Part shown: in pieces, positions 1 to 32,000 of the stretch | How the letters are laid out: every line of letters starts with the position of its first letter | Numbering within the stretch: position 1 is the first letter of the stretch | NCBI GenBank assembly: GCA_963718915.1 | Contig: CAVRAI010000003.1 | Coordinates: 120,001-152,000, forward strand | Source: an uncultured Chloroflexia bacterium | GTDB taxonomy: Bacteria > Chloroflexota > Ktedonobacteria > Ktedonobacterales > JADMIN01 | Direction of reading: 5' to 3' | DNA length: 32,000 nucleotides | Notes under the pieces: generated by a model | Seen by the model: the letters and a program-made list of their open reading frames with translations, nothing else | The model's database searches: none | What the model was told of the DNA's origin: nothing | Made by a program: the position numbers and the translations under genes

Positions 1-1350
1 TGGCATACGGCGACTGCCGCTGGCATCAGCTCTTCGCCTGCCCTTGCAAGCGCCCATTTAGCTGTCAAGTCTCCTTCGATGGTCGCGCGAGCAGCGCCAG
101 GCGGTGAACCTGCAACTCAAACAATCACCATCTCCGATAGCGGACTGCTCTCGACGAATTGGACATTGAGCGCATCACCGCCATCCTGGCTCAGCATCAG
201 TAAATCGTCCGGGACGATAGCGCCTGGCGCCTCCCAGAATATTACCGCCAAGTTTACCCTTCCTAATCCATCGCAGGTTCAGTCTCTGAACACTACGCTC
301 ACATTTCAGGACTCCGGCGCAGATAATGGCTCTGTGCAGGTAACCATCACTGCTGTTATCGGACCACTCAACACATTGTATGTGGCAGTAGGTCGTGCGC
401 TCGATGCATTTGATCCTACCAGTGGCGTACTGATGTGGCGATACATGGCGCCGTGCGGGGTAAGTGCGCCCGCGGTCGCCAGCGGCACGGTGTATGTGGT
501 CGCCTGCGACACCCTCTACGCGGTCAGCGCCAGCGCGCCGACCTTGCTGTGGAGTTATCAATTCCCCAGCAGCACCAGCAATCCACCTGTCTTCGCCTAT
601 GGCGTCGTCTATGTCAGTACCAACGACAATACCCTCACCGCCCTCAACGCCACGACCGGCGCCGTCCTCTGGTCCTTCCACGACCCAGATGGTGGCGTCA
701 AACAAATCCTGGTAGGGGACGATGGCGAAGTCTTTTTGCTGGTCAGTCCCCCCTACAATGGGCATCTCCTGGCCCTCAACACGTCAACGGGAGCTTTGCT
801 CTGGCAGAACACGTTCAATAACGACTGGATCGGCTCGATGGCCTACGCCAATGGCATCGTCTATGCCGGTACGACCTTCGCGTTCTGTACCACGGTGCCG
901 TGTGGCGCCTTGCAGGCGTTTGCTGCCACAACCGGATTCTTCATTTGGAGGCAGTCGATCTGGAACTTTTTGACGCCGACAGTGGCCAATGGCGTCATCT
1001 ATGTGCCGGGGGGTAGTACCCTGAACGCCTACGATGCCAACGTGGGCGCCGCACTCTGGAATGTCACACCCTCCTCCGCCAATATCAACAACAGCCCGCC
1101 GGTGGTGAACGGGATTGCCTACCTGAGCATGAGTGATGGCAATGTCATCGCGCTCAATCTCAGTAACCAGACCATAGCCTGGCAAACCACCGTTGGTACG
1201 GCTCAGCTTTCTACCGCGGTTATTGGCGATAATGCGGCCTTTGTCGTAGGAAACGACTCGAGCGTGCGTGCGCTTAATCTGGTAACAGGCGCTGTACTTT
1301 GGCATACCACTCTTGCCGGGGGTAGTCAGGCTACCCCAGCCCTGGGGTAG
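1..1350 (+). CDS. PQQ-like beta-propeller repeat protein with N-terminal Ig-like surface domain; 5' end cut by window edge
   Basis: The frame is open from nt 1, with no stop before the first ATG at 79. Repeated ~40-aa units have the PQQ/BamB-propeller pattern (TLYAVSASAPTLLWSY, TLTALNATTGAVLWSF, HLLALNTSTGALLWQN, VIALNLSNQTIAWQT, VRALNLVTGAVLWHT). The N-terminal part (TITISDSG..WTLSASPPSWLSISKSSGTIAPGASQNITAKF) looks like an Ig-like/BACON-type domain. Confidence 0.8.
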   Translation, partial: WHTATAAGISSSPALASAHLAVKSPSMVARAAPGGEPATQTITISDSGLLSTNWTLSASPPSWLSISKSSGTIAPGASQNITAKFTLPNPSQVQSLNTTLTFQDSGADNGSVQVTITAVIGPLNTLYVAVGRALDAFDPTSGVLMWRYMAPCGVSAPAVASGTVYVVACDTLYAVSASAPTLLWSYQFPSSTSNPPVFAYGVVYVSTNDNTLTALNATTGAVLWSFHDPDGGVKQILVGDDGEVFLLVSPPYNGHLLALNTSTGALLWQNTFNNDWIGSMAYANGIVYAGTTFAFCTTVPCGALQAFAATTGFFIWRQSIWNFLTPTVANGVIYVPGGSTLNAYDANVGAALWNVTPSSANINNSPPVVNGIAYLSMSDGNVIALNLSNQTIAWQTTVGTAQLSTAVIGDNAAFVVGNDSSVRALNLVTGAVLWHTTLAGGSQATPALG

Positions 1351-1749
1351 AAGGAGGCGAATAATTCACATCAATTCGCGCGATGTCGTGTAGCGAACAT
1401 GGTTACGACCTGGAGAAAGGTTAAGACTTCAATTATGCGCATGCATCAAGTCCGCCCGTCACTATCAACCAGCCCACCGCTGCTCACTCAGGGGATACGC
1501 ACACCGCCAACCAGGGATCTTTATAATCGGGGAAAGCAACGTCATGAGACTGGCATCATTCCGCCAGTATCCCCCGCACAAAATGGCAAGCTACCTGCCA
1601 AAGATTTCTACCGGCAAAAGAGGGAGAAGAACCCGCTGACGCCCCAAGTTCACCCGGCGCCTCCCCCTAGCGGACATACGCCGCCAACTACAGAAGTCTA
1701 TAAGCACAAGAAATAGTCGCGCACGTTTTGGTACAGAGGAGGTTCGATC

Positions 1750-2886
1750 ATGTCAGCGCAGCCGTCGCCGTCGCTTCAGCAAAGGCTGGACGACCTGGAG
1801 GAACAACTCTCGCGTATGGCACGAGAGATCGCATCTCAGCAACGTTTGAACAGCACACAACAAGAACAACTTAGCCAGCAGCAGGAAGAAATTGTCTGCT
1901 TGCGCGCCGCACTGGCGCGTAGTACTACCCAGGCAGCTTCCAGCCACACCGAACCGGCAGAAACAACACAGGCATCGCCCTCAAGGGCCACGAGCAGGCG
2001 TCATGTGCTCAAGCTGGGGGGAACCGTAGCAGCGGCAAGCGCTGCCGCCGTTGCTGTCGGATTAATCGAAAAGCAGACGGCAATGGCAGCCGATGGCGAC
2101 TCACTGCTCCTTGGTGCAGCCAATGACGCCAATAACGCTGCATCTACGCCGACGACGCTCTCAGTAGCATCACCGGCTACTCCCCAGAACCTTCTCATAA
2201 TCGACGACAGTGGCGAGACGGATGGTATCGCTGCTGTATCCATTGCGAGCGGCACGACAAGCATGGGCATTGTAGGCCAATCGATCGGTGGTTATGGGGT
2301 TGTTGCAGACGCTGGAGGAGGTATCGACGTCTGGGTGGGTGGGCTTGCTGGCAATGGTCGCCTTTTGACCAATTTGCAGGCTGTGGCCGGTGCTCCGTCA
2401 TATTCGGCAATGGCCGGTGAGCAGATCCGCGACGCCAACGGCGACCTGTTTCTCTGCGTCGCGAGTGGCACGCCTGGCACATGGCGCAAAGTGGCGGCGG
2501 GCATCCCGGGGGTGAGCGGCGCGATCAACTTCCTCGATAACCCCATTCGTCTGCTCGATACCCGCAACAGTTCCGCCTGGGTCGCTGGCTCAACTCATAC
2601 GTTGCAGGTGACCGGCGTCAACATTGGCGGCATCAGCGTGCCAGCGGGCGCGGTAGGCGTCGTCGGCAATGTCACGGTAGTGCGCGCCAGCGCGGGAGGT
2701 GACCTACGGCTTTATCCGGGCGCCACTGCTCCTAACACCAGCTCTATTAACTTCGCCACGGGACAAATTATCGCCAATGGTGTCTTAGTCGGCCTCAATA
2801 GCAGCGGGCAATTCAATATCAAAGTGGACATGCCGACGGGCGCCACCATCAATGTCCTCTTCGATGCCAGCGGCTTTATCCTCTAA
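1750..2886 (+). CDS. Hypothetical exported or membrane-anchored protein: Q-rich coiled-coil N-terminus, twin-arginine motif, hydrophobic segment, Gly/Val-rich beta-type C-terminal domain
   Basis: Strong SD AGAGGAGG at 1735-1742, 7 nt before ATG 1750. Tat-like motif SRRHVLKLGG is followed by TVAAASAAAVAVGL. Third-position G/C is high. The function is not recognised. Confidence 0.75.
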   Translation: MSAQPSPSLQQRLDDLEEQLSRMAREIASQQRLNSTQQEQLSQQQEEIVCLRAALARSTTQAASSHTEPAETTQASPSRATSRRHVLKLGGTVAAASAAAVAVGLIEKQTAMAADGDSLLLGAANDANNAASTPTTLSVASPATPQNLLIIDDSGETDGIAAVSIASGTTSMGIVGQSIGGYGVVADAGGGIDVWVGGLAGNGRLLTNLQAVAGAPSYSAMAGEQIRDANGDLFLCVASGTPGTWRKVAAGIPGVSGAINFLDNPIRLLDTRNSSAWVAGSTHTLQVTGVNIGGISVPAGAVGVVGNVTVVRASAGGDLRLYPGATAPNTSSINFATGQIIANGVLVGLNSSGQFNIKVDMPTGATINVLFDASGFIL

Positions 2887-3080
2887 TACGGGAAACCGTA
2901 GCTGAACCGGGTCTACCCTACTGGCAAGGGCGAGAATGAGGCGTACAAGTTCCAGAACCGGCAGCAAACACGGTTCGCCGACGCGCGCTCGCCCTGCCAA
3001 CATATTGAGCTTCTTGCAGGCGCGGTGGCGACGGCCCCACCACAAGCCAAGGAATATCGCTGGTGCGGATCAGGCGCGCG

Positions 3081-6000
3081 CTATCCACCGATCTCGGCGA
3101 GCGCCCGCTCGACATGTTCGGCATAGAAGCGCTCGCCCAGACGGTTGAGGATGGCCAGCGCCGCCGTGAAGCGTTCGCGCGCACGTTCTGGCTCACCCTG
3201 CGCCAGATGCAACTGGCCGTAGACGTAGAGAGCTTTAGCTTCGGCATAGGGATAAGGCATCGAATGAGCGAGGGAGACGGCCTCATCAAGGTATTTCTCA
3301 GCGTCCTGCCAGCGTTCTTGCTTCATGGCCAGGAGCGTCTTCACGCGCAGGTGATCGGGAGCATAGCTTCTCCAGTGCATCTGCCGGTCTCCCTGCTCGA
3401 GGTAGGCAGCCGCTCCCTGGTCATCACCCGATGCAAGCGCTGCCCAAGCAAGCAACGTGACGGGGTGAATCATGCCGGTTGGAACGAGGTGGTAGTCGCG
3501 TAGCGGCGCAAGGCGCTCGGAAGCCCGGTGCGGAGCGTTGTCCAACAGGTCGCGCTCGGCTAGCGGAAGTTCAACTAAAGCAAGGTGCTCGGCACTCCGA
3601 TGGCCGAAATTAGTCAAGATCTCCTGTACGATCGCCACATCCTCGGACTGCCCCTGGGCAAGTACTAATTCTGCGAGCGTGCTTACAACGAGCACTCTAG
3701 CGCTCAACGCTGACGTCTCGTTTGGCTGACAGAGCGGGAGTGCTTGCTCCAGGAGGCGTTGGGCTTCTGTCCACTCTCCCCGCTGGTACGCATAATACGC
3801 TAGACCGTTGAGCGCGATCGCAACATCCTCTGGAACGCCGACGCGCTCTGCGTACTCGAGCGCTAACCGGAATAGGCGTTGTGCATCCTCGTCTATGCCA
3901 TACTTGCCATAGATAATTGCGCTATACATCGCCGCGTCGTACGAGAGCGACAAGTCTCTCGTAGACTCGGCCAGGCGTACAGCTTCCTTGTAGAGGGCAA
4001 TCGTCTCATCGATCCGAGGCTCACTTCCGTATGCCAGACTTGTCGCATAAGTGAGAGAAGCTTGCGCTTCCAGCTTAACATCGTCTGCTGTCTTGGCCTC
4101 AAGCCATGCTTGTCGCGCAAGATCCTGCGCGGCAACCTCGTCTGCACGTGTGGCATAACCAAAGTTAGCACCCATCACATTAAACACATTGTAGGAATCG
4201 GACACCGCAAGGTGCACAGCACTGGCGGTTGCTGGAGAGACAACATCCGCGATGTCAAAGTGATCGGCAGCGCCTGTTACGACTGCTCCTGCTGGCAAGC
4301 TCTCCTTCCTCAGCGTGGCGAGTAGCCCCGCCAACACCCGATAGCGTTCTATGCCGTGCTGAGGAATGCGTTGCTGATTATCTAGAGTGATCAACAAGGC
4401 CGTTGCTCGCGCTACCCCATCGAGATCGTTTACTGCACGGAACAGGTCGAGCGTCTGATCACCCAGCTGGCGCGCGTCATCCAAGCGGGCGTGACGCCGC
4501 ATCAGGGTGCCTAGCTTCAGGAGAGCCTCGGCCTCACGTACACGATCATCCAACTCATGAGCCAGTCGGGCCACCGTGCGATACTGGCGCTCCGCCTCGG
4601 CGTGCGCGTAGACCGCCTCAGCCTGGGCGCCTGCCTGTAGCGCATACGGCAGGGCGTGGTCGGGCGCGCCCCCTTGGGCAAAATGCCAGGCGAGTTCCGC
4701 CGCCTGGCGACTCGCTCCCGGCAGTTCCTCTAATGCCTCGGCGATATGTCGGTGCGTCGCGGCGACACGCGCGGAACCCAGATCGGCCACAATGACCTCG
4801 TGGATCAGATCATGAGCGAATACATAAGAACCGCCCGCGCCTTCCAACAGGAATTTCCCTGCGCCGCGTCATGCAGCCCATCGAGCGCGTCGGCCTCTGA
4901 GAGAGAGAACGCCTTGCCAACGGCCAACAGCACATTAGGCGCGCTACGCCTGCCTGCCACTGCCGCGATACCTAGCAGGCTCTGAGCATGGGGTGGCAAA
5001 ATCGCTATCCGCTGGCGAATGCTATCGGTGACATCGTCCGGCACGTCCGCAAGTTCTGGCTCACCATCAGCGACCAGCCGGTCGGCGTCAAGTCGCTGCG
5101 CATAGCTCACCAGAAACAGTGGCATCCCGCCCGCGCGCTGGAGCACACGCTCTCTGGCTCCGACCAGCGCCTGATCGCCTGGTTCCTCGATGCCTAGTAG
5201 GTTATTGAGCAGCACGCTGGCATCTTCAGGCTGCAATGGCTCAAGTTCGTGGCGGATAGCCAGCGATTCGCGCATCAGTTCATGCTGCAGCACGCTGAGC
5301 GGGTGTTGCGGCTGCACTTCAGTGCTGCGATACGCGCCGAAGATGCGTAGTGGCGCTTCATCGGTGGCGGCGCGAGCAAGTGTAGCCACCAGATCAAGGG
5401 CGTCGGCGCCCGCCCACTGAAGATCGTCGAGGATGAGCAGCGCGCCTGTTGGGCCAGACAGGTTGGCGAGGTAACGGCCCACCGCCGCGAACATGAGCGG
5501 CGCTCCTGCGGTGGCGGAAGATTCCACGCGGCGCGGGACGAGCGTTGTCTCCGCCAGTTCAGGGAGCAGGCGCACCAGCCAGGAACAGCCTTCCAGGTCG
5601 GTGCGTAGCTGCGATGGATATTGCCCGTGGATGCGTCGCTCTAACGCCGTGAGTATCGGCGCATACGGCTCCTGCCCACTGCTCCGGTGGCAACCACCTT
5701 CCAATACAGCCCAGCCACCGACGCGCGCCATCTCGGCGGCCTCACGCAGCAGCCGTGTCTTTCCGATACCTGGCTCGCCCGAGAGGAACAGCACGAGGTG
5801 GCCCTCGCCCGCCAGGTGACGTTCGAGCAAGGCGAGTTCAATCGCGCGACCGATGAGCGGCGCGCCGGATGTGGGGACGGCAGCCGCGACGCTGGCAGGA
5901 GAGGATATCCGTTGGCGGGCGGCGGACTCGAACATGGTGCGGTCAGCATCGGTCAGATGGAGGGCATCAGCCAGGAGCGCGACCGTCTCTCTGCGTGGGG

Positions 6001-6141
6001 CGCGCCGCTCGCCGCGTTCGAGCGCGCCAATCCCCTTGGCGCTCAACCCCGCCCGCTCGGCCAACTCTTCCTGGTCAGCCCCGCGGCCCGTCGGGAGCGT
6101 CGCAGCAGATCGCCAAACGTGTGGATGGATGCCGTCGCCAT
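3081..6141 (-). pseudogene. XRE-type HTH / AAA+ (STAND-like) ATPase / TPR-repeat transcriptional regulator, reading frame broken twice
   Basis: One continuous domain architecture is spread over three minus-strand frames. (i) ATG 6141, with GGAAGGA upstream, gives MATASIHTFGDLLRRSRRAAGLT, the first half of an XRE HTH. (ii) The frame of ORF 4805..6301 continues from ~6075 with QEELAERAGLSAKGIGALERGERRAP and Walker A GEPGIGKT. (iii) ORF 3081..4847 continues with (GKFLL)EGAGGSYVFAHDLIHEV plus TPR-like repeats. The shifts map to ~6070-6078 and ~4856-4868. Confidence 0.8.
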
Positions 6142-6407
6142 CGGAGGATTTCCTTCCGCGTGCAGGCAATACTAAACCTTTTCCAGGATCTGACACCGCA
6201 ACACAGATGACATCATAGCACGTAATTCGGGCCAATGAATAATCGTGTTGTGAGCAAAGTCGCCGAATTGTGGGAGCGATTGTGGGAGGATGTGGGAGCA
6301 TTGTGGGCGTTGTGTGTCGAGAAATCGCCGCGCGCGGGACACACTTGAGACATCACATCGCGGTGAGGCGCTGGAGCAGGGTCTACAGCCATCCCGCCCG
6401 ATGACTC

Positions 6408-6833
6408 ATGAAAGGAGCGGCAGCTACTATGTTGACCACGAATCAGACACAGAATCGGCCCCGGTCGCCACTCTCCCGCTTCGCGCGGGTATTCGCGCTG
6501 GTTGCTCTAGCGCTGACGCTGGCCGTCGCCATTGAAACCACCATTGCGCTCACCAGGCGAAGCGCGCCCAACCACACCTCCGTCGCGGCGGCGCAACAGC
6601 AGTATCGTGACCCCTATGCTGGCGGGTACCGCACGGCCAGCGGACAACTTTTGTTGCATGAGACGCAAATGAATGAGTCCACTATCGCCTGCGTGCGCAT
6701 GCCGCGCGGGCAGTCTCACTGGCTCGACACGATGGAGCCGTACGTGCTGGCTGATGAGAACGTTCGAGTCATCGGCGGGCAGTATGCGGCGCGGCTGATC
6801 GCGATGGAGTCGGGCACAGCGCTGGCGTGCTAA
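6408..6833 (+). CDS. Hypothetical membrane-anchored protein
   Basis: The likely start is the in-frame ATG 6429, preceded by AAAGGAG (6411-6417). N-terminal hydrophobic anchor FARVFALVALALTLAVAIETTIAL. No recognisable family. Confidence 0.6.
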   Translation: MKGAAATMLTTNQTQNRPRSPLSRFARVFALVALALTLAVAIETTIALTRRSAPNHTSVAAAQQQYRDPYAGGYRTASGQLLLHETQMNESTIACVRMPRGQSHWLDTMEPYVLADENVRVIGGQYAARLIAMESGTALAC

Positions 6834-6880
6834 GCATAGTCAGCGAACACGAGAAAGCACAAGAAAGGTGGATAAATACG

Positions 6881-7087
6881 ATGCCAGCGACTATACGGAA
6901 TCCGCGCAGACTCGCAGCCACTGCCATCTTCGCACTGCTGCTTATGGTTACGCTCGCAGCCTACGGACGACTAAGCGCACCCGTGACCGCAAAGGTAGGG
7001 TCGGCCAGGATCGCGCTGCCAGTTATTGTTTGCCCCTCGCAACCGGCAGAAGACAACCTTCCTCCGATTCCGCGTCACCCTCACTAG
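6881..7087 (+). CDS. Small hypothetical membrane or secreted protein (68 aa)
   Basis: An internal ATG of ORF 6827..7087 is preceded by AGAAAGGTGG. The product is MPATIRNPRRLAATAIFALLLMVTLAAYG, a positively charged N-region followed by a hydrophobic helix. Confidence 0.45.
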   Translation: MPATIRNPRRLAATAIFALLLMVTLAAYGRLSAPVTAKVGSARIALPVIVCPSQPAEDNLPPIPRHPH

Positions 7088-7270
7088 CCCCCAGCTTACG
7101 CGCTGCCTCCGACGAAGCGGCGCATGGGGCAGTAGGTGTAACACAAATTAGCGATAGGGGCGCCATTGACAGGGAGCGCCCTGACTATGATGAGGCGACT
7201 GGATCGGCGCCCCCCGCGATGAGCAATCGCATGCGCCAACCCAGCCGCCTCCTCGTTTTCCCATTATTCG

Positions 7271-7327
7271 CTAGAAGCTGGGGTAGATGCCACGGATGAC
7301 GCCGAGGCCGCCGAGAAAGTAGACCTT
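7271..7327 (-). pseudogene. Relic 3' end (last 19 codons plus stop) of a second copy of the major capsid protein gene
   Basis: 7269-7328 matches 9849-9908 at 56/60 nt. It translates to KKVYFLGGLGVIRGIYPSF*, identical over the last 18 residues to the C-terminus of the 506-aa capsid protein. An in-frame TGA lies immediately upstream of the fragment. Confidence 0.75.
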
Positions 7328-7521
7328 CTTGGCTCACTGTCCAGCCCGGTTCACGATAGTCCATAAATGGCCTAGAATCTCGCCGTCCGCTTAAGGTTGT
7401 AGTCACAATCGTTCGTCGCTGTCCATGCGCACTGGGGTCAAAATTGGGGTCATATCAACCAAGCTGACTTTCTCATATTACCTGGAGACGATTCCGGAGG
7501 AGCAGGTCAACCTTTGTGAGA

Positions 7522-8589
7522 TTAAGGGTTTTGGAGAGTCCCTCGAAATATTCGAGAATTCAACCCGATTCCTCGCACAGAGATTCCGGTAATGTTTCCT
7601 TGCTGCAACGAAGTGCTATCCAGTAGAACACTCTCCGGCGCGGTATTAGATGTACCAATGAGGTAATCCATCAGAGCCTGTCCTGCTTCCATATGTTCGA
7701 CAGTAGCTCCTGCTAACAGGATCCCTTTATCTTTTGAAGAATAGAATTCCAAAATTTCTGCATAGTAATTGTCTCCAACAGTATATACGCTCACTTGTCC
7801 ACCTGAGGTTAGATCTTTAACGGATGGGACTACGGACGGGTCTCCTTTTCCACTTCCGTCTAGATATGCCGTTTCAACAAGGATTTTATTGAGGCCTTGT
7901 ACTTGCGATGGGTCTGCATTTTCGTTGTTTGCAACATTATCTTGCCCAACAAGAATAATCCTGTATTCGTATGCCTTCGTTACTTGGTTAAGTCGCTTGA
8001 CAGCATACTCCCAAAACGATTTGCCATTAATTATCGTCGTACCATCACCATTAGGATTTGATCCAGGCAACTTAATTGCGGCAAGAAAATGAAGCTCGAA
8101 TGCATAGCCACTTTCAGATGCGTATACGCCCCATGGCTCTTTTATGATCGGATGCGTTGGATCTGTCCACTTATGATCATATGCTCCATATCCGGGAATG
8201 TATTCCAACATATCAAACTCTGTATCTTTGATTGCAGCGTCCACTCTTTGTTTGACCTTAAGTTGCTCTTGCCGTTGTTGTGGAGTTAATGCTGATGGAT
8301 TAGCAATCAAAAGCGCACCGACATCATGGTTTACTAGAAGTGTCTCCCATGTCGTCTGCGGCGCTTTTGTTGGGTTCGCAGTTGCTGCTGGTCTCGTAGG
8401 TCGAAGCGTTGCAGATCCGCCTTGTTGAGCGCACGCACTTACTGCTCCTCCAGCAGTCCCGAGTATTCCGACCGTCAGAAGGAACCGGGATACCCACATC
8501 AGTATTCGGTGTGCAACTTTCCCAGAGTCTTTCTGGCCGCCCTCGAGGTGGCCTGGTCGGGCACTGGATATCCGCTTGATCAACAACAT
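7522..8589 (-). CDS. Hypothetical lipoprotein or secreted protein encoded by a low-GC (foreign-looking) gene
   Basis: ORF 7522..8610. ATG 8589 has the best SD (GAAAGGA, 9-nt spacing); the alternative is ATG 8499 (MWVSRFLLTVGILGTAGGAVSAC, a lipobox-like A-V-S-A-C). Sampled lines in the gene body hold 21/60 and 24/60 G+C, against 36-46/60 in flanking genes. Confidence 0.7.
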   Translation of the reverse strand: MLLIKRISSARPGHLEGGQKDSGKVAHRILMWVSRFLLTVGILGTAGGAVSACAQQGGSATLRPTRPAATANPTKAPQTTWETLLVNHDVGALLIANPSALTPQQRQEQLKVKQRVDAAIKDTEFDMLEYIPGYGAYDHKWTDPTHPIIKEPWGVYASESGYAFELHFLAAIKLPGSNPNGDGTTIINGKSFWEYAVKRLNQVTKAYEYRIILVGQDNVANNENADPSQVQGLNKILVETAYLDGSGKGDPSVVPSVKDLTSGGQVSVYTVGDNYYAEILEFYSSKDKGILLAGATVEHMEAGQALMDYLIGTSNTAPESVLLDSTSLQQGNITGISVRGIGLNSRIFRGTLQNP

Positions 8590-8811
8590 ACGCAAGCATC
8601 CTTTCAGCATAGCCTTGGCACTAGTTTACTATATCGCCCGCATGATTGGCTAGTCGCTGTCAGATGTGCTCGTATTCGTCCGACGTGTAACCCAATGTAG
8701 CCTCTTCCTCACCTGTGGTGCGGACAGTTCGTTCGGAGTCAGTATGGGTAAATATCGCGGGACGATGAAGCTTTGGCAGGCACTTTCCACGCTTAAGAGG
8801 GAACTGGCTTA

Positions 8812-9671
8812 GAACCTGTTAAAGACTCAAGGTCAAGTGGATGAATTGATGCAACATCAAGCAGGCAAAGGCCAAAAAATGCAGGCCCGCCAAGGTCTGG
8901 GCCAAGCGCTCGTAGTCGCGCGCCAGGCGGCGGAAGCGCGCCGTCCACGCGAAGCTGCGCTCGACGACCCAGCGGCGGGGCAAGAGGACAAAGCCGCGTT
9001 TGGCCTCAGGCAGCTTGACGACCGCCAACTGAATGCCGTGCGCGGCCGCAGCCGCGGCGGGCGCATCGCCGGTGTAGCCCTGATCGACATAGGCCAGTTC
9101 CACCGTCTCGCCCGTCACCGCCTGCACCGCTGCCGCCGACTCCTCCACCTGGGCGCGATCCTGTTCGTTGGCGGGCGTCACCACCAGCGCCAACAGCTCG
9201 CCCAGCGTGTCCACCGCGGCATGGACTTTGGAGCCGTTGCGCCGTTTGTGCCCGTCGTAGCCCGCCCGCGCCCCGCTCTCGGCGGTCGATTGGATCGTCC
9301 GGCTGTCCAGAATGACGGCGCTGGGAGACGCGGATCGTCCTGCCGTCCGGCGCAGCAACACGCGCAGGTCCTGCACGATCTGCTCAAAGCAGCCTGCGTC
9401 CAGCCAGCGGCGCATCTGCTGATAGACCACTGGCCACGGCGGCAAATCATGGGGCAGCATGCGCCAGTGCGCCCCGGTTTTCACGATGTAACGCACACCA
9501 TTGAAGACCTCGCGCAGGTTGTGACGACGTTGGCTGGCGGTTTCCGACAACAACGTCAAATAGGGGGCGACGAACGTCCATTCGTCGTCGCTCACATCAG
9601 ATGGGTAGGGGGTGCGTATGGTTGACATACCCTACCATATCACTACTCAACGTCAAGTCTTTAACAGGCTC
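8812..9671 (-). mobile_element. IS5-family (IS427-group-like) insertion sequence, 860 bp, with a TA target duplication
   Basis: Terminal inverted repeats are GAACCTGTTAAAGACT (8812-8827) and the reverse complement of 9656-9671, GAGCCTGTTAAAGACT (15/16 match). TA flanks both ends (8810-8811 and 9672-9673). A single transposase ORF fills the element. Confidence 0.85.
8819..9628 (-). CDS. IS5-family DDE transposase (269 aa)
   Basis: N-terminal [15 protein letters not shown]...[23 protein letters not shown] is typical of the DUF4096 plus DDE_Tnp_1 transposases of the IS5 family. The ORF spans nearly the whole IS, and its stop lies inside the left inverted repeat. Confidence 0.9.
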
Positions 9672-9674
9672 TAG

Positions 9675-9707
9675 GAGGGAACTGGCTTAGGAGGGAACTG
9701 ACTCGAG
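9675..9707. repeat. 16-bp tandem repeat GAGGGAACTGGCTTAG; a further copy at 8797-8811 is separated from these by the IS
   Basis: Copies at 9675-9690 (perfect) and 9691-9707 (degenerate: GAGGGAACTGACTCGAG). 8797-8811 plus G9674 makes a third perfect copy once the IS and one TA are removed. Confidence 0.8.
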
Positions 9708-9800
9708 TTGCATCGACTTACCAGCACTAAATACGAGGCAGAGTACCGATATATGGCGAGAGATTACAAGAATCGACGTGCAGTAGCGAGGAAAACGAGT

Positions 9801-9829
9801 CTGCCCCTCCGCATTTCAGGGAGGGGCAG
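9801..9829 (-). terminator. Stem-loop terminator downstream of the capsid gene
   Basis: CTGCCCCTCC (9801-9810) pairs with GGAGGGGCAG (9820-9829), a 10-bp GC-rich stem with a 9-nt loop. On the minus-strand RNA it is followed by ACUCGUUUUCC. It lies 22 nt after the capsid stop. Confidence 0.6.
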
Positions 9830-9850
9830 ATTTTCCGGTTGGTCGGCGCG

Positions 9851-11371
9851 CTAGAAGCTGGGGTAGATGCCGCGAATGACGCCGAGGCCGCCGAGGAAGT
9901 AGACTTTCACGGTCTCGTCGATGTAGTCGGCGAAGCGGAAGTTGCTGTCGGTGACGGCGAAATCCACGCCCCAGTATTCCTGGTTCGTCTCGATCTCGAT
10001 GGCCGCGGAGACCTCCGGCACAGGGAAAGGCACCGAGACCGGCAGGAAGACCATACATCCCTGCGGGCAGTAGCGATCCAGGATGATCGGGATCTCGCGC
10101 CCCGTGCTCTTGTTCAGATAGCGGGTGACGCGGTACTGCGCCGTGAGCTGCCCCTGATCGGCGCTGTCGCCCGCCTGGACGACGTAGCGCAACTGGCCGG
10201 AGCCCACCACCAGATTGGTCAGCCGGACGTTATCCAGCGGATTCATGATGATGTAGTCGGGGTCACCCGCCGCCTGGAGATACATCCCCGCCAGCAGGTT
10301 ATCGATATCGGCCAGCGCCAGCTTGCCTGTCGCGTCGGCGGGCTGCGCCACCTGCGCGCCAAGCGTCGCGCCGTTCGTCAGGCTGGTGTTGTTGAGCGCC
10401 TGCGCGATGATGCCGTCCCACATCAGCGGCGAGCCAGAGCCATCCACGAACGTCTTGGCGGTGTTCGCCGCCACCGTCGAGAGGGCGGTACCGGAGGTCG
10501 CGGGCGGCGCGGAGACCGTCAGCGGCAGAATGGCGGGATTCACCTCGCCCGATGGCATCACTGTCGCCCCGTCGGCCAGTGTGACCGTCGCGCCAATCGC
10601 GGGCTGTTGCGCGTTCGCGCCGGAGATGCCCGCCTGGAGCCACATCGCGCTATCAGCGGGCAGCGAACCGCCGGAGCCGATGTAGATGTTGTACTGGGTC
10701 GCGTTCGGCACGGTGAAGACGGTAATCGTCAGCGTCGAGGTACTGCCGGTGGTGACGATCTTCGTCACGGGTGAGGCGGTTGTCTCGCCCTGGGCGTTCT
10801 TCGCCGTCACCTTCACCCAGTACGTGCCCGCCGCGACGGTACCTCCACTGGCCGATGTTGCGACTACCGGCGCGGGCGGCGCCATCAGATACGTGGACGC
10901 GCCGAGCAGCCAGCGCTCCTCGGTCATCTTCAACTGATAGAGTAGCTCCGCGATGCGCCGCGCCCGCACGTCACTTTCGAGCGCGCGGCCACGCCACTGC
11001 GCCTGGAAGCTGACGGCGTTCATCAGGCCGATGGTCTGCATCGTATTTTGTAGCGACGCCACCGCGTACGTCACCTGGCTTGGCGTGCCGCCATCCGCCA
11101 GCACGCCCCAGTTGCGCGAGGTGTCGAAGCTGGTGATCGCCTTCCAGTGGACGACGTCAGTTCCGTTGCCGCGCCGCCGTGGCAGCATATTCACCAGCGG
11201 CGTCACCACCGGCACGATCACCTTCGCGGGCGTCTCCAGCTCATAGCCCACTAGCCCGCTGGCCATCGTAATCGCGCGGGTCGCGTCGCCCATCGCCTCG
11301 CGCACCAGCGCCACCGTCTCATCACCTATTGTTGCCCCTGCCGTCCCCGGCAGATAGACCGCGCTTGCCAT
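9851..11371 (-). CDS. Putative HK97-fold phage-type major capsid protein (506 aa) with an inserted FN3/Ig-like domain
   Basis: SD AGGAAAGGA lies upstream of ATG 11371. The gene sits directly after a prohead protease and a small helical protein, in canonical head-module order. Its size and the N-terminal TPLVNMLPRRRGNGTDVVHWK and AELLYQLKMTEERWLLGAS segments resemble capsid proteins as I recall them. Residues ~165-235 (GTVAAGTYWVKVTAKNAQGETTASPVTKIVTTGSTSTLTITVFTVPNATQYNIYIG) look like an FN3/Ig insertion. The fold assignment is inferred, not computed. Confidence 0.7.
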   Translation of the reverse strand: MASAVYLPGTAGATIGDETVALVREAMGDATRAITMASGLVGYELETPAKVIVPVVTPLVNMLPRRRGNGTDVVHWKAITSFDTSRNWGVLADGGTPSQVTYAVASLQNTMQTIGLMNAVSFQAQWRGRALESDVRARRIAELLYQLKMTEERWLLGASTYLMAPPAPVVATSASGGTVAAGTYWVKVTAKNAQGETTASPVTKIVTTGSTSTLTITVFTVPNATQYNIYIGSGGSLPADSAMWLQAGISGANAQQPAIGATVTLADGATVMPSGEVNPAILPLTVSAPPATSGTALSTVAANTAKTFVDGSGSPLMWDGIIAQALNNTSLTNGATLGAQVAQPADATGKLALADIDNLLAGMYLQAAGDPDYIIMNPLDNVRLTNLVVGSGQLRYVVQAGDSADQGQLTAQYRVTRYLNKSTGREIPIILDRYCPQGCMVFLPVSVPFPVPEVSAAIEIETNQEYWGVDFAVTDSNFRFADYIDETVKVYFLGGLGVIRGIYPSF

Positions 11372-11397
11372 GTTGTTATTGTCCTTTCCTTAGTAGG

Positions 11398-11463
11398 CTG
11401 GCGGTTAAAACCGCGCCTAAGGGCCTCGCTCCGCTCCGCCACGAAGTCCGCCTGCGCGAGACT
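11398..11463 (+). repeat. Hairpin-rich intergenic repeat, family 1, copy 1 (inside the capsid operon)
   Basis: GCTGGCGGTTAAAACCGCGCCTAAGGGCCTCGCTCCGCTCCGCCACGAAGTCCGCCTGCGCGAGACT aligns along its length with 12958-13025. Confidence 0.75.
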
Positions 11464-11486
11464 CTTCCGACTACAAACGTCATTGC

Positions 11487-11759
11487 TCATTCGCCCCGCT
11501 GTTGCAGGCGGATCAGTTCGGCGGCGATGGCCACCTGTACCTGCGGATCGAAGACTTCCCCCGCGAGTGATTCGAGCGCGCGATATTTCTCCCTGGCGGT
11601 GGATGCGCCCATCTGCCCGCGCGCCGTCAGGGCGGACGATTTGTCTACGGGCCGCGCCGCTGGGCCGCCCGCGAGCGGCTGGCTCTCCAGCGCCATCACC
11701 CTTCGGTTCAGCCCGCCGACCTCGCCCGCCATCTGTTGCAACGACGCCTCTATCGTCAT
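11487..11759 (-). CDS. Small alpha-helical protein (90 aa), putative scaffolding or head-assembly protein
   Basis: ATG 11759 lies 3 nt after the protease stop; an alternative GTG at 11774 overlaps the protease end. Third-position G/C is roughly 80%. The sequence is helical and coiled-coil-like (IEASLQQMAGEVGGLNRRVMALES...AIAAELIRLQQRGE). It occupies the scaffold position between protease and capsid genes. Confidence 0.5.
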   Translation of the reverse strand: MTIEASLQQMAGEVGGLNRRVMALESQPLAGGPAARPVDKSSALTARGQMGASTAREKYRALESLAGEVFDPQVQVAIAAELIRLQQRGE

Positions 11760-11761
11760 CG

Positions 11762-12598
11762 CTAGCGCCCGCACGCCCGCATCCAGCGCAACAATTTGAA
11801 TGCGTTATCCGCGAGTCCCGCGGCCAGCGCCCGCGCCAGCGGCTGATCGTCGGCCTGTGGCCCGGCCTCGCGCTCGATGGGCAAGCGCACATCGGCCAGC
11901 AGCGCCCGCGCAGCCACACATACTGTGCAGCCGCAGCCCGTCAGCACTGCCTGCGCCGCGCCATGCAGTCGCGCGCGATTCGCCTGCTCCGGCGTTCTCG
12001 CATCCACCACGGCTGACTCGTCCAGTGCGCCCGGCGCGTCCGACTCATCCACCTCGGTGGCTGGCTCGTCGAGCAGATCGAGCAGCGCGATATCCGGCGT
12101 GGCGTCGCGCACGAACGCGACCCCCAGCGCGTCAGGATTGCTGGGGTTATCCACCAGACTCAGCTCCACCAGGTCATAGCGGGTCGCGACATTGAGCGAG
12201 CGTTGCTCGCCCGCCACGCGACGTCGCTGCCGCTGCCAGACCACTCCACTGGCGCCGATGCTTGCCCCACGCAGGGTGCCGTCCAGCACCTTCTCCCAGG
12301 TGTCTTGCGCGCCGCGCGAGATACGAATGCGGACGTAGATACGCCGCGTCTCGTCGTCGCAACGCACCGCCACGCGCGAGCCGACCGCCTGCCGTCCGTG
12401 CATCTCGCGCACGTTGCCAATCCAGCGGGTGAACGCATCCTTGCTGGCGCCGTAGTCGAAGATCGTGCCGTGGCTATCCACCGTCTCGCTGGTGGCGCAC
12501 AGCTCGATTTCGCGACGTGGGGCATCCACACGCACAATCGGCGCAAACCCGATCCGCGCCGTGCCAGTCATAGCTGGCGTCTCTGACGTATCTGGCAT
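11762..12598 (-). CDS. HK97-family phage prohead (maturation) serine protease, Peptidase S78/U35-like, with an acidic, Cys-containing C-terminal extension
   Basis: Diagnostic blocks are FAPIVRVDAPRREIELCATSETVDSHGTIF (catalytic His context), LRGASIGASG (Ser context) and YDLVELSLVDNPSNPDA. The start is uncertain: ATG 12598 has SD GAGGT at 8-nt spacing, with alternatives at 12571 and 12640. The 359-aa ORF extension to 12841 runs into the promoter and is rejected. Confidence 0.85.
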   Translation of the reverse strand: MPDTSETPAMTGTARIGFAPIVRVDAPRREIELCATSETVDSHGTIFDYGASKDAFTRWIGNVREMHGRQAVGSRVAVRCDDETRRIYVRIRISRGAQDTWEKVLDGTLRGASIGASGVVWQRQRRRVAGEQRSLNVATRYDLVELSLVDNPSNPDALGVAFVRDATPDIALLDLLDEPATEVDESDAPGALDESAVVDARTPEQANRARLHGAAQAVLTGCGCTVCVAARALLADVRLPIEREAGPQADDQPLARALAAGLADNAFKLLRWMRACGR

Positions 12599-12621
12599 AT
12601 CTGACGACCTCAGATACGTCA
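12584..12621 (-). promoter_or_regulatory. 11-bp perfect inverted repeat forming a hairpin over the protease SD and start codon
   Basis: The minus-strand RNA reads UGACGUAUCUG-AGGUCGUCAGAUAUGC-CAGAUACGUCA. The SD-like GAGGU straddles the 5' arm and loop, and AUG (12598) lies in the 16-nt loop. Confidence 0.5.
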
Positions 12622-12728
12622 CCCGGCCGCTCGCCGTCATCCCTCTCCGGCGCTGGCAATATTCTTCCGCGCCCCCATAGAGTCTGCCCTCCCTCCACAC
12701 AACCTCAGTTCGTCTACAAATAGGCAAA

Positions 12729-12772
12729 ACGCCGCTCCCATCCCGAGATCTGCCATCGGGAGGAAGCGGCGT
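12729..12772 (-). terminator. Intrinsic-terminator-like hairpin in the 5' leader of the capsid operon (possible attenuator or antitermination target)
   Basis: The minus-strand RNA reads ACGCCGCUUCCUCCCGA-UGGCAGAUC-UCGGGAUGGGAGCGGCGU, followed by UUUGCCUAUUUGU. It lies ~50-95 nt downstream of the predicted -10 and ~130 nt upstream of the protease start. Confidence 0.55.
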
Positions 12773-12829
12773 CCTGTCCAGACTGACCGCATACGTTGCC
12801 GCACTACACGAACAACTGGCGACGCCACA

Positions 12830-12858
12830 ATCATAGAACATATGTTCTTATTTTGCAA
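12830..12858 (-). promoter_or_regulatory. Sigma70-like promoter (-35 TTGCAA, 17-nt spacer, -10 TATGAT) with an embedded LexA/Cheo-type SOS box AGAACATATGTTCT (12835-12848)
   Basis: The minus strand reads TTGCAAaataAGAACATATGTTCTATGAT. The 14-bp perfect palindrome matches the GAAC-N4-GTTC core of the B. subtilis-type LexA operator (consensus CGAACATATGTTCG) and fills the spacer. Confidence 0.65.
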
Positions 12859-12957
12859 GGGGGCGGGTACAGATGGCGCGATTTCTGGGGGAGATGATGG
12901 GCAAATCTGAGCAGACATGAGGGCCAGTGGGGGTATGCGGGCGTATTCGCGCATGTG

Positions 12958-13025
12958 GCTGGCGGCTGAAGCCGCGCCTACGGGCCTCCGCTCCGCTGCG
13001 GCCGCAAAGCCCGCCTGCGCGGGCT
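12958..13025 (+). repeat. Hairpin-rich intergenic repeat, family 1, copy 2
   Basis: GCTGGCGGCTGAAGCCGCGCCTACGGGCCTCCGCTCCGCTGCGGCCGCAAAGCCCGCCTGCGCGGGCT. It contains the internal hairpin AGCCCGC-CTGC-GCGGGCT. Confidence 0.8.
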
Positions 13026-13133
13026 AGCAGACGCAGATGCAAACGCGCCTAATAGATTACCTGAATAACACGTTAAACACCATAAGGCTGCGGCTATTCC
13101 TGGGCTGTCGGCCTTTTCGTCGTTCGTGGTCCC

Positions 13134-13190
13134 AGCCCGCGCAGGCGGGCTTTGCGAGCGTAGCCCATAGGCGCGGCTTCAGCCGCCAGC
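13134..13190 (-). repeat. Hairpin-rich intergenic repeat, family 1, copy 3 (inverted relative to copy 2)
   Basis: The reverse complement is GCTGGCGGCTGAAGCCGCGCCTATGGGCTACGCTCGCAAAGCCCGCCTGCGCGGGCT. Both ends are identical to copy 2 and the middle is ~11 nt shorter. Confidence 0.8.
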
Positions 13191-13409
13191 GCCTCTGCGG
13201 CGCGCTCCGAATCAGACAGGCGCCGCCATTTGCCTTCACCCTGGTATATACATGTCCGCAGAGCAGAAAGTAGCGTAATGTCTGCTCGTGCGGTACACTG
13301 TACTTTTGGAATCAGGCTTTTGGATTGCGGCTTGCCGGATGGTGGTGAGCGACGAAGGCATTGAGCAAGCGCGAGCAGGCGAGACAACGCCTCGGGAGCT
13401 TCTACAAAC

Positions 13410-15480
13410 ATGACGGCAGGCACAGATAATAACGGAGGCCAGCCCTCCACCGACAACGTAACGACGTCAGATACAGATGCCGCTGTGACGACAGACGCCG
13501 CTGTGGCGACGGAGGCGGCGCCCGATCCCATCCAGGCGTTCGCGGCGCTGGGGCTTGGCGAGGATGCCCTGCGGGCGGTCCGCGAGCTGGGGTTTGGCGA
13601 GCCGACACCTATCCAGCAGCAGACCATCGGCGAGATCCTGGCGGGCCGCGATGTGATCGGCCAGGCGCCCACCGGTACCGGCAAGACCGCCGCCTTTGGC
13701 CTGCCTATCGTCGAGCGGCTGGATGTCAACCAGCTCGCCCCGCAGGCGCTCATCATCGTGCCGACGCGCGAGCTGTGCATTCAGGTCGCCGAGGCGATGC
13801 ACACCCTGGGCAAGTTCCGCGAGTTGGTCTCGCTGCCGATCTATGGCGGCCAGCCCTACGAGCGCCAGTTCCGCGCGCTCGCCCGCGGCGTGCAGGTCGT
13901 CGTCGGCACGCCCGGACGCCTGCTGGATCACCTCAACCGCAAAACGCTCGACCTCAGCACAGTGAGGATGGTCGTGCTGGATGAGGCCGACGAGATGCTC
14001 GATATGGGCTTCATCGAAGATATCGAGAACATCCTCGCCGCGCTACCTGAGCAGCATCAGAGCGCGCTCTTCTCGGCGACGATTCCGCCACGCATCACGC
14101 GGCTGGCCGAGCAGTATCTGCACAGCCCGCTGCGGGTGAGTGTCGCGGCGCGCGAGGCGGTGGCCCCACGGGTGCGCCAGGTCTACTATGAGGCGCCATA
14201 CCCCGCGAAAGCGGAGGTGCTCTCGCGCATCCTCGATCTGGAGACGCCAGAGTCCGCGATTGTCTTTGTCAACACGCGCCGCGAAGCCGACATCATCTCG
14301 GAACAGTTGAACGGCCTGGGCTATCTGGCGCAGGCGATCCACGGTGAGATTACCCAGGCGCAGCGCGAGCGGGCGCTCGAACGCTTCCGCGCCGGGCGGA
14401 CGCAGGTGCTGGTGGCGACGGATGTGGCGGCGCGCGGGCTGGATATCCCCGACGTCAGCCACATCATCAACTACGATCTGCCACTCGACGCCGAATCCTA
14501 CGTCCACCGTATTGGACGCACCGGGCGCGCTGGCCGTAGCGGCGAGGCAATCACGCTGGTGACGCCACGCGAGCGGCGACAACTCCGCCTGATCGAGCAG
14601 GGTATCCATCGCAACCTGGAGCGGCTGCGGCTGCCAACCCCGGCGGATGTGGCGGCGCGGCGACGCATGGCGTTCCGCGAGGAGATCCTCTCGATTCTGG
14701 ATGGCGGCCAGCTCGATCCGTATCTGGCATTGGTCGAAGACCTGGTGGGATCGCGCCAGCCAGCCGATCTGGCGGCGGCGGCCTTCAAGATGGCGGCGCA
14801 GGCGATTCAGTCGCGGCGTCCGGGCCAGCCGATGAACTGGATGGAGATGCCACCACCACCAGCCGCAGCCCGAACCGTTCGAGCAGCGGGAGGAGGAGCG
14901 CCCGGGCCGGAGAGATCGCGGTGAGCGTGCGGATCGTGCAGAGCGCGGTGAGTATGGCGACCGGGGAGAACGTCCCCGCGAGACCCGCGAGCAACGCGCG
15001 CGCGCACGCAGCTTCCTGCGCGATACCGAGCATGGCGCGCCGGGCATGGCGCGGCTCTTCATCCGCGTGGGCCGTCAGGACGGCGTTCGCCCGACCGATA
15101 TCGTCGGCGCGATTGCCAACGAGGCGCATATCCCCGGCGACAGCATCGGCGACATCGACATCTACGACGGCTTCTCGTTCGTCGAGGTGCCTGAGGAAGC
15201 CGCCGAACGCGTGCGCAATGCGCTCAACGCGACGACAATTCGCGGACGCATGCCACGCGCCACGCTGGCCCGACCGGCGGGCGACTGGATCGAGGATGAG
15301 GATAGCCGCGACGAGCGCCGTCCCCCGCGCCCATCACGCGCCAGCGAGGACGAGCGCCGACCACTGCGCGCGCCGTTTGGGGGTCGCCGCGCCGCCACTG
15401 GCGGATTCCGTGGCGGGCGTCCCGGCGAGGGCGGGCGCGGTCGTGGCAATGATCGGCCCGCCCCACGCAAACGACGCTAA
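13410..15480 (+). pseudogene. deaD: DEAD-box ATP-dependent RNA helicase (DeaD/CsdA type with C-terminal DbpA RNA-binding domain), frame interrupted once
   Basis: ORF 13410..14924 carries the Q motif (FGEPTPIQ), AxTGTGKT, DEAD, SAT and HRIGRTGRAG. The +1 frame is open from 14836 (..QPQPEPFEQREEERPGRRDRGERADRAERGEYGDRGERPRE..) and runs into ORF 15046..15480 (RLFIRVGRQDGVRPTDIVGAIANEAHIPGDSIGDIDIYDGFSFVEV, a DbpA-type domain). The shift lies between 14836 and 14921, probably at CCACCACCACCAG. Confidence 0.85.
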
Positions 15481-15487
15481 ACGGCGG

Positions 15488-15940
15488 CTAGAACCGGCGG
15501 CGCTGGCGACGGCGCACACCCGCGACTGACATCGGCGAGAGCGGCCTGCCAATCGGGTCGATGAAGAGCGAGCACGACCCCGCCGACGTCGGGAGCGTCC
15601 CCTCCAGCACCTCGACGTTGTAGGTGAGCGTATCGCCCGCCAGCTGCGGGTTACGCAGAACCACCGTGGCGTCGTCCGGGGTGGTGTCGTCGGTCTCCAG
15701 GAATGTGATGACCGCGTTTGGCGGATCCTCGGCAAAGTTGTTCTCGCCCGTGCCCCACTCATTGATGAATTTCTGGGTGCTGACGTGGCCTACGACGCGA
15801 TCTGGACGGTCGGCGAAGAAGAGCGTCGCGCTCCCCGCCCCCTGCAGCGTGATCGTGTCACCGCCGCTGGTCATTCCGCTCCCTACCTGGACAAACATGG
15901 CCTCGATCTCGGCGGGTTGGGCATTCGTGTCTTCGCTCAC
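15488..15940 (-). CDS. Conserved hypothetical protein (150 aa) with an arginine-rich C-terminal tail
   Basis: GTG 15940 is preceded by SD GAGGAAAGGA. Coding-type G/C3 is present. The C-terminus is LFIDPIGRPLSPMSVAGVRRRQRRRF. The family seems familiar to me from high-GC Gram-positives but is uncharacterised. Confidence 0.7.
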   Translation of the reverse strand: MSEDTNAQPAEIEAMFVQVGSGMTSGGDTITLQGAGSATLFFADRPDRVVGHVSTQKFINEWGTGENNFAEDPPNAVITFLETDDTTPDDATVVLRNPQLAGDTLTYNVEVLEGTLPTSAGSCSLFIDPIGRPLSPMSVAGVRRRQRRRF

Positions 15941-16137
15941 CGCGTTGTTCCTTTCCTCTGGTCATACGGGCGCACACGGCCCGACACATAACCTGCTGAC
16001 CATAGCTTAGGCATACTCTACGCGCATGACCCTGCGACAAAGTGGAGATGACCGGGTTAGTCTTTTACCTGACCGACGAGATAGCCAGACCCACAATGCA
16101 TTCGCCTCCCGGCTGCGGCTATGATTCATGGTAGCCA

Positions 16138-16170
16138 GGCATATATCCGGCATATATCCGGCATATATCC
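16138..16170. repeat. Perfect tandem repeat, 3 x 11 bp (GGCATATATCC)
   Basis: Read directly: units at 16138-16148, 16149-16159 and 16160-16170, ending 37 nt upstream of ATG 16207. Confidence 0.95.
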
Positions 16171-16206
16171 GACGCGGGTCCGCAGCACATGGAGGGGTTG
16201 GGCGCG

Positions 16207-17826
16207 ATGGAGTGGGATGACGACGAGTTCACCAGAGAGCCGCTCGATCCCGCGAAGCTGGCGCCACACAGTGACAGACACAGCGATGAAAGCAGCCCAG
16301 TGGACGAGCCGCTGCCCGACGACGAATTTACCAGGGAGCCGCTCGATCCCACGAAATCCGCGGGCGACAGAACGAAGCGATCCGCGCGTCGTGTGCTGTT
16401 GACCATCGGCGGCTGTGCGCTGCTGGCGGTCACGCTGCTTGCCAGCACCGGAACGGCGGGAAGTCTCTGGCGGCAGGCGCGGTTCGCCTGGCTCACACAT
16501 ACGGCGCCGACGCTGACACGCACGACACTGACGCCCCAGGCGCCGGGCCAGCGCACCTTGAGTGGCTGGAAGCAACAGGCGGTATTCTCACTCCCCAATC
16601 CCGATCTCCGCTGGGCCTCGCCCACACCGAACGACCCGAACACCTGGTATAGCTGTAGCGCGGCGACGACCGACGCGAAAGGCAACGAGGAAGACGGCCC
16701 ACTGATCTTCTGGTACACTCACGACGCTGGACAACACTGGCTGAGCGTCCGCGTGCCAGGGACAACAGCCACCTACTGCTCCGTGCTCGTCGCGCCGTAT
16801 GATCCGCAGCGACTGAGCCTGGTGAGCCAGCGCATGGGCCAGATGAGCCAACAAGCGATTGGCTGCTCCCAATTCACCGCCTATCTGAGCGCCGATGGTG
16901 GCGCGCACTGGCAAGTGGTTCCCTCGCTGCCCGAAGCGCCCATCCAGTCGAACCGATTCAATTTCTGCAGCCTCTCACTCTCGCCCGCGAGGCATCATCT
17001 GTACCTTTTCTACAATTACGCGATCTGTTCTGGCCCGCCTGGATGCAACACCCAGACGGCAGGCAGTTCGCTGGCGCGCAGCGATGACGGTGGCGAGAGC
17101 TGGAAGCGCCTGGACGAGAACCAGCCGCCGGAGAGCGATGGATATCCGCTACTGCTCGACGATGGCGAGACGCTGCTGCTCAACGTATTTCACTTTGATC
17201 CGCCTGCCAATGGCAATATCGAACACGGGGCAACACAGATCTGGATATCGCGTGACGCCGGGGATAGCTGGCAGCCATGGGGCAACATCCAGGGCCTGGC
17301 GGCGGGCCAGGTGGTGATGGACCCAGCAAATCGCCTACTAAAGCCTTCACTGGCCCGTCCACTGTATCTGCTCAGTGGAGCCGGAATACCATCGCGGCTC
17401 TATCGCATCCAGATTGCGCAGGTGACCGACATGCATCACTGGGCGCCGCTGCCGCCGTTGCCCATCGCGGGCGCCAGCCCTGAGCATCTCGGCATCACAA
17501 CGGTACTTACCGAGACGGCGTCGGGCAAGTTGCTCGTCTTCGGCCTCGGCCCAGACGACCACGTTCCTGCTGAGAATTCGCCTCAGACGTCCGACTCAAC
17601 GCCCACGCAACAGTGGCTCTGGGAATGGGATCCGCAGGCCAGCCGATGGACACTGCTCACCCCGGCGCTAGACGCGCCCTGGCCACAGTGCAGCGATCAC
17701 TGTTGGCCAGCCATGCTGACTCCGGCGCGAGGCGCGGGCGAGACAGGCGCGTACCTGACGGTCTGGCACGGCGCCGACAATGGGCAGGTCTCGCTGTTCG
17801 GGATTTCCCTGCCCGGTCTGGAATAA
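16207..17826 (+). CDS. Membrane-anchored BNR/Asp-box repeat (sialidase/Ycf48-like beta-propeller) protein
   Basis: ATG 16207 is preceded by GGAGGGG; the upstream ATG 16189 is an alternative. The acidic N-terminus carries two DDEFTREPLDP repeats. TM helix VLLTIGGCALLAVTLLASTG. Four Asp-box motifs (S/T-x-D-x-G-x-x-W): THDAGQHW, SADGGAHW, SDDGGESW, SRDAGDSW. Confidence 0.8.
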   Translation: MEWDDDEFTREPLDPAKLAPHSDRHSDESSPVDEPLPDDEFTREPLDPTKSAGDRTKRSARRVLLTIGGCALLAVTLLASTGTAGSLWRQARFAWLTHTAPTLTRTTLTPQAPGQRTLSGWKQQAVFSLPNPDLRWASPTPNDPNTWYSCSAATTDAKGNEEDGPLIFWYTHDAGQHWLSVRVPGTTATYCSVLVAPYDPQRLSLVSQRMGQMSQQAIGCSQFTAYLSADGGAHWQVVPSLPEAPIQSNRFNFCSLSLSPARHHLYLFYNYAICSGPPGCNTQTAGSSLARSDDGGESWKRLDENQPPESDGYPLLLDDGETLLLNVFHFDPPANGNIEHGATQIWISRDAGDSWQPWGNIQGLAAGQVVMDPANRLLKPSLARPLYLLSGAGIPSRLYRIQIAQVTDMHHWAPLPPLPIAGASPEHLGITTVLTETASGKLLVFGLGPDDHVPAENSPQTSDSTPTQQWLWEWDPQASRWTLLTPALDAPWPQCSDHCWPAMLTPARGAGETGAYLTVWHGADNGQVSLFGISLPGLE

Positions 17827-17845
17827 GCGTGTGATGTGGCGTCCG

Positions 17846-18766
17846 TTATTTCTGGCCAATCACGACATAAAACGGGGTGTAGCAGCGGCTCCGGCGCGCA
17901 TCGAACTCTTTGCGCATGCCGTCCAGCGTCCGGTCGAACTGCTCCTGGGTGGTGAGGCCCGCGCCGACGAGCAGGCCGGCGTAGCCTTTGCAGACGCCGA
18001 CGAAATCAGTGGCGACCATCATCCCCAGCCGCTCGCCCCACGCGCCAGTGCGCACATTCACGACGGACGCCGCGACATTCCGCAGCCCCGCCGCCCGCAT
18101 GAAATCGGCGACCCGGCTGCCATTCATCAAATCCACCTGACGGCGCGCCGACATCTGGGCAATCCAGGTCATCATCAGGCTGACGTTCGGGCCGCCATCG
18201 TGCAGACCGGTCGTCTCAACCGACTCCGCCCAGCCACCCGGCCGAGTTACCCGCGCCAGTTCGCTCACTGCCCGCGGCCAGCGGTCGCCGGGGATCGCCG
18301 TAAAGAGCAGCCGCAAATGCGTGAAGTCGAACATCCCATCGTCGAACGGGAGTCCTTCAAGGACGTTGCCTGGCACGAACGTATAATTCGCCGGGCGCAC
18401 GTCGACGCCATGTCCGGCCTGCTCATCCGCTGGTGGCGGGTTGACATCCACGCCACAGACGTTGGCGTGCGGGAACATCTGCGCCATCTCCATCGCCCAG
18501 CGTCCTGTTCCAGTGCCAACATCGAGGATGCTGCCAGGGTGTTGCAATGGCACGGCATAGAGTCCCCTGAGCGCGTACCGCAGCATGTAGTGCTGAAAGT
18601 CGAGCCGGTTGATTTCCTCCATGTCGCGTGGCAGGGCATAGGGCAGCCCCATGGTCCGCATGCGACCACCCATCAGAGCGACCGGTGTTCCTTCCTGAAG
18701 GGCCATCGCCTCGATCAGCCCTGCCTCCGCGGATTGTCCCTTGCGAAACCACCCAAACCATCGCAT
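17846..18766 (-). CDS. Class I SAM-dependent methyltransferase
   Basis: SD AAGGAGAG lies 6 nt before ATG 18766. SAM-binding motif I is ILDVGTGTGRWAMEMAQMFPHANVCGVDVN. Confidence 0.85.
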   Translation of the reverse strand: MRWFGWFRKGQSAEAGLIEAMALQEGTPVALMGGRMRTMGLPYALPRDMEEINRLDFQHYMLRYALRGLYAVPLQHPGSILDVGTGTGRWAMEMAQMFPHANVCGVDVNPPPADEQAGHGVDVRPANYTFVPGNVLEGLPFDDGMFDFTHLRLLFTAIPGDRWPRAVSELARVTRPGGWAESVETTGLHDGGPNVSLMMTWIAQMSARRQVDLMNGSRVADFMRAAGLRNVAASVVNVRTGAWGERLGMMVATDFVGVCKGYAGLLVGAGLTTQEQFDRTLDGMRKEFDARRSRCYTPFYVVIGQK

Positions 18767-18865
18767 GCCGGTCTCTCCTTATACTCTTCGTCAACTCGTT
18801 ACGATGCGCGATGCGCGACTCATGACAACACGCTGCGCTACTGATCGCCTGACGCTGGCGTCAGG

Positions 18866-19072
18866 TCAGACCAGATAGAACGGGATATTGGGAAAGAACT
18901 GCTCCGGGGTATAGCCCGGCGGCAGCTCGAGAACTACGAGCACCATACCCACCCGCGTTGGCGGCGCAATCGCCACACGCCCGCCGACGCGCTCCACGTC
19001 GGGTTTGCGCGCCTGCACGTTCGCGACGTTCTGGGGGCTGGCGATCAACGCCTGATACTGGATTAGCTTCAT
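18866..19072 (-). CDS. Small hypothetical protein (68 aa)
   Basis: The ORF has reasonable codon G/C3 and only a weak SD. No recognisable family. Confidence 0.4.
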   Translation of the reverse strand: MKLIQYQALIASPQNVANVQARKPDVERVGGRVAIAPPTRVGMVLVVLELPPGYTPEQFFPNIPFYLV

Positions 19073-19387
19073 CCGTGGTCACGTCCTGTTTTCCTATCGT
19101 TTTCCTCTCACCAGGCGGGGAATGTGGCTGTAGCTCACTGTGTCCACCTTGACGCCATACACCGCGACCATCCAGTCGATGGAAAGCAAGACGAAGCGGG
19201 TCTCCACTGTGGATTATCAAGCGGATGCAGCGCCCGCGCAATCAGAACTAATGCTGACTCGCCCGTCATGTATGACACTGCCTGCTGGTTAATCATGAAA
19301 AGCATACACCCGGCGTCAAGAGACTAGCGCTCCTCGACTGCCCAGGTATAATGAGGTCGGCGCATACCTATTACCGCGAGGAGCGCT

Positions 19388-19918
19388 TTGAGCGACTGGG
19401 GGTATCACGCGATGTCACTGGCATCACTGGCAACGCTACTCGCGCCCACCAACCGGGCTCACCCCAATCTCTGCGACTATGGCGACTCGTTCTTCTTCTT
19501 TGTCCCCGGCGACTCTGGCAATCCCTTCGCCGCTGTCTGGCAGGCGGATCTTGTGCTGGCTGCGGTGTTGCTTGTGGCTGGGATGCTATTGCTGGGGCTG
19601 GGCAGAGTCGGCCGATGGCAGGGGATAGCCCGGCGCATGCGCTGGGTTTACATCGGCGGAGCGGCTGCAAGCGCGCTGCTGGCTGTCGCCACGCTCGCGC
19701 TGACACGTCCGCTCGCCTGTTACGGCGCGCCTGGGGCGGGATCGCCATCGAGCGCTGACCAGCGGGCCTATCAGGTGTTTCAGTCCGTGCAATTGCTCAG
19801 CGGTCTCATGGTCTATCTGACGCTGCTGCTCCTGATCGTCTTCGTCATCGTCCTCATTGCACTCGGAGCGCGGGCAGTCTGGCGCCTCATTCGCGGAAAC
19901 GCGCCAGCGGACGCCTAA
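19388..19918 (+). CDS. Hypothetical integral membrane protein
   Basis: The start is TTG 19388 or ATG 19412. There are at least three hydrophobic helices (LVLAAVLLVAGMLLLGL, WVYIGGAAASALLAVATLAL, LMVYLTLLLLIVFVIVLIAL). Confidence 0.6.
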   Translation: MSDWGYHAMSLASLATLLAPTNRAHPNLCDYGDSFFFFVPGDSGNPFAAVWQADLVLAAVLLVAGMLLLGLGRVGRWQGIARRMRWVYIGGAAASALLAVATLALTRPLACYGAPGAGSPSSADQRAYQVFQSVQLLSGLMVYLTLLLLIVFVIVLIALGARAVWRLIRGNAPADA

Positions 19919-19937
19919 CCGTGCGATATGTCGCGAG

Positions 19938-20789
19938 CTACCGGTGGCGCAGCAGGAAGTCGAGCGCGACCTCGCGCATCAGCGGCGTGATGGCGTGATC
20001 GAGGTGCGGCAGAATGCTCAGTTCGCCGTGGGGCAGCGTCCGGTAGGCGGCGACGCCTTCCTCCGGCGTGCAGTAGTAGTCGCGGTCGCCCACCAGCACC
20101 AGCGTCGGGATGTCAATCGTTGCCCAGTCGGCGATGGTGTACTCCATTGGCTGCGTCCACATCGGGAAGATATCGCGCAGCAGCGACCGCCACGCGCCCT
20201 CGCCCTGCGCCTCGTCTACGTCGCGCACCATTCGCTGGAACCACTCCTGGTCACTGCTCTTGCTGGCGAAGTAGTCGGGGTCGGCCTCGGTGGCGTCGGG
20301 ACTGCCACCCATGCGCCGCCGCAGCCGTGTGAAGCCGTGCGCCTGGGGATTGAAGACATCGTAGCCCGCAATGTTGACCAGCGCCCGCGCGATGCCTGGA
20401 TGGCGAATCGCCATGACAGTACCGGAAATCGCCCCATCGCTGAAGCCGCAGACCAGCGGACGCTCCAGCCCCAGCGTGGCGATCAGCGCGGCCCAGTCGT
20501 CCGCCAGCAGCGGATAGCTCATCGGCGTCCCATCGTTGCGCGTTGAGCCGTGGGCGCGGGTATGCGGCGCGATGACACGGAAGTGGCGGACGAGCGTGGG
20601 CAGGTGATCGATCCAGCCCCACTCGTGCCCGGCCCAGACCGCGCTGGTGGAGGCCATGCCACCGTGCAGCAGCAAAAGTGGATCGCCCGCGCCCGCCTCC
20701 AGATAGTGAATGCGTAGCCCGTTCGCCTCGACATCATGTTCAGTAAAAGCAATCTGCAGCTCATCAGATCGTTTGTACGTCGGATGCAT
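19938..20789 (-). CDS. Alpha/beta-fold hydrolase
   Basis: The oxyanion-region motif is LLLLHGG and the nucleophile elbow is GFSDGA. ATG 20789 has SD GAGG at 6 nt; the upstream ATG 20801 lacks an SD. Confidence 0.85.
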   Translation of the reverse strand: MHPTYKRSDELQIAFTEHDVEANGLRIHYLEAGAGDPLLLLHGGMASTSAVWAGHEWGWIDHLPTLVRHFRVIAPHTRAHGSTRNDGTPMSYPLLADDWAALIATLGLERPLVCGFSDGAISGTVMAIRHPGIARALVNIAGYDVFNPQAHGFTRLRRRMGGSPDATEADPDYFASKSSDQEWFQRMVRDVDEAQGEGAWRSLLRDIFPMWTQPMEYTIADWATIDIPTLVLVGDRDYYCTPEEGVAAYRTLPHGELSILPHLDHAITPLMREVALDFLLRHR

Positions 20790-20834
20790 GGCTTGCCTCA
20801 TTTACGAACAGATTGAGAACGCCCCGGATCGCGG

Positions 20835-20858
20835 CCCCTCCCCTCGCGAGGGGAGGGG
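20835..20858 (-). terminator. Perfect 24-bp GC-rich palindrome just downstream of the aminotransferase stop; possible terminator without a U-tract
   Basis: CCCCTCCCCTCG | CGAGGGGAGGGG, read directly. No U-run follows on the minus-strand RNA, so terminator function is uncertain. Confidence 0.35.
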
Positions 20859-20875
20859 GTAGGGGGAGAGGTCCG

Positions 20876-22348
20876 CTACCTCACCTCGTCCAGCAGCTGC
20901 GCCACCGTCTTATCGAGGAAGGTGCGCGCGAAGGCGACGCAGGTATAGACATCGGCGAAGGTGGTCGCCAGCCCAACGGAGATGCGCACCGCGCCCGTGC
21001 TCTTATCGTCGATGCAGCGGCGAAATTCGTCGAGCGTCAGCCGGTCATGGCGCACGAAGCATGAGGTCAGCTCATCCGCCGAGATGCCTAGCGCCAGTTC
21101 ACCATCGCCTGGATTGCAGAAGCAGCCCGTGCGGAGCGAGATACGCGCCGCATTCGCCCGCTGCTCCACCAGCCGGTGATCGATGAAATGGCCGTCGCGG
21201 TCGTAGAAATTGAGCGTCACGGTTCCACCGCGCATCTCTGCATCGACCGGGCCATAGATACTCACCAGCGGCACGCCCGTCGGATGCGCCAGCGCGGCCA
21301 GTTCGCGCAGCAGCCAGCCAGTCAGACTCATCACGCGCGTGTGGATCGTGTCCACGCCAATCTGCTGGATGTGGGCCAGGCCAATCTCCACCGCGGGCAG
21401 CGAGAGATAGTTCAGCGTGCCATCCTCGAAGGCCTCCGGGCCATCGGCGAAATAATACTTGTCGCCCTGCACCGAGGCAACGGTGATAGTGCCGCCCGCG
21501 AACCAGGGCCGTCGCAGCTTCGCCAGCGCCACTTTGCGCGCAAGCAGGCAGCCAACGCCAGTCGGATAGCCAAACATCTTGTAGAACGAGATCGGCACGA
21601 AGTCGGGATGCCACTGGCTGAGGTCGAGCGTGTTGCTGGGGACGAACGCCGCCGCGTCCAGCAGCACATCCCAGCCCAGCGCCTGCGCGCGTGGAATCCA
21701 GTCGAGCGCGTGTTGCACGCCGGAGAAATTCGACTGCGCTGGATAGGCGAACAGGTTGTGGCCGTCGGGGCGTGCCTCGGCCAGATGCGCGGCCAGCGCC
21801 TCGGCGTCGATCCGCATATCTGGCGGCAGGACAGGCGTATAGGTGACGCTTGCCCCGGCGGCGCAGGCGAACTCACGAATACCGTTCACCGAGTTGTGGT
21901 TGTCGAAGGTCAGCAGGTAGCGGTCGTCCGCCTCGAAGGGGTATGACTCGCCGACCAGCTTGAGCGCGCCGCTGGCGTTGGTGGCGAAGATCACTTCATA
22001 CTCGTCGGGCGAGGCGTTGAAGAAGGCGAGGATGGCCACGCGCGTCGCCTCGACGTGGTGGGTGGACGCCATCGAGGTCGGGTTGCTGGAATGCGGATTG
22101 CCAAAGACACTCTCGCGCAGTAGATCCAGATGCGCGCGTACCTGCGAATCGGCGTAGAGGCCGCCACCCGTGTAATCCAGATAGATGTGTCCCGACTGGT
22201 CAAGTCGTCCATACTCAGTGGCGCGTAGCTCGTCCAGATGGCTGGTCGTCTCATACGCGGGCGTCTCATGGCGGAAGGCGGCTTCGGCCTCCGCCAGCGA
22301 TTGCGGCATCCCCATTGATGGCTGCGAAACGTCGTGCGTAGCGGACAT
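20876..22348 (-). CDS. Class-V aminotransferase-fold PLP enzyme (cysteine desulfurase / molybdenum-cofactor-sulfurase-like N-terminal domain type)
   Basis: SD GGAGG lies 5 nt before ATG 22348. YLDYTGGGLYADSQV, FGNPHSSNPTS and ISFYKMFGYPTGVGCLLARK resemble the MOCOS/ABA3-type class-V fold. Confidence 0.8.
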   Translation of the reverse strand: MSATHDVSQPSMGMPQSLAEAEAAFRHETPAYETTSHLDELRATEYGRLDQSGHIYLDYTGGGLYADSQVRAHLDLLRESVFGNPHSSNPTSMASTHHVEATRVAILAFFNASPDEYEVIFATNASGALKLVGESYPFEADDRYLLTFDNHNSVNGIREFACAAGASVTYTPVLPPDMRIDAEALAAHLAEARPDGHNLFAYPAQSNFSGVQHALDWIPRAQALGWDVLLDAAAFVPSNTLDLSQWHPDFVPISFYKMFGYPTGVGCLLARKVALAKLRRPWFAGGTITVASVQGDKYYFADGPEAFEDGTLNYLSLPAVEIGLAHIQQIGVDTIHTRVMSLTGWLLRELAALAHPTGVPLVSIYGPVDAEMRGGTVTLNFYDRDGHFIDHRLVEQRANAARISLRTGCFCNPGDGELALGISADELTSCFVRHDRLTLDEFRRCIDDKSTGAVRISVGLATTFADVYTCVAFARTFLDKTVAQLLDEVR

Positions 22349-22364
22349 AATTCCTCCGTGGGTT

Positions 22365-23075
22365 CTAACTGGCGACCACCTGGCGCTCGGCCAGCGCGGC
22401 GATGATCGAACTAAAGATCAGCCGCCCGTCTTCGCCGCCAAGGATCGCCTCGGTACAGCGCTCCGGGTGCGGCATCATCGCGGCGACATTGCGCTTCATG
22501 TTGACGATTCCAGCGATATTACGCCGCGACCCGTTGGGGTTGGCCTCTTGTGTTGTATTGCCCTGCGCGTCACAGTAGCGCAGCAGCACGCTGTTGTTCG
22601 CTTCCAGCCGGTCAAGTGTCTCCTCGTCGGCGAAGTAGTTGCCCTCGCCATGCGAGATGGGGATGCGGATCACCTGGCCGGGACGACAGAGCCGCGTGAA
22701 CGGCGTATCGTTATTCTCGACGCGCAGGTGTGTCCAGACACAGCGGAATTCGAGGCTCTCATTGCGCAGCATCGCGCCGGGGAGCAGCCCCGCCTCCAGC
22801 AGTATCTGGAAGCCGTTGCAGATGCCCAGGACGATGCCGCCACGGTCGGCGAACGCTTTGATGGCGCCCATGACTGGCGCGAAACGGGCGATGGCCCCCG
22901 CGCGCAGGTAGTCGCCATAGGAGAAGCCGCCCGGCAGGATGATGGCGTCGCACCCCTTCAGGTCGGTATCCTGGTGCCAGATAGAGACGGCCTCCTGCCC
23001 GAGCACGGGGCCAAGCGCTCTTTCGCAGTCTTTGTCGCTCCATGTGCCCGGAAAGACCACTACGCCAAATTTCAT
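22365..23075 (-). CDS. purQ: Phosphoribosylformylglycinamidine synthase, glutamine amidotransferase subunit PurQ
   Basis: [11 protein letters not shown]..., [18 protein letters not shown], catalytic-Cys block [17 protein letters not shown] and the C-terminal HGEGNY and MMPHPER blocks. Confidence 0.93.
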
Positions 23076-23236
23076 GATGCAGCCCTCGTTATTGCCTGTC
23101 CACAGAACGCGTCCTTTGGACGCGCGCCGCAGGCTGAAGCCCTGCGGCTAATCCTGTCCGTTGAGAACTCCCTTGAAGGGAAGAGATACGCTCGCCGCGC
23201 AATTAACCGCGGCATGATGAACGTTACCTTATTCCT

Positions 23237-23354
23237 CCGAACACTGCGCGTCGTGGCGGGCACGGCAGACCGTAGCGTAAACGCTACGGCGAATTTCCCG
23301 CCTCCCACACTCCGGCGCACTCTGGCCCATTCGCCGGGGCATTCATGCTCCGGC
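23237..23354 (+). repeat. Hairpin-rich intergenic repeat, family 2, copy A
   Basis: CCGAACACTGCGCGTCGTGGCGGGCACGGCAGACCGTAGCGTAAACGCTACGGCGAATTTCC...CCATTCGCCGGGGCATTCATGCTCCGGC aligns with 28947-29039. Copy A carries a ~26-nt insertion. The core hairpin is CCGTAGC-N6-GCTACGG. Confidence 0.8.
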
Positions 23355-23421
23355 TCGCGCACCTTATCACACCGTTCGGGATACATTCGTAACGTTCATC
23401 ATGCCGCGAAACGCCTATATA

Positions 23422-23844
23422 TCACCCTTCGACCCATTCTTCGCCATCTTCGGCATACTCTTTTTTCCAGATGGGCACGGTTGTCTTGAGTGTATCAATC
23501 GCATAACGGCAGGCCTCGAACGCCTCGGCGCGATGCGGACACGCGACCACAACGACGACGCTACACTCGCCGATCTCCAGCCGCCCGAGACGATGCACGA
23601 TGGCGACGTGATCGGTCTGCCAGCGCTCTTCCACCTCGGCGGCGATTGCGGCCATCCGCTCCTCGGCCATCTCCGGGTAGGCGTCGTATTCGAGGTAGCG
23701 GATACGCTTGCCGCGCGCGTGATCGCGCACGACGCCCTCGAATGTTACCACGCCGCCATCGCTGGCATACGTCGCCTCGCCCACCAGCGCCCGAACCACT
23801 GCGTCATCCAGCGGGTCACGCGTCATCTTGACCACTGCCGCCAT
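23422..23844 (-). CDS. moaE: Molybdopterin synthase catalytic subunit MoaE
   Basis: GGVVTFEGVVRDHARGKRIRYLEYDAYPEMAE...HVAIVHRLGRLEIGECSVVVVVACPHRAEAFEACRYAIDTLKTTVPIWKKE. ATG 23844 lies 2 nt after the moaD stop. Confidence 0.9.
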   Translation of the reverse strand: MAAVVKMTRDPLDDAVVRALVGEATYASDGGVVTFEGVVRDHARGKRIRYLEYDAYPEMAEERMAAIAAEVEERWQTDHVAIVHRLGRLEIGECSVVVVVACPHRAEAFEACRYAIDTLKTTVPIWKKEYAEDGEEWVEG

Positions 23845-23846
23845 CG

Positions 23847-24098
23847 TTATCCACCTCCCACCGGGGGAATGAAGACCAACTCGTCGCCATCGTGCAACGG
23901 GGCGTCCGCCGCAACATAGGCGCGGTTGACGGCCACGGCGCACGGCGGCAGCAGCTGCGCCAGCGCGGGATAGCGCTCGCCGAGCAGCGCACGCACATCG
24001 GCGGCGGTGGCAGTCGCGCCATCGGGCAGGTCGAGCGTCTCGCCCTCAATTTTCGTCGCCTCGCGCAGCCCCGCGAAGTAGCGTATCCGCACCTGCAT
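23847..24098 (-). CDS. moaD: Molybdopterin synthase sulfur-carrier subunit MoaD
   Basis: MQVRIRYFAGLREA...DGDELVFIPPVGGG ends in the C-terminal Gly-Gly. The gene is directly upstream of moaE. Confidence 0.85.
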   Translation of the reverse strand: MQVRIRYFAGLREATKIEGETLDLPDGATATAADVRALLGERYPALAQLLPPCAVAVNRAYVAADAPLHDGDELVFIPPVGGG

Positions 24099-24190
24099 GA
24101 GTATGCATCCCTTTATCAATGATCCAGGTCAGTACATGGGTATTCTATCAGAATCTGGGGCCATACAGATAGCAGGCGACTCTGCCCGAC

Positions 24191-24222
24191 GAAAACGCCC
24201 CTCTCCGAAACTGAAGAGGGGC
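24191..24222 (-). terminator. Rho-independent terminator after pepA
   Basis: The minus-strand RNA reads GCCCCUCU-UCAGUUUCGG-AGAGGGGC followed by GUUUUCGUC. It begins 24 nt after the pepA stop. Confidence 0.6.
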
Positions 24223-24245
24223 ATTGTCGCGAGAGGGTTAGCGCG

Positions 24246-25802
24246 TTAGTCCTGCTTGCTCTTGCCGTTCTTGCCGCTCGCTGCCAGCAGCGTCGCCAGC
24301 TCAACGAACGTGCGCACACCGAAGCCGGTCGCGCCCTTATCCCACTCGGCATCCTTGTGGCTGCGCGCGTTGACGCCCGCGATATCGAGATGCGCCCAGG
24401 GCGTCTCGCCGACGAAGTTGCTGATGACCTTCGCCGCCGAAATCGAGCCAGCGGGACGCCCGCCGACCTGCTTCATATCGGCAATCTCACTGCGGATCAG
24501 GTCGCTATACTCGTCGTCCATTGGCATCGGCCAGAGCCGCTCGCCCGCAGTCTCCGACGCCGTCAGAATCGCACGCTCCAGCGGCTCGTCATTGCTGAAG
24601 ATGCCCGCGCGCACATGGCCCAGCGCCACCACCATCGCGCCGGTCAGCGTCGCTGCATCTACCAGCGGCGAGAGCTTCTGCTTCACAGCCCACGAGAGCG
24701 CATCAGCCAGCGCCAGCCGCCCCTCAGCGTCGGTATTAAGAATCTCGATGGTCTTGCCATTGGCCGCGCGCAGGATGTCGCCGGGGCGATACGCCTTGCC
24801 TCCGGGCATGTTCTCCGTCGTCGGAACGATGCCCGTCACGTTGGTGTTCGGCTTGAGACGGGCAATCGCCATCATCGCGCCGACGACCGCCGCGCCGCCG
24901 CACATATCCATCTTCATCGCGTCCATCTCAGCGCCCGGCTTGAGCGAGATGCCGCCGGTATCGAAGGTGATGCCCTTGCCCACCAGCGCCAGCCCCGGCT
25001 CGCCCCGCGCCCGTCCGCGATAGCGCAGCACGATGAAACGCGGCTCCTCGGCGCTGCCCTGCGCCACACCCAGCAGCGCACCCATCCCCTGCTCCCGCAT
25101 CCAGTCTGGTCCGAAGACCTCGCACTCCAGCCCAACCTCTTCGGCCATGCGCCGCGCCCGCTCGCCAAACTCGGTGGGCGTCAGCACGTTTGGCGGCTCG
25201 TTGCCCAGGTCGCGGGCGAAGTTGGTCGCCTCCGCCAGCACTCTGCCGCGCTCGACCGCCGTCCGCAGAGCAGGCTCACGTCCGCGCCCAAGAACGGTGA
25301 TCGTCTGGATGCTCGAATCGCTTCCCACGCCATTCTCATCGCTAGCGGCATCCCCGCCCGATCTGGCGCCTTTATACTGCTGAAACTCATAGAGGCCGAG
25401 CAGCGCGCCCTCGGTCATCGCGCGCGCCGCCTGGGCGAGGTTGATGCTGCGCTCCGCCGAGGCCAGCGCCAGCCCAATGTGCCGCGCCTTGACCTTGCGC
25501 AGCCGCCGACAGGCAATCGCCGAGGCCCGCCGGATACGCTCCAGCGTGCAGCGGTCGCGCGGCCCCAGGCCGATGATGGCCACCCGCGACGGCTCGATCT
25601 TGCCCAGAGTATGGAGCAATGTCACCTCGTCCGCCGCGCCCGTCACCTCGCCGCTGGCGCGCAGTTCCGCGATGACGCCCGCCAGCGCCTCATCCAGCGC
25701 CGCCGCTGGCCCATTGAGCGGCCCTTTATCCGAGAAAATCCCTACTGCCAGGGCATCGCCGTCAAACTGCTGTACATCGCGTGTGCTGACCCGAATATCC
25801 AT
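24246..25802 (-). CDS. pepA: Leucyl aminopeptidase (M17 family)
   Basis: The M17 signature NTDAEGRLALADAL and metal-ligand blocks VGKGITFDTGGISLKP are present. ATG 25802 has SD GAGGTGG. The 43-codon upstream extension of the ORF is rejected. Confidence 0.92.
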   Translation of the reverse strand: MDIRVSTRDVQQFDGDALAVGIFSDKGPLNGPAAALDEALAGVIAELRASGEVTGAADEVTLLHTLGKIEPSRVAIIGLGPRDRCTLERIRRASAIACRRLRKVKARHIGLALASAERSINLAQAARAMTEGALLGLYEFQQYKGARSGGDAASDENGVGSDSSIQTITVLGRGREPALRTAVERGRVLAEATNFARDLGNEPPNVLTPTEFGERARRMAEEVGLECEVFGPDWMREQGMGALLGVAQGSAEEPRFIVLRYRGRARGEPGLALVGKGITFDTGGISLKPGAEMDAMKMDMCGGAAVVGAMMAIARLKPNTNVTGIVPTTENMPGGKAYRPGDILRAANGKTIEILNTDAEGRLALADALSWAVKQKLSPLVDAATLTGAMVVALGHVRAGIFSNDEPLERAILTASETAGERLWPMPMDDEYSDLIRSEIADMKQVGGRPAGSISAAKVISNFVGETPWAHLDIAGVNARSHKDAEWDKGATGFGVRTFVELATLLAASGKNGKSKQD

Positions 25803-25973
25803 TCCGCAACCACCTCTTCTTCCCAACAAGCGAATGACCGCCTGAACACGGTCGGGGGGATCATCAGGTGTCTGGTGGCAAGCGGCGCAATCCACGGCGA
25901 CAGCGCTTCGGAGGATTCGGGCGGGCGCCATGGACGCGGGTGACCATACCCCCAGGAGGAACCGCGGTGAGGG

Positions 25974-26426
25974 CTAGTCGTGCGCGAGCAATCGCTCGAC
26001 CAGACGGAGCAAATCGCGTGGACGGAACGGCTTGGTCAGGTACTCAGTGAACCCGGAGCGCAAGGCGCGCTGGCGATCTTCAAGTGTGGCGTGCGCCGTC
26101 ACAGCGACCACCGGTAATGTGGCATACACTGGTTGCTCCCGGAGCAGGGCCAGCATGTGATAGCCATCAAGCACCGGCATAGAGATATCGACAAGCACGA
26201 GGTCGGCAGGCCTGGTTGCAAGCACCTCCAGCGCCTCGCGTCCGTTCGTGGCGGTCAGGGTATCATATCCAGCAATGCGGAGAATCTGCTCCATCAGGTG
26301 ACGATTGGTTGCCTCATTCTCGGCAACCAGAATCGTGCCAGGGCGTGGAGACCCGCCATACGCGCGCGCCTGATCAGCGCCAGGGCTTTGGGCGAGGTCG
26401 CGCCATCGTTGCACTGGATGATCCAT
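25974..26426 (-). CDS. Stand-alone response-regulator receiver (CheY-like) protein
   Basis: ILVAENEATNRHLM...DLVLVDISMPVLDG...VVAVTAHA...YLTKPF covers the phospho-acceptor Asp, Thr and Lys blocks. ATG 26426 has SD GGAGG. Confidence 0.8.
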   Translation of the reverse strand: MDHPVQRWRDLAQSPGADQARAYGGSPRPGTILVAENEATNRHLMEQILRIAGYDTLTATNGREALEVLATRPADLVLVDISMPVLDGYHMLALLREQPVYATLPVVAVTAHATLEDRQRALRSGFTEYLTKPFRPRDLLRLVERLLAHD

Positions 26427-26474
26427 GCGCGTGCCAACCTCCGCTTCCGAACAGAAGCTGTGGAGACCGCGCCT

Positions 26475-26516
26475 CATGCGTCATCGCATCGATGATATCA
26501 TGCGAGATCACGCATG
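26475..26516. promoter_or_regulatory. Imperfect 42-bp nested palindrome upstream of the response-regulator gene (candidate operator)
   Basis: The outer arms are CATGCGT (26475-26481) and ACGCATG (26510-26516). The inner arms are TCGCAT (26484-26489) and ATGCGA (26500-26505), around a central GATATC. Confidence 0.35.
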
Positions 26517-26685
26517 GGACACAGCCAAAATCCAGCGTGCGCGCCAAATTCCCCTCAGCGCCACCACCTCGCCACATGTGTTGCGCACTCCATCTACTCC
26601 GCATTGTACCAGACTTTCGTCACTGGTCAAGCAGGAATAGACCAATTACCGGCAGATTGTACCACTCAGGGAGAGCCATCTCGAT

Positions 26686-27267
26686 TTAAAGAGAAGGCCG
26701 ACGCGCGAGAATATGGAAGGCGTGCCAGTGTTTCGACGAGCCATCGGCGAGATGGCCATCGGCATCTTCCTCGGTCAGTTCGATGATTTCAAGGTCGCTC
26801 AGGAGATCCTCGGCCTCGGAGCGCGTGAGGAAGGTCATCACCCGGTCAGGGGTATTCCACTGATCGTGGACGCCGAAGAATTGTCCCGCGAAGACACCGC
26901 CAGGAACCAGGGCAGCTTTGAGTCGCGCGAACACAGTAATGAAACGATCTTTGGGCATGAATGGGAGTGTAAACTGCGCATTGATGAGGTCATAGGTCGC
27001 GAAGGCGAAGTCCTCGAACGAGGACTGCACGACACGCAGATGATCCTGGGGAAGCGCTGCGAGCAGCGCCACCGAGCCTGGCTCGGCATCCACCGCCGTC
27101 ACCTGGAAGCCCTGCTCCAGCAGGTAGCGTGTATCGCGGCCCGCGCCAGCGCCAAGGTCGAGCGCACGGCCACCCTTCGGCGCGAGTGCGGCGGCCCGCA
27201 TCAGCAGCGGCCAGGGCGGGCTGTCTTTGGTGAAGCCGTAGAAGTAGCCCCAATCAGTGGTCATCAT
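26686..27267 (-). CDS. Class I SAM-dependent methyltransferase (TehB-like)
   Basis: The probable start is ATGATG at 27262-27267 (MMTTDWGYFYG...). Motif I is ALDLGAGAGRDTRYLLEQGFQVTAVD. The upstream ORF extension is rejected. Confidence 0.8.
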   Translation of the reverse strand: MMTTDWGYFYGFTKDSPPWPLLMRAAALAPKGGRALDLGAGAGRDTRYLLEQGFQVTAVDAEPGSVALLAALPQDHLRVVQSSFEDFAFATYDLINAQFTLPFMPKDRFITVFARLKAALVPGGVFAGQFFGVHDQWNTPDRVMTFLTRSEAEDLLSDLEIIELTEEDADGHLADGSSKHWHAFHILARRPSL

Positions 27268-27501
27268 ACCTGACTTTCTTCTTCGGTCGAACAGCAAAAC
27301 ACTCAGGGCAGATACCACTGTGGCAATCTGCCCTCTCCACTCGCACCCTCTCTCATGAGAAAGGGGTACCAGAATTCTACAACCTCGAACGCACACATGA
27401 TGCCAGACGGATCCGAGGCATGGGCTATTCAAAGCTTCCACCTGGCCAGCATCTCCGGAGAGCGGTTGAACCAGGTGGAGGCGAGGCAGCGGCCCCTGCC
27501 A

Positions 27502-27681
27502 TCACAGCAGGTGGCAGTAGTTATAGTTCCAGTAGACGGTATTGGCGACGGCGGTTGTAGTGCCAACGGCATCAGCGGACCACTCGCAGCATCTAGCGTC
27601 AACGAAAAGAGCCTTATGAGGAATATTCCCCACAAGGCTCCGAGAGAGTAACACTCGGGTTGTGCGATCGGATGCTGATTG
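27502..27681 (-). other. In-frame post-stop duplicate of the C-terminal Cys/Trp module of the upstream lipoprotein gene (relic or small independent ORF)
   Basis: Directly after the TAG at 27682 the same frame stays open for 59 codons, ending ..ARCCEWSADAVGTTTAVANTVYWNYNYCHLL*. This parallels the gene's own end, ..WFNDTGDNATAAANTAYWGFNWCHAQ*. Confidence 0.5.
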
Positions 27682-28647
27682 CTACTGCGCGTGGCACCAG
27701 TTGAAGCCCCAGTAGGCGGTATTAGCGGCGGCGGTAGCGTTATCGCCGGTATCATTGAACCAAGAGAAGATCTCGCTGCCCTTCCACCATTGCGTGCCAG
27801 TCGTATGACACGAACTAGCTAACGTCGAAGGCGGCGTGCTGTGATTCCAGCCGTGGGCAGCCAACCCTGTTGAGAAGAACGAACTAACCGAGCTATACGA
27901 ACCCGAACTACACTCCCCGTTCATGTACTGAGTTGCGCTATGGGCATCGCCGCCACCCTCGCCCAGACCGTCCAGCGTGAACGGCGGCGCATAGATGTCC
28001 GGTACGCTGTTCGGATACGTCGCCCAGGTCTTGCCGTCGTAGATACCCAGGCTCGAGACGCAGGTTGGCCCCGCCGGAGGAATCGCCAGCCGCATATGGT
28101 ATGAGACTAACCCATTGCCGCGCGCTGTCACCTTCTCCAGCGAGACATAGCGCGACTTGTTGTCTTTCTTCCAGCAGTAGGGGTCGCCGCACGACGCTGG
28201 CCACGCGCCATTGTAGGGATATGTCGTCGCCTGCGCCCAACCCGCTCCGACCATCCCGCCAGAAGTTGGCGAACCCGAAAAGAACGAATAAACGCCATTG
28301 GTCGTGGTGGCGGGCGTGCAGACGTCGAACTGCTTGATCGTGAAGCGGCCCGCGCCACCGCCAGATGTGGCAATCGAGGTGCTAATCGAATTCGATGGGA
28401 ACGAGACATCGCCGAAGCCACCGCCAGCAGTGGCCGCCTGCGCCCCGCCAAAGCCCGACAGGTTCGGACAGGTCGTTACTTGCGCCGCCGGTTGAGGTGT
28501 CGGGGTGCTGCTGCTCGCCGTCGGGGTGGAGCTTCCACCTTGCTCCGACGGCGTGGATGTACCGAACGCACAGGCTCCGAGCGCAAGCGCCAGAGCTATG
28601 AGGCCAACCAGAGAACGCGACCACCGGGGAAAGGATGGAATATGCAT
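27682..28647 (-). CDS. Hypothetical lipoprotein with a Ser/Thr/Pro linker and Cys/Trp-rich repeated modules
   Basis: Perfect SD AGGAGG lies before ATG 28647. The signal is MHIPSFPRWSRSLVGLIALALALGAC, with lipobox L-G-A-C. The linker is STPTASSSTPTPQP. Confidence 0.75.
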   Translation of the reverse strand: MHIPSFPRWSRSLVGLIALALALGACAFGTSTPSEQGGSSTPTASSSTPTPQPAAQVTTCPNLSGFGGAQAATAGGGFGDVSFPSNSISTSIATSGGGAGRFTIKQFDVCTPATTTNGVYSFFSGSPTSGGMVGAGWAQATTYPYNGAWPASCGDPYCWKKDNKSRYVSLEKVTARGNGLVSYHMRLAIPPAGPTCVSSLGIYDGKTWATYPNSVPDIYAPPFTLDGLGEGGGDAHSATQYMNGECSSGSYSSVSSFFSTGLAAHGWNHSTPPSTLASSCHTTGTQWWKGSEIFSWFNDTGDNATAAANTAYWGFNWCHAQ

Positions 28648-28946
28648 GGAACGCCTCCTGACTGCGCTCCCCAGCCGCCCAGAGACCAGAGAGCGATTCC
28701 CTTCCAGCCGGTGTGCGCCACGCGAACGAGACAGGGGTGCGGCGCGATAGGGGTAGGAAAAAGCACCGGCAATGCATAGGCATAATTGCTGCATCACCGC
28801 GAGTGTACCCGGCGACCCGCGCTGAGACAAGTGAGCTACATTACACTGCGAGGTAGTTCACATTTGGCGCGGGCTACAACATCTCCGCAGGGATTGTTGT
28901 CAATTGGGGCATCGTGCCGGAGCGTTATGTGGTTTTACTATGTACG

Positions 28947-29039
28947 CCGAACACCGCACATCCTGGTGGGCGAGGCAGGCCGTAGCATGAATGCTACGGC
29001 GAATTTCCACCCATTCGCCGGGGCCTTTGGGCTTCCGGC
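28947..29039 (+). repeat. Hairpin-rich intergenic repeat, family 2, copy B
   Basis: CCGAACACCGCACATCCTGGTGGGCGAGGCAGGCCGTAGCATGAATGCTACGGCGAATTTCCACCCATTCGCCGGGGCCTTTGGGCTTCCGGC aligns with copy A. Confidence 0.8.
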
Positions 29040-29098
29040 TGGACCACCCCAGCACGCTGTCCCTCCTATTTTCTAAAACTACATAATGCCTCGGCGAA

Positions 29099-29794
29099 TT
29101 AGGCAATTGTGGCGACACTGTAGTAGAAGTAGGTGGGGGTCTGCTCGATCCGCGCCCGCCAACCCCAGGTTGTGAGCTGCTCGGTGAGGATCTCAGGGCG
29201 ATAGAAGACTTTGACGATGCGATACTCTTGCCCATCATTCAGGCGACGTGTGACCGCATGCGCATCTGGCCCTTCGAGCTGGTGATTCTTCGCCGTCGAG
29301 GTCTCCTCGTAGAGCGCATCCACACAGAAGACACGCCCACCGGGAGCCAGGGCCGTGCGCACCAGGCTCCAGAACGCTTCCAGGCGCTCCGGCGGCACAT
29401 GCGAGAGCCAGAAGCTAAAGAAGATCGTGTCATACTGGCGGTCGGGCTGCCAGCGAAAAAGGTCGGCCACCTCATAGCGCACCGGCGCGTTTCCGAGGCG
29501 TTCCCGACTGACGGCATGCACCTCAGGCGAGCTATCCACCGCCGTCAGTGTTCGCGCTGTCGGCACAAGCCGCTGCGTCCACAGCCCCGTCCCGCTCGCC
29601 AGCTCCAGCACGTCGCCCGCGGGTGCAAACGCCTCCAGCGCCCGCGCCACCTGCTCCACCTCCGCGAACCAGCGCGCATTCATCTCTGGCCCATGGTCAT
29701 ACCGTCCCTGGCGCAGAAACCACTCATCATACTCGCCCGCGCGCGCCTGATAATAGGCGATCTGCTCTTCGATCAGCCGATCACTCGATGCCAT
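29099..29794 (-). CDS. Class I SAM-dependent methyltransferase
   Basis: ATG 29794 has SD GGAGGG at 6 nt. Motif I is VLELASGTGLWTQRL, followed by post-I and motif II-like blocks. Confidence 0.85.
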   Translation of the reverse strand: MASSDRLIEEQIAYYQARAGEYDEWFLRQGRYDHGPEMNARWFAEVEQVARALEAFAPAGDVLELASGTGLWTQRLVPTARTLTAVDSSPEVHAVSRERLGNAPVRYEVADLFRWQPDRQYDTIFFSFWLSHVPPERLEAFWSLVRTALAPGGRVFCVDALYEETSTAKNHQLEGPDAHAVTRRLNDGQEYRIVKVFYRPEILTEQLTTWGWRARIEQTPTYFYYSVATIA

Positions 29795-29891
29795 CTCTTG
29801 CCCTCCGAAGCGTGAAGAAAGGCTGGGACTCATGTATGAAATCCCAGCCCCTGCCTATATTTTGAACGTTACTTTTGTGCGGCTGTATCGG

Positions 29892-31625
29892 TCAATCGCC
29901 GACCGCCGCCACCTGGAATACACGTGTACCCCAGTTGCGCTCTCTGGTAGTTGTCTGGCTGGCTTTGGGTGGGATATATTCGGTTGCCAGCCAGAAACTG
30001 TTGTGATCTGGGTCGAGTGTCGCCCAGGAATAGTCGCCCCAGCGGGTCGCATTTGGATCATACGGCCCTGTGCCTCGCGCTGCCACATGCACGGCGCCGA
30101 ACCACTGCTGATCGGCTTTCATCACCGTGTAGGCGGCGCTGGGGAACGTGCCCGCACCCGAAAGCGTGACGACCATCGCCGCGACGCCATTGCCGCTGGC
30201 CTGAATCGCCGGATAGAGCAGATAGTTCCCGCGCGACGCGACATAGCCCTGGCTACGCACGGAGGCGCCGCCAATCACTTTGCCGCTGAGATGCGGCTTG
30301 ACGGTGAACCAGGCGACGCCAGCCCGCGAAGTCGTATCACCTTTCGGCGTGAGAATCGTTCCGAGCGCGCCCCACAGATTGCCGTTGATGAACTGCGCCT
30401 GCTGCATGCGATCATCGCCGGAGTCGAGGGTGCTGTCCGATCCTTTCTGAATCGCCGCTGGTGGTATCCCATACGCCTCGCTCTGAATCACAACACTGGA
30501 AAGCGTCGGCATGCCGCCCTGGCTCACCTTCTGCCCGTTGGTGAGCGCCCAGACGCCGAGCCGATTGTCGCCAGTGCCGTTGGGATCGAGCGAATTGAGG
30601 AAATATTCAGCGTCGGCAGGCCCGCTGGTGAGGGCAGGCTGCACCCCAAACGCGATATCACCACCAATGCTCAGATTGTCGAACTGAACGAAATGCACCG
30701 TCTTCGCGTGATGGATGAGATTCGCCTTCGAGACGGCATAAATTTGCGTCCCGTTGAACTCAGGGCCATTGATCGAAAACTCGTCGGTGCTGATATAGAT
30801 ATTCTGGCTATCAATACCCAGCCGTGGCTGATCGCCGAAGCACGGGCAGCCAGGATGACTGGGAGTGCCGTTTGTCCCGTCATCGGTGGCGTCAAGCTGG
30901 TAGACAGTCCACGGCGTCGCCGGATTGCTGTTGGTGTTCACGGCGATGTCGGTATGCGCGGAGTTGCCGAAGTTGCCATCGGGCGTGGTGGCAATAAAGA
31001 GAATAGTAGCGAACCAGGTGTGCGTGGCTTTGTCGAAGGTGCATCGTGGGTCGCTGGTAAACTCCGTCAATCCCTCATTGAAGAGGACATTGACATTGAA
31101 CGGGCCAGCGACAAGCTTTCCGCTCGTGCGATAGACAGAGAACGCGGAGTTGACCGGCTCGACGACATAGCCATTACCGACGCATAGCCCCTGATCTGGC
31201 GGCTCGAATTTGGCCCCGAAGTTGGTGACCTCACTATCGAGGCTGCTGACCCCATTGAAATTCGTCAGCAATGCGCCGGGTTGTTGATCGTCCAGTGGCG
31301 AATCTGTGGCGGCGGGTCCGCGCGCGGCCTGCGCGGTCCGAAGCGCCTGGCCACCTTGCGCGTGTCGCACGCCTTTCGCCACAAATGGCGCGGTAGCATG
31401 CGCCACCGAAGCGGACGCGGACTGCGAGAAACTGCCGGAGACTCCTGCTGGAGTGAGCACTCCCGCTCTGGCATGACTCTGCGTCGGGGCGGATGCATGG
31501 GCGCTCCCAACAACCGCAAAGAAGCTACCCGCGAGAACGGCGCTCACGCCCGCGATGACGGCGATACAAGTAACGACGTGTCGTAGAGTGACTGTGCCAG
31601 GATTGCGTCTCGATGCGAAGAGCAT
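29892..31625 (-). CDS. Hypothetical secreted protein (577 aa)
   Basis: SD AGGAGG lies before ATG 31625. The signal peptide is MLFASRRNPGTVTLRHVVTCIAVIAGVSAVLAGSFFAVVGSAHA. No family is recognised. The 78-codon upstream ORF extension is rejected. Confidence 0.75.
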   Translation of the reverse strand: MLFASRRNPGTVTLRHVVTCIAVIAGVSAVLAGSFFAVVGSAHASAPTQSHARAGVLTPAGVSGSFSQSASASVAHATAPFVAKGVRHAQGGQALRTAQAARGPAATDSPLDDQQPGALLTNFNGVSSLDSEVTNFGAKFEPPDQGLCVGNGYVVEPVNSAFSVYRTSGKLVAGPFNVNVLFNEGLTEFTSDPRCTFDKATHTWFATILFIATTPDGNFGNSAHTDIAVNTNSNPATPWTVYQLDATDDGTNGTPSHPGCPCFGDQPRLGIDSQNIYISTDEFSINGPEFNGTQIYAVSKANLIHHAKTVHFVQFDNLSIGGDIAFGVQPALTSGPADAEYFLNSLDPNGTGDNRLGVWALTNGQKVSQGGMPTLSSVVIQSEAYGIPPAAIQKGSDSTLDSGDDRMQQAQFINGNLWGALGTILTPKGDTTSRAGVAWFTVKPHLSGKVIGGASVRSQGYVASRGNYLLYPAIQASGNGVAAMVVTLSGAGTFPSAAYTVMKADQQWFGAVHVAARGTGPYDPNATRWGDYSWATLDPDHNSFWLATEYIPPKASQTTTRERNWGTRVFQVAAVGD

Positions 31626-31940
31626 GCTAACAACCTCCTGCCGACTCCTTGCCTTCTTGCCGCATTGTACCCCTGTTTTATCTGTTGATAAAGGGTATAC
31701 GCCGCGGCGATTCCACCTCACCACTGCCTTGCTGGTTGCAAGGCTCATCCTACATCCCCGCAAGAGCCACTGGTTGCTCCTCTGAACACTACGCACAGAT
31801 AGTACACTATTTACATGGTTCGCCCGCTGGAATGCGTCGCGTACCACTGCAATACGCACGGGCAGATGTTACACTAGGGAGCGCGGCAGGAGTATGGTTA
31901 ACAGGACAGCAGCCCAACAGCCCAGCACCAGGAGCATCCT

Positions 31941-32000
31941 ATGGCACTCGAACTCATCCCCCTTTGCAAGGTAACTGTCACTCCAGTATTAGCGGCCGAC
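31941..32000 (+). CDS. Start of an unidentified gene, truncated by the window end
   Basis: ATG 31941 is preceded by AGGAG (31930-31934) at 6-nt spacing. The frame is open to the window end (MALELIPLCKVTVTPVLAAD). Confidence 0.35.
   Translation, partial: MALELIPLCKVTVTPVLAAD

Follow-up and report, generated by a model that had tools for sequence, protein, structure and literature searches.

A displaced capsid gene end in a Ktedonobacterales genome as a possible scar of recombination between two alleles

Why does the 3' end of a chromosomal capsid gene occur a second time downstream of the gene, with 2.5 kb of unlike DNA between the two copies? The window, the whole 32,000-nt stretch of DNA that was analysed, comes from a bacterium of the Ktedonobacterales. 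A first-pass annotation of it had described the repeat and offered two mechanisms: site-specific entry of an element that brought a replacement gene end, or recombination or deletion between two related capsid modules. The reading we favor, with about even confidence, is that the repeat is a displaced capsid gene end, a passive recombination scar rather than a working site, left by an import resembling homology-facilitated illegitimate recombination (HFIR), a process that combines homologous recombination at one end with illegitimate recombination at the opposite one (PMC3240628).

The repeat and the DNA it brackets

The 60-nt direct repeat was recovered at the coordinates and with the identity first reported (7269-7328 and 9849-9908, 56/60 nt, spacing 2580 nt). 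Its self-match in a BLAST of the window on itself (E = 3e-20) is far above chance in 32 kb. The features of the region are as follows.

11762..12841, minus strand: prohead (head-maturation) protease gene (phrog_9427, E = 3.6e-30; partial match to NF045541)
9851..11371, minus strand: intact gene for a predicted HK97-type major capsid protein, 506 aa (SU10_MCP, phrog_13692)
9849..9908, minus strand: repeat copy B, T-type, the functional capsid 3' end: 1 nt, 18 codons, TAG and CG
9788..9850, minus strand: T-term, a terminator-like hairpin and U-tract just 3' of the capsid stop codon (alignment, RNA fold)
9777..9787, no strand assigned: T-type "common downstream" stub of 8-11 nt (GCTACTGCACG), holding the stop codon of a convergent 305-aa gene
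9674..9776, no strand assigned: foreign lower-GC DNA, proximal part, with two of three GGAGGGAACTGGCTTA 16-mers
8812..9671, minus strand: IS5-family insertion sequence of ~860 bp with imperfect terminal inverted repeats
8819-9628, minus strand: IS5 transposase ORF (DDE_Tnp_1 and DUF4096 in Pfam; NF033580)
7329..8811, no strand assigned: foreign low-GC DNA, distal part (41-52% GC), carrying ORF 7522-8610 on the minus strand
7269..7328, minus strand: repeat copy A, displaced relic of an E-type capsid 3' end, preceded by an in-frame TGA

Read in the minus-strand frame of the 506-aa ORF (9851-11371), both copies of the repeat gave the peptide KVYFLGGLGVIRGIYPSF*. The four differences between them (AAA/AAG, TTC/TTT, ATT/ATC and CGC/CGT) had been called synonymous, and codon comparison agreed: all four are third-position transitions and silent in the capsid frame. 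The chance of four silent changes in four is 0.003 under random substitution and 0.012 if only transitions are considered. The repeat reaches stop+2 of the capsid gene. At its other edge similarity was said to stop abruptly, with an in-frame TGA beyond it, and this was borne out, with the boundary at 7328/7329 and the TGA three codons 5' of the relic (...GQ*AKKVYF). Judged by its sequence, the relic is probably not expressed as capsid.

The capsid label itself was secured by a profile search (Pfam SU10_MCP, 35.3 bits against a cut-off of 24.1; phrog_13692, E = 4e-56) and by the prohead protease gene upstream, which is kept 5' of the capsid gene in all loci compared. The protein distantly matches the annotated major head protein of Alicyclobacillus phage MMB025 and had no sequence match in the PDB. 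Its homologues in the Ktedonobacterales number 214, and dN/dS against relatives was 0.07-0.10. The gene is chromosomal, is paired with the protease only, and is under purifying selection. At one other locus (L052), portal and terminase genes adjoin a homologous capsid gene.

Alignment showed that T-term is common to the T-type loci L001, L005, L007, L048 and L049. A simple terminator scan did not pick it up; its RNA fold has an energy of -29.3 kcal/mol (z = -3.9). T-term is followed by GCTACTGC(ACG); in T-type loci these bases close the convergent 305-aa gene, stop codon included, and the gene's counterpart in L001 (11591-12508, minus strand) ends at the same position. Because it contains that stop codon, 9777..9787 is a truncated stub of the gene. 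Direct comparison established a non-homologous junction at each end of the DNA that follows, J1 at about 9776/9777 and J2 at 7328/7329.

The orphan low-GC DNA between J1 and J2 totals ~1.6 kb, not counting the IS5 element. Its proximal part had no homology to any fetched locus except L056, another assembly of essentially the same organism, and its distal part had no match in plasmid or phage collections. The gene first described as low in GC does lie in DNA of 41-47% GC, against 62% for the whole window. It encodes a putative lipoprotein with a plausible lipobox (VSAC) that matched no Pfam, PHROG or NCBIfam family; its sole homologue among 5.8 billion proteins is in L056. Neither the ORFs in 7329-9848 nor the other large ORFs of the window gave a recombinase in Pfam, PHROG and NCBIfam scans, whose one mobile-element hit was the IS5 transposase, in line with the earlier statement that no integrase is left, and the serine recombinase of locus L051, used as a tblastn query, found nothing. 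The label of insertion sequence was also upheld, the transposase scoring 203 bits against NF033580 (cut-off 110). The element is present in single copy and its ends lie 1.5 kb and 0.18 kb from the two copies of the 60-nt repeat. It is flanked by its own target duplication, TA or TAG (8810-8812 and 9672-9674), inside a tandem array of three 16-mers; target duplications in the IS5 family are 2-4 bp. The insertion is a later and simple one, incidental to the repeat.

Two alleles of one chromosomal site

Related Ktedonobacterales share the order of the locus, DEAD helicase, prohead protease and capsid, followed by at least two downstream arrangements. In T-type loci the capsid gene is followed by the terminator, the convergent 305-aa gene and EcsC; in E-type loci it is followed by a segment of about 3.9 kb, E-seg, which in the window lies beyond the relic:

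3081..7268, no strand assigned: E-seg, the flank that natively follows E-type capsid alleles, collinear with L004, L057 and L058
6881-7087, plus strand: 68-aa ORF with a transmembrane segment
6408-6833, plus strand: 141-aa ORF
4805-6301, minus strand: HTH-AAA_16 ORF (Pfam)
3081-4847, minus strand: TPR ORF (Pfam)

Relatives lacking the 2.5-kb segment were found. In L004, L057 and L058 the site is observed empty, and the flank that begins at 7268 in the window and runs leftward directly adjoins the capsid stop codon. L004 carries E-seg in place of T-term, between the capsid gene and the 303-aa and EcsC genes. Flanks are variable beyond these two types: at least five different ones occur 3' of the capsid stop codon, several of them (L001, L003, L004, L005, L009) behind the same upstream helicase/protease synteny.

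Both copies of the repeat could be assigned directly to an allele. The relic and its downstream flank are collinear with the L004, L057 and L058 loci, and each of the variant bases of the relic is present in functional E-type alleles (AAG, ATC and CGT in L004 and L057, TTT in L058), which identifies it as the end of an E-type allele. The relic showed no non-synonymous difference from any allele compared, and the earlier view that it had diverged inside a functional capsid gene is thereby confirmed. The last 58 nt of the functional copy are identical to those of T-type L048 and differ at 1-2 positions from L005, L049 and L001, but at 6-7 positions from E-type L057 and L004. The four silent and zero replacement differences in 19 codons between the copies match the divergence of orthologues (dS 0.27-0.35, dN 0.03). 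A T-type capsid end and an E-type relic and flank at one locus indicate that two alleles of one chromosomal site are joined here via foreign DNA.

The point of exchange within the gene could not be placed. Sliding-window identity along the capsid gene revealed no breakpoint, since the gene is mosaic throughout, all relatives are ~90% identical, and no donor or recipient above ~90% identity was found among those compared. One codon just upstream of the repeat, codon 483, is ATC (Ile) in the window, a state common only to E-type L057; it is ATG in L048 and GTG in the others.

A possible history and its rivals

Read along the capsid strand, the complete capsid gene with its T-type end, the terminator and 8-11 nt of the neighboring gene lead into ~1.6 kb of foreign DNA and then into the last 58 coding nt of an E-type allele with E-seg. 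The most economical history of this order would be a horizontal import between lineages ~10% diverged. Homology would have anchored one side of the import, either within the capsid gene or beyond E-seg, and illegitimate joining would have closed the other. With this joint 58 nt short of the resident stop codon, the resident stub would have survived, and the IS5 element would have entered the low-GC DNA afterwards. We infer both the pathway and which allele was resident. Consistent with an incoming segment, the T-type capsid end, T-term and the 305-aa stub are contiguous with the orphan low-GC DNA; because the T-type 58 nt, the terminator and the 305-aa gene end run together, the donor piece appears to be contiguous chromosome of the other allele. 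Consistent with an illegitimate joint, homology breaks at 7328/7329 and the resident 3' end is kept downstream with E-seg.

For T6SS and rhs arrays, HFIR has been put forward to explain how 3' gene ends become orphaned (PMC5361080). In C-terminal displacement at rhs, CDI and Vibrio T6SS effector-immunity loci, as proposed here, a new 3' part of a conserved gene arrives together with downstream cargo; homology guides the joining at one end, whereas the joint at the other is illegitimate; the former 3' end is shifted downstream and kept as an orphan stub; and strains differ in such events at a shared, recurrently hit locus. Unlike those cases, the peptide encoded by the displaced end is unchanged here and brings no new C-terminal function; a homologue of phage capsid genes takes the place of a toxin gene, there is one stub and not an array, and the pathway is deduced.

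Insertions into homologous capsid genes were found in other genomes. L030, which from its sequence looks like an independent case of a displaced capsid end, has a 116-nt repeat whose copies lie 9.7 kb apart and differ at 10 nt (AGC/TCG Ser and TAG/TGA among them) with no amino-acid change; no integrase was detected at that locus. At L051/L064 the ORF of a serine recombinase reads into a 30-aa capsid relic, and intact homologues of this recombinase carry a capsid-like QWQNANNAGLDETLK motif. In IMGVR_UViG_3300005573_001593 an 80-kb tyrosine-integrase element sits at a 20-nt core in capsid codons 111-117.

These cases bear on the main rival, a decayed integrative element of the gene-restoring kind (e14/icd-like), which we hold to be possible but rather doubtful. 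Such an element would have entered the capsid 3' end with a replacement end and then lost its integrase and most of its cargo, 9849-9908 being attL, 7269-7328 attR, and the crossover lying at codon 487/488. The element e14 and phage 21 integrate in the 3' end of E. coli icd and restore the gene, and islands do likewise at tRNA and tmRNA genes. As at icd, a direct repeat of the target gene's 3' end with mainly silent differences stands at both ends of the insert, the gene is intact and relatives have empty sites. The repeats run from an abrupt upstream edge to the stop codon. The left copy is wholly of donor type and the right one wholly of resident type, as expected for a crossover at the upstream edge, and L030 would be a second, longer example. 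There is precedent for the target as well: icd has been called a well-known prophage site, and helper-embedded PICIs are satellites with integrases directed at late genes of prophages, at the major capsid gene more often than at any other (PMC10111431).

Several points count against the favored HFIR-like import and help this rival. If the state of codon 483 shared with L057 is not convergent, the crossover lies within ~15 nt of the repeat boundary, as predicted by a site-specific event and not by HFIR. Like a gene-restoring att arm, both duplications are short, at 58 and 116 nt, and reach to the stop codon, and in other genomes this capsid family does serve as an attachment site (attB) for integrases, with a serine recombinase at L051/L064 and a tyrosine integrase in the IMG/VR contig.

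However, no integrase, no excisionase and no pseudogene of either is present in 7329-9848 or in the rest of the window. The supposed arm, unlike the streamlined one of a gene-restoring element, does not finish with the gene but runs on through the T-type terminator to the convergent neighbor's stop codon; it is captured chromosome, and would require an extra step of aberrant excision. For these reasons the first of the two mechanisms proposed earlier is not supported here. The insert, in contrast to e14 and phage 21, is a 1.6-kb orphan low-GC segment plus an IS. Boundaries fall at codons 488 (window), 469 (L030), ~477 (L051) and ~114 (IMG/VR contig), and since they differ in every case no single att site recurs. 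Both integrase-bearing cases split the capsid gene instead of restoring it, and the inserts of the window, L030 and L051 have no sequence in common (tblastx). Helper-embedded PICIs, too, disrupt the capsid gene, with an integrase and a ~10 bp identity block, whereas the window has an intact capsid gene and no integrase; the Ktedonobacterales elements that resemble them in their target are large (~80 kb) or carry a serine recombinase, and what they target is a protease-capsid pair that stands alone in the chromosome.

An unlikely alternative is that two paralogous capsid modules of this genome were rearranged with each other, by ectopic recombination, translocation or deletion, the relic being the remnant of the second. 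Several genomes do have two or more copies of the module, CP126532.1 (L024, L031), CAVPBB01 (L018, L038) and DASQSS01 (L025, L027) among them, and copies ~90% identical occur in different contexts (L008 and L001); in the present genome any second module was looked for within 32 kb only. Both flank types, however, occur in relatives at the same locus and behind the same helicase/protease synteny, which makes them alleles and not paralogous sites, and the foreign low-GC filler between the pieces would be left unexplained. The second mechanism proposed earlier thus survives in part: recombination is retained, but tandem modules cut by a deletion are not, the copies being alleles (dS ~0.3) joined via foreign DNA.

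We consider it improbable that the 3' end of this domesticated capsid gene is a dedicated docking site in the Ktedonobacterales, like those in tRNA genes, at which cassettes or islands equipped with a replacement end of 60-116 nt, integrase-less themselves, would be moved in and out by a recombinase from another locus; occupied sites would then be seen in the window and L030, and the serine- and tyrosine-integrase prophages would be related.

Very far behind is an origin as an IS5 target duplication or by-product, or as a two-strain assembly chimera joined through the repeat: the IS does lie inside the bracketed segment and the independent contig L056 stops precisely at 9849, as is usual where assemblers meet a repeat, but both versions are effectively refuted by the separate TA(G) duplication of the single-copy IS (not one of 60 bp), by differences between the copies that are allelic polymorphisms and not post-duplication mutations, and by the presence in L056 of both the low-GC/relic and the T-term/low-GC junctions, neither of which a chimera could then have created.

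Meaning for the protease-capsid locus

Under the favored history of import between alleles, the scar is ordinary in kind, while the spot in the genome is notably busy. As a trace of gene flow between Ktedonobacterales lineages ~10% diverged it is clean and datable, it sets the border of a hypervariable region at the capsid stop codon, and it bears more on annotation and population genomics than on mechanism.

The order that carries the protease-capsid pair consists of sporulating, mycelial Chloroflexota, sometimes with several copies of the pair per genome. Prophages of at least two kinds integrate into this pair.

Of more interest than the scar is its context, namely a protease-capsid pair that is kept without other phage genes and under strong purifying selection across the order. 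Should this pair be a domesticated compartment or a module akin to a satellite, the recombination at its 3' end would be relevant to its maintenance.

A second copy of the capsid gene 3' end

The 3' end of the capsid gene occurs twice in the window as a 60-nt direct repeat on the minus strand (7269-7328 and 9849-9908; 56/60 identical, spacing 2580 nt), which was recovered with E = 3e-20 when the window was compared with itself by BLAST. The right copy belongs to the intact gene; it starts with the final nucleotide of codon 487 and extends through codons 488-506 and the TAG stop codon to two bases beyond it. The left copy is a relic. On its upstream side homology ends abruptly and an in-frame TGA lies three codons off. 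The genes and elements concerned are as follows.

7522-8610, orphan ORF with a lipobox (VSAC) in DNA of 41-47% GC, between the repeat copies
8812-9671, IS5-family element, between the repeat copies
9851-11371, minus strand, capsid gene; ORF of 506 aa matching Pfam SU10_MCP above threshold and phrog_13692
11762-12841, prohead protease gene, upstream of the capsid gene

Both copies translate to KVYFLGGLGVIRGIYPSF*. The differences (AAA/AAG, TTC/TTT, ATT/ATC and CGC/CGT) are third-position synonymous transitions in four cases out of four, an outcome with a probability of 0.003 under random substitution and 0.012 if only transitions are allowed. The repeat with exclusively synonymous differences reported in the first-pass annotation is thus borne out in its identity, in the position of the changes and in the peptide encoded.

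Two arrangements downstream of the capsid gene

Forty-eight genomic and several metagenomic loci were recovered from relatives. Three of these (L001, L005 and L048) have the helicase-protease-capsid synteny of the window at 85-92% DNA identity and share with it about 70 nt past the capsid stop codon; the short contigs L007 and L049 also share this flank. The common sequence, here called T-term, forms a strong hairpin followed by a U-tract (-29.3 kcal/mol, z = -3.9 by RNA folding); a simple terminator scan missed the hairpin and the sequence was folded instead. The order in these T-type loci is capsid gene, T-term, GCTACTGC with the stop codon of a convergent 305-aa gene, and then EcsC, the flank being readable only up to the contig ends in L001 and L048.

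The second arrangement, E-type, is found in L004, which has the upstream synteny of the window and a 3.9-kb block (E-seg) between the capsid stop codon and genes for a 303-aa protein and EcsC. E-seg corresponds to the left flank of the window, from 7268 down to 3081, and carries two small ORFs, an HTH-AAA_16 ORF and a TPR ORF. In the window the latter two (4805-6301 and 3081-4847) lie on one strand with an overlap of 43 nt and might represent a single STAND/MalT-like regulator broken by a frameshift. E-seg of L004 (4068-7975) sits exactly in place of the 66-nt terminator of L001 (11524-11589), between the stop codons of the capsid gene and the convergent 303/305-aa gene, with no duplication left; both limits of this clean indel fall at gene ends. 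The capsid gene also runs directly into E-seg in L057 and L058, two metagenome contigs fetched with a 141-aa E-seg protein. Since the capsid gene adjoins E-seg directly in L004, L057 and L058, these loci represent the empty sites that the first-pass annotation had proposed to look for. Downstream flanks vary among many otherwise similar capsid loci, and the capsid stop codon is therefore the edge of a flexible region.

The two repeat copies can be assigned to different arrangements. The downstream flank of the relic is collinear with E-type loci, and the relic equals L057 exactly over the adjacent flank and its first 36 nt. All of its variant bases occur in functional E-type alleles (AAG, ATC and CGT in L004 and L057, TTT in L058), and it differs from every functional allele by silent changes only. 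The last 58 nt of the functional copy are identical to T-type L048 and show 1-2 differences from L005, L049 and L001 but 6-7 from L057 and L004. They are followed by T-term and 8-11 nt of the end of the 305-aa gene, and homology to all relatives stops at about 9776/9777. Over 19 codons, four silent changes and no replacement are what would be expected of two orthologous alleles. Compared with relatives, the capsid gene has a dN/dS of 0.07-0.10 and a dS of 0.27-0.35; it is under strong purifying selection. Because the relic and the functional copy look like orthologous alleles at this dS, the earlier proposal that the relic had diverged within a working capsid gene was correct, and the synonymous-only pattern reflects allelic polymorphism that existed beforehand.

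Origin of the displaced 3' end

On the capsid strand the locus reads T-type-ended capsid gene, T-term, stub of the T-type neighbour, a first junction (J1, about 9776/9777), about 1.6 kb of orphan low-GC DNA plus the IS5 element, a second junction (J2, 7328/7329), the last 58 coding nucleotides of an E-type allele, and E-seg. This layout indicates that two alleles of one chromosomal locus have been joined through foreign DNA at two non-homologous junctions. Apart from the orphan ORF and the IS5 element, the DNA between the repeats consists of short lower-GC spacers. The only homologue of the low-GC ORF among 5.8 billion proteins searched is a 100%-identical fragment in L056, another assembly of essentially the same organism (96.5% identity, many indels), and the gene had no match in plasmid or phage collections. 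The IS5 element bears inverted repeats at its termini, is flanked by a TA(G) target duplication of its own and is housed in a threefold tandem 16-mer, GGAGGGAACTGGCTTA, at 8794-8812 and 9672-9706; it is thus a later, simple insertion.

Such a layout requires DNA from a second lineage and a join that, on one side at least, keeps register with the capsid gene. The most straightforward route would combine homologous recombination at one end with an illegitimate join at the other, the combination that defines homology-facilitated illegitimate recombination (HFIR; PMC3240628), a process also proposed for T6SS and rhs loci with orphaned 3' ends (PMC5361080). An E-type recipient might have acquired T-type DNA to which the low-GC segment was already attached, or a T-type recipient might have taken up an E-type fragment starting 58 nt before the capsid stop codon. 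Either history fits, and we do not choose between them because even the nearest relatives are only about 90% identical and mosaicism extends over the whole capsid gene. For the same reason, sliding-window identity to nine relatives and site-by-site comparison of the last 153 nt gave no resolvable breakpoint in the capsid-protease region.

Site-specific integration at a gene-restoring attachment site in the capsid 3' end is an unlikely source of the repeat, even though the geometry resembles that of an attachment site: the capsid gene is intact, relatives have empty sites, and the repeat extends from an abrupt boundary as far as the stop codon. Only E-type L057 shares codon 483 (ATC), located immediately upstream of the repeat, which hints at a possible crossover right at the edge of the repeat. 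Against this, neither a recombinase nor a remnant of one was found in the insert or elsewhere in the window, the putative attachment arm contains chromosomal flank and a neighbour-gene stub, and the position of the boundary is not reused at the other loci. A Campbell-type single crossover within the 58-nt homology was rejected, as it predicts hybrid copies, whereas the functional copy is T-type throughout and the relic E-type throughout. A target duplication of the IS was likewise rejected, the IS5 element having its own.

The repeat is best explained as a displaced capsid 3' end left by inter-lineage recombination. As such it is another example of a scar type already known, and we saw no evidence that the displaced end has a function of its own.

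Recurrent events at a conserved protease-capsid module

Similar structures were found in other genomes. L030 carries a 116-nt repeat of the capsid 3' end (10286-10401 and 20048-20163, 9.7 kb apart) with 10 nucleotide differences, including AGC/TCG serine and TAG/TGA, and no amino-acid change; by simulation, 10/10 silent differences have a probability < 1e-5. Its 9.7-kb insert codes for a Gly-rich Big_3_5 protein of 1037 aa and for further unknown proteins, and no integrase or other recombinase was detected in it. In L051 (535-2187, equivalent to L064 3286-4938) the ORF of a 550-aa large serine recombinase passes without a change of frame into a 30-aa relic of the capsid C-terminus; this relic starts at 2095, and host ABC-transporter genes come after it. 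Intact homologues of this recombinase (P0123-P0125; 608-616 aa, one in a phage-like contig) run on into a tail that resembles an HTH, and in one of them QWQNANNAGLDETLK occupies the place of QWQFANYVDETLK in the capsid protein. This likeness suggests that a putative attP lies within the serine integrase gene, that the attB is in the 3' end of the capsid gene, and that integration would truncate the integrase. A single element common to the window, L030 and L051 was rejected, there being no similarity among the three inserts.

In IMGVR_UViG_3300005573_001593 the capsid gene is interrupted by a phage-like element of about 80 kb, at a 20-nt core that falls within codons 111-117. A tyrosine integrase adjoins the N-terminal fragment, which comprises codons 1-117, and the remainder of the gene lies 79,955 nt further on; the core common to both halves is CAG(A/C)CGATCAGCCTGATGAA, with an upstream match of ACGTATGCC. 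The features of this case lie in two fetched loci.

L061, 6025-6459
L061, 6754-7896
L060, 10154-11341

In both integrase cases the capsid gene is disrupted rather than restored, and helper-embedded PICIs resemble them only in target choice (PMC10111431).

The window capsid protein shows distant similarity to a major head protein annotated in an Alicyclobacillus phage; it had no record in an exact-protein look-up and no match in a PDB sequence search, and a literature search on Ktedonobacteria capsid genes returned nothing relevant. Its 214 detectable homologues are nearly all about 506 aa long, range from 95% to 55% identity and, where labelled by taxon, come mostly from Ktedonobacterales (Chloroflexota). 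No other sizeable annotated gene of the window is phage-like, all being of cellular type or without a family match; among them are a DEAD-box helicase, a BNR protein, methyltransferases, an aminotransferase, leucyl aminopeptidase, HTH-AAA-TPR regulators and a PQQ propeller protein. Across Ktedonobacterales the protease and capsid genes occur as a two-gene module on its own in ordinary chromosomal surroundings (window 9851-12841; L001, L004, L053-L055), with at least two copies in some genomes, such as CP126532.1, and with portal and terminase genes beside the copy in L052. Within the protease gene only about 450 nt (window ~12060-12560) are conserved family-wide; variability is high in the C-terminal part of the protease and in the spacer between the protease and capsid genes, with its 95-aa ORF at 11487-11774 (window 11372-12100 and its equivalents in all loci). 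The capsid gene of L015 changes frame at about codon 480 (11440-11523), in the same 3' region as the relic boundaries, which could be a sequencing error or another scar. One possibility is that the module is a domesticated capsid, another that it is a conserved remnant of satellite-like type. More interesting than the repeat as a lead is this selected, stand-alone protease-capsid pair, which has been struck repeatedly by prophages and recombination events.

Follow-up and report, generated by a model that had tools for sequence, protein, structure and literature searches.

A head-gene operon of Ktedonobacterales behind a LexA-type box as a candidate part of a dispersed phage-derived particle system

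In RcGTA, the genes of the terminase, portal, protease and major capsid protein (MCP) lie in one cluster, and PBSX of Bacillus is one contiguous region of ~28 kb under its own repressor. In lambda (gpC/Nu3) and P2 (gpO), one reading frame encodes the protease and, C-terminal to it, the scaffold, and the C-terminal part is expressed separately in some lineages. The locus described here lies in a 32-kb stretch of a Ktedonobacterales genome (the window). We lean towards reading it as the head operon of a dispersed, GTA/PBSX-like particle system that is phage-derived, carries SOS-type promoters and is inherited vertically.

Gene content of the window locus

Three ORFs in the same direction on the minus strand were found at 9851-11371 (506 aa), 11487-11774 and 11762-12841, as an earlier note on this DNA had stated. 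The neighbours also agreed with its description: an IS5-type transposase directly downstream of the capsid operon (8819-9628), a low-GC ORF (7522-8610), a DEAD-box helicase (13410-14924), and a spacer full of palindromes before the operon. Portal, terminase and neck homologues were absent among the ORFs scanned in the 32 kb, which bears out the note on terminase, portal and connector. The note had seen frame breaks in two neighbouring host genes, and in the window's assembly the flanking DeaD and HTH-AAA-TPR genes are both split. The features of the locus are listed in Table 1.

Table 1. Features of the capsid operon, in window coordinates
Feature	Position	Strand	Basis
Promoter: -35 TTGCAA (12858-12853), 17-nt spacer, -10 TATGAT (12835-12830)	12830..12858	-	Consensus scan
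Perfect LexA-type (Cheo) box GAACATATGTTC	12836..12847	.	Spacer end, abuts -10; single occurrence in 32 kb
Leader hairpin, ~20 bp, GACGCCGCTTCCTCCCG...CGGGATGGGAGCGGCGT then TTTTGCCTATTTGT	12716..12773	-	Between promoter and protease start
Prohead protease (S78-like) and linker/Cys-motif part of protease-scaffold fusion	11762..12640	-	Profile matches, invariant motifs
1-nt deletion against the orthologues, breaking the frame of the protease-scaffold gene	11803..11804	-	DNA alignment with L008, L009, L012, L013
Scaffold-like C-terminus (90 aa, ATG 11759)	11487..11759	-	Fused in frame to protease in most relatives
Major capsid protein, HK97 fold, SU10-type	9851..11371	-	Pfam, PHROG, AlphaFold, Foldseek
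Hairpin and short T-run, 21 nt past MCP stop	9793..9830	-	Fold

Profile analysis of the 506-aa protein gave SU10_MCP as the sole Pfam match (1.2e-8, above the Pfam cutoff), and phrog_13692 covered the protein at full length (4e-56). Foldseek searches with its AlphaFold model (pLDDT 80.9) revealed SU10, HK97 and D3 capsids (E 5e-13, probability 1.0), with E 5e-13 for SU10 (7z48) and E 1e-7 and TM-target 0.71 for HK97 (1ohg). The RcGTA capsid (6tb9) also matched the model (E 9e-7), and encapsulin structures ranked below many phage capsids. A beta-rich domain is inserted at about residues 165-290. Profiles and model together identify an SU10-like capsid protein of the phage type with the HK97 fold, in agreement with the HK97-type capsid proposed earlier. 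An encapsulin-family shell was considered and rejected on the sole Pfam match and the Foldseek ranking.

The protease ORF matched phrog_9427, head maturation protease (3.6e-30), and NF045541 (1.3e-13), and weakly matched TIGR01543 (9e-4) and Pfam S78 (0.022), both below their cutoffs. The protease motifs REMH, GASIGA and ELSLVD.PSNP were invariant across 38 loci, which is consistent with S78 catalytic residues and yields a candidate His/Ser/acidic assignment. Judged from sequence, the enzymatic function of the protease and of the portals appears to be retained. The ATG at 12841 falls within the operator, and the true protease start is probably the ATG at 12640 (or 12597).

The deletion listed in Table 1 closes the protease frame at a TAG (11764-11762), puts the last ~15 protease codons out of frame, and sets the C-terminal 90 aa apart as an ORF of their own. 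This scaffold-like segment, which had no family matches of its own in Pfam or PHROG, sits inside a single protease ORF in L008, L009, L013, L001, and L003. The single ORF was 408-451 aa as called in the syntenic orthologues L008, L009, and L013; these lengths are those of the longest ORFs and are probably over-extended at the 5' end. The region between protease and scaffold holds a conserved GCGCxxC motif and an insert of 100-400 aa that varies greatly. Since the deletion splits one protease-scaffold frame, the module consists of two genes with a frame break, not of three intact genes as first described, and the supposed separate "small helical protein" is the cut-off C-terminus of the fusion. 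The frame break may itself be an assembly error, because DeaD and the HTH-AAA-TPR gene on the flanks are split as well.

Promoter, leader and 3' hairpin

The earlier note had given the operon its own promoter and terminator. A promoter-like site was found at 12858-12830, and it was not significant as a consensus match alone; 18 of 40 related loci have kept the same architecture ahead of their protease gene. At the other end, a strong hairpin was confirmed at ~9830-9800, with TTTT after it (-29.3 kcal/mol, z -4.07). It was not called by a simple terminator scan, and it is a plausible intrinsic terminator.

Comparison of the box in the orthologues L008, L009, L012, L013, L052, L035, and L050 showed that the half-sites were invariant and the N4 variable. 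In L036, the same box lies ahead of an imuB-like/dnaE2 pair. The LexA motif of Gram-positive bacteria is GAAC-N4-GTTC (PMC3323433), and the box in the window plausibly belongs to LexA.

The leader hairpin is predicted to be terminator- or attenuator-like, and its stem was conserved with one compensatory pair (RNAalifold, 7 loci). With a stricter pattern, the hairpin was found in 7 of the 8 perfect-box loci; in the eighth, L013, the stem was present and the T-run was weak. A looser pattern found it in 10 of 40 protease loci; nine of these have an SOS-type promoter, and the tenth (L028, Type I) lacks one. The leaders of a portal (L059) and of a TerS-TerL operon (L116) contain a similar hairpin.

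Inheritance, and portal and terminase genes elsewhere in the order

The protease-MCP duo occupies a chromosomal site shared by at least five related Ktedonobacterales species. DeaD lies on one side of the duo in the window, L008, L009, L013, and L052, and L012 has the downstream flank in common with the window. Among syntenic orthologues, the dN/dS of the MCP was 0.04-0.10 at dS 0.2-0.76, and that of the protease domain was 0.10-0.15. The dS of the MCP matched that of the adjacent DeaD (0.27 vs 0.29, 0.56 vs 0.69), and its omega was lower than that of DeaD. The common site, the low dN/dS and the matching dS therefore point to vertical inheritance under purifying selection and not to neutral debris, which argues against the decayed prophage remnant that had been one of two options. 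At least one frame disruption occurred in 5 of ~40 copies: at least three frame changes, with low identity, in L052, and one each in L037, L019, L041, and L042.

At least 231 clusters of closely related portal genes (90% identity clusters, E <= 1e-10) and 644 TerL clusters were found in the order, and the organism names of these clusters, where given by the sources, were all Ktedonobacterales or Chloroflexota. The 120 portal clusters listed were 70-84% identical, the query itself aside. Portal and TerL were found as solitary genes amid host genes. The closed genome CP126532.1 carries a solitary portal (2.57 Mb), a protease-MCP duo (2.85 Mb) and a solitary TerL (3.52 Mb); on one 1.57-Mb contig, the MCP duo and a solitary portal are 88 kb apart. 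Around most portals of 65-80% identity with at least 3 kb of contig on a side, homologues of MCP, protease, TerL and neck genes were absent from the sequence covered. Solitary portals occupied conserved host sites and had a median pairwise dN/dS of 0.18, and the solitary TerS-TerL of L116 has host genes on either side.

The small dispersed operons consist of protease-MCP, of the portal alone, or of a small ORF with TerS and TerL, sometimes with neck-like genes. The neck-like c4/c5/c7 genes accompany some loci only and are absent from the window; tail, lysis and head-completion genes were not identified for the dispersed set. MCP, portal and TerL were found together in two or three genomes only. 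The TerL P0419 lies on a 910,535-bp contig that appears to be the window's own, since the contig of the window's MCP has the same length and sources (NCBI and ENA); no portal was seen for that contig.

An SOS-type promoter, defined as a box with at most one mismatch directly abutting TAnnnT and with a TTGnnn -35, was found in 18 of 40 protease-MCP loci and in 9 of the 26 solitary portals whose upstream region was covered, where a rough base-frequency expectation is ~0.5 and ~0.2 loci. Both solitary TerL operons examined also carried it, and compact or phage-type loci did not. The box was missing in more than half of the loci, and at some portals four phased TGTCCG repeats stand in its place. 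At the terminase locus, a conserved protein of 79-89 aa is encoded directly behind the SOS-type promoter. The dispersed set is probably under SOS control, as these promoter sequences suggest.

The "self-contained, head-only" capsid operon of the earlier note does not survive this comparison, in which portal and TerL are equally widespread in the order, solitary, and of the same promoter type as the capsid operon. The note had also considered that the rest of the set might lie elsewhere, co-regulated as an ordinary split prophage. The dispersed portal and TerL genes with their common promoter type come close to this, but they are not an ordinary split prophage, because the pieces are conserved order-wide.

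Alternative readings, proposed mechanism and relation to known systems

Compact elements with head and packaging genes only and without recognisable tail genes (L028, L031, L042, L056, and L064) were found in the same order and the same closed genome. Their packaging set was present, and an integrase was not detected. The MCPs of these elements were 73-84% identical to the chromosomal MCPs and nested among them in the MCP tree, in which L028 was sister to L035 from the same genome. Since these compact portal/terminase elements nest within the MCP clade, exchange with mobile elements may be ongoing, as against one ancient domestication.

The compact elements and the nesting of their MCPs would also fit a satellite or interference function, in which the duo, solitary portal and TerL are kept for hijacking components or poisoning capsid assembly of the compact protease-MCP-neck-portal-TerS-TerL elements or of complete phages from this family; induction by SOS would also be timed with that of prophages. 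The genes would then act on infecting or induced relatives, and the benefit would therefore be defence or parasitism, not host particle production. We consider this unlikely: no helper phage was identified, known defence-system models gave no matches, no integrase, replication or pac/cos features were found at the locus, and simple assembly poisoning needs no strong conservation of solitary TerL and portal.

An autonomous compartment like an encapsulin, in which protease-scaffold and MCP form closed shells on DNA damage without portal or terminase, was the other option raised in the earlier note. HK97-fold MCPs can form shells without a portal, the duo comes with a promoter and a terminator of its own, no other phage gene was found among the ORFs scanned in the 32 kb, and purifying selection on the duo is strong. 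However, the MCP is of the phage type (SU10) and not a member of an encapsulin family, its neighbour is a protease-scaffold gene, no cargo gene is present at the locus, and portal and TerL homologues are conserved elsewhere in the same genomes behind the same promoter type, so that such a compartment is very unlikely.

An ordinary prophage that was recently scattered by IS-driven rearrangement and is now decaying, conserved through recent phage ancestry and without host-level function, would fit the IS directly downstream, the frame breaks in several copies (the window's included) and the graded series of loci from complete to neck-containing to duo-only, but it is highly improbable given the orthologous position common to at least five species, the dS equal to that of the host neighbour with omega (0.04-0.10) below DeaD, the solitary portals at conserved host sites and the matching promoter at each piece.

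In the dispersed particle system that we favour, LexA on the box abutting the -10 would block the promoter, and its removal after DNA damage would let transcription begin at all loci. The GC-rich leader hairpin with its T-tract would attenuate transcription unless read through, and the 79-89-aa protein of the terminase locus might enable this read-through. The scaffold C-terminus would drive assembly of the MCP shell on a portal supplied from another locus, the protease would remove the scaffold, and TerS/TerL would then package DNA. The gene identities, the MCP fold, synteny, purifying selection, the solitary portal and TerL genes and the common promoter and box are observed; we infer that LexA binds and SOS induces the loci, that transcription is attenuated and antiterminated, that the dispersed genes work jointly, that particles form, and what these package (GTA/PBSX-like behaviour). 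A fuller version is put forward only tentatively: an independently domesticated GTA-like system in Ktedonobacterales, apparently the first described in Chloroflexota, with genes fully dispersed as single- or two-gene operons, SOS-wired via a LexA box at each -10 and gated by a shared leader terminator, read-through being helped by the small terminase-locus protein. No GTA in Chloroflexota was described in the titles and abstracts of the literature searched, and no such dispersed domesticated particle system was found in the literature searched.

If the loci work together, they would make up a domesticated phage particle of a new lineage, in a soil order that is large and little studied. Structural genes in separate operons, tied only by shared cis-regulation, would be an unusual end-state of domestication; to our knowledge, it has been reached in bacteria only partially, in RcGTA, and the better-known case of dispersed structural genes is that of the polydnaviruses of wasps. 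The box and the leader hairpin are concrete testable cis-elements. When an "orphan capsid" is called from local sequence, a scattered gene set can be overlooked.

The arrangement resembles those of lambda gpC/Nu3 and P2 gpO, with protease domain and C-terminal scaffold in one reading frame; the Ktedonobacterales gene differs in the GCGCxxC motif and variable insert between them. Like the encapsulins (families 1-4), the locus has an HK97-fold shell protein in a cellular chromosome with no portal or terminase adjacent; it differs in its SU10_MCP-type shell, for which phage capsids are the best structural matches, in the adjoining prohead protease-scaffold, in having no cargo gene, and in the portal and TerL elsewhere. 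The compact L028, L031, L056, and L064, with head and packaging genes and no recognisable tail, resemble cf-PICI and Streptomyces satellite phages, and the MCP, protease, adaptor-like, portal, TerS-like and TerL genes of the compact relatives match the cf-PICI gene content (PMC10690885). The window locus differs from these in having protease-scaffold and MCP only, at a chromosomal position fixed across species, with integrase and replication genes not detected.

The set resembles RcGTA-type GTAs in its phage-derived head and packaging genes, vertical inheritance and purifying selection (MCP omega 0.04-0.10), and in having genes over more than one locus that are apparently under host regulation. 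It differs in that these genes form separate single- or two-gene loci, that control would apparently be by direct LexA repression and not by CtrA/GafA, and that, apart from the fold, the sequences are unrelated. With PBSX it shares the expected SOS inducibility, the Gram-positive-type GAAC-N4-GTTC SOS box, and a weak match of TerL to the PBSX-family terminase model TIGR01547 (1e-13, below cutoff); unlike PBSX, the Ktedonobacterales genes are dispersed, and the box is carried by the loci themselves.

Capsid operon and its promoter

Pfam analysis of the 506-aa product of the window (the major capsid protein, MCP) revealed a match to SU10_MCP above the cutoff (1.2e-8), and phrog_13692 aligned with it over its full length (4e-56). 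The AlphaFold model of the MCP (70-sequence alignment; pLDDT 80.9, pTM 0.76) had phage capsids as its top PDB matches [SU10 7z48 (E 5e-13), Pa223, SPO1, D3, and HK97], with TM-target values as high as 0.73; lower ranks went to the RcGTA capsid and to encapsulins. A beta-sandwich-like domain (residues ~165-290) was inserted in the HK97 fold. It had no Pfam domain match, carried an FN3/PKD-like sequence pattern (GTYWVKVTAKNAQGET), and was highly conserved across the family, one member of which is labeled 'PKD repeat protein' by JGI.

The ORF upstream of the MCP matched head-maturation protease families (phrog_9427, 3.6e-30; NF045541, 1.3e-13), with weak matches to TIGR01543 and Pfam S78. Its motifs REMH, GASIGA, and ELSLVD.PSNP were invariant across 38 related loci and would correspond to the S78 His, Ser, and acidic residues. 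The protease-scaffold sequence gave nothing meaningful as a PDB query, and no PADLOC defence model matched the capsid module. The DNA at 9700-13000 had no match among 50,697 phage records, and at the protein level cultured phages (Alicyclobacillus MMB025, THSA-485A, and two Brevundimonas phages) matched with only 27-38% identity across the aligned stretches. Searches of the 32 kb for portal, terminase, and neck genes, by family-specific tblastn queries and by Pfam for the large ORFs, were negative, in agreement with the earlier note, whose neighboring features (IS5-type transposase, low-GC ORF, DEAD-box helicase, and palindrome-filled spacer) were likewise recovered.

A consensus scan returned the promoter that had been proposed, TTGCAA-17-TATGAT. 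A perfect GAACATATGTTC lay inside it, abutting the -10, and this type of site occurred once in the whole window; in the orthologues, the half-sites were invariant and the N4 was variable. The protease start ATG 12841 (359-aa ORF) was rejected because this ATG falls within the operator, upstream of the -10. GAAC-N4-GTTC is used by Dehalococcoides. The same sequence serves as the LexA motif in Gram-positive bacteria (PMC3323433). When at most one mismatch and an adjacent TAnnnT were required, the box and promoter were present in 18 of 40 protease-MCP loci, with a TTGnnn -35 in every case; among these 40, no compact or phage-type locus had the box with an adjacent -10. A leader hairpin with a T-tract was found in 10 of the 40. 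The related locus L036 provided an internal control, as this box preceded an imuB-like/dnaE2 pair there. In L036, a GAACGTAAGTTC box within an AT-rich promoter was located immediately 3' of the MCP, followed by imuB-like (IMS_HHH) and dnaE2-like (PHP and DNA_pol3_alpha) genes, a classic SOS mutagenesis cassette.

REP-like GC-rich palindromes (arms of 28-35 nt, 83-96% complementary) filled the spacer upstream of the promoter, and another copy separated the scaffold fragment from the MCP. Rfam analysis of 11300-13450 matched only these palindromes, two of them as CRISPR-DR28 (38.6 and 34.1 bits); MIR1437 and isrG were below threshold. The palindromes are inverted single copies and were judged to be neither a CRISPR array nor a known RNA. 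Four tandem copies of similar units were located upstream of TerL in L062.

Positions of features in the window and in related loci (L handles)
Locus	Feature	Position	Remarks
Window	Three co-directional ORFs	9851-12841	Minus strand; ORF call
Window	GAACATATGTTC	12836-12847	
Window	Leader hairpin	12773-12716	~20 bp + T-tract; between promoter and protease start; conserved
Window	MCP inserted domain	about 10500-10880	
Window	REP-like palindromes, spacer	12957-13025; 13134-13190	
Window	REP-like copy	11396-11458	
Window	DEAD-box helicase gene (DeaD)	13410-15529	Split, 504 + 202 aa
Window	HTH-AAA-TPR gene	3081-6301	Split, 498 + 588 aa
Window	IS5-family element and low-GC ORF	7522-9706	Between MCP and the genes next to MCP in L008
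Window	IS5-family element	8819-9628 (transposase); 8810-8838/9645-9673 (IRs)	Flanking TARGAGGGAACTGGCTTAG repeats
L036	Box and imuB-like/dnaE2-like genes	5328-8686	
L052	MCP	10001-11523	
L059	Portal promoter		One mismatch; leader hairpin present
L059	Aconitase gene	15770-20020	1416 aa; intein (Pfam Intein_splicing); near solitary portal
L061	Portal promoter		CTTGCCATACCC-GAACATCAGTTC-TACACT; same type as capsid operon
L062	TerL promoter		GAAAATGTGTTC-TATAGT
L062	79-89-aa ORF	9281-9550	
L116	TerL promoter		GAACATTTGTTC-TAAAAT; then 79-89-aa ORF, hairpin with T-tract, TerS-TerL
L116	79-89-aa ORF	6068-6307	

Relatives, inheritance and frame breaks

The MCP had 214 relatives (54-95% identical among the 120 listed), and every source-given organism name among the relatives listed was Ktedonobacterales or Chloroflexota. 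Taking one genome per species, 48 loci were compared by tblastn and ORF clustering. Nearly all contained the protease-scaffold and MCP, with a portal at most 10 kb away in only six distinct loci and TerL at most 10 kb away in only three. Three configurations were seen: a compact one, protease-MCP-c25-c4 (adaptor-like)-c5-portal-TerS-like-TerL (L028, L031, L042, and the viral/metagenome contigs L056 and L064); protease-MCP with neck-like c4-c5-c7 behind it and neither portal nor terminase; and the bare protease-MCP duo, as in the window. The more remote relatives (MCP 32-56%; L058, L083, L086, and L103) had the canonical phage order.

The compact elements were ~10-12 kb (L028: CP126532.1, 3.367-3.388 Mb) and comprised protease-scaffold, MCP, two small genes, c4, c5, portal, an HTH TerS-like gene, TerL, and c74, with the head genes in an unusual order before portal and terminase. 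None of the five had a recognisable tail, integrase, or replication gene, and their gene content is therefore cf-PICI-like. Three ORF clusters found 5' of some loci (c26, c57, and c61) were first suspected to be divergent portal or terminase genes; c26 and c61 are now taken as host genes because, read by eye, they look like acyl-CoA synthetase and PAP2 phosphatase, respectively. Clusters c9 (YggT) and c11 (EEP-family protein) are probably host genes too.

The duo occupied one shared site in the window, L008, L009, L013, and L052, with DeaD adjoining the protease, and L012 had the same downstream flank as the window. In L008, the genes that came straight after the MCP were homologous to those at 6868-7299, 6408-6833, and 4805-6301 of the window; the IS5-family element and the low-GC ORF (about 46% GC, 362 aa, no family match) are therefore insertions in the window lineage. 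The MCP dN/dS was 0.04-0.10 at dS 0.20-0.76 (Nei-Gojobori), and the DeaD dS was close to that of the MCP in the same pairs (0.27 vs 0.29; 0.56 vs 0.69), with a DeaD omega of 0.06-0.17. The dN/dS was 0.10-0.15 for the protease domain and 0.24-0.34 for the whole protease-scaffold fusion. The matching dS and low MCP dN/dS show that the duo has diverged in step with the chromosome and under strong constraint, which excludes neutral debris for the clade sharing the window site. Exchange with mobile relatives may be continuing, since compact-element MCPs fall inside the clade in the NJ tree, L028 being sister to L035 of the same genome.

The "small helical protein" described earlier as a separate gene belonged to the same ORF as the protease in the closest orthologues L008, L009, and L013 (408-451 aa as the longest ORFs called, whose 5' ends are probably over-extended); the fusion reached 500-800 aa in more distant relatives. 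DNA alignment with the orthologues showed that the window has lost one base between 11804 and 11803, after which 15 out-of-frame codons of the protease led to TAG 11764-11762, and the original frame picked up again from ATG 11759 as a 90-aa ORF. DeaD and the HTH-AAA-TPR gene were also split; most complete DeaD cluster members had about 630-775 aa, and L008 had a single 1059-aa HTH-AAA-TPR ORF. Three breaks within about 10 kb point to a (long-read) assembly prone to indels, or else to real decay, and the protease-scaffold break may be an assembly error because the other two genes are split in the same assembly. Against such an error, ATG 11759 stands where all orthologues have GCC/GCG, and a split protease-scaffold also occurred elsewhere (L006: 277 + 104 aa). 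The L052 MCP had at least three frame changes and its pieces were only 68-78% identical, with a DeaD 91% identical to that of the window; this MCP is either a likely pseudogene or part of a long-read region with many errors. L037, L019, L041, and L042 had one frame break each. Slow decay of the locus is improbable, with these breaks speaking for it and the low MCP dN/dS against it.

Dispersed portal and terminase genes

Portal homologues formed at least 231 clusters (90% identity, E <= 1e-10; 70-84% identical among the 120 listed, query excepted) and TerL homologues 644, neither being less common than the MCP. In the closed genome CP126532.1, a second portal was isolated amid host genes at 2.57 Mb and a second TerL was isolated at 3.52 Mb, with the protease-MCP locus L035 at 2.85 Mb and a compact element at 3.37 Mb. 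On a 1.57-Mb contig, an "orphan" MCP locus lay 88 kb from a solitary portal. A metagenome scan gave portals of 65-80% identity on contigs with 3 kb or more of sequence on a side; for most of these, the flanking DNA covered contained no homologue of the MCP, protease, TerL, or neck genes. One solitary portal adjoined ffh in three independent assemblies, and in L116 a small-ORF-TerS-like-TerL operon stood alone amid host genes. The exact MCP of the window was on a single 910,535-bp NCBI and ENA contig; the TerL protein P0419, which shared 77% identity with the solitary L116 TerL, was also on a 910,535-bp NCBI and ENA contig, and the identical size and sources indicate that the two probably share one contig. 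No portal was seen for this organism, and no tail or lysis genes were recognised for the dispersed set.

The portals of L059 and L061 and the TerL genes of L062 and L116 had promoters of the capsid-operon type. The box was found upstream of 9 of the 26 solitary portals with upstream sequence, and the median pairwise omega of solitary portals was 0.18. Four 10-bp-phased TGTCCG direct repeats were located 100-400 nt upstream of the solitary portals in L067, L101, and L113-L115, immediately 5' of a degenerate box and -10; they were not seen at MCP loci, and their pattern suggests that some portal loci have an additional regulator. In L062 and L116, the SOS-type promoter was directly followed by a conserved 79-89-aa ORF, then by a hairpin with a T-tract, with TerS-TerL further downstream. 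This ORF had the motif ...RALxLxLWxAxHQ...GQxWxTWKG...SIxGxIxT and no family match, and is a candidate regulator or antiterminator.

Comparison with known systems

Judged from sequence, the window locus would, with somewhat better than even probability, be the head operon of a GTA/PBSX-type particle system that is dispersed, inherited vertically, and probably LexA-controlled. Among literature titles and abstracts on Ktedonobacter prophages or capsids, encapsulins with a maturation protease, domesticated HK97 capsids, and Chloroflexi GTAs, none described such a system. A satellite or interference role of the locus is improbable, and the formation of autonomous shells by it is more doubtful still. 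The encapsulin reading of the earlier note falls, as neither the family nor the context of the locus is encapsulin. Although the compact relatives resemble cf-PICI as described (PMC10690885), the window locus itself is not one.

Follow-up and report, generated by a model that had tools for sequence, protein, structure and literature searches.

A predicted LexA-type operator and a conserved leader RNA head a phage-derived protease and capsid cassette in uncultured Ktedonobacterales

Main finding

The promoter of a chromosomally fixed, phage-derived cassette, consisting of a protease-scaffold gene and a capsid gene, probably contains a functional SOS operator which is most likely bound by LexA. 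The promoter is a strong one of the sigma-70 type and lies in a stretch of 32 kb of chromosomal DNA with a GC content of about 62%, which was analysed as a whole and is called the window here. Its host is an uncultured member of the Ktedonobacterales (Chloroflexota) and not a Bacillus-type bacterium, to whose LexA operator an earlier note on this DNA had referred. LexA boxes and LexA-controlled operons of phage origin are already known. A search of the searchable literature yielded no conserved, standalone capsid cassette under purifying selection which combines a LexA-type operator with a leader RNA of the kind described below. The coordinates of all features are collected in Table 1.

The promoter and its box in the window

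On the minus strand of the window the promoter region reads ccTTGCAAaataAGAACATATGTTCTATGATtgtgg. The two hexamers are separated by a spacer of 17 nt (TTGCAA-aataAGAACATATGTTC-TATGAT), and the last T of AGAACATATGTTCT is at the same time the first T of the -10 hexamer, the box filling the spacer and abutting the -10. An independent promoter consensus scan of the window recovered the same site with its 17-nt spacer and reported no other promoter-like site on the minus strand between positions 11500 and 14000. The perfect palindrome between the two hexamers, as it had been read from the letters in the earlier note, was thus confirmed by the sequence and by the scan. From the position of the -10 hexamer, transcription from the cassette promoter is predicted to start near position 12823.

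The promoter box is the sole perfect copy of GAAC-N4-GTTC in the 32 kb, which bears out a further statement of the earlier note. Taken alone it could be a product of chance, and the bare 12-mer is without significance: dinucleotide shuffles of the window contain a mean of 0.26 copies, at least one copy occurs in 24 of 100 such shuffles, and sites with one mismatch are not enriched in the window (6 observed versus 9.3 expected). The composite pattern TTG-N8-GAA-N5-GTTCTA-N3-T, however, was found in none of 100 shuffles, and the unit of promoter and box is far beyond chance because it is conserved in homologous loci. A second box-like site in the leader of the window (12700-12711, one mismatch) lacks conservation in the relatives and was rejected as an operator. 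The idea that the box merely provides an extended -10 element was rejected as well, the TG of the box being placed 3 nt and not 1 nt from the hexamer and the asymmetric form of the box described below occurring in both orientations.

Table 1. Features of the window and of related loci
Locus	Feature	Position	Strand	Remarks
Window	-35 hexamer TTGCAA	12853..12858	-	matches consensus at 4/6
Window	candidate LexA-type (Cheo-type) operator AGAACATATGTTCT	12835..12848		perfect 14-bp palindrome
Window	-10 hexamer TATGAT	12830..12835	-	matches consensus at 5/6; found by independent consensus promoter scan
Window	small leader hairpin CGG-UCAGU-CUG	12780..12789	-	family consensus CGG-UGAGY-CYG
Window	long GC-rich hairpin, ~20 bp, then GUUUUGCCUAUUU	12726..12775	-	from fold; terminator-like, covarying
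Window	Shine-Dalgarno sequence GGAGGGAGGG	12687..12696	-	precedes family-conserved start codon
Window	family-conserved start ATG (MGARK...)	12676..12678	-	start of intact homologs
Window	prohead protease-scaffold fusion gene	11487..12678	-	split by frameshifts in the window
Window	HK97-type major capsid protein gene, 506 aa	9851..11371	-	Pfam SU10_MCP, phrog_13692
Window	~2.5-kb insertion at 3' end of capsid gene	7329..9848		~58-bp flanking duplication; outside the regulatory unit, marks cassette end
Window	IS5-type transposase	8819-9628		within insertion
Window	362-aa ORF	7522-8610		within insertion
Window	DEAD-box helicase	13410-14924		upstream of cassette, divergent from it
CP126532.1	extra leader unit	before adaptor-like gene 7 kb from cassette		own promoter TTGCGA-aaagt-AGAAACTATGTTC-TATAGT
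L099	extra leader unit	after YggT-like gene		
L019	extra leader unit		opposite strand	
L109	extra leader unit			orphan promoter-hairpin unit
L119	box TATATAGAACGTAAGTTCTTATT	upstream of imuB		perfect
L136	box TATATCTAGAACACATGTTCTTGTG	upstream of imuB		perfect
L137	box CATATCTAGAACAGAAGTTCTTGTG	upstream of imuB		perfect
L138	box GTACAAATGTTC	upstream of imuB		one mismatch
L139	box GAATATATGTTC	upstream of imuB		one mismatch
L140	box CGAACAGGCATTCG	upstream of imuB		one mismatch

Conservation of the promoter and box

The geometry of promoter plus box recurs at 29 distinct sites in uncultured Ktedonobacterales, with 16 of the loci behind these sites coming from species-representative genomes. 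Across subfamilies the architecture 5' of the protease is TTGnnn, 4-5 nt, (A/T)AGAA[C/A/T]-N4-GTTC, directly followed by TAnnnT. In a logo of the 29 homologous sites the G-A-A of the left half-site occurs in all 29 at each position, while the fourth base is C in 15, A in 10 and T in 4 of them. The G-T-T-C of the right half-site is found in 28, 27, 29 and 29 sites, respectively, the T-T-G of the -35 hexamer in 26, 26 and 23 of the 29 aligned sites, and the T, A and final T of the -10 hexamer in 28 each. Across the 29 sites the half-sites are essentially invariant, while any base seems to be tolerated in the 5-6 nt that separate the -35 from the box, and the -35 hexamer of the relatives is TTGACA, TTGAAA or TTGCGA.

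In 843 kb of Ktedonobacterales DNA 29 perfect boxes were counted, 18 of which are located just upstream of the protease at the promoter position; the remaining 11 are no excess over the 8.7 expected from composition. One perfect box, at L135:353, overlaps a start codon, is probably coincidental and was rejected as an operator. No box was found at the corresponding position of about 60 distant phage protease loci (40-50% identity), and a few members of the family are without any box (L001, L014, L016 and L111).

A second promoter class, TAGAAC-AYYT-GACC-TACACT with a short leader, is equally conserved. Its box, GAAC-N4-GACC, carries two mismatches to GAAC-N4-GTTC and should be bound poorly by a canonical LexA; this class could be served by another factor or could represent tuned or weakened repression. 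In L019 this asymmetric box is flipped to GGTC-N4-GTTC and abuts the -10 of a divergent promoter. Its occurrence in both orientations relative to the -10 argues that it acts as a protein site and not as an extension of the promoter. Altogether, the comparison of the loci supports the prediction, made in the earlier note for the window, that the box is a real operator in the geometry of repression before head genes, and one which is conserved.

The leader RNA

The designation of the site as the promoter of a capsid operon proved correct in that it heads the capsid cassette. It is not placed directly in front of the genes, as a structured leader of about 145 nt with a conserved core lies between the -10 hexamer and the family-conserved start codon. 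A covariance model of this leader matches positions 12718-12794 of the window with 84.6 bits and recognises the element in over 30 cassette leaders as well as in the extra units of Table 1. In the small hairpin 14 diverse sequences agree without exception on C, G, G, U, A and G, and its 3-bp stem is paired in 100%. Six pairs of the long hairpin show compensatory double changes in the alignment fold. Over the leader 96.9% of the cells are paired as compared to 47-55% when the partners are slid, and the 20 compensatory cells were equalled in none of 500 shuffles. The distance from the hairpin to a strong Shine-Dalgarno sequence is 40-110 nt in more than 30 loci.

A covariance search of positions 12400-13500 with Rfam 15 (E-value mode) returned no family matching the leader; the only matches, CRISPR-DR28, MIR1437 and isrG, were by chance and to REP-like palindromes further upstream. 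The core pattern of the leader had 7 matches in IMG/VR, all of them fortuitous and within coding sequence of GC-rich contigs that are unrelated. The leader is a conserved structured RNA with covariation which is new to Rfam.

Its function can be approached from its structure, which suggests that the leader is probably a second layer of control before the capsid genes, operating by termination and read-through, by processing or by stability. A simple terminator scan limited to loops of 3-8 nt, no more than 20 counted pairs and a minimum of 5 T in 8 bases did not report the long hairpin, and the U-tract after it is poor in several subfamilies. Because the U-tail is weak in some subfamilies, it is by inference that we speak of a terminator. 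In the window the 5' end of the leader could pair with the left arm of the hairpin and so form a simple antiterminator; to judge by eye, other subfamilies do not share this pairing, and the idea was dropped. Since a leader with a terminator-like hairpin is interposed between promoter and genes, release of LexA alone may not suffice for expression. A strong hairpin could terminate most transcripts, and derepression might then miss the capsid genes.

The capsid cassette and its locus

By sequence both proteins of the cassette belong to an HK97-type head module. The protease matches the PHROG family of head maturation proteases (E 2e-30), and the capsid protein matches Pfam SU10_MCP with 35.3 bits at a cutoff of 24.1 as well as phrog_13692 (E 4e-56), its tblastn matches being annotated as major head proteins. 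An encapsulin was considered and rejected, because the match of the shell protein is to a phage capsid family and a prohead protease-scaffold gene lies before its gene. In the window the protease gene is broken. The frame from the ATG at 12678-12676 stops after 13 codons, the longest piece (292 aa) extends from 12640 to 11762 and the C-terminal one (95 aa) from 11774 to 11487, which amounts to about three frameshifts as compared to intact homologs of about 390 aa. The gene is broken similarly in L133, a MAG of the Microflora Danica (MFD) set, which we take to be long-read assemblies. The frameshifts of the window are possibly assembly indels because L133 is broken alike; they reflect either assembly error or real decay of the copy in the window.

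The window was found to lack genes for portal, terminase, tail, lysis and integrase, and no att sites were seen at its cassette. Beside the cassettes of the window and of L005 there is no integrase, replication module or repressor, and no regulator gene was found to travel with the cassette. A satellite of the SaPI or PICI type was considered and does not fit, with no integrase, replication module or repressor flanking the cassette. Beyond the insertion which follows the capsid gene, synteny with the relatives resumes in host regulator genes. The matches of the insertion sequence itself are weak, come from Hymenobacter and Mesorhizobium and are misleading as to taxonomy. When compared to the closest relatives of the window, the capsid gene has a dN/dS of 0.06-0.10 at a dS of 0.27-0.57 and the protease gene a dN/dS of 0.15-0.18. 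From these low values it follows that selection preserves the cassette, which does not represent a prophage in decay. The prophage setting assumed in the earlier note therefore has to be replaced by one in which a protease-scaffold gene and a capsid gene only, under strong constraint, are situated between a host helicase and host regulator genes in an arrangement that is syntenic in relatives.

More than 1600 homologs of the protease were found, many of them 85-90% identical; where named, they belong to Ktedonobacterales, and many are annotated as 'prohead protease' or 'HK97 prohead protease'. Exact-protein look-ups with the helicase of the window and with the protein P0001 gave no match. A scan of one genome per species yielded 45 loci, all in MAGs of uncultured Ktedonobacterales or Ktedonobacteria, with 2-3 copies in some genomes. 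The complete genome CP126532.1 has copies at 2.85 and 3.37 Mb, and its protease-capsid pair stands alone among metabolic genes in the same two-gene layout. In the closest relatives of the window the pair occupies the same locus and adjoins the helicase. Fuller relatives such as L111 combine protease and capsid with an adaptor, a portal, a terS-like protein and the large terminase, with no tail genes in view. Plasmid and phage collections contained only distant relatives of the capsid.

Identity of the regulator

The motif of the box is shared with a host operon that is a hallmark of the SOS response. A TAGAAC-N4-GTTCTT box is located just upstream of six diverged imuB-DUF6504-dnaE2 operons, perfect in three and with one mismatch in the other three. 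The perfect boxes (L119, L136 and L137) are found 33-40 nt before the start codon, and each is the sole perfect box of its locus, where about 0.0005 would be expected per 60 nt. In L119 the perfect box at position 5328 lies 33 nt upstream of an imuB-like gene, which is followed by DUF6504 and by dnaE2; the latter is half present and matches the error-prone DNA polymerase of NCBIfam (E 3.6e-138). The same contig of 8.7 kb also carries a cassette promoter (TAGAACATATGATCTATAGT plus leader). The five further operons were traced from homologs of the ImuB of L119 which are 36-47% identical, and among the six loci only L119 and L136 are demonstrably Ktedonobacterales. The box of L140 is located in a divergent intergenic region common to imuB and a DinB-family gene. 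In the imuB promoters the box follows just after the -10, and a leader RNA is absent, which makes operator and leader separable layers.

Cassettes of imuB and imuC are characteristically regulated by LexA and have SOS boxes of their own (PMC3901139), and in Firmicutes and Actinobacteria the documented motif of LexA is GAAC-N4-GTTC (PMC3323433). The assignment of the box to the Cheo or LexA type, proposed before from the window alone, gains from the extended motif upstream of imuB-dnaE2 in the clade and from the presence of both sites on the contig of L119. The LexA of Dehalococcoides reportedly uses AGAAC-N4-GTTCT. Searches by tblastn with RecA and LexA gave no match in the 843 kb of Ktedonobacterales DNA, the LexA of B. 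subtilis found no Ktedonobacteria among its best 60 matches in PLSDB, and a literature search for LexA motifs of Chloroflexi or Ktedonobacteria brought nothing usable. Judged by the identity of the motif and its association with imuB-dnaE2, the regulator is most likely a dimer of the host LexA.

Alternative explanations

The likeness to a LexA site might be coincidental and the box be bound by a different regulator, such as a phage-type repressor or a Q-like antiterminator. In lambdoid phages Q binds the late promoter in its spacer, and the polymerase can then pass a promoter-proximal terminator and reach the structural genes. The cassette resembles this arrangement in its spacer site, its short leader, the terminator-like hairpin and the head genes that follow, the GAAC-N4-GACC class and the variable fourth base make for non-ideal LexA sites, and the leader is specific to phage-derived genes and absent from imuB promoters. 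Such a regulator is nevertheless unlikely. The extended motif of 14-16 bp also precedes imuB-dnaE2, a host SOS operon which has no leader, and its core is constant across many species while the cassette proteins have diverged to about 60% identity, which fits a host factor better than the specificities of phage immunity or of Q. No regulator is encoded alongside the cassette, a perfect dyad suits a dimeric repressor, and near-consensus hexamers with a 17-nt spacer call for repression and not for activation.

It is quite improbable, too, that the promoter mainly yields a short non-coding RNA of about 100 nt ending at the hairpin, with the capsid genes little expressed or expressed from elsewhere. 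The unit is tightly linked to the start of the protease in more than 30 loci, no other promoter-like site is available on the minus strand around the start of the cassette, and in the second promoter class, which has the left half-site in common, the protease is driven directly with no hairpin in between. The strength of the hairpin and its U-rich tail do speak for an RNA that ends there, as does the orphan unit in L109, where promoter, box and immediate hairpin are followed by no gene on the same strand; the U-tract is, however, poor in several subfamilies. That the palindrome arose by chance, the promoter being AT-rich, and regulates nothing can hardly be upheld. Shuffled windows do produce the bare motif and one-mismatch sites are not enriched, but position and sequence are conserved in 29 distinct sites with varying flanks, the composite pattern is absent from the shuffles, and well over half of the perfect boxes in related DNA (18 of 29) sit at the promoter position, so that a chance origin appears effectively refuted by the comparative data.

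Proposed role of the operator and the cassette

For the operator most likely bound by LexA the following course of events can be proposed. In the undamaged cell the repressor would block RNA polymerase by covering the spacer together with the upstream edge of the -10. Activation of RecA, self-cleavage of LexA and derepression are established LexA biology, and after DNA damage this sequence would lead to transcription from near position 12823. The transcript would open with the leader, the hairpin of which may attenuate or process it, and expression of the capsid would then need a second condition. The products of the cassette would assemble into capsid-like shells during the SOS response.

The module of promoter, operator and leader also heads other phage-derived genes in related genomes, for example a head-tail-adaptor-like gene. 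Its presence before several such genes points to a small SOS-linked set of domesticated head genes. A LexA-type site in the promoter of a leader and capsid cassette fixed in the chromosome suggests that shells may be produced deliberately upon DNA damage in these Ktedonobacterales of soils. By analogy, our best guess for their purpose is an interaction with SOS-induced prophages, either as interference or satellite-like, as in operon I of the SaPIs; the alternative is a system which forms particles in the manner of a gene transfer agent. More tentatively, and with somewhat less than an even chance in our estimate, one may think of a domesticated, SOS-induced capsid system in which protease-scaffold, capsid and dispersed adaptor-like genes would be united by a common LexA-operated promoter, with the leader as a second switch, e.g., a conditional terminator needing a factor of a partner phage or of the host, and with shells serving phage interference, DNA transfer or as a stress compartment.

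These findings would extend the GAAC-N4-GTTC SOS operator, known from experiments elsewhere, to an under-studied order of uncultured Chloroflexota, and imuB-dnaE2 and the capsid cassette are the first candidate members of an SOS regulon in Ktedonobacterales. A bacterial lineage has retained a capsid gene with no more than its protease; strong purifying selection acts on this pair, which appears to be wired to the DNA damage response via a reusable module of promoter, operator and leader. The question of what capsid shells are used for without an accompanying phage genome is thereby made testable.

Comparison with known systems

The Cheo box is the operator of LexA, also called DinR, in Bacillus subtilis and other Gram-positive bacteria, with the consensus CGAACATATGTTCG. 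It has in common with the box of the window the GAAC-N4-GTTC dyad with an AT-rich centre, the overlap with the core promoter and the occurrence before DNA damage genes, represented here by imuB-dnaE2. The candidate box of the window differs in its host, a member of the Chloroflexota, and in its flanks, which are A/T (AGAAC...GTTCT) and not C/G.

In the lambdoid PR'-tR'-Q system a protein site likewise occupies the spacer of a strong promoter, and a short leader with a terminator at its end precedes the head genes. Unlike there, no Q-like gene is linked to the cassette of the window, whose site is a perfect dyad with the motif of the imuB SOS box. A similarity to capsid-forming PICIs and gene transfer agents is that phage head genes reside in chromosomes without tail genes. 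Relatives of the window come closer to them by the fuller gene set of L111 and by genes which are dispersed but under one regulatory module, while the window itself has two genes only and no integrase or att sites were seen. To our knowledge, direct control by a LexA box together with such a leader has not been described for capsid-forming PICIs or gene transfer agents.

In phage GIL01 of Bacillus thuringiensis the host LexA directly represses phage promoters (PMC4551915). There LexA acts together with the phage protein gp7, and the promoter under its control is that of the switch between lysogeny and lytic growth and not that of a standalone structural cassette. A precedent is operon I of the SaPIs of Staphylococcus aureus, in which LexA represses genes for capsid morphogenesis (capsid size) and packaging in a phage-derived chromosomal element, and which is switched on when the SOS response sets in and induces the resident prophages as well (PMC5052747, PMC3152322). 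Direct control of morphogenesis genes by LexA is consequently less unusual than the earlier note had held. SaPIs contain an integrase, replication genes, terS and capsid-size factors and obtain the capsid protein from a helper phage. The cassette of the window has no integrase, replication or terminase genes nearby but brings its own capsid protein and protease, preceded by a structured leader.

The Cassette of the Window and Its Surroundings

Compared with intact homologs of about 390 amino acids, the protease-scaffold gene of the window is broken by about three frameshifts, and the start codon of the family at position 12678 opens a reading frame of only 13 codons. As the protease-scaffold gene of L133, a related locus from a Microflora Danica (MFD) MAG, is similarly broken, these frameshifts may be assembly indels rather than signs of pseudogenisation. 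At its 3' end, the capsid gene carries an insertion of about 2.5 kb with a low GC content (about 51%), which is flanked by a duplication of about 58 bp and is missing from the related loci L091, L092, L096, and L133.

The region separating the promoter from the helicase gene holds nested REP-like palindromes, among them GCCCGCCTGCGCGGGC hairpins; L092, L095, and L133 have copies at different positions. The Rfam matches of the palindromes (CRISPR-DR28, MIR1437, and isrG) were rejected as chance. On the other side of the cassette the stretch from 4521 to 6835, containing the HTH-AAA gene and the beginning of the TPR gene, is matched by L091; no link of the HTH_31-AAA_16 and TPR genes to regulation of the cassette was seen.

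Positions of features in the window and in comparison loci (L numbers)
Feature	Locus	Position	Remarks
HTH_31-AAA_16 (498 aa) and TPR (588 aa) genes, adjacent	window	3081-6301	downstream of cassette
Duplicate of capsid gene 3' end	window	7271-7328	
Insertion of about 2.5 kb	window	7329-9848	
362-aa ORF	window	7522-8610	within insertion; without Pfam match
IS5/DDE transposase	window	8819-9628	within insertion
Protease-scaffold gene	window	11487-12678	
REP-like palindromes	window	12940-13210	
Orphan unit, promoter and box TTGCAA-tcat-AGAAAATATGTTC-TATACT	L109	5527-5735	terminator-like hairpin directly 3'
Integrase-bearing element	L088/L089	12033-21319	also L002/L003
Head and packaging module	L111	7456-17400	CP126532.1 at ~3.37 Mb; also L001, L114, L123
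CTCCGGWCA-like direct repeats	L119	5170-5245	5' of imuB promoter
CTCCGGWCA-like direct repeats	L136	1895-1935	5' of imuB promoter
CTCCGGWCA-like direct repeats	L137	5850-5895	5' of imuB promoter
CTCCGGWCA-like direct repeats	L139	1880-1925	5' of imuB promoter

Variation of Promoter and Gene Content

A second conserved promoter class, TTGCGn-N4/5-TAGAAC-AYYT-GACC-TACACT, was found 5' of the protease gene in L011, L012, L087, L104, L110, L115, L116, L117, L120, L122, L129, and L132. Its box is asymmetric with a conserved GACC half-site, and the hairpin leader is usually missing; in the divergent promoter of L019 the asymmetric box is flipped to GGTC-N4-GTTC. The orphan unit of L109 has a second hairpin immediately upstream and no gene downstream on the same strand, its neighbours being BamB-like genes on the opposite strand.

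An element encoding an integrase, Arc, HTH_17, VRR_NUC, and other proteins appears to be integrated in a class-1 cassette, inside the capsid gene, in L088/L089 and in L002/L003, the latter being the two ends of IMGVR_UViG_3300005573_001593. One flank of this element encodes capsid-protein residues 11-125, and the opposite flank residues 58-506. In L087, L090, L104, L112, L120, and L122 the capsid gene is followed by a recurrent set of genes, comprising a YggT-family membrane protein, an adaptor-like protein of about 300 amino acids (phrog_442), proteins of about 106 and 190 amino acids, and an Exo_endo_phos nuclease/phosphatase. An 81% identical capsid gene occurs in L106 (JAJPIU010000228.1), a contig labelled as a Proteobacteria MAG, which is probably a binning error.

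Comparison with Known Systems

The relatives of the L111 type lack the box. Their module encodes a protease-scaffold protein (801 amino acids), the capsid, a 136-amino-acid protein, an adaptor-like protein, a 103-amino-acid protein, portal, an HTH/terS-like protein, and the large terminase. With no tail genes in view, this head-and-packaging-only module is reminiscent of capsid-forming satellites.

Direct repeats resembling CTCCGGWCA lie upstream of several imuB-dnaE2 promoters and may be a second regulatory site. The mutagenesis operon of L119 and L136-L140 consists of an imuB-like gene, DUF6504 (about 90 amino acids), and dnaE2; imuA is absent from it. This order resembles the imuY-(small ORF)-imuC arrangement of Deinococcus deserti (PMC3901139).
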